From: Dudresnaya verticillata
Lineage: Eukaryota
Length of the DNA stretch: 64,000 bases
Assembly (NCBI GenBank): GCA_977862235.1
Contig: OZ374561.1
Span: 1,798,001-1,862,000, forward strand
Direction of reading: 5' to 3'
Shown: positions 1 to 64,000 of the stretch, in pieces
How the letters are laid out: the number at the start of each line of letters is the position of its first letter
How positions within the stretch are numbered: the stretch's first letter is position 1
Made by a program: the position numbers and the translations under genes
Notes under the pieces: model-generated
What the model was told of the DNA's origin: nothing
Database searches by the model: none
What the model saw: the letters and a program-made list of their open reading frames with translations, nothing else

Positions 1-565
1 GACGCCATCGTTGCCATGACCTGCAGTTCCCTCATGCAGAACTTGTCCCCTGAAGAACAATGTGCGTGCACATCGCCTGCAAGCGTAGTATACTTCCGTT
101 TCTGCAGTCTCCATTAGCGAAACTTGGGGCACATAACGGGGCTGAGACTCTAGACGCACTTCCACTGGACCTCGAGAATGAAAAGAACGTCAAACACAAA
201 CTCAGTTTCCGGCGGCAACGAAAGGAGCATTTCTGGGCTTTCTTCGGACAACAAGAAATTTTTGTCAAGTAGTAATGCTTGGAAAATTAAGTTAAATAAG
301 GGTTTTCGAGAATGTGCGGACGGCATAGGGGGGATCCGCATCAGCAGAGGTCCCGCAGCACTTTGCTGCGAACCCCTCCGCACTTTTCTCAAGAGTATTC
401 CGTCCTTTTTCTGGACCACAAGAGCTGCAACTGCTGGGCGCGTCGGGAGTGAACGGAAGCCTTTTCTGCAGCAGCCTTCGCAGAGAGCACAGTAACGTTT
501 GTAACTTTCAACTGCTGCTGTTGCTTATTGCTCTCGAGTTCCCCGCTCCGTTGGCTACCATCAAC

Positions 566-1048
566 ATGGCACAACGGCTTTTGAAAGAGCACCGGGACCT
601 CCAGAAGGAGGCCAATCGAGTGGCCGACCCGGAAATTCTTCTTGCTCCTGTTAACGACAACATGTTCTGCTGGCGTGGTTCAATTCGAGGTCCGGAAGGC
701 ACTGCCTACGAAACTGGGCGTTTCCGTCTTGAAGTGACCGTCCCATCTTCATATCCATTAGCTGCTCCGAGCTTCCGTTTCCTCACAAAGATATTCCACC
801 CGAACGTCCATCCAAAGACTGGAGAGATATGCGTTGATATTCTCAAGAGCGCCTGGTCTCCAGCATGGACGCTTCAGTCGACTTGTCGAGCAATCATCGT
901 GTTGCTAGCCCACCCGGAACCGGACTCCCCTCTGAACTGTGACGCTGGAAACTTGTTGCGAAATGGTGATGATCGTGGTTTCCGCTCTGTTGCGAAAATG
1001 TACACGGCTCTGTATGCGTTGCAGTCAGGAAGTTCGTCGGGTTCATGA
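566..1048 (+). CDS. PEX4: Ubiquitin-conjugating enzyme E2, peroxin-4 (UBC21/PEX4 type)
   Basis: UBC core FHPNVHPKTGEICVDIL plus PEX4-typical AWSPAWTLQSTCRAIIVLLAHPEPDSPLNCDAGNLLR. First ATG at 566 (MAQRLLKE). Confidence 0.9.
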   Translation: MAQRLLKEHRDLQKEANRVADPEILLAPVNDNMFCWRGSIRGPEGTAYETGRFRLEVTVPSSYPLAAPSFRFLTKIFHPNVHPKTGEICVDILKSAWSPAWTLQSTCRAIIVLLAHPEPDSPLNCDAGNLLRNGDDRGFRSVAKMYTALYALQSGSSSGS

Positions 1049-1312
1049 TTGTTACTTTACTTGCTAGGGGCTATCAACGCTTCCGGCGTATTCACAACGT
1101 CATCTTTTGGGGTTTGTAAACACGCCTACCTTGCACCCCCAAGCGCAATGACCAAGGGAAGATGATATCTGCCAATGCTGCTTTTCTTTTTGCTCACTAT
1201 GTTTGCCGTCTTGGATGCCACTGTCCAGGGACGTTGCGCTGCATGCCTAGCCGAGAAGCGACTCTTAGCGGTTTGTATCACTGTTACTAGAGCTTGTATG
1301 AGTTGCAGTAAA

Positions 1313-1762
1313 CTATTGACCTGTTATCCCACCAGTCGCGTATACATAGCCGTAGAAGAGACCGATGAGCATAATAACCCCTATACCAACGAGAAACCCA
1401 GATTCATTGCTCCATGCGTTCGTCAGTTTCTCTACTCTTTCACCTTCGAAGTCTAACGGCTTCTCCTCAAAGTTCTCCGGCGGAAGTTCAAATACTCCGC
1501 CACGGTTGCTCTTTTCTTGGAGTTCCTTCCACGACGAGTCCCAATCTTGTGGCATGTCACTGTTACCTTCTTTATCGGTCGAACCTCCCTCGTCGCTATC
1601 GCTCATCCTTATCAAACCGGTATGGGAAGTGCGCCTTCTGCGACTTGACACTCTGCATCTGAGTGTACTGCTTCTGTTGCATCGCATATCACGGCCAATG
1701 GAGCATGGAGAGAAAGCAGCTATTAGTGGGGCTTGTACCCAACAAACCGCTAGGGGCGACAT
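1313..1762 (-). CDS. Hypothetical, probably plastid-targeted small membrane protein
   Basis: Ser/Arg-rich N-terminus like a transit peptide, acidic middle (DWDSSWKELQ), C-terminal hydrophobic helix (FLVGIGVIMLIGLFYGYVYA). Confidence 0.55.
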   Translation of the reverse strand: MSPLAVCWVQAPLIAAFSPCSIGRDMRCNRSSTLRCRVSSRRRRTSHTGLIRMSDSDEGGSTDKEGNSDMPQDWDSSWKELQEKSNRGGVFELPPENFEEKPLDFEGERVEKLTNAWSNESGFLVGIGVIMLIGLFYGYVYATGGITGQ

Positions 1763-2048
1763 GTCACGGTTGCTTTCGCTTAGACAGTCAGTTTCTGATA
1801 GTGGAGTTCCCTCTTTTCGCTGGCAGTATAGTCCTGGTAAGATGCCCCAGACAATTAACTTCGATGTTCCCCTCGTCTTGCCCGACTTGCTCTAGAATGG
1901 GTGCGGTGCAAGTTACCTCGTGTGACTCTGCTTGCGCAGCACTGGCGATTTGAGATTTTGATGAAAAAGCCGCAGGTTGCCTCTCTTCGTGAGCTCGCTG
2001 AAACGACATTTAGGACTAGGAATTCAATACTGGTCTAACATCCTGTCG

Positions 2049-2453
2049 CTACTTTGGAGACTCATTGTGATGTGCATGAGACTCTGTTGGCACTGCCTGA
2101 GGGTTTTGCTGAACTTCAGGCGCAGCAAGAGCTGGCACTTCTTCGGTTTGCGTCTTCTTCCGAATTTGGCGCAGCTCCTTCTTGCGCTTTCTCTTGGCCG
2201 CTCGTTTGATCGTCTTATTCACCTCTCTCATGCGTCTTTCCTCCGCGGCCTTGAAGAGGGCCTTCTCTTCTTTCTTCTGACCGGCCTCCTTTTCCATGCG
2301 CTCAAGTCTCTCTAGCTCGGCGCGGCGTTGTTGGCGGTAGACATGAAAGTCTCCGCTGCTTGCCCCGGCCGTACTCCCAGACACGTTTTTCGCCTGCACA
2401 TCTCGTGCGTCGAAGTTAGCATCAACTTTGGGCTCCACCCCCCTTTCCGCCAT
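2049..2453 (-). CDS. PRKRIP1: PRKR-interacting protein 1-like (DUF1168) spliceosome-associated protein
   Basis: Signature NVSGSTAGASSGDFHVYRQQRRAELERL followed by a charged coiled coil and KRAAKRKRKK. Confidence 0.85.
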   Translation of the reverse strand: MAERGVEPKVDANFDARDVQAKNVSGSTAGASSGDFHVYRQQRRAELERLERMEKEAGQKKEEKALFKAAEERRMREVNKTIKRAAKRKRKKELRQIRKKTQTEEVPALAAPEVQQNPQAVPTESHAHHNESPK

Positions 2454-3024
2454 TTCTTGAAACCGTCCGTATTCGGCCTGATGAACGAGGAGGCTGGTGC
2501 CACTGTGGCGAATATCCGGGGTGGACGATGTGGCATATTTTCAGAATTTGTGTTGATCCGAGGCCCGTAGGCGGCTTTACTGTCGTCGACCACTTCAAGT
2601 CGCGAATTAGTATGTACCTCTGACCATCCCTTGGAAGGATACACAACCGCCCTTCACAACTGTATCTGAATATCTGTGCATAGTTATTGCATAGGATCAC
2701 TTTATACTCGCAAAGTACACTACAGTACACAGCACAACAACGCAAGCGCAAATAGCCTGTATGAGGCATTTCCGACAAGAAGCAAAAGATCTCGCAATTC
2801 GTCAAGAGGGTAACACAGATCATTGAAACGGCTCGTATGGCCCATGCGTACGGCTCAGGCATCCGTACTGAGCCGAACTGTTGTTCCAAAGCGACCGTGA
2901 TCAGTCTTGCTTTCTCAAAGAGCCGCAGTTTCTTGTGATTAGGAGAGTGGACACTCTTCTTCCACCTCCACAAGGGAAACAACACGTGATATCCGTATCT
3001 GGCAAGCGTTTCGAATTTGCGAAC

Positions 3025-4212
3025 TCAGCTATCATCAACGTCTGGCTTCGACTTCCGTTGCTTCCGTATCCCCAACCTTTTACGAAGTCGCTCCCGCGCT
3101 GTGGATGTCGGTTTTCGAGAACCTCCTCTACCTCCCCTGCCGCTCCTACCACGCGCGCTGTTGAAGGAGCCCACCGCGCTTGGGCCTGCCTCTGTAGCAC
3201 CATTTGCAGCTGCTTGCATCGCAGCCTGGCCGCGACGCTCAAAACTCTCAAGAATGAGGCGGTTCATATCGCGCCTCTCCGCCCCACGCAGTACAGCCTC
3301 CAAATGTTCGTCATTACGTTGCGCATTACTCCGATTCTGCGGCACATCGTCACGACTGCTCGAGACGAGTGGTCCTACACGCTCGGTTTCTTCGTCGCTA
3401 TGGCGGAGTTCAACAGCATCCTCCCAGTCGTCTTCGCTATCGCTTGCACCGGGCGTCACAGCACCGACCGGGAATCCTGCCTGCAACAGCCTCTCCCGGT
3501 GAGCGTGCAAGGCACATACTGCTTCATCGAGGTCGTTCAAAAGCTGGGTCCGAAATCCGCGCACGCCGTCGAGCTGCGGCTGTGCTGCACCTGCCACGAT
3601 TTCATTACGGAGATTGGATAGGAGCGTCCGTTTTGTGCGCACAATGCCCCAGTTTGCTCGGACCTGCTCGACTAAGCCGTCATGGCCTGTGGCGTCACCT
3701 TCGCACAGGGCTTCTGCAACAGCCAACTGAGCCAATGGTTCGGACAACTGGGCAGTCTGGGTGACTAGCTGGGCTCGAAAATCAGATTCGGTTGGAGGTG
3801 GTGGCGGTGGTGAGGTTGGGTCGGACGGACGAAGATTATACTTGGCGACCAGTCTGGCAAGTAGGCGGGTGGTATCGCGATGGCGATCGCAAAGTGGACG
3901 CCAAGTCTCCACAAGAGCTGTTAGAGCACTACGAAAAGAGTCGGGTGGATGTTTTGGAAGGGCGAGGAGAGAATCGTCTCGCAGCACTGCAAAGCGACGG
4001 CTCTTTTCTGACGGGAGACTGAAGAGAGCGGTTATGAGATAAATGCGGGCCGGGCAGGAACGGAGACGGTGGAGCTCGCGGAGGGTTTCGCGCACGGGCA
4101 GTGCGGCGGCTGCAGCGCGAGCCGAAGAGAGCTTGTTCGGCGGATAAGGACGGGCAGAGCGCAGTAAGAACGGGAGCGCGGTACGAAGAGCGGTGAGGTG
4201 GGCGTGGTCCAT
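3025..4212 (-). CDS. UVSSA-like protein (tentative)
   Basis: 395-aa ORF from ATG 4212 (MDHAHL). Helical N-terminus (LPKHPP...ALVETW), acidic DSEDDWED and basic C-terminal STARERLRKRLG recall UVSSA; family recognition is from memory. Confidence 0.45.
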   Translation of the reverse strand: MDHAHLTALRTALPFLLRSARPYPPNKLSSARAAAAALPVRETLRELHRLRSCPARIYLITALFSLPSEKSRRFAVLRDDSLLALPKHPPDSFRSALTALVETWRPLCDRHRDTTRLLARLVAKYNLRPSDPTSPPPPPPTESDFRAQLVTQTAQLSEPLAQLAVAEALCEGDATGHDGLVEQVRANWGIVRTKRTLLSNLRNEIVAGAAQPQLDGVRGFRTQLLNDLDEAVCALHAHRERLLQAGFPVGAVTPGASDSEDDWEDAVELRHSDEETERVGPLVSSSRDDVPQNRSNAQRNDEHLEAVLRGAERRDMNRLILESFERRGQAAMQAAANGATEAGPSAVGSFNSARGRSGRGGRGGSRKPTSTARERLRKRLGIRKQRKSKPDVDDS

Positions 4213-4989
4213 GCGCCGGGGGCGGATGTTTGGTATGCGGGTGGGGGTGGGGGCGGGGGCGGGATGGGGGTTGCGGGAATTGGCTGCGTCGATGGGCGCT
4301 CCGCGGGGGGATGGAGAAGGGGGATGGGGGTTGCGGCGGGTATAAAAAGTTTTGGCGTGGAGTTTGCCGGGCACGGGCGGTGTTGGAAGGGGCGGGGGCG
4401 AAACCATGATGGCACAATTCACGCGGTGCGGCGCGGTGGAAGGCGGGCGCGCGGGGCACGTGGCGCGGGTCGGTTGGGCGCATGGCGCGGAAACACCGCG
4501 CAGATCTGCAGTGAGAGGTGTCAGCCACGTCCCGCGCCGCGCGGCGGATCGACGCGCGCGAGGCCCGCGCCGGCGCCAATTATTCGGAACTGCAAAACAC
4601 TTCGGTGCGCTCCCACCGCCCCAAATTCAACTGCAAATCCTCCCCGTCGTCGCCCCAATCGCAGCAGCGCCCGTCTCGCGCCGCGCTCGTCGATTGTCGC
4701 CACCCCCGCCGCGCTCCAGCATTCTTTTGCTCGTCTGCTCTTTCCAGACCGCCAAGCCCGCCCGCTCTCTAGCTCCCCACACTTATTCCCGCGGTACCTG
4801 ATACCCTTCCCTGTTCCCACCCCCCTCCCCGCGACTCCCCCGGCCCTCCCAACACCCCTACCCCCTCTCCAAGCCCTTCAACATCCCCATCATACCCTCC
4901 CGAGCGATCCGTGGCGCATTGCGGCGTGCTTCTTCTGACCGTCCACGCCAAACCATCCCGCTTCCACTCCACCACCCTCTTCCGCCCCC

Positions 4990-6562
4990 ATGACGCGCAG
5001 CATCGGTACGTTTTGCATCTTCTATTCCGCCCCATCCAATGCATCCCATGCATTCACTCCCCAGCCCATCCCCGTCCCCCACCTCCGACCACTGTCCTGT
5101 GCGTTTTTTGCATCCAGCGCAAGCTCGACTGACCATCCTCCCCTGTCTCACGCACGATCCGTTCTTCCACTTTCCAATCCAATGCATCCAACCACACCGA
5201 CGATCCAAACCAATAGTCAGTCTGCAGGCCGGCCAATGCGGCAACCAGGTCGGTGCCAAGTTCTGGGAGGGTATCTCTGAAGAGCATGGCATCAGTACTG
5301 AGGGCGTGTTCGTCGGCGACAAGCCGGATCAGCAGCTCGAACGAATCTCCGTCTACTACAATGAGTCCTCGAACGGCCGCTATGTCCCTCGCGCCGCCAT
5401 GGTAGACCTCGAGCCAGGAGTCATCGACGTCATTAAGAGCTCCAAGCGTGGTCAGCTTTTCCGTCCCGATAACTTTGTGTTTGGGCAGTCCGGCGCTGGA
5501 AACAACTGGGCGAAAGGCCATTATACCGAGGGTGCTGAACTCGTCGAGAACATTCTCGACGTTGTGCGGAGAGAGGCTGAGACATGCGAGGTGCTCCAGG
5601 GTTTCCAGGTCACGCATTCTCTTGGTGGCGGTACCGGCTCTGGTATGGGTACCTTGCTCGTGTCCAAGATCCGTGAGGAGTACCCCGATCGCATGATGTG
5701 CACTTACTCTGTTCTCCCGTCCCCGAAGGTATCCGACACCGTTGTCGAGCCGTATAACTGTACCCTCTCCATCCATCAGCTCGTCGAGAACGCCGATGCC
5801 GTCTTCACCATCGACAATGAGGCATTGTACAACATCTGCCACAAGAGTCTTAAGGTTGAACAGCCGTCTTATTCGGATCTCAACCGTCTCATTTCCAGCG
5901 TCATGTCGGGCATCACCTGCTCCCTCCGCTTCCCAGGCCAGCTCAACGCCGACCTTCGGAAACTTGCTGTTAACCTCATTCCGTTCCCACGTCTCCACTT
6001 CTTCGCCGTTGGGCATGCGCCGTTGGCTGCTCTTGACTCCCAGAGTTACCGGTCTCTGTCTGTTCCGGAGTTGGCTGGCCAGATGTTCGATCGCAACAAC
6101 ATGATGGCCGAGGTCGACCCGCGCGAAGGCCGTTACCTTACTGCTGCCGTCTACTTCCGTGGTAAGGTTAGCACAAAGGAGGTGGAGGACGAGATGGCCT
6201 CGATGCAGAGCAAAAACTCTGCTTTCTTCGTCGAGTGGATCCCTCACAACATCAAGACGTCGGTCTGCGATATCCCTGCCACTGGTGAGAAGATCTCCTC
6301 TGCCTTCATTGGCAACACTACCGCTATTCAGACCATCTTCCAGCGTGTTGGCGAGCAGTTCCGAGCTATGTTCAAGCGTAAGGCCTTCTTGCATTGGTAC
6401 AAGGGTGAGGGTATGGACGAGCTTGAATTTTCCGAAGCAGAGTCCAACATGGCTGATCTAGTGTCCGAGTATCAGCAGTACGGCGATGCCACCGCCGACG
6501 CCGGAGAGGAGTACGAAGAAGACTACGAAGAACAAGGAAATGAGGCCCCCGAAGAGATGTAG
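4990..6562 (+). CDS. TUBB: Beta-tubulin, two exons (4990-5005, 5217-6562)
   Basis: [26 protein letters not shown] and acidic tail. Splicing 5006-5216 gives [16 protein letters not shown]. Confidence 0.97.
5006..5216 (+). other. Spliceosomal intron (phase 1) of beta-tubulin
   Basis: GTACGT donor, GACTGAC branch-like site near 5127, AATAG acceptor; removal restores the frame. Confidence 0.9.
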
Positions 6563-7327
6563 AAACCTACTGCGTTTTGTGTCCCATTCTTTACCTCACT
6601 AGCAGGTCCCTAGATTGTTCGATTTTCATATTGACATTCCGGGGCACTGTATCTAATTGATCCACAGAGAAAGAAGCGACAGGTTTTGAGCGGGTAGGAG
6701 TAAGTGCGAGCAGCTCTTCTGAGATGAGCCGGGGATTTCCCTTACTGCTTCTCTTCGCCGTCGTGAGGGTTCTTTGATAGACTGGTCCTAATTGATAAAC
6801 AGAGAAAACGACTTGGTTGTATGTGCATAGCTAGATGGCCCATCTGTTTTCCAGAGCCTCCCTGACCCTTTGATCCGAACGGATCCTTTACTTTTGGAAT
6901 ACTCGGTCTGCATGCCTTAGCCTTGAAGCGTTGAGATCAATCGTCTCTAATGGACGGCATTTACAATCGTGAGTATCGTCGCTTTTGACGAACGCTCCGG
7001 GTGTTCAAAACAGCCACCTAGGTATGACGCCCGTCCTGGAAACAGTTGTAACAAAAGATGCAGGAACAGACAGAGCAATCAGTGTCGGTGGTAAACATTG
7101 GAGCACAAGACATACACAGCGCCTCGCAAGAGAATGCCCAGACTGAGAAAGATGTGTGGCAACAGTTGCTAAAATTATCTTGCTCTTCGCTGTGCTTCAA
7201 GTGCAAGTGCTGTGCTACAACAAACTCATGGTTTGCCAGCTCAGATCCGGTAATCCGAAGTGGAGAGAAATCTAGAATGGCCAAACAGCAATGCACGTTA
7301 CCCAATTTTACCTCTCATCAGGTGGCT

Positions 7328-8929
7328 CTAGTGCGCAGCCATACCTACAGCCCCCTTCATGGCCTCATCGACTACCTCACTGAGCGTCGGATGTGTATGT
7401 ACACAGAAGGCGAGTTCATCTACAGTCGTCCCCCGGGCCATGGCATTGGCACACTCCTGAATAAGATCCGCTGCATGGATTCCAATAATGTGGACACCCA
7501 GCAACTTGCCGTTGCTCTTGTTGAACAAAACCTTCGCGATACCATCGCCCTCTCCCTCCGCGAGCGCTTTGGAGTTTGCTCGAAAATGCCCGACCGACTT
7601 GCCAAGCTCGAAACCGCCGGCATCGGCCGCCTCCTTTGCCGCGGGCTCTGTAAGCCCAACCATAGAAATCTCAGGATGAGTGAAGCACGCAGCAGGAACT
7701 GTGTTATGGTCGACGACGTGCTCCGTCCCAGCGATATTCTCAACGGCACTGATTCCCTGTGCAGAAGCTGCATGGGCCAGCATCATCTTGCCGTTAACGT
7801 CACCGATCGCGTACACATGATCAATAACGTTTCCGTCCTTGTCCACTACCCGCATCTTCTCGTCTACTGGCACAAAGCCACGCTGTGTTTCAACGTTAAT
7901 GCTCTCGAGCCCAAGACCGGTCGTATACGGTGCGCGTCCGGTCGCAATCATCGCAGCATCCACATACAGAGTATCAACGGGCTCCTTGCTCCCAGCGTCG
8001 ATGAGCTCTATCACAACTGGTTTCTCCCCGGGAATTCCGGGGGTAACCTTGGATGCGAATACATTGGTATGGTAGTCAATTGGACGAGGGTTGATGAGCA
8101 GCCTCTGTGCAAGTCTAGAGATCTCAGGATCGAAGCCAGGCATCAAGTTAGGCAAAGCCTCAACGAATGTGACGTTCGAGCCGAGCGCAGTGTACACATC
8201 CGAGAACTCAAGCCCAATATAGCCGGACCCGACGATGGCAACCCACTCCGGAACCCACTCCATCTTGAGAGCAGCATCAGACGTAAACACCGTCTTGTTG
8301 TCGATTTCAATGCCCCTTGGAACAAACGGGACGCTCCCCGGCGCAAGAATGATGTCCTTCGCTGTGTACGTCTTCCCATCCGATCCAGAAATGCTCTGCG
8401 CACCAGTCAGCGTCGCCCTTGCGTTGATAATCTCCACACCAAGTGCGGCGAGCGAATTCGTCATATTGCCCTTAACCTTGGACGCAAGCCCATTAGCATG
8501 ATCCGCAACCCCCTGTCGGTCGTACGACACATCCGTGAGCGAGATGCCTAGCGCACGGAGATGATCTGCGTCCTTCATCTCCCGAACACGGCCAGCCGCC
8601 GCGAGAAGGGCCTTCGACGGGACGCAGCCGCGATTGACGCAAGTGCCACCCACATCGGCCGCCTCGAAAATAGCGACCTTGAGTCCCTTGGATACTGCAT
8701 GCAGCGCGGCGCCATGACCACCGACGCCGGCCCCAACGACGACGAGATCGTACTCAAACGCGGCACGCGGCGAGATCACGTGCTGACGGGTTGTTTGGCG
8801 GATCGACCACTGCGGGAGACGAGCTGCATACGAACGGTGCAAGCGGTACAGCGCGGCGCGGCGCGACGGGTCCACACTACCCGCGCTGGTGGCAGTGGGG
8901 AGCCGAAGCATCGGGGTGACGAAGGCCAT
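7328..8929 (-). CDS. LPD: Dihydrolipoamide dehydrogenase (E3), plastid/cyanobacterial type
   Basis: GAGVGG FAD fold, [13 protein letters not shown] redox disulfide, [17 protein letters not shown]-terminal MAF-type transit peptide. Confidence 0.95.
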
Positions 8930-9318
8930 GATTGCGGGTCTTTCGGCGGATCGGCGGCGCCGAGCAAGGATGCGGTGGCGATGCGGGTTCTAAGGCGTGC
9001 TCGGGGACATTCAGCGAATTCTCTTCGAGGAAGAAGACGGAACAAAATCGGGGTTCGTCGGTCTCGATCGGCGATGTGTGGCTGCGCGTGAGCAGCACCC
9101 GAATGGATCTGAGCGGGGAGCGTGACCGGCGACGTGGCGCCGTGACCGTCACGGCACGCTGTACTCCATTCGCGCACGAGCAGCGCTGATCCAACCGGCG
9201 AGAGCAGCTACTCCCGTCCGCGACGGCCCGCGACGGCGAACGACCCGAACAATAACCGGTGTAGGCAAGGCGAGCACGTCGATCGCTACACTCAGGGGGG
9301 TGTTTAGCTCACTGCAGA

Positions 9319-9840
9319 ATGGCGTCCGCGGTGGGGAGCGGAAGCACGGCGGGGGTGTGGCTGTTCCGGGGCCTGGCGCTGGGGTCGACGGCGTACGTGG
9401 CGGGGCAGCTGGCGCCGGTCATGCACCAGACGCCGGCGTTCCACGCAGTGGCACTGGTGTACTCGCAGGAGGCGCTTCTGGCAACGGAAGGGGTGCGGCG
9501 AGTGGGGCGACACGCACGGCGCAGCGTGGATGCACGGCGCAAGGTGGTCGAGGCTGGGGCGGTCAGGGCGCTGGGGCACGCGGTCGGGCGCGGGGACGGC
9601 GGGCTGCGAGAGGCGGCGTTGCTCGTGCTTGCGGACGTCTGCACGGATGCGGTTGGTGTGGATGCGGTGCTGAAGGACCGTGGGCTTGCTGACGGGCTTT
9701 GTCAAGAGAAGGACGCTGTTGGCATTTGGAGACGGGCTGTTGAGGTTGACGGGGGCGCGGAGAGAGTTAGAGAGGCACGGCTTTGTACGCAGTGCTGTGA
9801 GGAGGTCAGGGAGTTGTTGAGAGAGGCCGGGGCCTGCTAG
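9319..9840 (+). CDS. Hypothetical protein (helical, possibly ARM-like)
   Basis: 173-aa ATG-started ORF, divergent from LPD, with G/C-ending codons; no family recognised. Confidence 0.45.
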   Translation: MASAVGSGSTAGVWLFRGLALGSTAYVAGQLAPVMHQTPAFHAVALVYSQEALLATEGVRRVGRHARRSVDARRKVVEAGAVRALGHAVGRGDGGLREAALLVLADVCTDAVGVDAVLKDRGLADGLCQEKDAVGIWRRAVEVDGGAERVREARLCTQCCEEVRELLREAGAC

Positions 9841-10018
9841 CAGATGCTTGGCTTGTTGGTGGTGCTTGCTTCTGGTCTTTGTTTGTATCGTAGAGTGCTT
9901 GTATTCGGGGTCGCGGGGGTCGCGAATGGCAAAGATAGGGGGTCGGATGTAAGTTGTGTATAAGTACCGCGCCGAAAGGCGAGCGTTCACCAGCGGTGAA
10001 CACCCCCGCAGCTCAGAA

Positions 10019-10091
10019 GCTCCTGTAGCGCAATGGATAACGCGTTGGCCTCCTAAGCCAAAGATTGCGGGTTCGAGTCCCGCCAGGAGTG
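10019..10091 (+). tRNA. tRNA-Arg(CCT)
   Basis: Acceptor GCTCCTG/CAGGAGT, anticodon arm TTGGC-CTCCTAA-GCCAA, GGTTCGAGTCC T-arm, downstream T-runs. Confidence 0.95.
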
Positions 10092-10558
10092 GCGAGCAAC
10101 ATTAATTTTTGCATCTTTTTTTTCGTCCCACCGCCGCGGCCTTACAGCTTTACACCATTCATGCCCTCAGGAGATGTGACGCGAAATTCAGAAACGGCCA
10201 CAAACGCAGTTATCGCTGCCAATCAGCACGCGCCGCCAGACGCGATTGCTCTTCGATCACGACGCGGGCTGACGTGTTGGCGCGCTCGGCCCACCCCGGT
10301 CGCAGCCCACGCCGTCGAGAGCACAATGCGCCCGCGTCATCGCGTCATCGCGGCCCGCTGCGGCGGAGCCCGCCGCGCCCAGCCGTGCCGGCACCGCACC
10401 GTCAGCGCCGCCCGCCCGCCCGTCCGCCCGTCCGCCCGTCCGCCCGTCCGCCCGTCCGCCCGCCCACCGTTGTCCTACTCCACAACCTCCGCTGTCGTTC
10501 CAATTCCCGTCTGCCCTCGCTCGCATTCTGCGCTCGCGCGCAGCCTCCCCGGACAGCC

Positions 10559-12058
10559 ATGCCCCCGCCCCCATCTCCGCCTCCGCCTCCGCCTCCGCCT
10601 CCGCCTCCACCTCCGCCCCCGTCGCGCCCTGTTCGAAGCCCAGGCGACCCCTCGTCTCTGCCGCCGCCCCCGCCGCCGCCCGTCGCGCCAAAGTCGGATC
10701 ACGCCCCGGCCACATCCGCTGCTGCACCAGCCCCCCCTCCACCGCCCGTCGCGCCAAAGTCGAATCCTACCCCGACCCCACCCACTGCTGCATCAGCACC
10801 ACCGCCACCACCACCGCCACCACCACCGCCACCACCACCGCCACCACCACCGCCACCACCACCGCCACCGCCTCCAACAGGCGCCCAAAATCGCACAGGG
10901 GCAGCCGCAGCCTCACCCCCGCCGCCGCCTCCACCGCTGGCCTCGAGTGCAGCACCACGGCCACCATCGCATCCACAAGAGCACGCCCCAGATGAACACA
11001 CCTCGCAACATGTTTCCGGTGCCCCATCGGCCCCGCGGTCAGACATAGCCTCGTCCGCCCCGCCGCTATCACCGCCCCCGCCCTCGGAGACACCGAAGCC
11101 GCGCCTAGCCATCATGCCCAGCAAGCCACGTGGTGGGGCTCAGTCTGCTTCTCCACCTTCTTCGCCACGCCGTCCGCGTCGCGCCGGCACCGGCATTCCG
11201 CGCCCCACGCAGCGCACCCACTCCGAATTCGACCCCGACGAGTCGCTGCACGGCCGTAGCGCTCGAGACGAGTTCGAGGAGGAGTTTCTCAACCGCGCAT
11301 CTAGTGCGGATCGCGAGGGGCAGATAATCAATCAGCACCTTGAAGGGGTGGACTTCCGTCAGCTCGACGACGATGAGGAGATTTTGTCCGATGATGCCGC
11401 GGATCCTGAGCGTGGTGAAGGAGCAGCTCGTCGTGCAGAGGCAGCGCGCAAAAACGGTCGCAGCGGAGATGTCAGGTTTGATAGTAGTACACAGTTTGAT
11501 ACCATCGAGCTCAGCCGTATTCGGCAGAGTACTGTACGGTCCAATTGGCGCCGTATTCCATCAGAAGTTGGCTGTGAGGGATGCGAAGGGTGCGACCGAC
11601 TTTGTGACGAGAATCGTCGCCTGCGTCGTCAATTGGACGAGCTTGAGTTTGAGCTGGCGTCGGGAGTTTTGCACAACCCTGCGGATGGCTTTGACGCTCC
11701 ACTGACGAGAGCCGTTCCGGCAATTCCACAAATCCCAATCCCAGGAAAGAAGAGGAAAAATGGGTGGACAAGCAAGTTGAAAAACTCGACCAGCGTGTCG
11801 CTCTCATCATCGAAGCCTAGCGAACGTGCACGGCTCAAGAGCGAGGTACAGGCTCTTTCAGTTACTACAGAGTACCTCTGGCGCAAGCTAAATAAGGCCG
11901 AGCAGGAGCTCAGGTCCTATCGCCAGAAGGACCTACGGACCAGGATGATGCTCAACGAGCAACACCAGAAGCAACAGCATCAACAGCATCAACCCCACAC
12001 GAGCTCTGCACTAGCAGTTCAGCCAAATATCAGAAGTTCTGACTGGGAGTGGGAATGA
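10559..12058 (+). CDS. Proline-rich protein with C-terminal coiled coils
   Basis: ATG 10559 (MPPPPSPPP), long poly-Pro tracts, then acidic and coiled-coil segments (CDRLCDENRRLRRQLDELE; LWRKLNKAEQEL). Confidence 0.7.
   Translation: MPPPPSPPPPPPPPPPPPPPPSRPVRSPGDPSSLPPPPPPPVAPKSDHAPATSAAAPAPPPPPVAPKSNPTPTPPTAASAPPPPPPPPPPPPPPPPPPPPPPPPPPTGAQNRTGAAAASPPPPPPPLASSAAPRPPSHPQEHAPDEHTSQHVSGAPSAPRSDIASSAPPLSPPPPSETPKPRLAIMPSKPRGGAQSASPPSSPRRPRRAGTGIPRPTQRTHSEFDPDESLHGRSARDEFEEEFLNRASSADREGQIINQHLEGVDFRQLDDDEEILSDDAADPERGEGAARRAEAARKNGRSGDVRFDSSTQFDTIELSRIRQSTVRSNWRRIPSEVGCEGCEGCDRLCDENRRLRRQLDELEFELASGVLHNPADGFDAPLTRAVPAIPQIPIPGKKRKNGWTSKLKNSTSVSLSSSKPSERARLKSEVQALSVTTEYLWRKLNKAEQELRSYRQKDLRTRMMLNEQHQKQQHQQHQPHTSSALAVQPNIRSSDWEWE
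10799..10876 (+). repeat. (CCACCACCACCG)n coding minisatellite giving poly-Pro
   Basis: About 6 tandem 12-nt units visible. Confidence 0.85.
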
Positions 12059-12418
12059 CCTGCCCTCTAACCTGCTGTAACTGCATCCCGATGTATGTCA
12101 TCCTTGCCTTCCTGCGAAGCATCTCGTATTTGGCTAACATGGGTGCACAGAACACTAGCTATTAACAAGGCATTTGTAGTGTACGCAGATATGTATTGTA
12201 GACGAAGAGTCCTGTTATGCCAACCTAAACAGACGTTAAGCGCATAAGCATCCGCTGGCCAACTTCGTCGCGAATGTGGTCCGCCAGGCGAAGCAGTTCC
12301 CTTTCAGAACAATTTCCTCGCAGAACATCAGGGAAGAGACCGCAGATCTACAAATTTCCGAGAAGACCCAATAATAGCAAACGCAACACGGGAACCCAGG
12401 CTTTACAAAAACGGTAGC

Positions 12419-12976
12419 TTACTTCTTGTAACCACAGCTGCTACGGCGACCGCGAGCACGCTCGAACTTGCGACCCTTGGAACGGACATACGGCTTGACA
12501 TGTCCCTTCTTCGCAACACCGAAGAAGTGCTTGTAAACCTCCCTCGCATGGCGCCTCCCTCGCAGCAGGACGGTACCGGCGCCGGTCGGGGCCCTCATGG
12601 CAAGCTGATCGAACGTGATGCACTCACCACCAGCCTTCTCAATACGAACGCGAGCCGTCTTGGAGAAGTCCAAAGCGCAGATGGAGAGCTTCGGAATGTC
12701 GAGCATGCGCTCGTCGTCGAGCACCTTGCCGACGATGACGACGGTCTTGTCCTCGCGCTCCTTCATCTGAAGCGCGATGCGCGAGATAGACATCGGCGGG
12801 CGCGATGTCCGCGACATAAACAGCCGCTTCAGGACGATCGAGTTGAACTTGTCATCCGTACGGCGGGCAAGGAAACGGTACAGCTGAACCAGCAGCGCGA
12901 GGTACGGGTTCTCCGACTTCGGCGCCTTGCGGCCACCCTTCTTGATGCGTCCTCCCTTCTCCAAATCGATACCCAT
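12419..12976 (-). CDS. RPL18: 60S ribosomal protein L18 (eL18)
   Basis: MGIDL...KSENPYL...LYRFLARRT...[18 protein letters not shown]. Confidence 0.97.
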
Positions 12977-13531
12977 GGTGGTTGAGCGTCGTCAGCAACA
13001 CGGGCGCAGTTTTGGAAGGAGCGGAAGGCAAACGGAGTCCGGAGTGGGTGGGTGCTATCGGTGGGCGCGGCGGAAACTCGTCGCGGAAATGGTTCGAGGG
13101 AATTGAGTTTCTTCGATCTGATCCGCTCGGGCGGACGACGTCGACGGCGACATTTGTTTGTATTGGATCATTGATCCTGTTCTGTGCTTCTACGACGAAA
13201 ACTTCTGAAGAAATATTTTGAAATATTTTATAAAACATTGGGGCTATTTGCTCATTTCGGGCAAATGGACCAGTGGATCAGATGGAGCATGGCCGGATAT
13301 CCACATTGCTCGACTGTCGGCCCCAGGTCCCGCCATCTGGACCTCTGGGCTCTCTCAGGGCCGGCGCGTTCACGGCTTGAGCCTCGACAGAGGCCAGCAA
13401 CACTTTGCACATCCGTCGGACCTCTAGAATTTAGAAGCGTGCCGTTATGCAGAACGCTTGAATGTCCAAATGGAAAAAAAGAAAGCGGAGAGAAAACCCA
13501 GAACAATGTATCTGCAGGGAGGCATGGTGTA

Positions 13532-13586
13532 ACAAAATGGGAGAGGAGAGTTGGCCATGTGTGACAACTCTCCTCTCCCATTTTGT
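13532..13586. repeat. Perfect 22-bp inverted repeat with 11-nt loop
   Basis: ACAAAATGGGAGAGGAGAGTTG (13532-13553) and its reverse complement CAACTCTCCTCTCCCATTTTGT (13565-13586). Confidence 0.9.
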
Positions 13587-14910
13587 ATGACAATGTAATA
13601 TTAAGATACAAATAGAACTCTGATTAGTGTGAAATTGGGTTCATTATCGTTCAGATACTGGTGTCTACGACATTACAAAAGCAAGCACCTAGAAGCCAGC
13701 AGTATTCTCAAGTTCAGTACAGGAACCAGCTCTTCTGCAAAATTACACCGATAAGCATCGTTCTCTATTATTATATTTCCCTTCAAAAATACTGGTAAAG
13801 GTCATTGCAACCCACGTAGGAACATCGACAACAATAGGAACATCGACAACAAGAGTACTGATTTTCAGAAATAATTGCAATGCATCGTTTCAATAGAAAC
13901 AAAGCGAACAGCAGGAGGTCTGAGTTGGTACGAGTGTTAAAACCCCTATCGCGAACTTAAGAAGAGTATTAATATCAGGAAACTATTCAGGGGGATATAG
14001 AGACTTGGTAGGACTAAATTTCGACGCAGACCAAAACTGCTGTTTAAGCAGGTAGTCAGTGCATCTGCCATACTATAGATCTATACAGATAATATCTTTT
14101 TGGGACTATAGAATATATTATTAAATCTTTTGCACCCTTCTGATTCGTAGTGTGAATGGAGATGCTTTGATATACGCCTGAGAAACGCTCTTTCCTATAT
14201 TACAACAGAAACATTGGTCAGTATGTGTACTAAAATCATCAGTCAACGTTCCCGTCCGCATGCATGTGGATGTGCATCTAGAAAGAAGATAAAAGCTCCC
14301 TCATTACCAACTAGATCAGTTTCTTCAATTTTTGTGCTTCTGCAATATTCACAAATTGCCCTCTACGATTGACACGTACCCTATATTATACTAGAGTTAA
14401 CAAAACACAATATTGGTTGAGGAATTGTGAATTTAGGTGAAGGTTTAAAAGAAGTTTCAACAAACCTTGTACCGATGCTAGACTCGGAAAGGACTCTGCT
14501 GTTTACAAGCAAATTGCAAAATACGGCAGGACCAACAAGAGAAATTTAAGTACAAGATACAGATCGAGAACAACTGCGGGCTCCGGCCATTGTGTCCCAA
14601 AAAGTAAAGATATTTCGAACAGCTCTGTTTAGGGCCTGCAGGCAGGCAGGCAGGCCTGACTCGAAGTTTGTGGTTACACTAAGGGTTATTTTTTTGTCTG
14701 GGAACTAGGAGCAGCAGGAATGTTCTCATGAAAGGAAACTTATCAGCAAGGTTGCAAATTTGTAATAGGGCGACGAACTAAAAAAACATTTGCACGAAAG
14801 GCTCAGAACGGCAGGCATTAAGCTTGCATTGTACGTTGGCACGTCGACAAGGCAATACTAATTCACAGCACATAATGCCAAGATATTTCTACTAGGTAGG
14901 ATACAATGTA

Positions 14911-15744
14911 TCACTGATAGTTAGCTCCGCGGACAGCAATGCCGTAAACGCCAAGCCACTGTCGATCAACCACGATATGGTCTTTAGACCTTGCAAAGAA
15001 GTACCTTCCTTTTTTGCGGGGAGCACAAGTCCCAAGCATATTGCCATACCCGCCTTTTGTAACTCTTGCACCTCCTCCGATAAATTTATATCCACTGGGC
15101 GCAGTGATTATTTTGCGGTTATGACCATTAGGGCCAGTCCACCCAACGACCACTATGAGGTCTAGGCTAACTCCTCTTCTAGACCTAATCCCAATTGCGT
15201 AAGAAACAATGCGGGCCGGTGAATATCCGTGATGGTCTTTCGATGAAGCCACCCAGTTATTTCCAGACGGGTAGTTTTCTACAAGCAAATTACCATGACC
15301 TCTGTACAGACCGCTCCAGAGAGTATTTGCGCCACCCCCAACCAGCTTATAGCCAAATGGTACGGTGGCATTGACAGATGGATGGCCTCTTAAGGATTAA
15401 ATCGCACTATTAACGAAGACGTCCCAGTCGTCATTAGGGTCGTGTATTGCAATAGCATGTGCCCTGATTTTTCCAGGATCACTCTCAAAATGGTCTTTTG
15501 ATTGGACGGTCCAACCGCTCAATCCATGGCTCGGGTATGACTTGGTGAGTAGTTGTCCTGATCCTGAGAATATGACAGTGGCTCCGCCGCTCACGACCTT
15601 CCATCCGGCCGGAACACGGACGGTCGCAGTTGGATGATTCCGGCGAGAACTGAATGGGCTTGAGAAATGCTTTAGGGTGATTGTTTGTCCCTGTGATAAA
15701 GTCAAAAGTAGCGCAACCAGAGAAAACATGGGCAAGATCTGCAT
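14911..15744 (-). pseudogene. Secreted triple-repeat beta-rich protein with one in-frame TAA (15397-15399)
   Basis: Signal peptide MQILPMFSLVALLLTLSQG. Three ~85-aa repeats [VP.G.K..GGGA...G.G.LL...YP....W...SKDH...AI.I]. The two track ORFs share one frame and join across the single stop. Confidence 0.7.
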
Positions 15745-16133
15745 AGTGTTCAGTGCTTGGGAGTTTAGCGTCTTGCAGGTAGGTTTGTAGACCAGTTCTT
15801 GAACAGGAAGGATGGAACGTCGGAAGGGATAATGATTGACAAAGAGTGTGGGCAGTGTGAGAATGTGTGCGAGATTGCTGCGCTGTTTTCTCTCTGATGC
15901 CTTTCCTCGCCGACATGTCGGCGATTAAGTACTGCCCGTGGAGAGGATCGCTCCCCACCTGCTCCACCGTTCAACAACAGCTCCCCGCAGACAGGCGTCC
16001 GGATTGAATACCTTACGTCAGATAGAGCTCCAGTCATTGCTGTACGGAGCTTTCTGGCTCACGGAGAACTTCATAAAACAAACACCTCCGCTTTCCGAGC
16101 CACCATATTGTCTATAAAGGGAATAAAGAAAAG

Positions 16134-16184
16134 CTTACCTTAGTCTTTCTATTCTAGAATAGAAAATATAATATCTAAGGTAAG
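16134..16184. repeat. Nested palindrome/hairpin
   Basis: CTTACCTTAG...CTAAGGTAAG arms around the perfect 20-bp palindrome TTTCTATTCTAGAATAGAAA. Confidence 0.8.
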
Positions 16185-16187
16185 TTG

Positions 16188-16465
16188 TCACCTTCGCGCA
16201 GTACGAAGCGATACATTAGGAATCCGTCTGCAGTAAGCTCCCTAGGTAGCAAGCAACTAACAGACTAAACAGAATAGAAAGGCCACGGTGATGATAAGTT
16301 TTACTCGATGTTTAAGGTGAGCTCACGCGAGCAACAAAGGCCCATGGGCGAGCGCACCAGAAAGGCTAAGGTGAATCATCACCTTCGCGCAGTACATTGT
16401 GCTACACTAGGAATTTGCCTACGGTAAACCCCGAAGAGCTCCACAGATAGCAAGCAACTAACAGA
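16188..16465. repeat. Two diverged ~80-bp direct repeats (16188-16264, 16379-16465)
   Basis: Both start TCACCTTCGCGCAGTAC and end TAGCAAGCAACTAACAGA. Confidence 0.75.
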
Positions 16466-17509
16466 GTGCTTTGAATTGAGATACTTGATCATGCTCGAAA
16501 AGAGGAAAAAGACATATTCGCAATCGCGCAAGAGATGTAGGGCGTTACACAGGAGGCCGCACGGTCAATGCATTGTATGCACTGTAGAAATGCATTGTAT
16601 GTATTGTAGAAGTTGAAATCGTTGCCGTGGTCAGAATAGCCTGATATGTTCTAGTCCTGAATGTTATATACACACAGTCTATTGTGTTCATCGTTCCCAG
16701 AATAAGGAGAGGAGGATATGCTTGCTAGGGCGTCCTGAAAGTTGAAGCGCTTGGGAAGTCCCAAGAGAGGACTTCCAAGAGAGGGAGATGTGGCTATAAC
16801 TATGGACTGGAAAGCTGTCGTCGCCCTGAAATTTTCACAGCAGAGGCCGCAAGGTAATCGTTGGAGTATTGCATGTGCATTTGTTTGATCGTCTCTAGTC
16901 CTTTTTTCCAAATCCAGCCCAGGAACAGGGCGATTTCTGGATGCTAACTATCTTTTTAAGCCAGGCCATCGCTTGTCATAACTGAAGTAGTCTCGAAGAA
17001 ATGTGGGAGAAGCTGACCCTGAATAGTGGCCAGTTACAGCTACTACAATACATACAGCGCTATCATTGGGAAGTGACTGCAGAACCTTTCATCATTTCTT
17101 TTTCGATCTACTCAACTTGAGGATTTGATCTGTGTGAAGGGAAATTTCCTATCATGCCATTCTGGAAGAACTTTCTTCGCATTAAAATCTGAATTCTCGA
17201 ATATAGTACATACAAGGCTTTCACTCCGTAGTGAATTTTACATGAAAGCCATTAATGGCGACGCAACGACTCCTGAACCTCGGGGGAGTTCTCCCGGTTA
17301 TTGAGCACCCTTCGAAAGTTTGGTTTGCACTAATGAAGCATTCTTGCACTGAACGCAAGTGAACAAGTCGAAGCAATTCTGCAGGACTGCCCTTCTTAAT
17401 TGCCTCAGTAACACACCCAGTGTAGAACCCTGTCGCGATAATAGTTTTAAACGGCTAGAGCGAGCGAAGTTTGGCATGCTGTTTGGTGAAGAATAGAGAA
17501 CGGTATCCG

Positions 17510-18487
17510 TGTTGGAATGCAGCCGCAAGAGAGCGCGCCGCAAGAGAAATTAAAATCAAACGTCGGTTTATTGCGTTAAGTAAGGGATATAGGAAGACTG
17601 TCAGCTAGCTAAAACAAACCATAGTTAGGAATAGAGAGATAGGATAGAATTGCCGGGCAAAACGAAAGCGTATATAAGCCGCCGTCGCGCGGCAACTTGG
17701 ACTAAAGAGGCAGACAAAAAACCCAACCGAAACCAGCAAGCCGCTCACGACAGCCTGTCCCCTAACCAAACCAACACACGATACGCCCATTTTGAGTGGC
17801 GTGTGTGTACTACTGTAGTAGAATGGCTTTCAAGCCAGAGTAGACGGCCACACAGCACGACAGCTGTCCTGAAAGCGTGATCCCACTCGCGTGGTTGGTA
17901 GCTCGAAAAGGGGTGGTAGAGACTTGAGAGGGCGGCAAGCCCTGCAAAAGAGGGGGAAAAGGGAAGGCGAACCGTACTGCTTAGAGCAGTCGTCGTAGGC
18001 AGCACGGCTTGTAAACGCCTAACGGGGGGTGTAGCGGTGATACCGTGAGAGTCCAACAAAAGGGGAAAAACCCAAGGCACACACCGCTGCCCTTTTAGTG
18101 CGGGGCCCCTGCTACTCAGGGGCCTAATAAATACGGCGGGAGCCGAAAAGGTACTACCCGCTCAGTTAGAGCTATAATGCTAACAATGAGCTAATACTGT
18201 ACACTAACAGTTACACTAGCGATTAAAAATAGGAATGAGCGGTCATCCCGCTTCCGTACGTACGGCGCCATTGTAAGGCGCCACGCCAAAAATAGACGTG
18301 CCATCATGGCGCGTATCCGCCACTCAGCGCGCATTGTACTCACGTAGTTAATTGTCCCATGGCGAGCAGCCATCTCCCTCCTGCATCCCACGCCTTACAG
18401 ACGTCGCGTGTACACGTGGCTCCTTACAGCGCCCCAGCGCTCGTTATACCACAACTACTCCCACCACCCACCTTGTTTTTAGTGACA
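17510..18487 (+). repeat. Copia 5' LTR, split by a solo LTR (17510-17813 + 18459-18487)
   Basis: Matches 38393-38724; TATATAA at ~17671. Confidence 0.92.
17814..18453 (-). mobile_element. Solo LTR of a Gypsy subfamily related to the 18801-32947 element, inverted
   Basis: TSD ACTAC (17809-17813, 18454-18458). Reverse complement starts TGTGGTATAA, ends CATTCTACTACA and shares blocks with the Gypsy LTR. Confidence 0.9.
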
Positions 18488-18800
18488 TTCATGAATTTAC
18501 GCCAAAACCACATCATCAACTGAGTAACCGTTACTAACCGAAACAACTCAGTAGGCGACAAAACATAGCTCTGTCTCACAGTTGAAATTGATCCTGATTG
18601 ATCATTTCACTGTGTGACATCTAATACTGCCATTTATTGGCTTGTCGTTTAAAAGAGTCAAAAGTAACTTGATTACTACAACTATCTTCAACAGATACCC
18701 GCACTACATGACGCACGTCAACTAACCAAGACATCTCAAGCTTACAGTGGCGATAGTCAAAAGAGCCGCGAATGACCCAGAAGTCATCCGTGAGCGCCAA

Positions 18801-19421
18801 TGTGGAATAATTAGCGCCCGAGCGCTGTAAGCACACACGTGTACAGACGACGCCTGTAAGGCGTGCGGCGCCCGAGGGCACGATGGTTGAGATGGCTGAT
18901 TATCATTGGTTGATTAATCCTGGTCACCCATATTTTTGGCATGGCGCGCCAGACAGCGGCGCGCCTGTACCTCGTAGTGGTACTACCACTCATTCCTATC
19001 ATTGGATTGTAATCCACCATTCAGTGTACAGTATTAGGTAACTGTCATTATTATAACTCTAACTTAGAGTGGGTAGCATTTCCGGCTTCCCGCCGTATTT
19101 AATGGGCCCCTGAGTAGCAGGGGCCCCGCACTAAACCGGTAGCGGTGTGTACTTTGGGCTGTACCCATTTTCTGGTCTTCCTACGGTGCCACCGTGTTTC
19201 CCTTGCCTTGGGCGTCTACAAGCCCTATCGTGTACGACGATTGCTCTACGCTGTAGGGTTCGCCTTCCCTTTTTCTTTGTTTCTGGGTATTACACCCACT
19301 ACAAGTCTCTACCACCCCCCTTTTCCCTTTTCCTTTGAGCTACCGCCCACCGTGAGTGTGTGTCCCCAGGACAGCTGTCGCGCCGTTTTATCGCCGACTA
19401 CCTGGCCAAGGGCCAACTACA
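18801..19421 (+). repeat. Gypsy 5' LTR (621 bp)
   Basis: TGTGG...ACTACA; duplicate at 32323-32947. Confidence 0.95.
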
Positions 19422-19422
19422 G

Positions 19423-19435
19423 TGGTCTCCCGACC
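19423..19435 (+). promoter_or_regulatory. Gypsy primer-binding site TGGTCTCCCGACC (tRNA uncertain, possibly Tyr)
   Basis: TGG-starting tract 1 nt after the LTR, complementary to a tRNA 3' end ...GGUCGGGAGACCA. Confidence 0.75.
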
Positions 19436-19853
19436 TAGAACAAGCTCTCAGGGTCGGACCCTTTTCTACCTTGCCATCGACAGGCCGAATCGAGAAGTCA
19501 AGACAGGACGGAGTGTCCGTTGATTTTCAAGGTTCCAACCTCTCGAAGGGCAAAACCCTAGTCGTCTTACTGTCGACGGTTTCTACGCTTCACGTTAAGC
19601 TCCAGAATAGCGTCAAATCTGTGAGCAAGCACAAGTTCGTTTTACGGTTTTATCCGTTTTTAGAAGTACCCTCTCACGGCGGAGTGACGCCCGGAGTGAG
19701 ACTACCTCAACAGGTTTTCCGTGCATCCTGAGAAAACACGAGTATAATACGGTTTCTACCGTCGAGGAGCCTGGGAAGAAGTCCCCGCTACCACATCGGC
19801 TGAACCGAGAAGAACGTCATCAGACCGACGATACAGGTCCTGTTGAAGTCAAG

Positions 19854-22565
19854 ATGCCTACATCTAATGGCGATACAACGCGCCCCGGCTTATCTAGCCG
19901 AGGCGCCAGTCGTACAGGCAGCCTTGCCTCTGTAAGAACGGTAGGCGCCCGCACCCGTGCGGTCGTAACCGCTCTTGCAAACAATCCGGCAACGGAGGAG
20001 CTGGGACCGCCGCCCCAAACGACCGGCGTCCCAGCTGAAGAAGAACCACCTGGCCCTGGTAGGGATCAGGTCCCTGACGGAGAAAATACGGTCCGAACCG
20101 TTGGAGAAGCCCCCGCTGACAACGGGGAGAACGAAGGTCCAGGCCGTATAATGATGCCGCCGCCCCTGGCGTTAGCCAGTGTTCAAGCTATGGGCGGACG
20201 AGCCCAGGAAGAAGAAACTCCGGCAACTCCGGACGAGGAGTTGCCAATTCGAACGAAGTATCATTCGTCTGAAATCCGCTGCTTCACGGAGCGTGAGATT
20301 GGACGAATGGTCGAATTAGGCATCGAGAGATCCTTGACGACGAGCGTCGTGGCATTGTGGGAAAGCCAAGCTGATGATACCTTTCTAAAGGTCAAGAGGT
20401 ACATTGACGAGGCATCCGCGCGCTGTGATGATCGCCTCCTGGCGAGGTGTCAACAAGAGATTGAATCTCGAGGTCGACCAGGTCCTCTCAGAGGATTAGA
20501 CGAAGAGAGGGTCGAAACCCTGCAGGCGCAAGTGGATTCCCTCGGGGACCAATTGGATACCGTCCACGAGGAACTACACGCACTCAACAAGGTTACCGAC
20601 CTAACAAGGACAGAAGCCGTAATGGCTATACAAGACGTTCAACGGAACGTCGACGACACAAGGTGTGTCGAACAAGATCGAGCCATCGAGCTTTTACGCA
20701 AAGATCTCGATGGAGAGAGACGGAAGGTCGCGTTGCTAGAAGCAAAGATGAGGCGACTTAATCGTGAAAGGGACTTAATCCCTGAAGTCAAACGACGACG
20801 CTCCCCTGTGCCTCGAGGTACCAGGGACCGTCGCAAGACGTCTCCTCGACGTGACTCGGGAGGGGAGTCTGGAAATGACGACTTTGGTCGTGAGAGGACG
20901 GAACACCCTCGGTGTGATTGCCGGGCGACGCACGGTTCCAACGTGTGCCGCAGCCGGCTTGACTCACGCCAAGACCGGTACTCAAGCCGCAAAGCTGAAG
21001 ATCAACGCCGAAGCAATTCCTACCCCGCTCCGAACCACTCGGATGAAGATGAACCCACCTCGCGAGGTCTTTCCCGACCGTCATGGAGCTCTTGGAGAGG
21101 CCCACGTCGGACGGGACTCAAGGAGTTGACTCCACGAAACCCTTCCTTTGTACAGGTTCTTTCGTATCGACGCTATCGGTTGTTGAATGTCGATTCATAT
21201 CGAGGACCGGAAGTAACGGAAGCCACTTCCAAGAATATCAAACGGGTTAAATCCGTAATGAGAAGTCGCCGCTTTGATGGGCGTGACCCAGTTTCCATAA
21301 TTGGCTTTCTGGCCACGTTGAAACGACAGTTGGATCAAGCCCAAGTCAGTGAAGGCGCTGCCATTCTGGTTATCCCAGAGTTCTTGGAAAAAGACGCTAA
21401 GGACATGTTCGAAGCCAATTTCGATGCCGCAGGTGACGACAATGGGGGTTTCAATGAGTGGCCGGAAGCCATTAATTACCTCCTGCGTACTTACGCAAAG
21501 GACGTCTACATCGAGAAGATTTCTTCTGAGATGGACACGATGATTCAGGAGTCTGATGAGGAGGAGGTTACGTTTTCGAGACGTTTGCAGAACAAAGCGC
21601 GAAAGGTCGCAGGTGTTTACTCAGAGCAAGACCTGATCACACGTTTTATACGAGGGCTACTACCTGCGGTCAAACCGCTTTTGAGTACGTCATCACTGGA
21701 CCCTCGCACGGCGCGACTGGCAGACTACGTTGAGCTCGCAACGGCTCAGGGAGATTCCCACCGAGCCCTTGTGGGTGGTGGACGCTCCAAGAAGGTGAGC
21801 TCAACGCTACCCCGGAAAACCCTCTCCAGGGTGAAGACGCACAAGTCTGGACGAGCTCTTCTCATTTGCCAGAATAAGAAGCAGGTGTCCTCGGATTCCG
21901 ATTCATCAAAGAGCAGTAGCTCTGACGCGGATAGCGAGGACGCTGTGGTGGCTGCCATCGACCACGAGGCGCCTCCATCCACGGTAACCCAATCAGACTT
22001 ATGGTCTGGGGCACCCAGTGACCAACCATACTATGGTGAAGTGGAAGCGGTTCTACAGAACTACAACCACCGATTGCCTGGATGGGCACAACCAACAAGG
22101 ACTCAGCGTCCTGGGTGGGTAACAGTCGAAGATGCACCCAATGACATTTGTTTCGAGTGCTATGGCGTGGGCCACAAGAAACCGAATTGCCCATATCTGG
22201 CTCGCACGGATGAACCGTCATTTGAGGCGCTAAAACGCCGACAGTTTTATCACTTGTCGCGCGAGCAGAAGACATGGTTAGCCACCATAAGGCGCCTACC
22301 CGAGTTCGCAAACAGAGATATCCGTGGGGACCACCGCGACTACGCATCGTCAGGTCGGGCCGGTGGGCCGCCGCCAGGCACGCATCAAAATTTGGGGTCA
22401 ACCCCAGGCAGGAACGGACATGTCCAATTTCAAGCGGGGCTTAATCACCCGGTTGACACTCCCAGACACCCACCGGCGGCGCCACGCTCGCCAAGACCAG
22501 GGTCGCGAACCCTTCCGCCGCCTCCACCGCTTCCGCGGTCGCCTGCTAGCAGGGCGAAAAACTAG
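19854..22565 (+). CDS. gag: Gypsy Gag, 903 aa, with long N-terminal extension
   Basis: Capsid-like region (FDGRDPVSIIGFL...FIRGLLP) and CCHC knuckle CFECYGVGHKKPNC. Confidence 0.9.
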   Translation: MPTSNGDTTRPGLSSRGASRTGSLASVRTVGARTRAVVTALANNPATEELGPPPQTTGVPAEEEPPGPGRDQVPDGENTVRTVGEAPADNGENEGPGRIMMPPPLALASVQAMGGRAQEEETPATPDEELPIRTKYHSSEIRCFTEREIGRMVELGIERSLTTSVVALWESQADDTFLKVKRYIDEASARCDDRLLARCQQEIESRGRPGPLRGLDEERVETLQAQVDSLGDQLDTVHEELHALNKVTDLTRTEAVMAIQDVQRNVDDTRCVEQDRAIELLRKDLDGERRKVALLEAKMRRLNRERDLIPEVKRRRSPVPRGTRDRRKTSPRRDSGGESGNDDFGRERTEHPRCDCRATHGSNVCRSRLDSRQDRYSSRKAEDQRRSNSYPAPNHSDEDEPTSRGLSRPSWSSWRGPRRTGLKELTPRNPSFVQVLSYRRYRLLNVDSYRGPEVTEATSKNIKRVKSVMRSRRFDGRDPVSIIGFLATLKRQLDQAQVSEGAAILVIPEFLEKDAKDMFEANFDAAGDDNGGFNEWPEAINYLLRTYAKDVYIEKISSEMDTMIQESDEEEVTFSRRLQNKARKVAGVYSEQDLITRFIRGLLPAVKPLLSTSSLDPRTARLADYVELATAQGDSHRALVGGGRSKKVSSTLPRKTLSRVKTHKSGRALLICQNKKQVSSDSDSSKSSSSDADSEDAVVAAIDHEAPPSTVTQSDLWSGAPSDQPYYGEVEAVLQNYNHRLPGWAQPTRTQRPGWVTVEDAPNDICFECYGVGHKKPNCPYLARTDEPSFEALKRRQFYHLSREQKTWLATIRRLPEFANRDIRGDHRDYASSGRAGGPPPGTHQNLGSTPGRNGHVQFQAGLNHPVDTPRHPPAAPRSPRPGSRTLPPPPPLPRSPASRAKN

Positions 22566-25500
22566 CTAGGGGGGAACCGGTTTCGGTTCACTGGGGAACC
22601 CCAGTCGTATCGGAACCCCCCGATCCTTCAGAGAAATGTGACTTCTTAAGCTCCTCCTCTACCAACCGATCGGTGTCGCGGGAAACCCCGCCTTCTCTTC
22701 CAAAGAAGATTTTAGAACGCCCTGTGGGCCTACCTCCCGGGTATTGTGGTGCAAGACCGTGGGGTAAGCCCCGTTTTATATCGCTACACCCGCCCGCGCG
22801 GTGAGCGGACGACGGTACACGCGGATCACCCGCGACTATAACATACGCCGATTACCGGCAGCTTGGATGGGCCCGTGCGCGGATGCCGCGCGTGCGAGAT
22901 CCGGCCAATGGTTGACGCGCCCTTGGCACGGTGCGTGCGCGCCCATACAGCACGCGCCAACAGCACACAAGGGCGACACGTCTCCACGTGTACACGCGCA
23001 ACACGCGCACCGAATATATCCGAGGGGATCCTCGCTCGGGTGCGCTCCAGCAATGCGCACCCTTAGATTACACTGATTTACAGTGCGGTAGTAGTATTTC
23101 TACGCTAGGTATTTCTGCGCGATATTTTAGTGAGCTCGCGGTGCGCGCGCATGCCAAGTGTCAAGCGCACGGCGCCACACACGCGCGCGCATCTCCTGCG
23201 GGGGATACTTAGTATACGGGGTGAACCCCCCTCACAGTAAAGCGCCAAGCAGGCCTAGGAACTCGAGGATACCCCCACCTTCGCACCTGGTGACGACACC
23301 GTGCGCGACTTGGGCTTACGTACCCCGTTCTACCGCCTGGCTTCAACAGCACTCAGCGGCGTAATCGCCTTCATCGTTCTACGTGCACTACGGCACTCCA
23401 ACGTGGGCCGGGGATTTACAGTCGGCCCCGCCCACGTTTCAACCACCCGGGGCACACCCCGTGTCCCTAGCTCTACCACCCAACCGGCGCCGACTTCACC
23501 GTCGTCGCCTGCTACCAACCCGTGGGAGGACCACTTCGAACTCTGGTTCTGGGGTTGCGCCCTTGTTCGGGCGTTGCACCACAGGTATAAGTATCATGAG
23601 TATGTTAAGGACCCAGTTTTCTCTCTTTCGAGATACAACTATAAAGTTGTCGCGTCCGTGGGGACTTCTGTTGAGAAACTTACTCAAGTGCTCTCAGTCT
23701 TGGACACTGGGGCGGGCCCAAACCTCATCCGAGCCGACGTGCTCTCTTTGGAAGAACGGAAGAAGATATCTTCGACCGGATCGATCGTGAATTTGACATC
23801 CGCGTCAAGTCACCGCTTAACAACTATGGGAATGATCTCCCTGGCCGTCAGAATTGGCTCCTACACGGTTCGACAACCGTTCGTCGTAGTCAAGGCATTA
23901 GCCGTTGATATGATCTTGGGCTGTACCTTTATCGATACCCATGTCGAGGCGTTGCGTGTACGCAAACAAACCATCGCGCTACGGGACGGCTCGGTACAAC
24001 CGATTCTACGGCGTCGGTGCGGTATCCCGAGAGCCACGAGCTCTGGCGAGCCCATGGAGGTCCCTCCCCTACCTAACTCGCGACTCGTGAGAGTTGCCCA
24101 AACAACTAACTTACTACCAGGTTCAGAAACCTGGGTCGCCGTCACGTGCACGGCCAAAGGAACGCACTTCCTAGATTCGTCCCAACGTCTATACGACCGT
24201 CAACAAGTGATCATCACGAATGGCATCGTCAAACTCCAAGAGAATGTTCTCTTCCGGGTCAAGGTTGCCAACTTTTCTTCCCGCACACAGCGGTTGAACA
24301 AACACCAAGTGATTGGTCGCGCAGTTCCAGCTCCCACGGCCACGCCTGCATATTCGGTTTCCATCGACGACGTCTCCGAGGATACAGTCTCACAACAAAA
24401 GGACACGAATCCTCAAACGGAGACATCCTTCGATGTAGGGGGGGCAGGGCTGGCTGCTGCTCTTGGCGCGACCAATTCCAAACCGGGCGTTACAACCGCC
24501 GCTGAGAAGCTAACAGTCGATGACTTAGCCCTGGAACACCTCTCTACGTCTGAAAGACGTCTCGTGCGCAAGATGTTGCGACCCTTCGCAGATATGTGGA
24601 ACGGGAAGCTCGGGACCATAAAGGTCACGGAGCATCGAATCGATCTCACTGACGGGGCAAAACCCGTATTTGCACAACCATATCGGTCTGGACCGAAGGC
24701 GCGACAAGCGGAGCAAGATGAAGTCGACAAGATGTTGAAGGAAGGGGTCATAGAGCCAGCGCGCTCTGAGTTCGCAAGTCCAATGGTACTGGTGAAGAAG
24801 CCAGACGGATCCCTCCGTTTCTGCGTTGATTACAGAAAGCTTAACGCGATAACCATCAAGGATTCTTACCCTCTCCCGCGAATGGACGAGTGCTTAGACT
24901 CGTTGGGTGACGCCCAATATTTTACAACCCTTGATTGCAATTCAGGGTACTGGCAGATACCAGTCGCGGCGGAGGATAAGCCAAAGACCGCTTTTACCTG
25001 TCATGCAGGTTGCTTTCAGTTCTGCAGAATGCCATTCGGTCTGTGCAACGCACCAGCAACGTTTCAACGAACAGTTGACATTTTACTATCGGGATTCCGA
25101 TGGAAGTCTTGTCTCGTCTACTTGGACGACATCATAGTCTTCTCTAAGAGTGTCACCGAACACTTAGGTCACGTTCAAGAGATCCTCTCTGTGTTGAAGG
25201 AAGCGGGTGTGTCGCTCAAGTTGAAGAAGTGTAATTTCTTCACAAAAAGCGTGGACTACCTCGGACACGTGATCCGACCTGGTCTCCTGGAGGTAGCTAC
25301 CAAGAATACACAAGCAATCGAAGGCTTCAAGAAACCTACGACGCAAACGCAACTACGGTCGTTCATTGGGCTATGCAACGTCTATAGACGTTTCGTACCG
25401 AAATTTGCACGCGTAGCGTCTCCGCTTAATAGGCTACTACAGAAGGACGTTGGTTTCGAATTACCTCCATTCGATGAACGGCAACGCGAAGCTTTCGCTT

Positions 25501-28007
25501 TACTGAAGAAAGCCCTCATCGCGCCGCCAATACTCCGACTTCCTAAGGAAGACACACCCCTCTCGGTCGATACCGACGCGTGTGACTACCAAATAGGGTG
25601 CGCCCTAATGCAAATGGAACCCGACGGGACTCGACACCCTATTGGCTTTTGGAGTCGGGGCCTAACACCAGCAGAACGGAATTACTCCGTCGGCGAGAAG
25701 GAATGCCTCGCTGTAGTCTGGGCTACCCAAATGCTCAGACCATATTTGGAAAGGTCTCATTTCGACCTCTACACCGACCATCAGGCTGTCAAATGGATGA
25801 TGAGCATGACGGACGCGTCCGGACGTCTAGCGCGATGGCGCTTACGTCTCTTAGAGTATGACTTCACGGTTCAATACCGTAAGGGAAAGAAAAATCAGAT
25901 TGCTGACGCTGTCTCACGTTTACCTACCTATGGTTTTACTAAGTGGGAACCGGATCTCGAGATCCCCTGCTTCATAATCGCTGATAGCGATGGGGAAGAT
26001 CCCCCTGACCCTTTGGCGAAGGAAACATCGCGAGCCAACACCAGGTCGCGACCTTTGGAAGAATGGGAGATGGAACCCGAAGACAATTCGTTCGAGTCGG
26101 GTCTCGAGGACGAGCAACTGATAGCCAACGTGGCTGAGAAGGAAATGGACGAGAAGAGTCTTTCACTCGTCACAATAGAGGAACTTCTTCGCACCCAACG
26201 AACAGACGAATTCTGTAAGGGTATCCGATTAGCCATCGAAGCGGGAAAACCGGGATGTTACCTGGAAGACGAACGCGGACTCCTAGTCCGAAGGTCTTAC
26301 ATTGACCGAGCTTTACAGGTAGTCATACCTAGAGTTCTTCAGGAGAGAGTCCTACATCTTGCACACTACCCGGATATGGCTGGCCATCCTGGTGGCACAC
26401 AGATGTACCACAACTTGAGAAGGCAAGTGTATTGGCCAGACATGGCCCTTGCCGTTTACTCGACAGTGCGTAACTGTGTCAAGTGCGCGATGGAACGAGT
26501 CCAGTTGAGGAAACATACTTCGCACATGAAGTTATTTCCGGCTACTATGCCGCTCGAATTCCTAGGAATCGATATCTTGGGCCCGCTTCCGCGATCAAGC
26601 CAGGGGAACGAGTATCTTCTCGTCATCACCGATCGTTTCTCGAAACTTACACGGGTAGTCCCGTTGAAGACGGTAACGGCTTATACGGTAGCGAGGGCGT
26701 TCTGCGAACACTTGGTGTATATCTACGGGCCACCCCGTTACGTCTTGTCCGACAATGGATCGCAGTTTGCTTCGAAGTTCTTTATTGCCGTCTGCGGCAT
26801 CCTCCGTATTCGGAATATGTTCACCTCTACATATCATCCGCAGACCAATGGTCAGACCGAAAGGTTCAACCGCACCCTTCTAGCAGGGTTGAGACACTTC
26901 ATCGCAGATGATCAAAAAGATTGGGACGAGTTCACGTCGGCACTAACGTATGCGTATAATACGACCGTTCATCGTGCTACGGGATTCGCGCCCGTTGATT
27001 TGGTTCTATCCAACCCACCTACTTCCATCCTCATGGAGAAAGCTGAAACGGTCGACGTAGCTAACGTATCTGCGACTAATGTCAAGAAGCGGCTGACCGC
27101 TAGACTTGAGAAGCTGATGGATACAGCGTTGCCTCGGCTAAAATTAGCGCAACGTCGCTACGAAGCTAACTTCAACAACCGCATGCGTCTGAGCAATCAG
27201 AAGATACGCCCTGGACAATGGGTCTTTCTCGAAAGAGAAACTAAGATGAAAGACGCTGGAGGCGTAGCGCGAGAAGGAAAGCTGTTCCCAAAGGCTCTGG
27301 GGCCTTATAAGGTCCTCGAGAGAGGAACGCACACCGTCGTGCTTGAAGTCAAGGGGGAGCGAGAGTCAATCTCGTTGGACCGCGTGACATTGGCGCCCTC
27401 GCCAGACGAAGAACTCGGAGCTCTAGGACAGGACTCCGCGATAGTTGGTGAAGCACCAGAAGCTGGAAACCACCTGCAACCACCTTCTGGGCCAGAGCCC
27501 ACCGATGAACCTTCCACTGAAGAGGCGCGAAGAGCGCAAGATGAGGAACGCTCAAGAGAGGCTGTGGGACCCGCAAATGCGACGACTGTCCCCTCTCCAT
27601 TAATTGGAAACACTGACAATATCGATAGCACCGTGGGCCCGGTTTCTCCTAACATACCCCCTACAGAGGTATCTGTTTCCCTGTCTCAAGGCGGTAACAC
27701 CCCACAACTCTTACAGGAGTCAAATCCGCCTGCCGCTCCGACGGCAATGCCGGCGATTGAGGATGATGTGACGGCGCCTCGCCGTAAGTTTTCACGCTAT
27801 AAGAAAGCACCCCCACGTGAGTTCGTGTATGACAAAATCGTCAACTATGACGCCGATACCCAAAAGTACCGTATCAGGTGGTTCCAATGCCCAGCGTCGC
27901 AGGACACCTGGGAACCAAGGGATCACCTCCCTGACAATTTAGTCAAACGGTATCACCGTTCCAGGAAGATCCCCCTTCCAGGAGTAACTGCCGACGCAGT
28001 GGCTTAG
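22556..28007 (+). CDS. pol: Gypsy Pol (PR-RT-RNaseH-IN-chromodomain) in the -1 frame, leader interrupted by the solo LTR at 22745-23583
   Basis: LDTGA protease, YLDD RT, TDAC RNase H, HHCC and DDE integrase, GPY, chromodomain KYRIRW...DTWEP. Confidence 0.95.
22745..23583. mobile_element. Solo LTR (839 bp) of a third family inserted in the Gypsy pol leader
   Basis: 10-bp terminal inverted repeat TGTGGTGCAA/TTGCACCACA; TSD GGTAT (22740-22744, 23584-23588); removal restores the pol frame. Confidence 0.9.
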
Positions 28008-28200
28008 TCGATAGACGAAGACGTGGAGTCTCGGGAAAACACAGCCCTAGAGCTCTACAGAAAGAGACTGTCGGCTTAACATGGAAAAGGAGGAGTCAAT
28101 CTCCTGCAGCGAGGGTTGGGTTGCTTGTGGAAGCCGTCATTATATGAAACGTGGAACACGTATGCTGGTGAAGAAAAGGTTGATACCTTGGTTTGGTTAG

Positions 28201-28325
28201 AAGATATGGATAGATGAATGGAGATTCAAGATATGGATAGAAGACATGGATAGATGTGGATAGATGTACAGAAGGTTCAAGACCTGGAATAGATGAGATC
28301 AAGGGAAACCTGGACATGGGTAGAA
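28201..28325 (+). repeat. Degenerate short-unit array (AAGAYATGGATAGA-like) after Gypsy pol
   Basis: About 4-6 imperfect copies of (A/G)TGGATAGA. Confidence 0.6.
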
Positions 28326-29282
28326 CCCTGTAATAATAAGACTGGAGCCAACGCTCACATGTATAGAAAGAAATACTACCACCGGTAGGAAGGAAGCTTT
28401 ATGCCAATATGGTAATTAAGCTATGGGGATAGGCTCCAGCCACTTATGGATTGAAATCCAGGAGTGAGGATCTGCCCTCATGTTGGACACCTCCACCACG
28501 GCAATAATCGTGACGGGAATCCACGAAAATACACTCGTCTGCCCTAGCAGAGTTACCATAACTTTGTCGCCATTACGAGGCCGTCGCGGGTGAGGCTTAC
28601 TACCATGGAGGAGTCGCCTCACCATAACGGTGACCTGACGGCCGCAGATGTGGCATAAGCCCCCTTGTCGACGACGACTAGGGGATGTTAACGACCTTCT
28701 TCGAGGGAAAGGACGGTGTGTTGCTCCAGACGCCATAGAGGCGAATTGACCCGCAAATCAGCTATGGCTGAAGAGTCCCTACATCGGTTGGCGCCAACAA
28801 GAACGTAGCTCTACAGTATGTTTTTGTCTACTGTAGAGTCGCCTCTATCATTGCTGGCAATAACTGATTTGGCGAAGCGCCAAGGGAGGCGGATTGACTA
28901 ACGAATCATTATCCTTTGGCACCACAATCCACGGGGCACTGCCCCGGCACCCCCGGCTCTCGCCACCAACTTCCTTGAGGAGTCTACCGCGCATGTGCAC
29001 GCGACTCCCTCTCCGAGTGAAGGACCTAGAAAAGAAAAGGGCGCGACGGCCTTGAGTTAAAGGAAGTCACTCGACGAACGTCGACGGGGGCTCCTTCGGA
29101 GCCTAGTCGCAGAGGCTTGTTAATGAGGGCCCCCTCAGTGGTTGGCTCTACTTATGGAAATCGGCGTACCGAAGTGACACAAACAACAACAAGTCACTTT
29201 ACTTCAGCGGATAAGCCGCTCTTGCCCAAGTGTGGCGAATTACGTGGCTCACGAGCCATTACTCGAAGAAGGACAACTTCGG

Positions 29283-31559
29283 CTAATCCGATAACAGGTC
29301 AATAACCTCATCCTCACCCAACGGAGGATTCGGCTTAGGTGCCGAGTGAGATACGACGACACGTCGCACCTCGCGCACGACGTGACGACTCTCCCCTCCG
29401 CGACGCAGACCACGACCACGCCGACTCCCCTCTAACTCATTTAACGCACGGCGACTGGCCGTTGGCTGGTCCACTTCCATGGCATCAACGCCATCGGTCT
29501 GGCTACCCTGTACGGGAGGGGCTACTTTGTCCTCTTCCTTCACGACGAGCTCAGTCTTCACGACGACGTCGTCTTGAGGGGTTACGTTGGACTCTCCAAC
29601 AGTGGGCGAAGGCCCAGTCTCGACATCCGCAGGCTTCTCGCTCTCTTGGCCGGTGCCACTTGGTTTAACCACCAGGGAGTCGCCCTTAGTACGACTAGCA
29701 TCGGGCTGGCCCCGAGAATCATCTCGGGGAGAGATCGTGTTGAGAAACTCGCCAGTAGCGACGAAGCCAGACATGTGCGTCGTAGGAGCAGCCGGCGCCA
29801 TCGTCGATGATGAGGCGCCCGCTGTATTCATCGGCTTGGGAGCCGAGTGGGAAATGGCAGCTCCATGACTCGCCGAAGGCGCCACAGCTGACTCTTCGCG
29901 AGGAACCACCGAGGTGTCACCACCTGTCATTGCGCGCGGATCCAAACCATCGACCTTGGCCGATTCCCTCTTCACTCGCGGCGTAGCAGAATGGCCAACG
30001 CCCAAACGCGGTTTGATGTCAACATCAGCGGGGTATCCCTTCAAGGGTGGGAGCCTTGACAAATGGGTACGAAGTTTCTCCAAACGCTCCACAGGACCTG
30101 GAGTCCTCATCCAATTGGACTCATAGTCCACCATCACCTCCTCGACCCAGTCGACGAGGCTGTTAACGGTGAGATTCCGTAGTTCCCAATGCACCGCGAG
30201 GCGGATAGCCAAACCCCGTTTGTTGAAGACGTCACGCAAGACGTGGTTGGCCTTACCATGGCCAGTTGATGCCGTCGCGTACGGACCTTGAGACTGACCA
30301 TCGACAGTGTCGTCGAATGACGGGACGTCACCTGGAGTCTCCGGACCGGGGTCCTGCCAACTGGCGCTCACCCACCCGTGAGTCACACCGGTAATGCGGT
30401 TTCCCTCATCCAAGACCAGGGGTCTCTCCTCTGTCGGCTCAGGCTGAATCAAGAAGTCCGGCAACACCGGATGCCAATCTTCTGGGTCAAAGTCCACCCA
30501 ATCTCCTCGGTCATATACAGGAGTGAGATGACAGGTGTTCTCCCGGAGATGAAGATTCCGTTTGGAGATTCGGCTCCACCGAATGCGGTCTATGAAGACC
30601 AAAAGGGCCTTCAAGTCCTGTGCGTCCTCGGCGTCCGCCGACAGATTGTCGATACCCATCTCCTTGATGGCAGCGCGAAGGGGCTGGTTGATGAAATACA
30701 GCATCCAATGACGGGCCTCATAGACGAGAGTCTGCGCGACCAAGACGATCCACTCGTGACGAAAAAGGGTCCAGAGTACGCTCTCATCCATGGCTCGCGC
30801 CATCATGTTCAGGCCAAAGTAAGCCACGATGGTGGGGGTACCCACTGGCATCGAATATGAGACCTCATACGACGCGTGGTCGTCGGGCACTTGAGGGTAC
30901 TTAGCCCTGTAATACTCTGGTTTGATAGCAACCACCTCTTGGCAATGACAAGGGATGAGGCATCCAGTCTTGTGGCGTTGACGTCGCTCAAAGCGAGAAT
31001 AAGCCAACGGCTTGGCCGTCTGCGGGTTGTCAAGCGCATACTTGAGGTTGGTGGACTCGTCCCACCGGACGATGCGAGCTAGCGTATATGGATAGTTATC
31101 CCGCCCCTTGCGAATAAGGGGGCTGGCATGGCTAACCATGCGCAGGTCCCACTTTCCACTCGAGTGGATTTCCCGCATCGCCCCCAGCTGGTAGTTCAGC
31201 TTCCCGGCGATACAGTTCGTGAAGAACACCTCATGCCTGAATCGCACGTATGCGAGGTCCCAAAGGTAACAGGACGCCTCATCCAGCAGACCGGGAACGA
31301 GTCGGTTGGTCCCGGTCAACATGTCCACTCGAGCACGGCTGACGCTGTTCCACATACGACTCTGAGCACCACGACTCCCGCGTCGTTGGATGTCCTCACG
31401 ACCAGCCCCAGCTCGGGCTTTGATGTGCGCCAAGTCGGTGCGTACCAACCAGTCGCGACTGCGCTTAATGACAATCGGCGCACCCGCCGAGTCGACTTCA
31501 TGGCCAAGAACGCTGGCGCTAGAGCCAGCCTCTCCATAGACGAGACCCAAGTTGGTCAT
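29283..31559 (-). CDS. Antisense accessory ORF of the Gypsy element, 758 aa, unknown function
   Basis: Uninterrupted 2277-nt ORF between pol and the 3' LTR; aromatic-rich N-half, low-complexity C-half. Confidence 0.8.
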   Translation of the reverse strand: MTNLGLVYGEAGSSASVLGHEVDSAGAPIVIKRSRDWLVRTDLAHIKARAGAGREDIQRRGSRGAQSRMWNSVSRARVDMLTGTNRLVPGLLDEASCYLWDLAYVRFRHEVFFTNCIAGKLNYQLGAMREIHSSGKWDLRMVSHASPLIRKGRDNYPYTLARIVRWDESTNLKYALDNPQTAKPLAYSRFERRQRHKTGCLIPCHCQEVVAIKPEYYRAKYPQVPDDHASYEVSYSMPVGTPTIVAYFGLNMMARAMDESVLWTLFRHEWIVLVAQTLVYEARHWMLYFINQPLRAAIKEMGIDNLSADAEDAQDLKALLVFIDRIRWSRISKRNLHLRENTCHLTPVYDRGDWVDFDPEDWHPVLPDFLIQPEPTEERPLVLDEGNRITGVTHGWVSASWQDPGPETPGDVPSFDDTVDGQSQGPYATASTGHGKANHVLRDVFNKRGLAIRLAVHWELRNLTVNSLVDWVEEVMVDYESNWMRTPGPVERLEKLRTHLSRLPPLKGYPADVDIKPRLGVGHSATPRVKRESAKVDGLDPRAMTGGDTSVVPREESAVAPSASHGAAISHSAPKPMNTAGASSSTMAPAAPTTHMSGFVATGEFLNTISPRDDSRGQPDASRTKGDSLVVKPSGTGQESEKPADVETGPSPTVGESNVTPQDDVVVKTELVVKEEDKVAPPVQGSQTDGVDAMEVDQPTASRRALNELEGSRRGRGLRRGGESRHVVREVRRVVVSHSAPKPNPPLGEDEVIDLLSD

Positions 31560-31637
31560 CGCTGTGACGATGCGAACCCCACGTCGCGAGACGTCTCGAG
31601 TTGAAGGCTTTGCAAAATGGGAGCGACCCCAGTTATT

Positions 31638-31797
31638 CTTCTAAGACACGGAGGCCTTGTCTTCGGTATGACCGTCGGCTCCAAAGCCGATCCTAAGAAA
31701 GGCGAGCGCGACCTGAAAATACTTCTAAGGCGCGGAGGCCTTCCTGGAAATGCGTCGGCTCCAAAGCCGATCCTAGGAAAGGCGAGCGCGACCTGAA
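31638..31797. repeat. Two ~80-bp tandem repeats just upstream of the antisense ORF
   Basis: CTTCTAAG..CGGAGGCCTT...CGTCGGCTCCAAAGCCGATCCTA.GAAAGGCGAGCGCGACCTGAA at 31638 and 31722. Confidence 0.85.
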
Positions 31798-32310
31798 TCG
31801 CTCGAGCGATGCTTATGGGCGACACGACGCCAGTCGTCGACGCAAACGTTTTGGCTACGAGACAAAGGAGAAACGCTCCCGCGCGCTGCGCAGCACGGCA
31901 GAAAGACGCGCCCGAACACGACGCGCGTCGTCGCGAAGAGACTAGGGTGAAGAAGGGCGGAAGAGTGATGAAGGAGGAGGGCAGACTCGCAGGAGTGTTG
32001 AGGTTGAGTGTCGAGTCGGGGGATGACCGAGAGTGCGAAATGGGCACAGTCGGCTCCGCGCCGAGTTTGAAATAGACGCCCCGTCTGGCGGGTCGCGTTG
32101 TCGATACCAGTCGTGGCGCCAAAAGCGAGCCACCGACGACGGCTGTCGCCGGGCTGATCTGGCGCAGGCGCCGACGACCGTTCGTGGAGGCTTCTAGAAA
32201 GCCAGAAATACCGCGCTTGGCTGGGCCAATCCTTTCAACGAGATTGCATATCTCAACGGTCGGAACAGTTGGAAACAGCATTGCTGTACTGAGCGGGGTC
32301 GCTCAGTTTT

Positions 32311-32322
32311 AAGAAGGGGCCG
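32311..32322 (+). promoter_or_regulatory. Gypsy polypurine tract
   Basis: AAGAAGGGGCCG directly before the 3' LTR. Confidence 0.7.
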
Positions 32323-32947
32323 TGTGGAATAATGAGCGCCCGAGCGCTGTAAGCACACACGTGTACAGACGACGCCTGTAAGGCGTGCGGCGCCCGAGGG
32401 CACGATGGTTGAGATGGCTGATTATCATTGGTTGATTAATCCTGGTCACCCATATTTTTGGCATGGCGCGCCAGACAGCGGCGCGCCTGTACCTCGTAGT
32501 GGTACTACCACTCATTCCTATCATTGGATTGTAATCCACCATTCAGTGTACAGTATTAGGTAACTGTCATTATTATAACTCTAACTTAGAGTGGGTAGCA
32601 TTTCCGGCTTCCCGCCGTATTTAATGGGCCCCTGAGTAGCAGGGGCCCCGCACTAAACCGGTAGCGGTGTGTACTTTGGGCTGTACCCATTTTCTGGTCT
32701 TCCTACGGTGCCACCGTGTTTCCCTTGCCTTGGGCGTCTACAAGCCCTATCGTGTACGACGATTGCTCTACGCTGTAGGGTTCGCCTTCCCTTTTTCTTT
32801 GTTTCTGGGTATTACACCCACTACAAGTCTCTACCACCCCCCTTTTCCCTTTTCCTTTGAGCTACCGCCCACCGTGAGTGTGTGTCCCCAGGACAGCTGT
32901 CGCGCCGTTTTATCGCCGACTACCTGGCCAAGGGCCATTCTACTACA
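32323..32947 (+). repeat. Gypsy 3' LTR (625 bp)
   Basis: By eye it differs from the 5' LTR by one substitution near the start and a 4-nt indel near the end. Confidence 0.95.
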
Positions 32948-32952
32948 GCCAA

Positions 32953-33479
32953 GCCGCACTCCGACGAGAACTAGCAGCCGCTGCGGACTCCGAATCAGAT
33001 GCTTCCTCTGACAGCCTGTCCGAAACGCCTCTAATCGAAACACAGGCTCAACTGGCATTTGATTCAGACTCCAGTTCATCCCGAGCTCAAGCTTCTTCAT
33101 CGACTGCGCCCCCCCTTCTCGAAAACTGCGATCTATATCTGCTACCGCCGCTGCCTCCATTCTGCGCACGGCCGAAAGTCGTATTAAGCGTAAGCGACGC
33201 GCTCCCAAACCACCGAGTCATCACTGCTTAGTGTGTAAGCGCCCCTTCATTACGAAGCACCAGCTTACGGTTCATCAAGGAGGGAAGCCGCACCAACGCA
33301 TGGTTACAGCAGAGCGCGATCGAGCCCGTGGAGGATACTCGTGCAAGCCCTGTGACCTTAAATTTACAAGCAAGCACGACTTCGACAGCCATCAACGCGG
33401 AAGGAAGCACCGTTCAAGACTCTCTAAGATTCAGATCAACGACCTCACGAAGAGCCTGGAAGCCAATAGGGCAAAGTAA
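32953..33479 (+). pseudogene. 3' part of a Copia pre-gag ORF with JAZ/matrin-type C2H2 zinc fingers (5' part at ~18600-18800)
   Basis: HCLVCKRPFITKHQLTVHQGGKPH and YSCKPCDLKFTSKHDFDSHQRGRKH. One frameshift, probably at the C7 run (33109-33115). Frame joins across the Gypsy insertion. Confidence 0.75.
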
Positions 33480-33523
33480 TTAGAAAAACAAACCCGCCCC
33501 AAAGTAGAAATTGTATCAAAAAA

Positions 33524-35105
33524 ATGGTTAACGTTACGCTTGCATCTGTACGAAACATGCTTAATACGTACAAGCCGAGCTCACACGAGCAACTGGACTT
33601 GAAAGCCGCATTAGCAGTACATATCAATGCAGACCCTCAACAATCTAATGAGGAAATAATTACTTCTCTACGTGAAGATTTCCCAATAGAAACTCTATAC
33701 ACGAGAGCAACTATCAAAGGGCCGGCTACATTGTTCCGTGTTTTCAGAGACTATCTTACGCTCAAGGGTCTACGCTATCAACAGCACCCTCAAAATAACA
33801 GGATTGCATATGGACTGCCCGCAATGTTCTACGAAAATGAGGATGAACAAAATAGAGCCATTGCTCTTCTGGTATCGGCTAGCTCTCAAACAGCCAGCAC
33901 TCCACGCTGGGAACTGCCGAGACAACTTCACAAGGCAGCCACACCATAGCCCCCATGATGGACGTCAAGCGACTAGCTCACAATATTGCGACCAGATTCC
34001 GAAACAGTGACAAATTTACTGGGAAATTAGGAGAAGACTTATCAGAGCATATCAATAACTATCTCGATGCTGCTAGAGACTATGGGCTAGACAACGCACA
34101 AAAACTACAGTTCTTTCACAATATTTTTTTGATGGGGAAGCCAAGCGCTTCTATAGAGATAAGGTAGTCGGTGTTTGCGACGTTTTTGGAAGTGCCGTTG
34201 GCACCATGCAGCGGGAATTTAACAATGCCACGAGGCAAAATCGTGTTCGAAAACACCTACAAAGCCTCCGACTAAATTCCATCGTGAAATCGCAAAAGTG
34301 CACGATTACCGAAGCTCTGGAAGAACTTCGAGAAACAATTACAAAATTTACGCCCCAGGGCCCTATTACGCACCGTTCAGAGGAGGACAAAGTCGAATAC
34401 CTCTACAAAGCCGTTGTTGGTGCTACTTGGGCTAAAACCCCACTCTCCAGTGCACAGTCCGCTAGCCCTCCTTGGGACTTCCAACAATTATATACCGCCC
34501 TCGATGCAGCTTGGTTGCAGGAGCAAGAAGAAGAGGAAGGTTGGAAAAAGGACGGCAACTCTCCAAAATATTCACCACCAGCAGATGGAAATATTCCAGG
34601 CCTTTATTATCAAGGACAAGGCACTTACGGCAAAGCACGCCGACCGGGTTCAAGGTCGTCTGTTCCGAGAAACTATCAACCATCACGACCTCCTCGTGGT
34701 ACAGACAATAGTACAGGACAGAACGGCACGGATAAGTTTGGTCAACCCCGTAAATGCCATAATTGTGGCAGTAAAGACCATTTTATAAGGCAGTGCAAGG
34801 AACCTAAAAACCTCCTCCGCAATATCGGTCGAATGATCAAACACAATCCCCAAAATTCTGGTCGAGTCTTATATGAATTATGCCTTCAAGTAGAAGATGC
34901 ACTTTTTAGTAGTGACGAAGAAGCCTTCAATGAGTTTTTTGCTGATACACCCAGTGCAAACGAAGATTCATCAGCATCAGAGCCGGAAAGTGCGAACCAA
35001 GATGAAAGCATTACAAACTTCCATACAAGAGTAGCAAACACAACAAAAAATTACCCTCCCGCTTCAATGGGCTTAACAAGCCTACTTGATCCCGAGGATT
35101 TTTAG
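33524..35105 (+). pseudogene. gag: Copia gag, broken by two frameshifts (~33900-33950 and ~34125)
   Basis: KFTGKLGEDL... capsid-like region and knuckle CHNCGSKDHFIRQC. Confidence 0.8.
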
Positions 35106-38100
35106 ATGGAGACGGCTATGTTCACCGACGAAATATGCGACCTCAGGAAATAAGTCCATTTTTCGAGACCGTCCTCCGAAAAAAGAGGTGCCGAATGAAG
35201 AAACCCACTACGAGATCCACTGCCGCCACATTATGGAGAAAAAGAAGAAAAGCAACAAAACCTCCTTCAAAAACGAACCAATTCAAGGTCCTAGAAACCA
35301 CCATCCAAGATATCTATTTGAGTCAAACCTCAAAACAGGATACATGGAACGGCGGTTGCGTTGACACAGACGCACAGCGCACTGTTATCGGATTTCGTCA
35401 AGCCAAGGCTTATTGTAGATATATGGGTATTAAGTTTAAACCCAAGAAAAATAGCAATCGCTACAGGTTTGGTGAGGGCGAACAAAAATCAATTGGGTCA
35501 ATCCCAATCAGAATACCCCTCACGGACAAATACTTCGCGATGATAGACGTAGACATAGTGCCTGCAAATGTACCTTTTCTCATCGGAATAGATATTATGG
35601 ACTCCATCGGCATCTACGTGGACACGGTAGAGAACAAAATACGCTGTCCAAAAGGAAAATGGAGCATCCCTGTCGTTAGGAAACTCGGACATGTATACTT
35701 GGAATGGACTAATACTGATCACATTCTATTTACTAAGTCAGAACTCATCCGATTACACAGGGGATTCCAACACCCCGCGGCAGACAAACTATATAACCTC
35801 CTGAAACGTGCAAGACCCAATGAGATGAATCAGGGCACTAAGGATATCCTCACGGATATTGCAAAATCATGTGATACTTGCCAACGACTCGGACCAAAAC
35901 CCCTTAGCTTTAAGGTCAAAATGCCACACTCAGATGATTTAGTGTTTGGCGCAGAGCTTTCATTGGACCTCATGTTCCTAGACTCAAAAGCAGTACTCCA
36001 TGTTGTGGATACGGCTACCCGTTTTTCCGCCGCAACTTTTCTAGATGCACATTCAATGGAATACGGACAAAGCTTGGAAGGAATCTGGCTTGCATTTATT
36101 GAGATATGGTGTACCATATATACTGGATACCCCAACAAAATGAAAGCCGACTCAGGTTCCGTTTTTACCTCCCCTAGATGGAAGGAACTGACTAAAACAG
36201 CCGGTATCGAACTGCAAATATCAGGAGTACAAGCTCACCATTCACTCGGTATTGGTGAACGAATGCATGCCCCACTCAGACGAATCTACGAAAAGGTACG
36301 ACTCAACCATCCCAATCATCCACCAGTTACCACTCTTAAGCTTGCCGTTAAAGCTATGAATGATACCATTGGCGAAAATGGACTGGTACCCTCCCTTCTC
36401 GCGTTTGGAATACTACCTCGTTTCCCCATTGTTAATTCCGAAATGCTTTCGCAACAAGAGCGTTTGAACGTCTTAACAGAAGCTCGAAGAGAAATGAACA
36501 CCATTATTGCCGAACGCAGAGTACTAGCTGCACTTCAACGCAGAATCCCATTGGCTGCGGACCGCATCTACCTACCTGGTCATATCACGAGAAGACAGGA
36601 AACGTCACAAATGGTTTGGCCCGTACTCGGTCATTGATTTTGATTTTGATGGCAAGATGGTCACTATCAAAAATAGTCATACGCAATTAGAGGAGAAATA
36701 CAGCAGTTCTCAAGTCAAGCCATACTATCGGGAAGCCCCTCCTCAAAACAATGATATACAACCCGAAGAATTCTTCCAAGACCTTTTTAGCATATTCCGC
36801 TCCAGTTCTCGGCCCACTCCCCCACCATTTACTGTCCAAATAAACGAGGTAATCAAACCAGAAGACAAACGTTCTAGCGATCATCGCTTCGAGATTGAAA
36901 AGAAAAAGGAAATACAAGGTCTCATTAATCGGGGAACTTGGAAACTCGTCATGAGTAAGGATGTAGACCCAGGAGCAAATATATTAGGCGGAAGGTTCGT
37001 TTTGGCTATCAAAGATGAAGGGACAGACCAGGAAGTCTGGAAGGCCCGATTTGTTGTCCAAGGACACCGAGATCGAATGAAAAGATACTTAGTACATGAT
37101 ACTGCTACTACTAGACAACATTCCACCAGAATGTTAATTGGCCTAGCCGCCATATTTGGCTTCCGACTATTCTCAACGGACGTCACGCAAGCTTATCTAC
37201 AAAGTGCAGAGAAACTAATGCGTGATGTATATATCAAACCCTCAGACGAATTCGAACTCGGAGAAGGCACACTATTGAAATTACTGAAACCCCTCTACAG
37301 ACTTGCCGACAGTGGCGACTACTGGGGCAAAACACTGCACGATCACCTGCAAAAGGAACTAGGAATGGAACCCACCACTCTAGATGGCGCATTTTTCTTC
37401 AAACTGCTAAATAAGAAGTTATCCGGAATGTGCATCACCTATGTTGATGACTTTCTCCAAGCCGGGGATAATAATTTCAAGCGTCACGCCCGAAAAACGG
37501 AAGAGCGCTTCCAGTGCCGAAAAAGGGTTTACGAAAATTTTCAGTTCCTGGGTATGGAGGTTGAAACAATAGGGTCAGAGTTTCGCATAAACCAACGGAA
37601 ATACATGTCCAAGCTAACATTGCTTCATCAACACGTAAGCTTCAAGGATTATCGTTCTTTACGCGCAAAATTAAGCTGGGTCACGTATACGAGACCAGAT
37701 ATAGCATTTGCGGTAGCTCAGAGCGCACAAGTTACAGAGGTTTGATTTGACAAGGACTCAAGTCTCCACATCAAGAGTCTAAATGCAGTTATACGCCACT
37801 TACGAAAACACCCGGATTTATCACTCAGATATCCCAAGCTGGATACGATTTCACTACGTGTACAGGTCTACTCAGATGCATCTTATGGCAACAATTACGA
37901 CGAAACATCACAACTTGGATATATCATCTTCTTGACCGACCGCTCTAAAACATGCCAACCAATTTACTGGTCTTCCCACAAATCTAAAAGAGTAAACCGA
38001 TCAGTTCTAGGGAGTGAAACAATGGCACTTGCAGACGCATTTGATATGGCTTTCGCAATCAGAAACGATCTACAAAACATGATGAAACAGTATATTCCAA

Positions 38101-38462
38101 TCGTCATGTTAATCAATAGTCTCTCTCTATTTGATGTCATCACGAAAGCTACTTTAACAGCCGAAAAGCGCCTCATGATAGACCTAAAGGTCGTGAAAAG
38201 CGCTTATAAGAGTAATGAACTCGCTCAAGTTGGCTTCATCAGATCACAGTTCAATCCTGCAGATGGACTAACCAAGAAAGGCGAGTGTGAGATTCTACTC
38301 CGAATACTCAACACCGCGATCTTAGACCATCCGACCAAACAATGGATTGAAAGGTCTGATCATGGTTTGTTTAGCAAAAAGGTTTCTGGGAGTGTTGGAA
38401 TGCAGCCGCAAGAGAGCGCGCCGCAAGAGAAATTAAAATCAAACGTCGGTTTATTGCGTTAA
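35096..38462 (+). pseudogene. pol: Copia pol (PR-IN-RT-RH), defective
   Basis: Protease site DTDA (DTGA expected), LHRGFQHP..CDTC, KARFVVQG, YVDD, DASY..ADGLTK. Frameshift near 36580 and in-frame TGA at 37743. Confidence 0.9.
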
Positions 38463-38724
38463 GTAAGGGATATAGGAAGACTGTCAGCTAGCTAAAACAA
38501 ACCATAGTTAGGAATAGAGAGATAGGATAGAATTGCCTGGCAAAACGAAAGCGTATATAAGCCGCCGTCGCGCGGCAACTTGGACTAAAGAGGCAGACAA
38601 AAAACCCAACCGAAACCAGCAAGCCGCTCACGACAGCCTGTCCCCTAACCAAACCAACACACGATACGCCCATTTTGAGTGGCGTGTGTGTACTACTCAC
38701 ACCACCCCCTTGTTTTTAGCGACA
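38393..38724 (+). repeat. Copia 3' LTR (332 bp)
   Basis: TGTTGG...GCGACA followed by TSD ATCCG. Confidence 0.95.
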
Positions 38725-41689
38725 ATCCGATGCCATTACCTTGACCTGCATCCGCCGCCATTGCCTTCACATGCATCCGCCGCCATTACACCACCGACAG
38801 ACATGACTGTGTTGACCATACGCATATGCGTACAGTACAGTCTGGTACACACAGTAGGGTTCGCATCCACAAACCGCTTATCCAAGTACTGTATTGTACT
38901 TACTATCTGTAGTAAAGGCAGCGCGACCCGGCCAGACGGTAAGCTCTAAAGGGAGTAACATAACATGTTAGGGGACTGGCCTTGCCACCATCGAGCCCGA
39001 TTCAAATCCTTCAACCGCGACACCAGGATCCGACAGCTCAAGAACCAGAGGTTGTCACACCAGTACTGTGCACGTGGACATTCATGTCACGAAGGGTCGC
39101 ACACCTAATACAACCAATAAAAGTTTACCATCACTTCCTCTTGTTTTTCTCAAAGTGAGAACCTCTCATACATGTTGTTCGTTTGCAAACACAAGCGGTG
39201 TGACTGACTTCACGGAAAACGGAACATCGCATGCATATATGTGTGATGCAAGTACGAAAAGCCACAGAGTAAATTGACTATTGAAGATGCTTTCTTCTGG
39301 ATACTCTAGTTAGGTCCAGCTAGCGAACCTTTCATAGAAGGTGTATGTATCACAACTACAGAAAATCGTTTGTATCACAACTACAGAAAATCAAGTGTGG
39401 GCCACAAGTGTTGGCCACACTTGTAGTTTCCACAGCATGGACGTTCCAAATGAGACTTTCCTCGAAGAAGACACAACAGGATTTGCATCATGACAGCTTT
39501 TCACGAAGTTGTTGGGGGCTAAAGTTAATGACGACAATCAAAGCCGAAATAAATCTCGTCATCCTTGCGAGAGCTCGGGTCATATCATTTTCTACAACTG
39601 ACGACTTGTTGCTTTGTCGACAAAAATCTTGCAGCCCAAAGCCTCGATCCTTATTGCTAACACACAACATAATATTGGGCAATGTTAACAATCAATGCTT
39701 ACTGGATAGGCTATCAATTCTAGCCTTCGAAGGGTAGCACATGCAAAAAGCATATCTGTACCGACATCTATCGGAATACACTTTTCTCGCTCTTGCTCTC
39801 CATTGTCCAGTAGTCCATGAATGTAAAATGTCCATTGCGAACATGGACGTGGTAAACTGGTAGGGCAGAAGCCTCATGCTGCAAATTTGCACATTCACGC
39901 ACACCATGTGCTTACCAAGCGCCTACCAAGTGCCTACCAAGGGGAGCTGTACAGGGCACATGACTTTTGATGTGTTGCATCCATGGTGATGATGGAAAGA
40001 TCATCTTTCCGCGAGACGGAAAGCCTCATTCATCGCAGAAAATGGCCACAGCCCACCCCAATCTATAGGCTCCATGCCATGCAGTTCATGTTGAGCGATT
40101 GAAATTGGTGTCCAATAGTGTCATACGAGGTAGGACCTGAAATGCGTGCCGTCCTCATGCAGTGGAAGCCAGTGTAGCCTCTTCATTCGTTAGCTGTACC
40201 CGACTTGAATTAGTTCGCCTGCTTGCAACGGTTTTGGGACTTTTCCAGTGCTACACTTTCACAAAGAACTGTTCAAGAACGTCCGCAGATTCGGTCTGAA
40301 TTTTTTCCCGCCTTCGACCAGAACCGCATTTGCTTCATGCCTCCGACAGCTTTGCAACTTCTGTGTTCGTCTCCATGTAACCGGATCATGTTTTATAATG
40401 TTGCAGATATATAGCGGAGAGTGCATCTCCACACGGGGTGGACGAAGTCTGCTGACCCATGTGTTGAAGCACCAAAACCAAGTTATACTGTACTGCTGTG
40501 TGGTACATAAACAAGGTAGCTGTTGAAGTGTCGTTTACATACAGTACAATAGGACATGCTGCAGACTTACCGTGAATGCACGCACGGCAGAGGTCACATC
40601 TATCCGCTATCCTTGAGCTCTTCGAATTCGCACTGCAATGTTTATGAACGCTCCGTTTGAGCACCAAAGAATGCAAGTTTGCAAGGAAGACATGCGCACT
40701 CGCAAAAATTCCAATCTACAACCTTTCCGTTGATTTGCTCTCGCTGTTGACATGACCCAGAGGGTCCTCAGGATTCGCGAACAAATCATCACATCCCATT
40801 GCCGGGATTCATGTTCGGGGCGGTTTTCCTGAAGGATATGAGGCGAAGTATCCTGCTCAGGGTGACTTTGTGAGTAAACAGAGAAGCACGGGGATCCCAG
40901 TAACCATTGCGTTGCAGTGGAGTCCCGGTAACATCAACCCCTGATAAGCGCAACCACGCGTTTGCTGCAACCGAACCCCATCCACCGTTTTGGTTCCTGT
41001 CCAAAAATAACTAAGAAACAGGATTGTTGCAAATCCCGTTTGCTGCAACGGTCGAAGACGATGCTTCAAAGTCAAAACAGCTCTTTTTACCTCTAATGAC
41101 CGCGTACGATGCAGTACTGTTGTGCTTGTCAGTGCTGTACGGTACAGCTGGTACAGCACAGGACAAATTAAAGCACGGGGTACTGTACTACGAAAGTTTT
41201 GATGCCTCCCGCTCTAGTGCAAAGCAACCCCCCGATAATTGCAACAGGACCCCATCTCCCGATTGGTTACAGTTATCGGGACTCAACTGTACCCAGTCCG
41301 GGGGCCAGGGGGAGAGAAGAAACATTACAGTACAGCAGTGCAGTGCCCATCATCGTGCTTTATCTAGTTCTGTCAGCATACAGTACCAAGCGAGAGTGAC
41401 CAGCAATGAGCCAAGAAATCTGGCTTCGGTCGCTAGAGAGAGACCGAGGTCTTTCCTTCCTTGGGCTTGTTCCATATTGACAAGGGTGGCATCAGCTGTT
41501 GACGTCAACGGTTAAAAGCAACCAAGGCCGAGCGGAATTTGAAGTCAACAGCTCAGCTGCGATGGCTTGAGATGAAGATGGTTACTCGTTGCTCCACACA
41601 CTCAAGAGCAAGAATCACCATCGATCGTACGTGATGGTTGGGACCACTATCGTTGCCTCCTGGTCACAGCGCTGAACGGGCTTGCGAAC

Positions 41690-43107
41690 CATTTCGGCAC
41701 TTGCTTGGGCCCCGAAGCAAGCAGGTCATTCGTTTCCCGTGCCTTGGTGGGATCGGCACCGCTGTCTACGGCTGCTCTCTAAGGTCTACGCTTTCGGTTC
41801 AGCTATGCAGTAGTCGCGAGTCATGTTCACACAATCGGGGGCTTTATGCAGGATGTCCCTCTTGGTTTGGCCGATCTTGCTGCGTAGCCTACAGCATTTC
41901 AATCTGTCTGGCTTGCTCTCGTCGGGCTCGGTTTGTGGTACTCTGTCGATATCTTCATGATCATAACTGGCTTTTGCAGCGCAGGATCCCTAGCGCGCAA
42001 CGCAGGCAACGGCGGTTGTGGTTCTCTGGAGAAGATTTGTCCCACTCCGTTCTTATCTGCTTGTCATTTGGCCAGTCGCTGGCTTCGCCTCGTCCCGCTG
42101 AAGCTCCTCCTGTCGTTTCTGGGAGCGTTAAGAGGCGATTCGATGTGCGTGCGTTGCGGGAACTGCTTTTCGTCAGTAACTGGTTCTGTCCCGAGGAGAG
42201 TGCCCCCGTGCTGTCAGAGACGTACATAATCCCTGGCTGGTCTCTCGTCGTAGATATGCATGCGCATTTATTTGTGGCTTTAGTCATTGTTATCTTGCCA
42301 TCATGGCAGCTCGCACATAACTCTGCTTGGCAGCTTTCGAAGGCTCAGTATATCACGGTTGGTTATGGATTGCATTCGGATCCCCTGGTTGAGTTGAAGT
42401 CGCTGCATTGGAATTTATCCCAAACGATGCAGCCAATGAAGAGTTCGCCCATCGCATGCTAATGACACCAGCCCGTATATGCTTGCACGGAAAACACAGA
42501 TACTTGAGTTTAGTCCCTGGTACTTCTCCCCTCAATACCAGTTTGGACCTGCTCTTCTTGGTAGTGCTCCTTGGAATACCATGAGCATGAATTGACCCAT
42601 TTGCAAACTTATTCAAAGAAGGTCGGCGCTTTCGCTATCAATATGGATGTACAGCCTTTCTCAGAGTGGATTGCGGCTTTGTTTTTCTGCACAGGGCGTC
42701 TTGCTGCGGTGACAACGGCAGCACTACTGATTGTGCTAACGTGCTCTTTTCATCAAGATGAACAATTGAGGGTAGGTTTAACGGGCCGGGTTCTGCAGAC
42801 GGTGCTAGGGAATCGCATTTTTGTGTTGCTTTCTCGACAAACTTTCGCAGTTTACCTGTGCCATATGATATTGGCGCCGTGTTTATCTATGATGAAGCCG
42901 GTACTCAGTAAGGAGAGCTATAGTTTGGAAATGGTTCTGTTGAATGGTTCGAAATGGTATATAGTGTCGCTTGTAATGTCGGTCCTTATTTGCACGTTTG
43001 AAGAGGCCTGTTTTGGTATTCGCAAGGCATTGCTACGAGCGTTCTTCCCGCTATCGAAGAATCGATCTATTGGAAATGAAACGGGAGGCAAAGGAAATAT
43101 TAAGTAA
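41690..43107 (+). pseudogene. Acyltransferase-3 (OafA/NRF-6-like) membrane protein, frameshifted
   Basis: Motifs split over frames: VDIFMIITGF, RWLRLVP, WSLVVDMH, LSRQTFAVYLCH. Boundaries approximate. Confidence 0.6.
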
Positions 43108-44527
43108 GGCTTCCTACGCCGTGTGTTACATATGCACCAGTGCAGGCAAGTTTTTGCCTACCGGTAAGAGTCCACAGGTCCTGTAGCGGGGAGTGTACTA
43201 GTCTGAGAAGGGCGGCGAGAGAGCTTGTCAGTCCGACAGAATTGGTCTTTGCCATTGGAATGCTCTCACTGGCTGGTGCAAATTGCAGAATCAGCATTCT
43301 CGATGGCAATTGGCCAACATGAAATATCTTTGCGCCTATCCGCCACCAAATCTCAGAAGTCATGACATTCAAACAGAGCCTTTGTTCCTTTCGAATAACA
43401 GTGAAAGTGAAGGTATGTCGAATGCTTTTTCTCTACGATTGGATGAGATGAGACAATGTTGCCTCAAATGTTCGGGAAGCTTTTCAAGCAGCTCTACCGG
43501 ACGGTACGCAGAATGGCCCTAAGGAAGATGACTCCTGGCTTACACCACCAATTCCAGCTGTGCTACAGAGTTTTTGTTGGCATCGGTCAAGGTTGTGGCC
43601 CGACGTATAGGCCATGTCTTGATACGGTACTATTGCAACCTTCTAGACGATATTTGGGTTAGGCGTGTCCATGAGTCATGAGTCATGGGCCATGACGCGG
43701 ATGGATAGCATTGAAGACAATCCGACTTTTCCGTGCTTCACTGCCCCGAGGCTTGCGACAACCCAGGACAGGTAGACTCAGAAGTGTTCGCATCTAAGGG
43801 CTCCATGCAGCGTCCAGTGATATTGACCTATATTCCAGCCACTATTTCGTCCTACAATGTCACTCAGCAAGAGCTTTCAGCCAGTGTCGTTCTCTTTTCG
43901 ATTGGTTCTTCTGCCGAGGGACGGAGGCACCAATAATGCACAACTAGGTGCACGACATATCCGGGATCCGGTAAGCACCTGGAATGCACATCCGCTTGCC
44001 GCATTGATATGTTTTAGTCGGGCCTGCTATGTCTACCTATCGCTGTTTTGCTTCGTGTGTGTTTGTTTCCAGACTCGGCCTGTTCTCAAGTCAACCCTTC
44101 TAGTGGGCCCTGACATGCTACGAAGTCTACCGTGGCGCACAACAGTTTGCCCAAATTCGGTTCGGTTCGTGGTTTACCTCTGTTGCACAGAAGAGTTAGC
44201 GCTGCGGGCAATGCTGGGCTTCTGCCGAATGTCAAACATTTTGTGTTGGTCAGAAGAGGTGAACATCAGGCACTTCTGATGCATTTGATTACCGCGACCA
44301 GTGCCGACCTTCCAAAAATGTATGGCCCAGTCTGCTCCCTGAGTTTTCCCACAATACGTTTACCACCTGCGCCCGATGAATATTCCGACTGTGGTGAACA
44401 CCTTGACACCGTCTGCATATAAGTATGTCTTAGCCGATGCAAGGGAAAGTCCGGCTTTTCGGTAGAACCTCAACCCATCTGCTCTACTTTCCATCAGTCC
44501 CCCTCTGTCAAACAGCGTTTGTGGAAC

Positions 44528-45560
44528 ATGACCCTTCTACGCACCCTTCTGTTCGTGGCTGCTTTAGCCATCATTGCAACCCGTCATATTGCTATCGCAC
44601 AGGATGATTTGGGACAGCTTCTGCTGCAAGCCTTTACACAAGGAGTCTTCACCGGAAATGCCGAACAAAGCCCGTCCCCCACGAATACTCCTAGGCCGAT
44701 GCCGAGCGAGGAAGTTATTGTGCCTTCAATTGAACCCATAGTCTTCAGCCCCGAGCCCAGCCAAGATGTGCTGGCAGAAAATGGAGTGTCTGCCGAGCCC
44801 AGTCCCGAAAGTAGCTCTGAGTTTATGCCGGAAGAAAGTCCCGACGACTTCTACCCTAGCCCGATGCCTAGTCTTAGCCCTGAAGACATTCTTCTCCTCG
44901 GCTCTCCCGAAATTCTTCCGTCTCTGTCTCCAGAGGAGGCAAGCAGCGAACCTTCTGAGGAGCCAGAAGATAGAGGCCCAGTTGATGGGGTACTGACTGT
45001 GTACACGCCAGTTCGGGTTAACTGTGGTAGTTTTGATGACCGCAACACCTTCAGCAAAGATACCGAAGACAGGTACAATTCTGACCTGGTCTTGGACGAT
45101 CCATTCGCTGCTGCGCAATTCTTGAACCCGGCAGAAGCTCTATTATATTCCACATTCCGGTACGCAACCGGAAATCTTACATACACTGTACCTGTTGTGG
45201 CAAGAGGAGTATGGAGGGTTACGCTCCAGTGGGCTGAAATCATGCCAGATATTCGCGGGGGAGATCGAACATTCACAGTAAGTGTCAAAAGTCCTGCGTC
45301 TCCTTGCACTGTTCACGTACCCTGATACTAACAAGCTCTCTCATATTGTGAACAACCAGGTATTTCTCAACGGGAAGCAATTTGAGGACGATGTTGATGT
45401 ATACCGAGATTCACCTTTCAACAAGTTTTCGCCACTCGTTCGAACGTATGACATTGATGTGTATGAAGAAGTTGTGAACATCTTGATCGGCAAAAAGGTT
45501 GGGGATCCCATGCTCAGCGCCTTCCAAATAACCTATGTAAGCCCCTTCTTAGCTGTGTGA
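44528..45560 (+). CDS. Secreted protein with Pro/Ser/Glu-rich stalk and malectin-like domain; exons 44528-45277 and 45360-45560
   Basis: Signal peptide, SPE repeats, LYSTFRY..LTYTVPV..VTLQWAEI..RTFTVFLNG..DPMLSAFQI. Intron GTAAGT..TACTAAC..CAG at 45278-45359. Confidence 0.85.
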
Positions 45561-45902
45561 AGATATAGCATTGTAGAACAGTGAGGCAACTTGTACATAA
45601 CATCTATATGTAAAGCAGTTTTGCCCATTTCGAGTGTGGAAGGTTACTTGCAGCTTGCGTGGGCTTTCAAATGGTTTGTAGGGCTGCGAAGATCTGGAAT
45701 AGGGCTCTAGTTGAAGTTACACAGAGAGAAACTAGGGCTTTCTGCTGGACATGGTTGCACTGAGCTTCGCGCATGTACACTCTTTGTCTACGAGCAGACT
45801 CATGAAGCGGTTCACAACGCATAGAGCACAGAGTTTTCTGCTTGTTAAGGCCAAAAATTCGTTTACGCAATGAGCCCCGCTACAAGAATGCCCTGCGACA
45901 AT

Positions 45903-47402
45903 CTAGAACAAGTTAGTGTACGTGCGGCGACGGAAGAAGTTGTAGTCTGGGAGTGAGTGGATGGGACCCATAGCAGTGATGGCGATCTCGCGGTCAAAAA
46001 TGTACTTGTTCGAAATACGTTTGATCGCTTCTGCGTCAACAGCGTCGATGCGCGCAAACCATTCTGACACCGGGATACGGCGCCCGTACACGAGCATTTG
46101 CCGACCAATCTCCTCTGCCACACCCGTGGGCCCGTCAAGTTGAGCCAGCAAGCTCGTCTTAAGAGCAGTCTTCGCATTCTCCAGCTGCTGAGCATCCACC
46201 TTGAAACAGTTGCGGACAAGCTCGTCAAGGACGGGAACGACAATATCGTCTAGCTCCGTAGGGTCCGCGGTTGCGTAGATTCCAAAGAGACCAGTGTCAG
46301 TATACGTGGTATTGAAGGTCGTAGCTGTCTTCGCTTGCGGGACTTCTTCCAGTCTCTTGGAAAGGCGGTATGAACTACTCCCAGCAGTGGTTGAAGCCCG
46401 ATCGAAGGAGCCCATTAGAGACTGCAGCACCATGAAGGATACAGCATCCGGATGTGCCCAACCGCAACTCTCGAATGCAAACGCGAAGTGAGCAACGGGC
46501 ATATCGTCGTTGCGGATACGCACATCCGAGCCCACTAAGTAGGCCGGCTTCTCGGAAACTAGGTCCATGGAACTGACCGGATTCGGATCCGCCGGCATTG
46601 ATCCGAAGTGAGACGTAGCGAGCGCAACAATCTCATCATGATCAACGTCACCAGCCGCCGCGAGCACCATGCGGTGCGGTTTGTAGTGCTCCGCAATGTA
46701 TGATTTGAGATCTGTGGGCTTGAGAGACTTGATGTTCTCCACGGGACCCAGAATTGTCCTCGCCAGCGGGGAGTCCTGGTATGCAGTGCCGTGGAGGTAA
46801 TCGAAGACGACTTCCTCCTGGATCTGATCGATCTCCTCCATTTCGCGCAGAATGACATCACGCTCGCGGTCGACAGCGGCATTGGAGATCTCCGAGTTTT
46901 GCAAGATATCCGCAAGCAGCTCGGTCATTGCGGGAACATCGGCCTTGAGAGAGCGGGCGTAATACACGGTTTGCTCGCGGCTGGTGTACGCGTTGAGATG
47001 AGCGCCGACATTCTCGACGCCGATCTCCAAGTCGCGTTGGGCACGATTCTTCGTACCCTTGAAGATGAGGTGTTCAAGGAAATGGGCAGTGCCGTTGACG
47101 GGGCCAGCCTCGAAGCGGGTGCCAGCGTCAATCCATACACCAACGACGGCGGCACCGACCGGACGAGTCTCCGTGGCGACGCGCAGACCGTTCGGGAGGA
47201 CCGTGACTTGGGTCGGAACCTCGCGAAGCAAGCCTGGGTCGAGCTGGTAGTTCGGGGGGAGTGGATCGGCATTCGGGCCCAGAGCGCGCTTCAGCGTGCC
47301 TACCACGCCAGACGCTGCTGGGGTCGATGTACCCGATGCCAGAGCTGGTGCCGTAGAAAGGGCGCGGCGCAGAACGCGAAGGCTCTGAATGGAGGCCTTC
47401 AT
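45903..47402 (-). CDS. MPPB: Mitochondrial processing peptidase beta subunit (M16)
   Basis: GTAHFLEH zinc motif, LNAYTSREQT, Arg-rich presequence from ATG 47402. Confidence 0.95.
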   Translation of the reverse strand: MKASIQSLRVLRRALSTAPALASGTSTPAASGVVGTLKRALGPNADPLPPNYQLDPGLLREVPTQVTVLPNGLRVATETRPVGAAVVGVWIDAGTRFEAGPVNGTAHFLEHLIFKGTKNRAQRDLEIGVENVGAHLNAYTSREQTVYYARSLKADVPAMTELLADILQNSEISNAAVDRERDVILREMEEIDQIQEEVVFDYLHGTAYQDSPLARTILGPVENIKSLKPTDLKSYIAEHYKPHRMVLAAAGDVDHDEIVALATSHFGSMPADPNPVSSMDLVSEKPAYLVGSDVRIRNDDMPVAHFAFAFESCGWAHPDAVSFMVLQSLMGSFDRASTTAGSSSYRLSKRLEEVPQAKTATTFNTTYTDTGLFGIYATADPTELDDIVVPVLDELVRNCFKVDAQQLENAKTALKTSLLAQLDGPTGVAEEIGRQMLVYGRRIPVSEWFARIDAVDAEAIKRISNKYIFDREIAITAMGPIHSLPDYNFFRRRTYTNLF

Positions 47403-48187
47403 TGCGGAGGAGGGGTTGCACAGGCGATCGGATCGCCGCAAAGAGGCTGAGCGATAGGATGAGTTCGGGTGGGGGAAGTGTTGCAATAGGCCTCGGGTTC
47501 CTGTTGGCAGCGGTGATGATGCAGGGTCTGTTCCGGTCTGACATCGAAACTGAAACTATTTTGAAATGATTTGAAACTATTTGGAAATGTTTCAGAAAGT
47601 GTAGTACATGTAGGATCTCATGCTTTTGAGCATTTCCCAATCCATTTCCGGCATTCCGCCCCGGAACGTGAGGCTGGACGCTTTTCCGACTCGATACAAG
47701 AACAGAGCTCTCGAGAGCGAATCACTTCAAGCGCTTCCCCCACGGCGCATTCCTTCGCCTTCCGCCGCCTCGCTCTCGCTCATCCCCTTCGGAGGTCCAA
47801 CCACGCCCCTCGCTGGCGCAGAGCAACCGCTGCCGGCATCGCGTCGCTTGTCCTAACCCCAACGTCTTTTCACCACCTCAACCCGCCTCGCCGTCGTGCA
47901 CAAACCCACGCGCCTAACCTGGCACGCTCCTCGCCGTCGCAGCTCGGGTCGTCGCCGCCCGCTGTGCGGGCGCGTCGCGCCGTTCGCGGACCGTCGCCGT
48001 TACCCAGAGTGAGAGCCGCCGCGAGACCCACCAGTCCGCGCACCTGGACGCGCTGGCGACCCACCCCGAGCCGCGCGCCAAGCGCGCCTCCTCAGTCATT
48101 CATACAGACTTTTTCGTTGCTGAGATCCGAGCCCTCGGCCTCGCTCAGGGTGGCCCATCCGCTTCGCTCACATGGCACTGTTTGGCC

Positions 48188-48562
48188 ATGACCGAGTTGC
48201 TAGCAGACCCTTCTCATCTTGTTGTTGTTACCGAAAACCGTCCGCAGCAAGGCGGGAAGACTATGCATCATGCCCGTATGGAGCGGTGGGAGTGCGACAG
48301 CGACGATGATAAGCGGATACGAGACACCATTAGCGAGACGGAAGCGCTGCGGGAGGAACAGAGGAGCCAAATTGTAGAGCTGCAAAAGCGCCTGAACAAA
48401 GCTGAAGTGGAAGCAGTGGAGGCAAAGCGCCTTGCAGAACAGAAGGATAAGGATATTACCAACCTCAAGGTCCAGCTTGAAGAAGCCACTGCTGCGGTCA
48501 AGGATCTTTTGGAGACCACCAAGGAACAGGAGGAGACGATTGAAAGGCTTTCGTCAGCTTGA
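48188..48562 (+). CDS. Small coiled-coil protein
   Basis: Heptad-rich ORF (LREEQRSQIVELQKRLNKAE...); start codon uncertain. Confidence 0.55.
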   Translation: MTELLADPSHLVVVTENRPQQGGKTMHHARMERWECDSDDDKRIRDTISETEALREEQRSQIVELQKRLNKAEVEAVEAKRLAEQKDKDITNLKVQLEEATAAVKDLLETTKEQEETIERLSSA

Positions 48563-49805
48563 TAATGATTTGCGCCTGTTGTTTTCTGGGCTAGGTCGGG
48601 AGTGGGGAAAGCATATTCTTCGACGTACGCCTTAGCTTTCGGACGTAAGGCATGATGCAGCTTGTAAGAGCTAGGCCGTTAGCGCTCATTATTTCTTTTA
48701 GGCCATAACGCCATTGTCGGCAGTCGACTAACGCGAGCCCAACTGCTCTCAGCAGCTCTTTTCGGATCAATTATATGCTGTGTTGGGTTGAACTCATATT
48801 GGACGACGAAGTGGATGGCCCAAGGTGCATTGGGACTATTCAGAAAATGTCAGTAAAACCTCTATCCCATGGCTTCAGTCGAGAGCTACTAGCTTTTCAA
48901 CTGGTAATCTTATAGCGACAGCGAACACGTGCCGTTCACTCGCTTCTGTGAAAGACGATTAATGCTTATGGGAGAAAGAAGATCCACTATTCATTCGACT
49001 GGTCGGATCTGATTCAGTAGGATATTCAAGCGCATTCCTCCATTACCCCATTTTGTAACTGAGAGTGGCTCACGCTGTCCCAATGCGCCGCCTGTTCAGC
49101 ACTTCTGTACGTTCTGCGTCTCGTAACGTGCAGCATTTCCAAGAACCACGTCACTTCTGCGCCGCAAGAGATATGTCTATGAAACCCTCTGCTTTTTTGT
49201 AGCTTTGTCGCTTCATTTCATTTCGCTGGGTATTGCCCACCTACGATCCGTTCAAAAGGACGTTTGGCGCCAGTACTAGCATCTTCTCTGCATTTACGAA
49301 GTCGATGTTCAGCGAACATTCCATTAGCGTGCGCCCGCCGGTCCAGACTTCAATTTGTTGCTTTCGAGAATTTAAGCAGCATAGAATTTAAGCTGCACGG
49401 AACAGTACTTCCCGTCTGCCGAACAAGAACTCTAATAGACTTATTCTCCGTCAGTATAAAGGATCTTCGAGGGGCACGGGAAGATAACAAAGATTTCCAA
49501 CCCAACTGTAGTCAACCTTCGCGACGTCAGGGGAAAAGAGTCCACAGTAATGCGCTTTTCCCGCAGCCCGTGCTTGTTGAAATGATTGATTGAGCACAGT
49601 TTTTGTGAAGTCAATTCAAAAAAGGGATGAAAGTTGGAAAATATTCTGTTTTTTGCCAAACTTGGTGTAAGTGCCAGCATGCCTTTTCCAAGCCCAGCAA
49701 CTTTCCTACATCGCAGAGGAGGCGCATTGTGCAGCAATTTCAAAGAACGCTCCTCAGCCGTGGGCGTTCGCCAAGAAGTCTCTGGTTAGGCGAGTAGTCA
49801 GCAAG

Positions 49806-50369
49806 ATGCAGGGACTATCTGGAGTGCAGCAGCCGTTGGTGAAGGCGGTGGTGGTTATCAATCACGAAGGGAAGCGGATCTGCTCGCGGTTCTGCGATCG
49901 AGCGGAATGGAGCGACCAGGAGAGCCAGCGGAGCTTCGAAATGAGCCTTCTACGGAAGGTGCAAGCGATGGGGGACGTCTCAGATAGCGTGGACGTGATG
50001 GAGTTCAAGAACTATGTGGTGGCGTACAAGCAGGCGGACGACCTGTTCATGTTTGTGGTTGGCGGGGTGCACGAGAACGAGCTGATCATTGCGGAAGTTT
50101 TGCAGGCGCTCGATGAGACTCTCAATATCGCGATGAGAGGGCAAGTTTTTGAGGAGGCCGTGCTGGAGAACCTTGAGAGCATGCTTCTGGTGGTGGATGA
50201 GCTGGTAGATCAGGAGGGTGTTATTATGGAGAGCGAGCCAGCGGAACTTGCGGCCCGAGTCGGACAGCACGGCGGATCGTTTATGGACCAGGTACCGCTT
50301 GGAGAACAAACGCTTGGGCAGGCTCTACAGACGGCGCGGGATCAGATTACTAGATCCATTCTAAGCTAA
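49806..50369 (+). CDS. COPZ: Coatomer subunit zeta
   Basis: VKAVVVINHEGKRI..FE..DLFMFVVG..ENELII..LENL..VDELVD.GVIME..EQTLGQALQTARDQITRS. Confidence 0.92.
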   Translation: MQGLSGVQQPLVKAVVVINHEGKRICSRFCDRAEWSDQESQRSFEMSLLRKVQAMGDVSDSVDVMEFKNYVVAYKQADDLFMFVVGGVHENELIIAEVLQALDETLNIAMRGQVFEEAVLENLESMLLVVDELVDQEGVIMESEPAELAARVGQHGGSFMDQVPLGEQTLGQALQTARDQITRSILS

Positions 50370-51238
50370 TCGGGTCAGGGGCTGAACCGGGCGCTGGGAG
50401 AATGACTGGTTTGACTGCTATTGTAAAGAGCTAAAGGATTTTGTTGCAATGCTCTGGCACCATCCATGCGCACTTCAATGAAAAACAGTCTGCGCAGAGC
50501 CTTTCTAGTTTGTCGTGGCGAGGGCGCCCGTCGGAACATCTCCATGCATCATGCAATTGGCGCATTTTGTCAGACCGTTTACAGTTTCGCGTGCGTAGCT
50601 TGTGACTCGGCGAGGGTAAGCTTCTGCGAGATCCGTACGACACCGAAAGTGTTATACCGGAAATGCTACTTAGGGGTGCTACTATTCTGCTGACCGCCAG
50701 TCCTTTTGTTTCCTCACAGTAAGGCCTTGTGTTGCTAACTGAAGCCCACTAACTCAAGCTCTCCAGACTTTTCTTTTCTTACCAACTGGAAGGCCTGTGA
50801 CGTTCGATGGCATTCGTAGCGCTTGCGCAGTGCTGGAGCAAATGGCATAGATGATCCGTTGCCGAACATGTACGTGGGTCAGCCCAGGGGTAGTGGATTT
50901 GCTCCTGGCAAACCACAGCGCGATGCGTTTTCATGAAGCTTGTGTCGTGCTGGCGTTCGGTGCGCCGAGCATGTCAGAAGTGAGTAACAAGAACGTCCCA
51001 CTTACCTCTAGCAACGCATCCCATGCTTTCAATGTGAAGCACCGTCCTCGACTTCTTTCGAACATTCTCAGTTTGTCCTTGTTTTGAGGCAGGCTTCGGA
51101 ACTGTATTTTCTAAGCAAAGTGGTTCCGATGCTTACAGACTTACAGCGGCTCTTCTCTTCCCACCATTGTTGGGAACCCTATAAATACCGTTAGAATGCC
51201 TCCCTACGTCAACAGGCAATCCTGGTATGCAGGAAAGC

Positions 51239-51310
51239 GTCCGCTTGGTCTAGTGGTATGATTCATCCTTAGGGTGGATGAGGTCGGGAGTTCGATTCTC
51301 CCAGCGGACC
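51239..51310 (+). tRNA. tRNA-Pro(AGG)
   Basis: GTCCGCT/AGCGGAC acceptor, CATCC-TTAGGGT-GGATG anticodon arm, GGGAG-TTCGATT-CTCCC T-arm, T-run terminator, TATAAATA at ~51180. Confidence 0.95.
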
Positions 51311-51475
51311 TTCGAATTTTTTTTTCAATGATCACGTGGGGAAATTCCAGCTCCCTACTTCCGTCCTTCTGTTGATCCTCACAACTTAGATCCCTTCGCC
51401 CTGTGTCCGAGCGACCTACAGTACCTTCGAAGGGTTACCGCACGGTTCACACTTCACTACCCGGAAGGTGTTTGC

Positions 51476-53053
51476 ATGACTGCCACACGCACCGCCTTCC
51501 TGCTCGCCATGTCCCCTCGCCCACGCTCGCCTCCCGCAGTCACTCCGCGACGAAGCAAGCGGCTCCGCAGTACCACCGCCCGGGCAGCAAAAGCACCTCC
51601 GTCTCCCACTTCGTCTTCCGCCAGCGCGCCCTCCGCCGCCGACGCAGACTTCTCCCCAGCAACCCCTTCGTCCACCCCAAACTCCCCAGCGTCCACCACA
51701 CCACCCCCAACGCCTCCACCGCGCCGCCAGCCTCGTGCACGCCTCCCGAAGCCAGCCCTCTCCGCCATCAAGCCCTCCACCAGCACCAGCACGACCTTCA
51801 CGCCACCTCAACTGGTCTCCCTGCGCACAGCGCTGCTGAAGTGGTACAAGGCCAACCACCGCTCGCTGCCATGGCGCGCCGAACCAACCTACAATAATCC
51901 TTCCCCATGCCCCGACGCATCCGCGCTGCCACACAATGCCCCAGGTGCGCCATACGCAGTCTGGATCTCGGAGGTCATGTCGCAACAGACCCGCCTATCC
52001 GTCACCGTGTCGTACTTCGAGCGCTGGATGGAATCGTTCCCAACGCCATCCGCCCTGGCTCTTGCCCCGTTGGAGCACGTGAACACCCACTGGGCCGGGC
52101 TAGGCTACTACCGCCGCGCGAAACATCTGCACGAGGCCGCACAAGCTGTCGTGTCACGTCACAACGGACGTCTTCCGACGACTTTGGCAGATCTGCAGGC
52201 CCTACCGGGCGTAGGCCGGTACACAGCCGCCGCCATCGCGTCCATCTCGTTTGGAATCCGCGCCGGACTCGTTGATGGCAATGTCCAGCGCGTGCTCGCT
52301 CGCCTCCTGCCCGCGCTGACCGCACCTCCGTCTGTGCTATCAGAGAAGCCCAGGCTTCCCAATGCGTACTGGGAACTCGCGCAGATGCTCATCGAAGAGT
52401 GCGAGCATCCGGCGGATCTCAACCAAGCTCTGATGGAGCTTGGGGCGACTGTCTGCACCCCCCGGGCCCCACGATGTCAAGAGTGTCCTGTTCGCGCAGA
52501 ATGCGGAGCGTGGGACGAGGCATTCGCTGCTGGCATAGACGATGTGCCACAGTTTGTCACGCGGTACCCCGCGAAGAGCGTCAAGAAAGCTGTGAAGGTG
52601 CGAGATGAGGCGGTTGCGGTTGTTGTGTTGTGTCTGTGCACGCACAAGGGGCACAAGTTTTGGCTACAGCAGCGGCGAGGGGACGGCTTGCTTGCTGGTC
52701 TTTGGGAGGCCCCTAACACGGTGGTAAACGATGCGGTAGATGCTGCTGCCGACAAAGTCGAGAAGGACCTGTTGGGTTTGTTTGGGGATAGTGCATCGGT
52801 AAGATTTAAAGTTGAGGTTGGAGAGGTGCGGCACGTATTTTCGCATATACGTCAAACGCTCCACATCCGTTTGCTCGTCATACACGGAAAGAACGATGAG
52901 ACTGCATTGTCTCAAGATGGTGTTACTAACCTAGACACCCCATTTCGGTGGATGTCCCGAGCTGAAATCGGCTGTGCAGCAGTTTCGACACAGATGAAGA
53001 AGGTTTTCGCCGCTGCCTTCAGAAAGCTGCCCAACGCTACGCGGTTACGGTGA
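51476..53053 (+). CDS. MUTYH: A/G-specific adenine DNA glycosylase
   Basis: RSLPWR, VWISEVMSQQT, WAGLGYYRRA, LPGVGRYTA, VDGNV, Fe-S loop CTPRAPRCQECPVRAEC, HVFSH. Confidence 0.95.
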   Translation: MTATRTAFLLAMSPRPRSPPAVTPRRSKRLRSTTARAAKAPPSPTSSSASAPSAADADFSPATPSSTPNSPASTTPPPTPPPRRQPRARLPKPALSAIKPSTSTSTTFTPPQLVSLRTALLKWYKANHRSLPWRAEPTYNNPSPCPDASALPHNAPGAPYAVWISEVMSQQTRLSVTVSYFERWMESFPTPSALALAPLEHVNTHWAGLGYYRRAKHLHEAAQAVVSRHNGRLPTTLADLQALPGVGRYTAAAIASISFGIRAGLVDGNVQRVLARLLPALTAPPSVLSEKPRLPNAYWELAQMLIEECEHPADLNQALMELGATVCTPRAPRCQECPVRAECGAWDEAFAAGIDDVPQFVTRYPAKSVKKAVKVRDEAVAVVVLCLCTHKGHKFWLQQRRGDGLLAGLWEAPNTVVNDAVDAAADKVEKDLLGLFGDSASVRFKVEVGEVRHVFSHIRQTLHIRLLVIHGKNDETALSQDGVTNLDTPFRWMSRAEIGCAAVSTQMKKVFAAAFRKLPNATRLR

Positions 53054-56000
53054 TGCCCGCTCGTCCAGAGAGATAGGCCCATTGCCTGTAAATTTTGCCA
53101 CAGAGGTAGACCAGACGATTGTGACCCAATGTGCAATCCTCTATATTCTCAGACTGGTGTGATCTAGTTTCTCTGTTAGACAACTAGTTGAGTAGCAGGC
53201 AGCTGGATTCCATCTCAGGATCTCTGCCCAAGCGGCTTTGCGAAGAGCGCACGCTTGTCAAGGTAATGTAGAATCCTACCCGGTGGCGTGCGACGTAAAT
53301 GTAATAGTTTTTCTCATCCGCTGTGTTGAAGACAATACTTTTCAAGTACGAGAAATTGTAGAGCCGAAAGCAGCACGTTCTTGTCGCTCTGGAAGAACGG
53401 GATACCGCTGCGCAAGAAAAATAGCAGAACGGTATGTTAGGATGTACCAGTCCTGGGAATAAGGCAACATCAACCTAGCACACTGCCTACTGACACTACT
53501 AAAGGAAACACATCTAGAGCTGTAATCTCCGGCAATTGGAACTGTCCGTGCGAATCGATCCACTCAGCACCTGTGCGTCTTGATTAGGAAATAAAGCAGT
53601 TTAACATATTTGTCGGTTGGAGATTCCCATCTCGTTCCTCATATTCCTTTAGGGGATGAATATTTGACCCGTCGACAAGAAAGCATCACCCACCTGCTGC
53701 AGCTGTCACTGTTCCATGGCAAATGTTCAATTTTGCTGCATTCCAACGGAACAAGGCAGATCTGTGAGCTGGAGAAATTTTTTGCGGCTGATCAACTGCA
53801 GCATAGTTTCCTTTTATGGGGGGAGCGAGTGAGAGGATAATTGAACTGACTCTGGTGAAAAGTGAAGTCTTTGAATCCACTGTGAGTAAATACGTGTCAG
53901 AAGACAAGTTCACGTGGAAATGCTGGCTGGAAGGAAATGTCTTGCCTGTACACAACGAAAGCGTTTATCACATAATATTTGTCCTCACACGTGAGTTGAA
54001 GCTTTAGTTTCAAGATACTCAGTGCGAAAACGGAATACCTTCGATACTCAGAAGTAAGTTATCCGTTCTGCGCAGCAAAGCTCAAGAAGTTCAAAATGTT
54101 CAAGAACTTCAAAGTTGACATCAAGAGTGGGTATGGACCACCCGTTCGAAAGTCCACAAGCCTTTCGGCACCGGACGACTGGACGATTGAGCATATTGCT
54201 GAAGATAGGCGCGAGTCCCATCGTTACTCGCTTGGCCCGAAACCTGGGTTAGAGTCTATCCTGTTGGATAGGCCTCCACAGGGGATTGAGGGCTTGTTCC
54301 GTGCGAAGAGCCATCCCTCAGCCAAGCCAACCACCTCTATGAAGACGACACCAGCGAGGACATCATCAGATGAAGAACTTCGCGGATGCAAGAAAACCGG
54401 AACAAAAGATGCGGATACGAATGTGCCTGTGCAGGAGCGAGGGCGTATTGAGGAAAACGAAAAAGGGCCATGTCCTGATGATCTGATGGAGCCTTTGACC
54501 AACGAGAGCGGCTTTTTCGAATCGACCAAAGGTGAATGAGCAAGGGTTTGGGGAGGATTTCGTTGAACAAAGAGAGGAGTTGACTTGGAATGTAGTCATA
54601 TTTATTGGAAATGAACTCAATATATGATGAGGCAAGGATGCCCTCGAAACAGATAGCAAAATATCTGCAATACCGGAAGAAGCGGTTGGCAAGCTGTAAA
54701 GGTAGTGCTGGAGATGCAAATGGAACAATTCAGGAGCAAATCGATTTGTTCACAAGTATCCTTCGTAGCCTACGAATCGTAGGCTGAGTACGTTGAACTC
54801 TAAAATGAAGACCATCATCAGAATGATGAAGATGAGTTTGAAAAGAGCTACGATCTTGGATGTTGTGTTCATTCTGCGTATCCGTATCTTAAGCATTTGC
54901 AGGACAGAGTCGGCTCCAGTTCCAGACGGCGATGCTGACAGTCGTGGCTAGCAGAGTGTGAAACTGAGGACGAAATTGTTATTGGAATCGCCGATAGTTT
55001 TGTGCGAGTGCGGGGTCGGGTTGTGGGTTATGCAGTTCTCGGCAGTGCGCGAAACATGAATGGCATTCTCCTGGGACAAGTGGCGAGAAAAGGAAGCGGT
55101 GGGCATTGCGGTTTGCGGCATACAGTGAAATAGCGTTTAACTTGTATACTGAGGCTTAATTTCGAAGTCGCAGTACCCTAAATGTGCTTATCTCAGACTG
55201 TTCAACTGGACCAAAGCACTCTGGTTTTTGTCTGGACAAGACGGTTACAGCTTCGCTAGGTTGAGTGGTGGAGATTCGCGAAATATGTACCTTTGTATCG
55301 CTAGACTGCTTGGTTTGAACCGAGATTGTGTTATGGGGTTGTTCTTATGCATAGGAGTGCGCAATGGGACTGGTAACTTGCTTGAAGAAGTAGTCGAACA
55401 TGATGTTACTGCCGAGCTGAAGGTAGAACGCCGAGCTGAATGGCCATCCGGTGCATTTATTGACGAAAGCTCGAGACGCCTGGTGAGCATTAGGAGCACT
55501 GGTGCGGTGCGTGACATACCGCTGTACGGATGCTCCACCAATTGTAAATTGACGGAAAAAAAATGAGGGAAAAGTTGGCGACTTCTCTCCGAAGGCCATG
55601 ACGCGATGTCGGACACAGCGAATCGGCGCACGGTGATGATTTGGCAGAACGCCGCGGGCCGTGGACGGGCATGTGCGCTTTCTGCAGACACTTCCCTGCA
55701 ATCGCGTATGGCGCTTGCGCGGCGGACAGTGGGCCGGATGGTGGGCCGCGCCCGCACCGACACCGACGCTAGCACTGGCGCGCCGTCTCTTCCGAAGGCG
55801 CGATGACTTGGATGCATCCGACCCGCCTCCCCGCCGTCCGAGCCAGCGCGCCACGCGCGGCGCACAACCGTGCCCACACGCGCCCGTGTGACGCAATCCT
55901 GCGCGCGCCAGACGTCATCTCGCGACGCAACGCCGACGCTTGTACGCTGCGACACGCGCGCCACATCACCTTGGCCATGCGCCATACCGGGGGCCCGCAC

Positions 56001-56192
56001 TTCGGCCACCCTAGCGCCGCCCCCACCATAAGACCGACCCCCGCGTCGCTCGGCCCTCCCCGTTCCCCGTTCCTCGTCCCTCGTTCACCAGCCCCCTAAA
56101 CTCTTCGCGACCCCCCTGCGTCGTTCGCGCTCACCCGCCCCCATCCCTTCCCTCGCCCCGGGTGCCCACCCACGATCTTCCCTCTCAATACC

Positions 56193-57863
56193 ATGGACGC
56201 GCTCTTTGACCCCTCTGCCATGCCGACGTCGTCGGCCGACGACGACTTGCTGTTCTTCTTCTCGTCCCCGACCACGGACGGCTGCGCCCCGCCGCCGCCG
56301 CCGCCCACTATTCCGTTCCGTCCCGACACTCTGTCGGCCGTCACCAACGCCGCATCCACCGCCGCCGCCGCCGCCTCGGACCCGTTCGCCCATCTCAGCT
56401 CCATCATCACCGCCGCCACCTCGCAACACCTGCCTAGCGGGCCGCTACTGCCACTCCCACTCGCCCCACCCGCCATTAAGGCCGAGGTCACGCTCAAGCC
56501 TGACGGTACTGTCCTTCCCGAGCCGGCCACTCCACCGCGCAACTCTGCATCGAGGAAGCAAACCCAGTCGTCGTCGGATGACGACTCCGCACCCTCGCCA
56601 AGGCGTAGCCTCGCTCGCCTGGGAGGGAAGAAGCGTTCACTGGAGGAAATGCATGCCGTTGCAAAACGCAACGCCCCCAATGCGTCTTTGGCCGATCACG
56701 AGTTAGAGCAGATTAGCCGCATGCACGAGTCCGACGCTAGTCTCGCCGAATCGCGACAGCTCTACACTTCGCTTGTGCAATTCAAGAAGGCTCTTGCCAC
56801 GTTTGGATATCGTATCAACTCCATGTACGTGGACGCCGCGCCAAGAGAAAAAGCTGCTGAGAGTGAGTCCGCTCCCTTCGCCTTCGTCCTGAACAAAACC
56901 CCGGCTCCTGCAAGTACTCCCGCACAGGCCCCTGATGACCAGTCGGATCGGTCTGCCAGCGGGGACGAGCTTACGGCTGCCGCTGGTGTTGCTACGGGCA
57001 CCACCACCACCGCAGCTGTCGACAGCGCTATCGCTGATGGCGCGGGCAGCAAGAAAAGGCAGTCTGTCACGATGTCCAACACTGATAACTCCAGTGGCGG
57101 TGGTAGTGGTAGTGGTAGTCGTGATGGAAGGGGAGATGGTGAGCCGGTTCGTAAGCGTGTGCGGACTGGCTCGAAGGCACACGCGCTATGGACGCGACAT
57201 TGTTGCGCGGTATGCACGAAGAAGATGTCTGACAGTGGGACGCTTGTTCGTCATTTCCGACATGCGCACCAGGAGAAGAAACCTTTCCAATGCCCAAAGT
57301 GTGGGGGCTTTTACTCGTCTGAGGGCACGCTGTGGCACCACATTAGCAACGTGCACTCGGACACCCGACGGATCCACAAGTGCGAGTATTGTGATGCATC
57401 GTATGACTCCTCAGGTGCAAAGACGCGGCACGTGCATGGCACGCACCACGTGAAGAAGCCGTTGTTTGCCTGCCCTGTGCCGGACTGCCGGCGCACGTTT
57501 GTGTTCCCTGCACACCTTGAAACACATGCCGCCATGGACCACGACGGATTCAAGCCTTTCCAGTGCCGCGCGTGTCTCAAGTCGTTCTCCAGTGCAAACG
57601 GACTGGTGCGGCATGCGCGCGAGGTACACCGCAGGGAGAAGGCTTACACGTGTCCATTGTGCAGCGCCGGCCTGACTAAGCGATGCCACCTGAAGCGGCA
57701 CCTTCTCAATGTGCACCACCTGTCGCCTGACAGTGTTGATGAGGAGATGAAGCGGCACCCCAACCCTGGGGACATATCGGTGGTGGTGCCTACGGTGGCT
57801 AGCGTCGGGATGCCAGCAAGTGGCGACATATCCAGCACGCCGCGCTCCGTTACACCGGGATAA
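56193..57863 (+). CDS. C2H2 zinc-finger transcription factor (six tandem fingers)
   Basis: CAVC, CPKC, CEYC, CPVPDC, CRAC and CPLC fingers with KPF-type linkers; basic NLS-like patches. Confidence 0.9.
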   Translation: MDALFDPSAMPTSSADDDLLFFFSSPTTDGCAPPPPPPTIPFRPDTLSAVTNAASTAAAAASDPFAHLSSIITAATSQHLPSGPLLPLPLAPPAIKAEVTLKPDGTVLPEPATPPRNSASRKQTQSSSDDDSAPSPRRSLARLGGKKRSLEEMHAVAKRNAPNASLADHELEQISRMHESDASLAESRQLYTSLVQFKKALATFGYRINSMYVDAAPREKAAESESAPFAFVLNKTPAPASTPAQAPDDQSDRSASGDELTAAAGVATGTTTTAAVDSAIADGAGSKKRQSVTMSNTDNSSGGGSGSGSRDGRGDGEPVRKRVRTGSKAHALWTRHCCAVCTKKMSDSGTLVRHFRHAHQEKKPFQCPKCGGFYSSEGTLWHHISNVHSDTRRIHKCEYCDASYDSSGAKTRHVHGTHHVKKPLFACPVPDCRRTFVFPAHLETHAAMDHDGFKPFQCRACLKSFSSANGLVRHAREVHRREKAYTCPLCSAGLTKRCHLKRHLLNVHHLSPDSVDEEMKRHPNPGDISVVVPTVASVGMPASGDISSTPRSVTPG

Positions 57864-58351
57864 GCACTTATACTGGCGCATTACGTAATTTCAGTCACGC
57901 TGCGTTACATCTGGCTGCTACACTATTGGATGTTTCTTGATCTTGCTCGTTTGCATCGGGGCGGAGCACACAATCCAACACCATGTCTGTCGGGTTGCTA
58001 TTGAAGCACGAAAAGAGCAGCAAGGGCAATCGGCAGCCTCCTCTTCCGACGTGCGCGTCCCAGCAGTCCAGTGTGTTACTTGTTTACGGTACAAGAGATT
58101 TGTCTCTGCTTAGCTTAGCGCGGTCGATGTGTAACGGTTTACAGGACTCTTCGTCAATTTTACGGTACTGGACTGGTTCTGGACTCCACGTTACCAGGTT
58201 TGGGCCGCACCCAGCAACATAGCAGCGCAAGGCTGTCTGCCGACGCTTGTATTTGACAATTCTCTTTATGCGCTTTTTTGCGCTGCCGGGCTTCTGAGAC
58301 CAGATTGTGTACAACATCTCTACGTTGCCTCTCACTTTCGCTAAATTGCAG

Positions 58352-61300
58352 CTAATGGCTCAATCTTGCAATCACATCGTCAACATCCTTGAACAACTGC
58401 TGCGCATCTTCCTCTTTCTCGTCGTCAATTTCTGCGTTACGTGCGAGACAGCGTACGAATTCCTTCTCGTCTCCAATCCTGCGAATATACCCTTCCCATC
58501 TCTCATTGACGCTATCCCCGAATCCCTGCGCAAAAGTCTCATCCAACCCAATATGGCGGCGTAGGCTATCCAACCAATGCTGCCCGTCAACAACCTTCAC
58601 TTTCGCCTTAAGTCTTCGATTCACAAGGTCACTGAATGCAATCAATCTAAACAATACTTCACTCTTGAGCACTTTGTCTATCAGTCCCCTTCTCAAAAAT
58701 CCCCGCAGCGATGATTTCCATGCCAACAGCGGTTGCAGGACAAGTGCTGAAGCGAGGTAGTAGGTGATATCTCCAATTTCCTCTTCCTCAACGAACTTCG
58801 TTAGTGCAGCCTCTTGCGTTAGCAAACTGCTATTGCTGTCAAACAAATCCTTTGCATCTCCATTCTTTTGGGGTGCAACCTCCACCATGTAGATGGCCAA
58901 CTGCACAAAATGAGGAATCAAGCACGCATTCGAGTGAGGCCCGCCTCCCTTGGCATGCTCCGAAAACACTGATGTACCACCATCTGCAAAGCGAAGCATA
59001 CATCTTCCAAGATCATATGTTACGCCCTTCGCGTGCGACAGACTCGTCCGACCAAGGGACGATAGCCTCCCAAAGTACCCATCGACGGCTGCAGAATAGC
59101 TCATCTTCGCAGATTTAGCAATGCTTTCGTCACCACGGTTATCATCATCGCCCTTAAACGACGCTGGTGGTCGTACCGGGAACAAGTTGTTGCATCTCGT
59201 CTGCGAATTCCGAAGTGAAGCACCGTCCCACTCGTCTCTTCGAGAAGTCCTATCTACCCTTGCAGCTTCCTTGTGACATGCCAGGTGGATTGCGTTCAAA
59301 TGGGTAACAGTTGTGTAGCAAGAGTTACCACCGGACCGGGAGGGTAATCCATTTGCGCTTCTAGTTCTTCCTGATGACCAGATCTCTAGCTCGACTCTAG
59401 ATGATCCCTGAACTGATCCCAAAACCGTCTCTGATCCTCCCTTCGCAGACGAGCTCGGGAGCCCGATGGAAAGATCTAAAGGGACTTTCCTGCAGTGCAC
59501 ATAGAAAGCAAGCGCGTCTTCCGGCCTGCATCGAAATCCATCACCGCAAACCACACATGATGGGCCAATCTCATCAGGAAGCTCTTCTATAAGCTGTTGA
59601 ACGAAATCTGCATCCCGGGTGCCAGTATCTGGACTCTCGCGGGGAGTATCGATCTTTGATACCTCTCCTTGTGGCCCTAGTCCTATCAGTCCGCTCTCTC
59701 GCAAGATTGCCATCCTTGATGCAGTTGCTGCCTTCCTCCTCGCCTTCTTAATTGCTTCTCTTTCACTGTCTATCTTAACCCTGATATCATCGTCTTTTCC
59801 AAGAGCCTCAAGCAGCTCCTCGGCGGTAGTACCGATAGCGTTGTCGGACACAGCCATTTCAAGCTGACATAGAACAGGAATAATCTTAGTCTGTTCTGCC
59901 AATATTTCTCGAAGCAATGAACTTGCTCCTTGCCTGCTTTGTTTTACATGAAGGAAAAGACTGAGGCTTGTAAGAAGTCGGAGAACAAGCGGTGGCCCCG
60001 GGCGTTCCAAGGCTTCTCCCCATTCCGTCTTGTGATCGTTTCTCGGAATTGGAAACTTCTTCACGATGTACTCAACAGCGTTCACTCCAATTTCCGTCCT
60101 TATCGTCTGCTGCGCGAAGGTGTCTCCGCGCAAATCGTTTGGTGTTGCAAAGAGGACGGTTCCGAGTTGTTTTGCTTTTTTCTGGTCATTAGCGCTTCCA
60201 TCAATAGTCTCGCATGAGAAGTGGAAATACTCCAGAACAACATCAATAGCTGCTGGAACACCTTGAATGAGGAATGGCAAAAGATGCAGAATAGAATTTT
60301 CTGCTTTTGGCCATGTTGCCACGGCTAGGCGTCCAAGGAACACACGTACACGCGAGAGTACGTCGTCTGGGTCATCAGAAGACAAGCTGACAGCATCTGG
60401 CATTCTTGAAATGTCGTTCTCGAGCTCCTTTCTCTGTTGTGCGAGAATCTGCTCCGCAGCAATCAGCAGTGATTCCGCTGAGATTACAGCAGTAGGACTT
60501 CCTTGGGCGTGCTCAAAAGCAGATGCCGCACAGTCAAGAAGTGTCCGTACTGCGTCAGAACTTTTCGCTAGTAGTGTCCTGTTCTGTGCCACCTCGCAAG
60601 AAGCACGCAATAGCCTTAATGCTGGTGCCCGCACAGCTGTCTCCGCGTCATCTCCCCATGATCCTACGATGGCAAGCAATTCGAAGAGCACGCCCAGACC
60701 ACCGACTTCACCAAATATTATGGTATCTGCGTACAGCTCTTCCACGTCTTCGTCGTCATTCGTCTCTGTTGGCAAGGAATCCACTATAGGTTCGGTTGCT
60801 TCACCATCGAGGCCCGACAAGCGGTAAATTATAGTCATTGGTGGTTCAGCTCTCGAATCCGATCTCCCGTCTTCCTCGGAGCTGTCCCGATCGTTGTTAA
60901 CGCGCCGGAACGTAAGGATTGTGCTTCTCATGCCGACATTCCGAGACCCATGCATGTTCCCTCTGGAGTGCGTTGGAGATGCACGACGCAAACCAAATGT
61001 TCTAGTAATTTGCGTCGGCTGTATCGCAGAGGACATTGCAGCTGCAGAACCCCGCCACACGTGATTGTATACACCCATGATGGGCAGGTCAAGCTTCACA
61101 AGGTTTCCTGCCACCAGCAACTCCATGGCGAAATCGTCCTCTAGTAAGCCGGGTAGGTCCAAGTCCTTACAGATCTTGTTCTTCACGTCTCTCATTAAGG
61201 GCCCTTCGAAGGCGGAAGAGGGATATGGGTTGCGAGACATGCTCCCACGAATAAATTCCTCTTGCGTTGGTGCCTTGTTGAGAGACAAGTAGCAAATCGG

Positions 61301-64000
61301 TTCTTTCCTTTCCGGACATAGCATCTGGCACAGCTGTTCCAAGAGAATTCCTATAGCTTGCGCATCATTTCTCTCCTTTGCCGATTTGAGCTCTGAAACA
61401 CAAGCGGATACCACAGCAGAAACCGTTGGACCTGCAAATAGCAGCTCTTTGGATAGTAGAACTTCGCAAAGTTGTGCCCCACATTCATCCGTAAGCTTCG
61501 TCCTCAACGAAATGAGTTTTCTCATGCAAATATAAGCTCTCTGTAGAGACCAAACAAGCTTGTAATTATCGACCCTGAACAACTTTTCCCGCAAAGCAAT
61601 TCGCTGTGAGGGAATCACATCTAGAGTTAGGCGCAGAAGGCAGAGCAGCCGTTTCAAAGAGTATCCCTCCAGAAAGTTGACAAGCCGTAAGGACGACTCA
61701 GCGTTCGCTTCAGAGAGAATAAGGCGTTCAGCTCTACTGCGAATGATGGCTGCCAACCTGGGCAGAAATCCTTTTGCGATTAGATATAGCCGGTGGCTGC
61801 GAGACATTAGCGTTGATTCCAGCAGGTCAAAGTATTCTTTCGACTTCTCACCAACATCAGCTCCAAGAGAAAGAGCGGAACCAGTCAAGACATCCAGGAG
61901 CTGCAATTGTAAGGCCTCCTCCTGGCCGCAGAGGAGTTGAAGCAGGGAACAAGCTTCCTTACGAACAGTTGCACAGGGAGTAAAGAGCATTAGTCTGACA
62001 ATCCAGTTATCCTTTTCGATAGAGAGACGTTTCATGTTTTGCGAACCAGTTTCGTCATCATTCAACAACTCGGCATTAGATTGAGTCTTCTCCTCCAAAA
62101 CAAGTTGTTTCCAAGCAGAGAACAGAATCTTCAAGTACGAGGGGCAGTTTGACGCCTCTGCAGAGCTACTTGCCACCTGCTTCCGGGCACATTTCACAGA
62201 CCTCTCCTTCATCTCTGCAATCCATACTGACTGATCGAAGCGCCCTTCTAACCACTGACCCACATCCGCACTCAAAAGTTTTGAGTCATGATCGCTCTCG
62301 AGCATATTACTGACAATGCGAATGTCGATATCGGCGTCTTGACGTTGGGCATGGGCGTGGCCTTCTTCATCCGATATATGCCCATCAAATGCAGTGCCAA
62401 TGCTAGACGGGGCCCTGGAGCCAGACATGAAATCAGATCCACCTCGAGAAGTCATTTGCCGCCTTTCTTCAGGACGGGTCGGCTCCCTCGATCCGACGGA
62501 AGAGGGCGCGTCGACAGAAGTTCCAAGATTCGTTCCATTAAACACGCTATGTGCCAGCAGCAAGGTCATCGGGTCATCTGCAGCTTCAGCTCTCGCAATG
62601 CGGTCAGCCATTGCATCGGCTGAATCACCAATTGGACCTTCCGTATCCCGTACTGAGTGTGATAGTGTTGCTTGTACGGAATGATCTATCTCGTCGTTCT
62701 CGGTTTCGCTGTTTTCCGAGGCCTGCAGAGGCTGAGCTTCGTGACTTGTTATATCCGTAGCGCTCTCATACCCTTCGATTCCAGAAGAGTTCTCTAGGAC
62801 GGTGAGCTCAGACTCTGCTCGCATTAGCCGTAGTGCTACTCGAAGACATGGTAGAATGACACTCTCTGCAACGGAGGAACATGTCAAAGCCCGACTAGAG
62901 GATTTAAAGAGAAGTCTTATGACCAATCTGAGGCGTTCTTCCCAGCAGTTGTCATCTATTGTTGCAGTAGTTTCAAGAATGGCCATTTCAAAACGAGCAA
63001 CAGAGTGAGCATCAATCGTTTCGAACGATTCGATGCAGAATTCTATCTTGCGAGCAAGTTCTTTGCACACGAGTTGAGTGGCGTGCAGGTTGTCGTTGAC
63101 CAAGTGACTGATTAGGTCTCGAATATTTCCTCGTACATCCGACTTTTCACACAACGAACAAACAAGCATCATAGTTCTCGCAAGGTCCGAAGTGTGCAGT
63201 GAGGATGCGGCGGCGCTATCCCTGCTAACAATTGTCTGAACCAACCGGACACATTTTGAAATGAAGGACTGAGTACATCCATAGCAGCATGACGTTGTGA
63301 GTCCTGATGAATAGGGGTTAGCTTCTGCCTGCAGCGCAGGCGACTCATTATTGAGCTCTTGCGTGCTGGTTTCCACGGCGATGTCGTTCGCATACTGCAG
63401 GCGGCTCCCGCCGACAGCATTTGCATACCGAACAAGCTCTGCTCTTGTTAAGGTAAGTACCCGGATTCCCCTGCTCATCGTTGTGTATATCGAGCGGCAG
63501 TCCTTTGAGTAGGTGGCCGATAATGAGACAGCCGTTTTGCTGACGATCCCATTCTCTGCCTGAGAAATACGTGATTGAGCCCCTCTGTTTAAAGGCGATG
63601 CCACACTCGATGTCGTTGGATTGTTCTGCCCTCGTTCACTGGGATCCGCAGATCCGCTACTCTCTGCGATGACCTCCTCAGTAATGCTGATCCCACCTTG
63701 CGTTGAATTTGCAGCTTCTTCGATTTCGTGGGATGTTTGGCCTTCAAGCAATGCCTCGAGGACAGCTATATCCGTCCGTGGTGCAACTGAATCTAGCAAA
63801 TCAGCAAGACCGATCCTCGCATTGCCAAGTATTCTGCCTCTCTCCTTCGTTTCCTCTGTAGGAATACCGGAATTAAGTGAACGAATGATTGAAGAACGCA
63901 TTCGGGTTAGCTGGTCCATACAACGGTGGACGTTGCTTGTTTCCTTCTCAATCGTTCTTGATGCCCGCTTGCGGTCGTCCTCATTCGTGATACGCTCTGC
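58352..64000 (-). CDS. UBR4: BIG/UBR4-like giant E3 ligase, C-terminal part (5' end outside the window)
   Basis: QEEFIRGSMSRNPY, GPLMRDVKNKIC, MELLVAGNLV.LDL, YRLSGLDGEATE, CVVCGDG..TVTHLNAIHLACH, EWDGASLRNSQTRCNNLFP. Confidence 0.93.
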   Translation of the reverse strand, partial: AERITNEDDRKRASRTIEKETSNVHRCMDQLTRMRSSIIRSLNSGIPTEETKERGRILGNARIGLADLLDSVAPRTDIAVLEALLEGQTSHEIEEAANSTQGGISITEEVIAESSGSADPSERGQNNPTTSSVASPLNRGAQSRISQAENGIVSKTAVSLSATYSKDCRSIYTTMSRGIRVLTLTRAELVRYANAVGGSRLQYANDIAVETSTQELNNESPALQAEANPYSSGLTTSCCYGCTQSFISKCVRLVQTIVSRDSAAASSLHTSDLARTMMLVCSLCEKSDVRGNIRDLISHLVNDNLHATQLVCKELARKIEFCIESFETIDAHSVARFEMAILETTATIDDNCWEERLRLVIRLLFKSSSRALTCSSVAESVILPCLRVALRLMRAESELTVLENSSGIEGYESATDITSHEAQPLQASENSETENDEIDHSVQATLSHSVRDTEGPIGDSADAMADRIARAEAADDPMTLLLAHSVFNGTNLGTSVDAPSSVGSREPTRPEERRQMTSRGGSDFMSGSRAPSSIGTAFDGHISDEEGHAHAQRQDADIDIRIVSNMLESDHDSKLLSADVGQWLEGRFDQSVWIAEMKERSVKCARKQVASSSAEASNCPSYLKILFSAWKQLVLEEKTQSNAELLNDDETGSQNMKRLSIEKDNWIVRLMLFTPCATVRKEACSLLQLLCGQEEALQLQLLDVLTGSALSLGADVGEKSKEYFDLLESTLMSRSHRLYLIAKGFLPRLAAIIRSRAERLILSEANAESSLRLVNFLEGYSLKRLLCLLRLTLDVIPSQRIALREKLFRVDNYKLVWSLQRAYICMRKLISLRTKLTDECGAQLCEVLLSKELLFAGPTVSAVVSACVSELKSAKERNDAQAIGILLEQLCQMLCPERKEPICYLSLNKAPTQEEFIRGSMSRNPYPSSAFEGPLMRDVKNKICKDLDLPGLLEDDFAMELLVAGNLVKLDLPIMGVYNHVWRGSAAAMSSAIQPTQITRTFGLRRASPTHSRGNMHGSRNVGMRSTILTFRRVNNDRDSSEEDGRSDSRAEPPMTIIYRLSGLDGEATEPIVDSLPTETNDDEDVEELYADTIIFGEVGGLGVLFELLAIVGSWGDDAETAVRAPALRLLRASCEVAQNRTLLAKSSDAVRTLLDCAASAFEHAQGSPTAVISAESLLIAAEQILAQQRKELENDISRMPDAVSLSSDDPDDVLSRVRVFLGRLAVATWPKAENSILHLLPFLIQGVPAAIDVVLEYFHFSCETIDGSANDQKKAKQLGTVLFATPNDLRGDTFAQQTIRTEIGVNAVEYIVKKFPIPRNDHKTEWGEALERPGPPLVLRLLTSLSLFLHVKQSRQGASSLLREILAEQTKIIPVLCQLEMAVSDNAIGTTAEELLEALGKDDDIRVKIDSEREAIKKARRKAATASRMAILRESGLIGLGPQGEVSKIDTPRESPDTGTRDADFVQQLIEELPDEIGPSCVVCGDGFRCRPEDALAFYVHCRKVPLDLSIGLPSSSAKGGSETVLGSVQGSSRVELEIWSSGRTRSANGLPSRSGGNSCYTTVTHLNAIHLACHKEAARVDRTSRRDEWDGASLRNSQTRCNNLFPVRPPASFKGDDDNRGDESIAKSAKMSYSAAVDGYFGRLSSLGRTSLSHAKGVTYDLGRCMLRFADGGTSVFSEHAKGGGPHSNACLIPHFVQLAIYMVEVAPQKNGDAKDLFDSNSSLLTQEAALTKFVEEEEIGDITYYLASALVLQPLLAWKSSLRGFLRRGLIDKVLKSEVLFRLIAFSDLVNRRLKAKVKVVDGQHWLDSLRRHIGLDETFAQGFGDSVNERWEGYIRRIGDEKEFVRCLARNAEIDDEKEEDAQQLFKDVDDVIARLSH

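Follow-up and report, generated by a model that had tools for sequence, protein, structure and literature searches.

A putative two-finger RNA-binding gene ahead of gag in a nested Copia retrotransposon of Dudresnaya verticillata

Introduction

Zinc fingers of the JAZ type bind double-stranded RNA (dsRNA) irrespective of its sequence (PMC6488673), gripping RNA helices with a kink and a pair of basic helices (PMC6488673; PMC9775027). JAZ itself is described with four fingers (PMC9775027), and the same finger fold is also reported to bind tRNA stems, pre-let-7 and snRNPs (PMC6488673; PMC9775027).

LTR retrotransposons, Copia elements included, are already known to carry extra open reading frames (ORFs) (PMC6317226; PMC7264820; PMC5408684). 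These accessory genes, to which an SF1 helicase can be added (PMC6338049) and some of which have been proposed to act against silencing, belong for the most part to Gypsy elements or lie 3′ of pol in the descriptions of these sources, where no gene for a JAZ-type finger is among them. In green plants, to which the survey in PMC6317226 is confined, 582 of 5410 Copia elements were counted as having extra ORFs 250 codons or more in length; the characteristic type of extra ORF that it names is situated downstream of pol. A previous, sequence-only reading of this locus took the space between LTR and gag of Copia elements to be normally empty; in view of the 582 elements this premise is too strong, though the type named in the survey follows pol (PMC6317226).

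Two further systems are relevant to the organisation of the element. GalEa retrotransposons are described with TGT...CA LTRs, a 5-bp target site duplication (TSD), the motifs YVDD, TRPDI and ADxxTK, a DTG(C/A) protease and one large ORF, and in the fungal members a palindrome replaces the tRNA primer site, this hairpin site (CHSeq) being described for fungi only in that source (PMC5445492). In rice tungro bacilliform virus (RTBV), the first ORF has a non-AUG start and the upstream ORFs contain no AUG, which lets ribosomes reach the polyprotein (PMC3542737; PMC5902531), with initiation at a non-AUG start put at 2-30% (PMC3542737).

The present study characterised a Copia copy within a window of 64,000 nt of Dudresnaya verticillata (assembly GCA_977862235.1, contig OZ374561.1, positions 1,798,001 to 1,862,000, forward strand), the whole stretch of DNA to which all coordinates below refer. 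Compact genes and a plastid-type enzyme that begins with MAFV suggest a red-algal host, and an exact look-up of eight ORFs of the window in the protein collection gave no match. Upstream of gag, this copy holds a reading frame, here called ORF0, with two zinc fingers. A family of 12 relatives, a GTG codon at the start position of the family, and a depletion of methionine and AUG codons are reported here as new.

Results

Nested elements and anatomy of the Copia copy

Three elements are nested at the site: an outer Copia, a reversed solo Gypsy-type LTR and a young Gypsy chromovirus. The Copia (17510-38724, + strand) is bordered by the TSD ATCCG at 17505-17509 and again after its 3′ LTR, and measures 6418 bp (6.4 kb) once the two inserts are removed. 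Its 3′ LTR (38393-38724, +) has the 332 bp previously given as the LTR length. The 5′ LTR is split into a first part (17510-17813, +; 304 nt, one mismatch in 304 against the 3′ LTR) and a tail (18459-18487, +; three differences over 28-29 nt against the 3′ LTR end), between which lies the solo LTR (17814-18453, − strand; TSD ACTAC), about 77% identical to the LTR of the young Gypsy. Two Gypsy insertions, of related families, lie no more than 1 kb from the 5′ end of the Copia.

The young Gypsy (18801-32947, +) lies inside ORF0, with LTRs at 18801-19421 and 32323-32947, the TSD GCCAA on both sides and RT-RH-INT-chromodomain domains; its LTRs are 99.8% identical across 615 nt. The insertion had been recognised before, with an end at 32952 that included one copy of the TSD. 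Several features of this element were also recorded. The 5′ LTR is 4 nt shorter than the 3′ LTR, at its 3′ end, and is followed by a primer site (19422-19440) that begins with GTGG and is complementary over 9 nt to an internal part of a tRNA-Pro gene in the window. Between pol and the 3′ LTR, two antisense ORFs of 758 and 241 aa (29283-31559 and 31556-32281, − strand) are intact, rich in GC3 and without Pfam match, and two adjoining copies of about 83 nt with 86% identity occur in the same antisense region (31635-31797). Elsewhere in the window, non-coding DNA holds a 55-nt near-palindrome (13532-13586) and a 67-nt repeat pair with 75% identity (16175-16241 and 16366-16432).

Downstream of the Copia 5′ LTR, a 10-nt palindrome (18487-18496, +), which includes the last A of the LTR, occupies the expected position of the primer site. 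The 5′ leader (18488-18746, +; 259 nt) contains two short upstream ORFs (uORFs) of 10 and 5 codons and is structured, the folding of 18459-18700 giving z = −4.15, with the region folding back onto the LTR end; no Rfam match was found in 17400-39000. Beyond ORF0, gag (33524-35105, +) carries a CCHC knuckle, and pol (35090-38392, +) encodes PR-INT-RT-RH in a different frame, with a Pfam match to RVT_2 and a weak one to rve that stays under the cut-off (E 0.005). LTRs, TSD, gag followed by PR-INT-RT-RH, and a Copia-type RT are all features of a Ty1/Copia element. Besides the change of frame between gag and pol, the coding body has four lesions, namely gag frameshifts at about 33950 and 34123, a frameshift near 36570 and an in-frame stop at 37743, and the copy is dead. 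These lesions, the solo LTR that splits the 5′ LTR and the GTG start described below had gone unreported.

The LTR tail (18459-18487 against 38697-38724) differs at 3 of 28 nt compared with 1 of 304 elsewhere (Fisher P 0.002). Together with the four coding lesions, this divergence suggests a template that was already damaged or recombinant, or later LTR-LTR conversion; assembly errors are a possible alternative.

Judged by its motifs, TSD and LTR ends, the element appears to be GalEa-like: it shares the TGT...CA LTRs, the 5-bp TSD, and the RT and RNase H motifs (YVDD, TRPDI and ADxxTK) described in PMC5445492. The metazoan tRNA-Met primer site is absent, and the palindrome resembles CHSeq1, as in fungal GalEa elements, with no clear CHSeq2. 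The present Copia combines RT motifs of the metazoan GalEa type with a primer region that resembles the fungal type as these are described in that source. Unlike GalEa as described there, with one large ORF, it changes frame between gag and pol at about 35100 and has a separate ORF0 ahead of gag; its protease reads DTDA in place of DTG(C/A), which may be a lesion.

Reconstruction of ORF0

Three pieces make up ORF0: the GTG start and a conserved N-terminal helix motif (18747-18800, +), an acidic, Ser/Ala-rich linker that ends at a frameshift region (32953-33110, +), and a segment with a family-specific helix, a basic patch, two JAZ/matrin-type fingers and the stop (33111-33479, +). The earlier proposal that the frame is continuous across the Gypsy agrees with the 18 codons at 18747-18800, which match the frame after the insert. 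A single frameshift suffices, as had also been proposed, since the finger frame, which opens at 33063, overlaps the post-Gypsy frame, which stays open until 33229; judged by the relatives, the shift lies close to 33110, at the suspected run of C. Between the stop codon (33477-33479) and the gag ATG at 33524 there are 44 nt, likewise as first described.

The codon at 18747, at the start position of the family, is GTG, and A in position −3 with G in position +4 gives it a strong context. Twelve of the 18 residues encoded by 18747-18800 are identical to the N-terminus of the relative P0026, and none of the other 127,888 six-frame positions of the window matched as well without gaps, the score being 57 against 30 for the next. 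P0026 and P0090/P0155 carry at their N-termini the motif that immediately precedes the Gypsy; this outside evidence supports the join and places the start at 18747. P0090 and its cluster-mate P0155 differ at residue 1 only (V and M, respectively), and the Atlas gives this residue as M; a GTG start in P0090 too is the simplest reading of this difference. An in-frame ATG at 18708, after which a stop intervenes, may represent an older start.

Two other accounts of the frame were considered. TSD, terminal inverted repeat and poly(A) were sought around ORF0 and none was found, and in the absence of insert boundaries a nested transposon was rejected. Fusion of ORF0 to gag was likewise rejected, an in-frame stop separating the two and the junction lacking stable structure (z +1.23).

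The third-codon-position GC content (GC3) of ORF0 is 0.50, compared with 0.39 in gag-pol (P 0.005) and 0.65 in five host genes (P 5e-5). Lying between the two and unlike both, it leaves acquisition from elsewhere possible. ORF0 could accordingly be a captured gene, from the host or another element, present once or in few copies and of no use to the Copia; transduced host sequences are described as one or few copies in sense orientation (PMC7264820). We consider such a capture unlikely, as the space between LTR and gag accommodates the full span of the family, start motif and stop included, insert boundaries are missing, none of the relatives found is named or annotated, and the family-wide depletion of methionine reported below would be unexpected in an ordinary host gene.

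Zinc fingers

Two CX2CX12HX5H fingers begin at 33225 and 33342. The Pfam scan that the sequence-only reading had suggested gave 39.6 bits for zf-C2H2_jaz (cut-off 22.6; E 5.5e-10) and 30.9 for zf-met (cut-off 21.2). Scored as single fingers with PF12171/PF12874, finger 2 reached 28.7 bits and finger 1 22.6, exactly at the cut-off. Spacing, Pfam cut-offs and kinked fold agree in placing the fingers in the JAZ/matrin (U1-type) class, as first proposed. Their description as widely spaced was right only in part, the spacer being 16 residues here against a median of 38 in other matrin-finger matches. A host gene with six ordinary C2H2 fingers also occurs in the window (56193-57863), without relation to ORF0.

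A third, decayed finger had also been proposed at 18687-18734, within the leader. This segment has neither a C-x2-C pair nor any cysteines, includes a stop and lies upstream of the N-terminus of the family. With X at the stop, it gave no Pfam match at E<=10; on the finger profile of the family it ranked 1192 of 127,816 with −21 bits, where the real fingers scored 64 and 39, and its C-terminal half alone ranked 577. Without cysteines, with a stop inside, no Pfam match and a low profile score, nothing supports a finger here and the candidate was rejected; the segment may at most be a remote finger remnant, given a profile rank within the top 1%. The observation as first made thus largely holds for a two-finger ORF0 ahead of gag, and the three-finger architecture is replaced by one of two fingers.

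ORF0 resembles JAZ/ZNF346 and dsRBP-ZFa (2mkn, 1zu1) in its CX2CX12HX5H fingers, kink and basic second helix, JAZ being its best structural match and ZFa the second-best PDB sequence match of the family profile. It differs from both in having two fingers, with a spacer of 15-16 residues, instead of four, and in its pre-finger helix with an invariant Arg, its acidic N-half and its residence in a retrotransposon. It also lacks the three or four widely spaced fingers of a JAZ/ZNF346/Wig-1 orthologue.

Predicted fold and nucleic acid binding

The AlphaFold model of the finger piece has a pLDDT of 93 and a pTM of 0.53, the latter leaving the relative position of the domains unsure. Helices are predicted at 49-56/59-72 and 88-96/98-121, each pair forming a kinked two-helix fold. 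The top structural match among 48,161 chains is 2mkn, a JAZ finger with dsRNA (Z 6.2, rmsd 2.3, 44 residues), which covers finger 2 only; fingers of U1C, Mod5, TUT4 and TUT1 follow, the top score being tied within 1 Z unit with fingers that do not sense dsRNA, and a Z of 6.2 is middling. The net charge of the finger region is +12 here and ranges from +1 to +12 across the family. On the strength of the modelled fold, binding of RNA double helices by the ORF0 protein is a good prediction.

Fingers that fold similarly occur in several RNA-virus polyproteins of BFVD (E 3e-3 to 7e-3). One of these is annotated as U1-type, and the fingers are a possible viral parallel.

The same protein could instead bind DNA or chromatin, as an LTR transactivator or a targeting factor with the acidic N-half as activation region. 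An acidic low-complexity N-half combined with a basic patch would suit such a role, as would the weak Foldseek and profile matches to DNA-binding finger arrays; in the Foldseek comparison no PDB entry reached E<=0.001, the highest-ranking rows being DNA-binding Kruppel arrays. The H-x5-H spacing with a second helix and the lack of a short Kruppel-type linker speak against this alternative, and Pfam and VIA both favour RNA-binding U1C/JAZ fingers, making DNA binding improbable.

Family of relatives

A phmmer search of 1.84 billion representatives gave 501 matches at E<=0.001. The 150 matches listed are mostly long multi-finger proteins; among them, at least 12 relatives of 100-264 residues, chosen by eye, align with ORF0 along a single long stretch, with identities of 25-37%. 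Each of the 12 has two fingers, separated by 15-16 residues, and 11 of the 12 keep all eight finger ligands, P0087 having Tyr at the last His. With ORF0 included, 13 of 13 members match both PF12171 and PF12874 at E<=0.01. In a tree with 55 other closely spaced finger pairs, the relatives and ORF0 fall on one side with support of 95/98, in an analysis of 100 columns whose bootstrap had not converged. The helix before finger 1 is specific to the family and contains an invariant Arg; in a leave-one-out analysis, 12 of 13 members rank first in this helix against 752 other segments. When the 150 matches listed were scored on this helix, no long fused member was found among them, a further point against an ORF0-gag fusion. 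Acidic N-halves are shared by ORF0, P0026, P0027 and P0065.

The 12 relatives have neither name nor annotation, their sources being Logan, ENA and JGI only, and some of their 90% cluster-mates look frameshifted. No DNA context was found for them, nor for any second copy of the element, in viral or metagenome contigs or in prokaryote genomes, collections that hold little eukaryotic DNA. Word-index protein searches with the finger piece returned nothing at longer or similar lengths, and a protein search with the family profile recovered three members, all known already.

For the present copy only, ORF0 is shown to sit in a Copia. The relatives probably sit in Copia leaders as well, and ORF0 is likely an extra gene of the present Copia lineage.

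Depletion of methionine and AUG codons

Internal methionine accounts for 5 of 1882 residues in the family, whereas its share is 2.1% in the 138 other listed finger proteins, 2.2% in gag-pol and 1.67% in a set of ten host ORFs. In matched finger cores, which were compared alone to avoid bias from start calling, four Met were observed against 24 expected (P 5e-7). Trp is as depleted in the family cores (1 against 9.7 expected), and part of the Met signal may therefore be compositional, which weakens the point.

At the nucleotide level, the 885-nt leader contains 5 ATG where its dinucleotide shuffles have 10.4 (P 0.017), and where CAT occurs 19 times; about 4% of 885-nt windows elsewhere hold 5 ATG or fewer. 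One of the five ATGs is in frame; the remaining four would open short uORFs, two of which span the junction with the Gypsy or come after it. ORF0 itself has 3 ATG in 582 nt, one of them in frame, and is thus not AUG-free as in RTBV. The context of the gag AUG is strong, with A in position −3 and G in position +4.

This arrangement resembles that of ORFs I-II of RTBV and badnaviruses, in which a non-AUG upstream ORF with few internal AUGs precedes the capsid/RT ORF on one RNA; ORF0 likewise has a non-AUG start, few internal AUGs and a strong downstream AUG. It differs from RTBV as described in PMC3542737 and PMC5902531 in starting at GUG instead of AUU and in encoding an unrelated protein, and from both RTBV and badnaviruses in being a single upstream ORF in an LTR retrotransposon; leaky scanning, moreover, is inferred here. 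By this analogy, the AUG depletion may be the signature of an upstream ORF that is bypassed by leaky scanning. The depletion of Met and AUG is the main, though indirect, reason to see the relatives as upstream ORFs on a longer RNA and not as ordinary host genes.

Discussion

The evidence presented here leads us to lean, with some reserve, towards regarding ORF0 as a pre-gag gene of its Copia lineage, expressed from GUG with leaky scanning and encoding a protein that coats the element's own double-stranded RNA. ORF0 would be read at a low level from GUG, with most ribosomes scanning past it to the gag AUG, and its protein, presumably nuclear, would coat double-stranded parts of the element's RNA, thus protecting or handling that RNA. 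Shielding from Dicer and RNA silencing is about as plausible a purpose as a role in RNA chaperoning, export or priming. Of the earlier interpretation, the JAZ/matrin class stands, and the proposal of an element-borne extra gene has gained from the relatives and the avoidance of AUG; the three-finger architecture falls away.

A narrower case of the same explanation, in keeping with the function first proposed, holds that ORF0 is a true silencing suppressor that would sequester long dsRNA or siRNA in trans, as a viral suppressor does. Sequence-independent binding of dsRNA by JAZ-type fingers (PMC6488673) is consistent with such a function, as are the Dicer-like and SERRATE homologues described in a red seaweed (PMC12026948), the weak suppression reported for an insect retrotransposon helicase (PMC6338049), and the U1-type fingers of some RNA-virus polyproteins in BFVD noted above. 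The fold is nevertheless common to binders of tRNA, snRNA (as snRNPs) and pre-miRNA (pre-let-7), making silencing suppression one of several possible uses. Sequestration of dsRNA or siRNA is stoichiometric, whereas a GUG start implies low output; a weak start and little protein would suit local or regulatory action more than the sequestration of siRNA in bulk. On balance, a suppressor acting in trans seems doubtful. The broadest claim, that a widespread algal Copia lineage has as its first gene a GUG-started, leaky-scanned, dsRNA-binding silencing suppressor, is equally tentative.

Among the papers listed by searches of mostly open-access literature, none was seen to report a gene for JAZ-type fingers within a Copia element or upstream of gag. 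Genes of the ORF0 type are easily missed, as they lack an AUG start and are masked as repeats. The published counter-silencing proteins of LTR retrotransposons that were found are few and the cases weak, and ORF0 adds a small, foldable candidate that has natural intact relatives. Were the proposed reading to hold even without suppression, a conserved, GUG-started RNA-binding gene before gag would constitute a new layout of the Copia genome, one that would parallel plant pararetroviruses; were suppression to hold as well, an LTR retrotransposon would be equipped with a dedicated, virus-like anti-RNAi protein.

Follow-up and report, generated by a model that had tools for sequence, protein, structure and literature searches.

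Does a long open reading frame that lies behind pol of a Gypsy retrotransposon, on the strand opposite to gag-pol, represent a gene of that element, and what might its protein do? The question was raised by an original prediction made from the window (the whole stretch of 64 000 nucleotides analysed here), in which this frame was read as a nuclear accessory protein engaging the SUMO and chromatin machinery of the host. The frame is called ORF758 below.

Host element

ORF758 is housed in a chromodomain Gypsy element of 14.1 kb, whose LTRs are almost identical and which is flanked by a target-site duplication of 5 bp. The following features were placed along the window.

18796..18800, no strand: target-site duplication GCCAA, 5′ side, repeated at 32948-32952
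18801..19421, + strand: 5′ LTR, 621 bp, TG...CA; identity to 32323-32937 is 99.84% over 615 bp (one mismatch)
19423..19440, + strand: putative primer-binding site, TGGTCTCCCGACC..., which begins with TGG one base past the LTR
19854..22565, + strand: gag ORF, 903 aa; Retrotrans_gag at aa 508-603 with 19.3 bits (below cutoff), CCHC knuckle in the translation
23259..28007, + strand: pol frame, open from 23259 and with its first ATG at 23826; encodes protease (DTG), RT, RNase H, integrase and chromodomain
28194..28267, no strand: short tandem repeats with units of 10-13 bp, directly after the pol stop
29283..31559, − strand: antisense accessory gene ORF758, 758 aa and stop, ATG start, stop-free
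31635..31797, no strand: tandem duplication of about 80 bp in two copies (two 45-nt copies 98% identical at a spacing of 80; two 24-nt copies at a spacing of 84)
32311..32322, + strand: polypurine tract AAGAAGGGGCCG, read from the sequence
32323..32947, + strand: 3′ LTR, 625 bp, paired with the 5′ LTR
32948..32952, no strand: target-site duplication GCCAA, 3′ side, matching 18796-18800

The 5′ LTR runs to ...ACTACA, and this end was confirmed by a diverged related LTR at 17815-18453. The LTR pair differs by one base and one 4-bp indel (TTCT, deleted in the 5′ copy); the element is a recent insertion. The pol frame was matched by the Pfam families RVT_1 (7.7e-39), RT_RNaseH (3.9e-36), Integrase_H2C2 (2e-13), rve (1.4e-10) and Chromo (1.4e-06; 28.5 bits for a cutoff of 25.1), the last at aa 1341-1378 of 1393, and it contains the protease motif VLDTGAG. 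The Gypsy-type order PR-RT-RH-INT, together with a C-terminal chromodomain on the integrase, identifies the element as a chromovirus. Gag and pol are separated by 693 bp with in-frame stops, so this copy of the element may not be autonomous.

The window is rich in nested elements, with a Gypsy element inside a Copia element and a solo LTR alongside, and the DNA is that of an intron-poor eukaryote. No Rfam family was found over 17000-39000, and no second copy of the element or of ORF758 was seen in the window. A collection of 15 billion proteins contains no exact copy of the ORF758, gag or pol protein.

Position and coding character of ORF758

The stop-free antisense frame of the original prediction was confirmed. 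It lies on the strand opposite to gag and pol, inside the element delimited by the LTRs and the target-site duplication, in the interval that separates the pol stop (28007) from the polypurine tract and the 3′ LTR (32323). This is the position and orientation of the aORF-3R genes, i.e. the antisense additional ORFs located between pol and the 3′ LTR in maize Grande (GENE23), rice RIRE2 and Silene Retand (ORF4), as described in PMC7264820. Per 758 codons, the remaining five frames across the ORF758 stretch contain 12-38 stops. Chance does not account for such a length without a stop; the probability would be at most about e^-12, and no more than e^-23 for a typical frame. Measured against the host genes of the window, the codon usage of ORF758 scored +0.11 bits per codon (−0.06 to −0.41 for the other five frames). 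Its GC3 is 0.634, for 0.63-0.68 in host genes and 0.54-0.55 in gag and pol. ORF758 is a real, intact gene carried in a Gypsy chromovirus.

Terminal inverted repeats, LTRs and other long repeats flanking ORF758 were looked for within 27900-32400 and none was found, so ORF758 has travelled with the element. The 763 bp from its ATG to the 3′ LTR contain the tandem duplication of about 80 bp, and this stretch is a candidate promoter region for the antisense gene. A 241-aa ORF (31556-32281), which overlaps the start of ORF758 in ATGA, was considered as a first exon or a second gene. It was rejected because it has a negative codon score and no Pfam match, and because the N-termini of the relatives align with the start of ORF758.

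An env-like ORF would have the sense orientation, a signal peptide and a transmembrane helix. ORF758 is antisense, and its Kyte-Doolittle means over 19 residues do not exceed 1.22, which gives no indication of a transmembrane helix; the earlier statement that the protein is not env holds.

Folded domain and helical module

The protein was divided as follows, from the N- to the C-terminus.

30360..31502, − strand: folded N-terminal domain, aa 20-400, from the predicted structure and the alignment
30060..30260, − strand: small conserved helical module, aa 434-500, with predicted helices at 434-447, 450-458 and 465-483; aligns with relatives
29286..30059, − strand: low-complexity tail, aa 501-758, 46% P/S/T/G/A, no Trp
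29964..29975, − strand: psi-K-x-E motif VKRE, aa 529-532, from the translation
29532..29561, − strand: psi-K-x-E motifs VKTE (aa 667-670) and VKEE (aa 673-676), from the translation
29400..29423, − strand: basic patch RRGRGLRR, aa 713-720, from the translation
29295..29306, − strand: SIM-like core VIDL, aa 752-755, with GEDE before and LSD after, at the C-terminus (GEDEVIDLLSD)

The first ~490 aa had been noted as rich in Trp and Tyr and as unassignable. Both points stood. Residues 1-500 contain 16 Trp and 19 Tyr (7.0%), and the tail no Trp and one Tyr (0.4%). This part of the protein holds a real domain, with no Pfam, PDB sequence or structural match. The AlphaFold model of aa 20-400 is confident (pLDDT 87.9, pTM 0.89). 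In an alignment of 45 sequences the conserved core covers aa ~175-430 (about 250 residues), with E191, R192, R195, P225, E232, P242, Y247, W263, E269, L287, W328 and G352 nearly invariant. A fourth psi-K-x-E motif, IKPE at aa 212, lies within the folded domain. Zinc binding through the 'HC' of IPCHCQE was considered and rejected, as HC is not conserved in the alignment, and ORF758 has no conserved Cys cluster among the 45 sequences.

The fold search with AlphaFold and Foldseek that had been proposed with the original prediction was carried out. Against the PDB, Foldseek gave a best E of 3.5 for the domain and 7.6 for the whole model, i.e. no solved relative; against BFVD the best E was 2.4. 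With VIA-align, the domain was compared with 48 161 chains and reached a best Z of 3.6, with no chain at Z ≥ 5. VIA-align of the 500-residue model gave a best Z of 4.7, which concerned the helical module only and is a weak match to the HDD domain of Ddi2 (rmsd 4.0, 56 residues aligned). Searches of the PDB by sequence gave no match (E 1.9 with the single protein, E 3 with a profile). The best ESM Atlas scores, 0.82 for aa 1-520 and 0.75 for the relative P0053, were both under the level taken as a lead. The predicted fold of aa 20-400 is without a solved relative in these searches.

Protein family

A check of conservation had been proposed with the original prediction; the protein is conserved well beyond this copy. 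When 1.84 billion representatives were searched with phmmer, 125 relatives were found at E ≤ 1e-3, 48 of them at E ≤ 1e-10, with a best E of 2.6e-34; these relatives are clusters at 50% identity, and all match through aa ~175-430 of the query. In the 45-sequence alignment the members share an architecture that runs from N-terminal motifs through the core and the helical module to a low-complexity tail. Branches in the family have lengths of about one change per site. No Pfam family was found for ORF758 at E ≤ 0.1. Among the relatives, 25 of 26 had no Pfam match and one a sub-threshold spurious match; in a second set the result was 0 of 102. The 27 family clusters that were looked up came from ENA, Logan and JGI, with one from NCBI, and none is named. 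Judged by sequence similarity, ORF758 belongs to a widespread, deeply diverged, unnamed protein family without a Pfam entry.

Two clusters, P0020 and P0022, have nine members each at ≥ 90% identity, on contigs of up to 21.7 kb. In P0022, 14 of the 16 variable positions (16 by our own tally) fall beyond aa 400, which points to constraint on the folded domain. In the relative P0059, aa 183-227 are 51% identical to the integrase core of the element (pol aa 943-985, E 6e-6); this integrase piece is fused in frame after the family core and was found on two contigs. The apparent chimera is the only hint that relatives also sit in retrotransposons, and ORF758 is the only copy known so far within one.

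Further searches for members were made in several collections. In metagenome contigs, an alignment scan gave 232 pattern matches, none of which was confirmed as a family member, and a back-translated motif gave four loci with no member at E ≤ 1e-4 except a marginal 76-residue match in one of them (L004). No family member was found in the viral contigs scanned. Genome contigs gave one actinobacterial locus, with a marginal 74-residue match taken as chance. Word-index protein searches returned nothing useful or only one already-known protein; the low-complexity tail probably dominated the words. A keyword search of the literature gave no description of this protein family, with the proviso that keywords cannot find an unnamed family by sequence.

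Tail and SUMO-related motifs

A VIDL sequence with acidic flanks is the canonical SUMO-interacting motif (SIM), and hosts use the SUMO pathway in transposon silencing. The motifs reported for the tail (VKRE, VKTE, VKEE, RRGRGLRR and the terminal DEVIDLLSD) are all present in the translation. Judging from its composition, the tail is likely disordered. Its C-terminus has the sequence characters of a PIAS-type SIM, i.e. a [VI][VI]D[LV] core, an acidic flank and a segment disordered by composition. In PIAS1 the SIM core is VIDLT, and (I/V)DLT peptides bind SUMO2/3, according to PMC4907222 and PMC3901395. ORF758 has in common with the PIAS1-type SIM a hydrophobic V-I-D-L core surrounded by acidic, low-complexity sequence that is likely disordered. 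The two differ in that VIDLT of PIAS1 is followed by acidic residues, whereas ORF758 has VIDLL, with acidic residues mostly before the core, three residues from the C-terminus.

Retention of these motifs was examined in homologue tails, with shuffled tails as reference; this test ignores the kinship of the tails. The [VI][VI]D[VIL] motif occurs in 6 of 56 tails for 1.05 ± 1.03 in the shuffles, and 0 of 2000 shuffles reached six. The six tails, that of P0007 with an exact VIDLT among them, span at least four separate subclades. SIM-like cores of relatives also include TIDLT in P0010 and VVDLT in P0018, and the motif often stands beside acidic runs and psi-K-x-E (VKEEAAVIDVD in P0005, VVVISDDDTKPEVKPE in P0051). 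The predicted retention of the SIM was thus borne out for a minority of tails only, 50 of the 56 being without the motif. A generic SIM pattern was not enriched (34 vs 28.7 ± 5.1; equalled or exceeded in 141 of 500 shuffles, counted as tails with the motif). For psi-K-x-E, 11 sites were found for 4.5 ± 2.1 expected, a count reached by 5 of 500 shuffles and including the query's own three sites; this enrichment is weak.

The two closest relatives, P0001 and P0004, are short and lack a comparable tail. Basic patches (K[KR]x[KR] or [KR]4) occur in 20 of 57 long members. An acidic-Tyr-acidic C-terminus is a different recurrent motif, present in 4 of 56 tails.

Comparison with known systems

VANC proteins are anti-silencing proteins of VANDAL DNA transposons. 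They belong to another class of element, and only the idea of a transposon-encoded factor acting on host silencing is shared. HBZ of HTLV-1 is a bZIP protein. It is encoded antisense near the 3′ LTR and is nuclear and regulatory (cited in PMC11963269); no sequence or fold relation between HBZ and ORF758 was found.

The aORF-3R genes are closer in arrangement. As set out in PMC7264820, tandem repeats are found in their region, their proteins lack a clear match in the databases and have been proposed to act in the nucleus, all as for ORF758; the same review gives Grande GENE23 as nuclear. Regulatory nuclear roles are proposed for antisense additional ORFs in both PMC7264820 and PMC11963269. However, the aORF-3R elements are plant Gypsy elements of the Tat/Retand type without a chromodomain, whereas the ORF758 element has a chromodomain integrase and lies in an intron-poor eukaryote, and the ORF758 protein family differs from the plant aORF-3R proteins. 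TRP28 of Retand (Transposase_28, PF04195) is likewise antisense behind pol, and is described in PMC11963269 as lineage-defining and without an assigned function. No match to PF04195 was obtained in ORF758 (E ≤ 0.1) or in 128 family proteins scanned, which places ORF758 outside TRP28.

Antisense ORFs had been held in the original prediction not to be a standard chromovirus feature. This needs tempering, since brtn of the Boty-like Gypsy elements of Botrytis cinerea is also an antisense extra gene (Zhao et al. 2011, Virology 417:248, cited in PMC7264820). The comparison with brtn is by description only; ORF758 for its part has 758 aa, is unspliced and has no conserved Cys cluster. As antisense ORFs behind pol are already known from Grande, RIRE2, Retand (TRP28) and Boty (brtn), the arrangement is known and the protein family is new.

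Origin and role of ORF758

The reading that we favour, at about even chances, is that ORF758 is an intact gene in a young chromovirus, belongs to an unnamed family and encodes a nuclear accessory protein of the element, with a tail predicted to bind SUMO and to be SUMOylated. Other origins were weighed against it. Elements are heavily nested in the window (Gypsy in Copia, a solo LTR beside), so that an unrelated gene or mobile element might have been inserted into the already integrated retrotransposon. This is hardly credible: no terminal repeats, LTRs or duplications bracket ORF758 within 27900-32400, and the LTRs, with a single base and a 4-bp indel between them, leave little time for a later insertion. 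The GC3 and codon score of ORF758 are host-like, so a captured host gene fits these values as well. A cellular gene would then have been transduced by one element lineage, and the 125 relatives would be ordinary genes of eukaryotes with poor annotation. LTR retrotransposons can transduce genes, as PMC7264820 documents, and the lack of a second copy in the window agrees with such an origin. However, an aORF-3R gene is typically placed and oriented as ORF758 is, the family core in P0059 is joined to part of a Gypsy integrase, and near-identical variants lie on separate contigs (the nine members each of P0020 and P0022). A widespread cellular gene would not usually have 0 of 27 clusters named and only one from NCBI, and the branch lengths of about one change per site also count against the capture of a host gene, which we consider decidedly improbable.

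ORF758 might also be an accessory protein of the element that works without SUMO, VIDL and psi-K-x-E being incidental. It could then regulate transcription of the element or the handling of its RNA, a role proposed for Grande GENE23 and Retand TRP28, or else repress copy number. The family conserves the folded domain and not the tail; a SIM-like motif is present in only 6-7 of 56 tails, the generic pattern is not enriched, and other tails (4 of 56) bear the acidic-Tyr-acidic C-terminus. The regulatory nuclear roles proposed in the two reviews (PMC7264820, PMC11963269) would suit such a protein. On the other hand, the motif defined from the query is enriched about six times, with no shuffle among 2000 reaching the observed count, it recurs across separate subclades and it often adjoins acidic runs and psi-K-x-E (P0005, P0051). 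A role without SUMO seems unlikely to us, though it deserves to be kept in mind.

If ORF758 is a SUMO-linked accessory protein of the element, the following course may be proposed. An internal antisense promoter, located in the 763 bp that adjoin the 3′ LTR and contain the 80-bp duplication, would drive the gene, and the protein would enter the nucleus. There the folded N-terminal domain would bind a partner. The tail would bind SUMO through its PIAS-type VIDL and would itself be SUMOylated at the nearby psi-K-x-E sites, as predicted from the motifs, so that ORF758 could dock on SUMO or on SUMOylated chromatin proteins. It might then act beside the integrase chromodomain to steer integration complexes to heterochromatin rich in SUMO, or to tether them there, or it might blunt SUMO-dependent silencing; no choice is made between the two, and an anti-silencing role of ORF758 is speculation. 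A bolder proposal is that ORF758 founds a widespread, undescribed family of retrotransposon-encoded nuclear proteins, whose members would have their own fold and carry SUMO acceptor sites as well as PIAS-like SIMs, by which they would serve integration of chromoviruses into SUMO-marked heterochromatin or disarm SUMO-dependent silencing. As it stands, we regard this proposal as doubtful.

Significance

LTR retrotransposons have been known for decades to carry extra genes in antisense, and to our knowledge no function has been established for any of them. ORF758 offers three handles that the plant examples lack, namely a large family, a fold without a match and a tail motif that can be tested. 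The 125 clusters at 50% identity gave a good alignment and a confident structural model, and the tail motif gives a concrete biochemical prediction, SUMO binding. At the least, a protein family missing from Pfam has been found that is worth recognising in transposon annotation. If the family is generally borne by retrotransposons, it would be a new class of accessory proteins of Metaviridae-like elements in little-studied eukaryotes, and would connect transposons directly with the SUMO pathway through which hosts silence them. A SUMO-docking tail, if real, would make ORF758 a new sort of retrotransposon helper protein.

Reading frame and sequence features of ORF758

ORF758 and all the motifs named in the original prediction were recovered and their coordinates were verified:

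29283-31559, (-) strand, ORF758, 758 aa with an ATG start
aa 529-532 of ORF758, SUMO acceptor motif (psi-K-x-E) VKRE
aa 667-670 of ORF758, psi-K-x-E motif VKTE
aa 673-676 of ORF758, psi-K-x-E motif VKEE
aa 713-720 of ORF758, basic patch RRGRGLRR
C-terminal end of ORF758, GEDEVIDLLSD

The five alternative frames across this stretch contain 12 to 38 stops each, and when codon usage was scored against the host genes of the window only the ORF758 frame was positive (+0.11, versus -0.06 to -0.41 for the other five). The open frame is therefore not due to chance. The first Met lines up with the N-termini of its relatives in the family alignment, so ORF758 is complete. As predicted, the N-terminal part is rich in Trp and Tyr (35 in aa 1-500 versus one in the tail) and no membrane helix was indicated by 19-residue hydropathy windows (largest mean 1.22). 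The tail (aa 501-758) consists of 46% P/S/T/G/A.

Directly upstream, a 241-aa ORF (31556-32281, (-) strand) overlaps the ORF758 start in ATGA. Its codon score is negative and it has no Pfam match, so it is probably noncoding, a leader or promoter region of ORF758. An approximately 80-bp tandem duplication (31635-31797) lies inside it.

The retrotransposon carrying ORF758 and its surroundings

The window was compared with itself using BLAST. Direct repeats 99.84% identical were found at 18801-19415 and 32323-32937. The LTRs extend ten bases beyond the BLAST repeat in the 3' copy, ending ...TTCTACTACA, and 4 bp of this extension are deleted from the 5' copy. Once the ends were extended, a perfect 5-bp duplication (GCCAA) flanked the element. 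The LTR boundary was confirmed by a diverged (72-79%) LTR that lies inverted at 17815-18453, belongs to a related family and ends at the same point. The internal features are:

after the 5' LTR, primer-binding site, starting with TGG
19854-22565, (+) strand, gag
23259-28007, (+) strand, pol (frame open from 23259, first ATG 23826, stop 28007)
directly before the 3' LTR, polypurine tract AAGAAGGGGCCG

Pol contains protease, RT, RNase H and integrase domains and a C-terminal chromodomain, and the element is therefore a chromovirus. Antisense ORF758 occupies part of the 4.3 kb separating pol from the 3' LTR. Integration was recent, given the near-identical LTRs, so the intactness of this copy of ORF758 is uninformative on selection.

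Gag is unusually long (903 aa), with a low-complexity, coiled-coil-like N-terminal extension of about 450 residues ahead of the capsid-like region. The gag stop and the opening of the pol frame are 693 bp apart (22566-23258). Gag and pol are in the same frame, which eight stops interrupt within this gap; the remaining frames are not open throughout it either. An intron, a spacer with pol expressed separately, or a defect of this copy could account for the gap.

The whole chromovirus is nested in a Copia-type element (LTRs 17509-17814 and 38392-38697, 99.7% identical; ORFs with zf-CCHC and RVT_2 at 34206-37745). Directly behind the Copia 5' LTR there are two insertions, the inverted solo-like Gypsy LTR (17815-18453) and, 347 bp further, the chromovirus, which suggests that this Gypsy lineage has repeatedly hit the same spot. 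A 500-aa Copia ORF (35135-36637), located between the zinc-knuckle and RT ORFs where integrase is expected, had no Pfam match at E<=0.001. The neighbouring host genes (tubulin, M16 peptidase, MutY-like, UBR4-like) are long unspliced ORFs, indicating an intron-poor eukaryote.

Protein family

Pfam gave nothing for ORF758 at E<=0.1 and word-index protein searches gave no useful relatives. When 1.84 billion cluster representatives were searched exhaustively with phmmer, 125 relatives (numbered with a P prefix) were retrieved at E<=1e-3, 48 of them at E<=1e-10 (best 2.6e-34, 41% identity); all 125 matches covered query residues ~175-430. ORF758 and its 44 longest relatives were aligned and have one architecture in common, consisting of N-terminal motifs, a core of about 250 residues, a small helical module and a long low-complexity tail. 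The motifs of the alignment are:

N-terminal, S-x-D-W-x-x-R (short)
following it, D-x-x-Y/F-x-R-x-x-x-E
core (~250 residues), ER..RH, YEVPY, TPP..TY, W.....EW, AR.G.L.W.P, LL..I..I.W..V...NR and TPVY..GDWV.FD

R195 is invariant, and conservation is 90% or more at E191, R192, P225, E232, P242, Y247, W263, E269, L287, W328 and G352. In a FastTree phylogeny of 76 rows, branch lengths were about one change per site, and the grouping of ORF758 with P0001 and P0004 was loose (support 94, with a long-branch flag).

No Pfam family was found in the 125 representatives and three further cluster members (25 of 26 without a match and one sub-threshold spurious match in one batch; 0 of 102 with a match in the other). 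The 27 clusters looked up came from ENA, Logan and JGI, plus one from NCBI, and none was named. Several consist of near-identical variants on separate contigs; P0020 and P0022 have nine members each, on contigs of up to 21.7 kb. By our own count, 14 of the 16 variable positions of the P0022 cluster lie behind residue 400, which is what purifying selection on a folded domain would give. This skew was not found in the P0033 or P0018 clusters.

P0059 (ENA, two contigs; 234 aa) consists of the family core followed in frame by 45 C-terminal residues sharing 51% identity with the element's integrase core (E 6e-6), though ORF758 and pol are on opposite strands in the window. P0059 represents either an element that has been rearranged or a chimera of the assembly, and is the only evidence outside the window tying the family to Gypsy elements.

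Predicted structure

The N-terminal ~490 aa, which the original prediction could not assign, still lack a Pfam match or a solved structural relative. The AlphaFold-type modelling and Foldseek search proposed there were run on this part and returned no such relative. Two models were made:

aa 1-500, 126-row alignment, pLDDT 79.8, pTM 0.77
aa 20-400 alone, pLDDT 87.9, pTM 0.89

The aa 20-400 model is a single, mostly helical globular domain. With Foldseek, the best PDB matches had E 7.6 (aa 1-500) and E 3.5 (aa 20-400, TM at most 0.16), and the best BFVD match E 2.4 (aa 1-500). When 48,161 PDB representatives were searched using VIA-align, aa 20-400 had no match at Z>=5 (best Z 3.6, 8frl_G, 76 aligned, rmsd 4.0). 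According to the tool's notes, Z 7-8 is typical even of models that match nothing clearly, so the modelled domain is unusually far from solved structures, a missing match being no proof of a new fold. With aa 1-500, the best match was the Ddi2 HDD (Z 4.7, model aa 434-491, 56 aligned, rmsd 4.0), too weak to build on as an identity for the small helical module.

Tail motifs

The original prediction placed a SUMO-interacting motif (SIM) at the C-terminus. The SIM-like core there, VIDL, lies between GEDE and LSD. For PIAS1 the SIM core is VIDLT, which is described as one of the strongest SUMO binders; binding to SUMO2/3 is described for (I/V)DLT peptides (PMC4907222, PMC3901395). The motif [VI][VI]D[VIL] was defined from ORF758 alone and counted in 56 homologue tails of at least 120 residues, skipping the first 60 residues and leaving ORF758 out. 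It was present in six (P0005, P0007, P0018, P0020, P0024 and P0116), spread over at least four tree subclades, and absent from the other 50; 1.05 +/- 1.03 were expected from shuffled tails and none of 2000 shuffles reached six, shuffling ignoring relatedness. The P0007 tail reads ...ITVIDLTGDDG, and those of P0010 and P0051 read ETIDLTGDSTDDE and DDVVVISDDDTKPEVKPE, respectively. The broad SIM pattern was not enriched (34 versus 28.7 +/- 5.1 in shuffles), and the nearest two relatives of ORF758 have no comparable tail.

For psi-K-x-E, 11 were counted in 57 tails versus 4.5 +/- 2.1 in shuffles (5 of 500 reached 11), although three of the 11 are ORF758's own, which qualifies the excess. Of 57 long family members, 20 have basic patches resembling an NLS. 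An acidic-Tyr-acidic extreme C-terminus (ENYEEE, DDYEEE, ESYMEED) was seen in 4 of 56 tails (P0010, P0042, P0049, P0070) versus 0.08 expected. This pattern was picked with the data already in view, and it is absent from ORF758. The second and third tail patterns of the count were likewise chosen after the data had been seen. The family tails may be read as carrying short docking motifs, which in some members would include a SIM.

Proposed role and alternatives

SUMO participates in transposon and provirus silencing. Antisense transcription of ORF758 would start in the 763 bp adjoining the 3' LTR, where the ~80-bp unit is tandemly duplicated, and the protein would be imported into the nucleus. 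Its tail is predicted to dock on SUMO or SUMOylated proteins and to be SUMOylated nearby. This docking would benefit the element, either by adding to the integrase chromodomain a second tether, to heterochromatin rich in SUMO, or by interfering with SUMO-dependent silencing. Both roles are proposals. What the analysis shows is that ORF758 is intact, belongs to a conserved family and lies antisense within a young chromovirus; the original observation is confirmed and its interpretation partly supported.

The same accessory role exercised without SUMO is a possible, if unlikely, reading. Somewhat less probable is a transduced host gene, with which the host-like GC3 of ORF758 (0.634, versus 0.54-0.55 for gag and pol) would agree. 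It is very improbable that ORF758 was inserted into the element later, since the stretch from pol to the 3' LTR showed no LTRs, inverted repeats or long direct repeats flanking it; ORF758 integrated as part of the element.

Comparison with known antisense ORFs

An antisense extra ORF between pol and the 3' LTR (aORF-3R) is described in maize Grande, where a nuclear product was reported, rice RIRE2 and Silene Retand; a TRP28 (PF04195) domain is given for 97% of Retand clusters (PMC7264820, PMC11963269). ORF758 has no PF04195 match. The original prediction held that such an ORF is not a standard chromovirus feature. The arrangement has a fungal Gypsy precedent in the antisense gene brtn of Botrytis Boty-like elements (Zhao et al. 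2011, as cited in PMC7264820), and would not be new for chromoviruses either, provided that Boty is one. Keyword searches of the literature, which cannot reveal an unnamed family by sequence, returned no published account of an ORF758-type family. The aORF-3R arrangement is known; the novelty is the protein, which lacks PF04195 and any other Pfam domain, matches no solved fold and represents a new, large environmental family.
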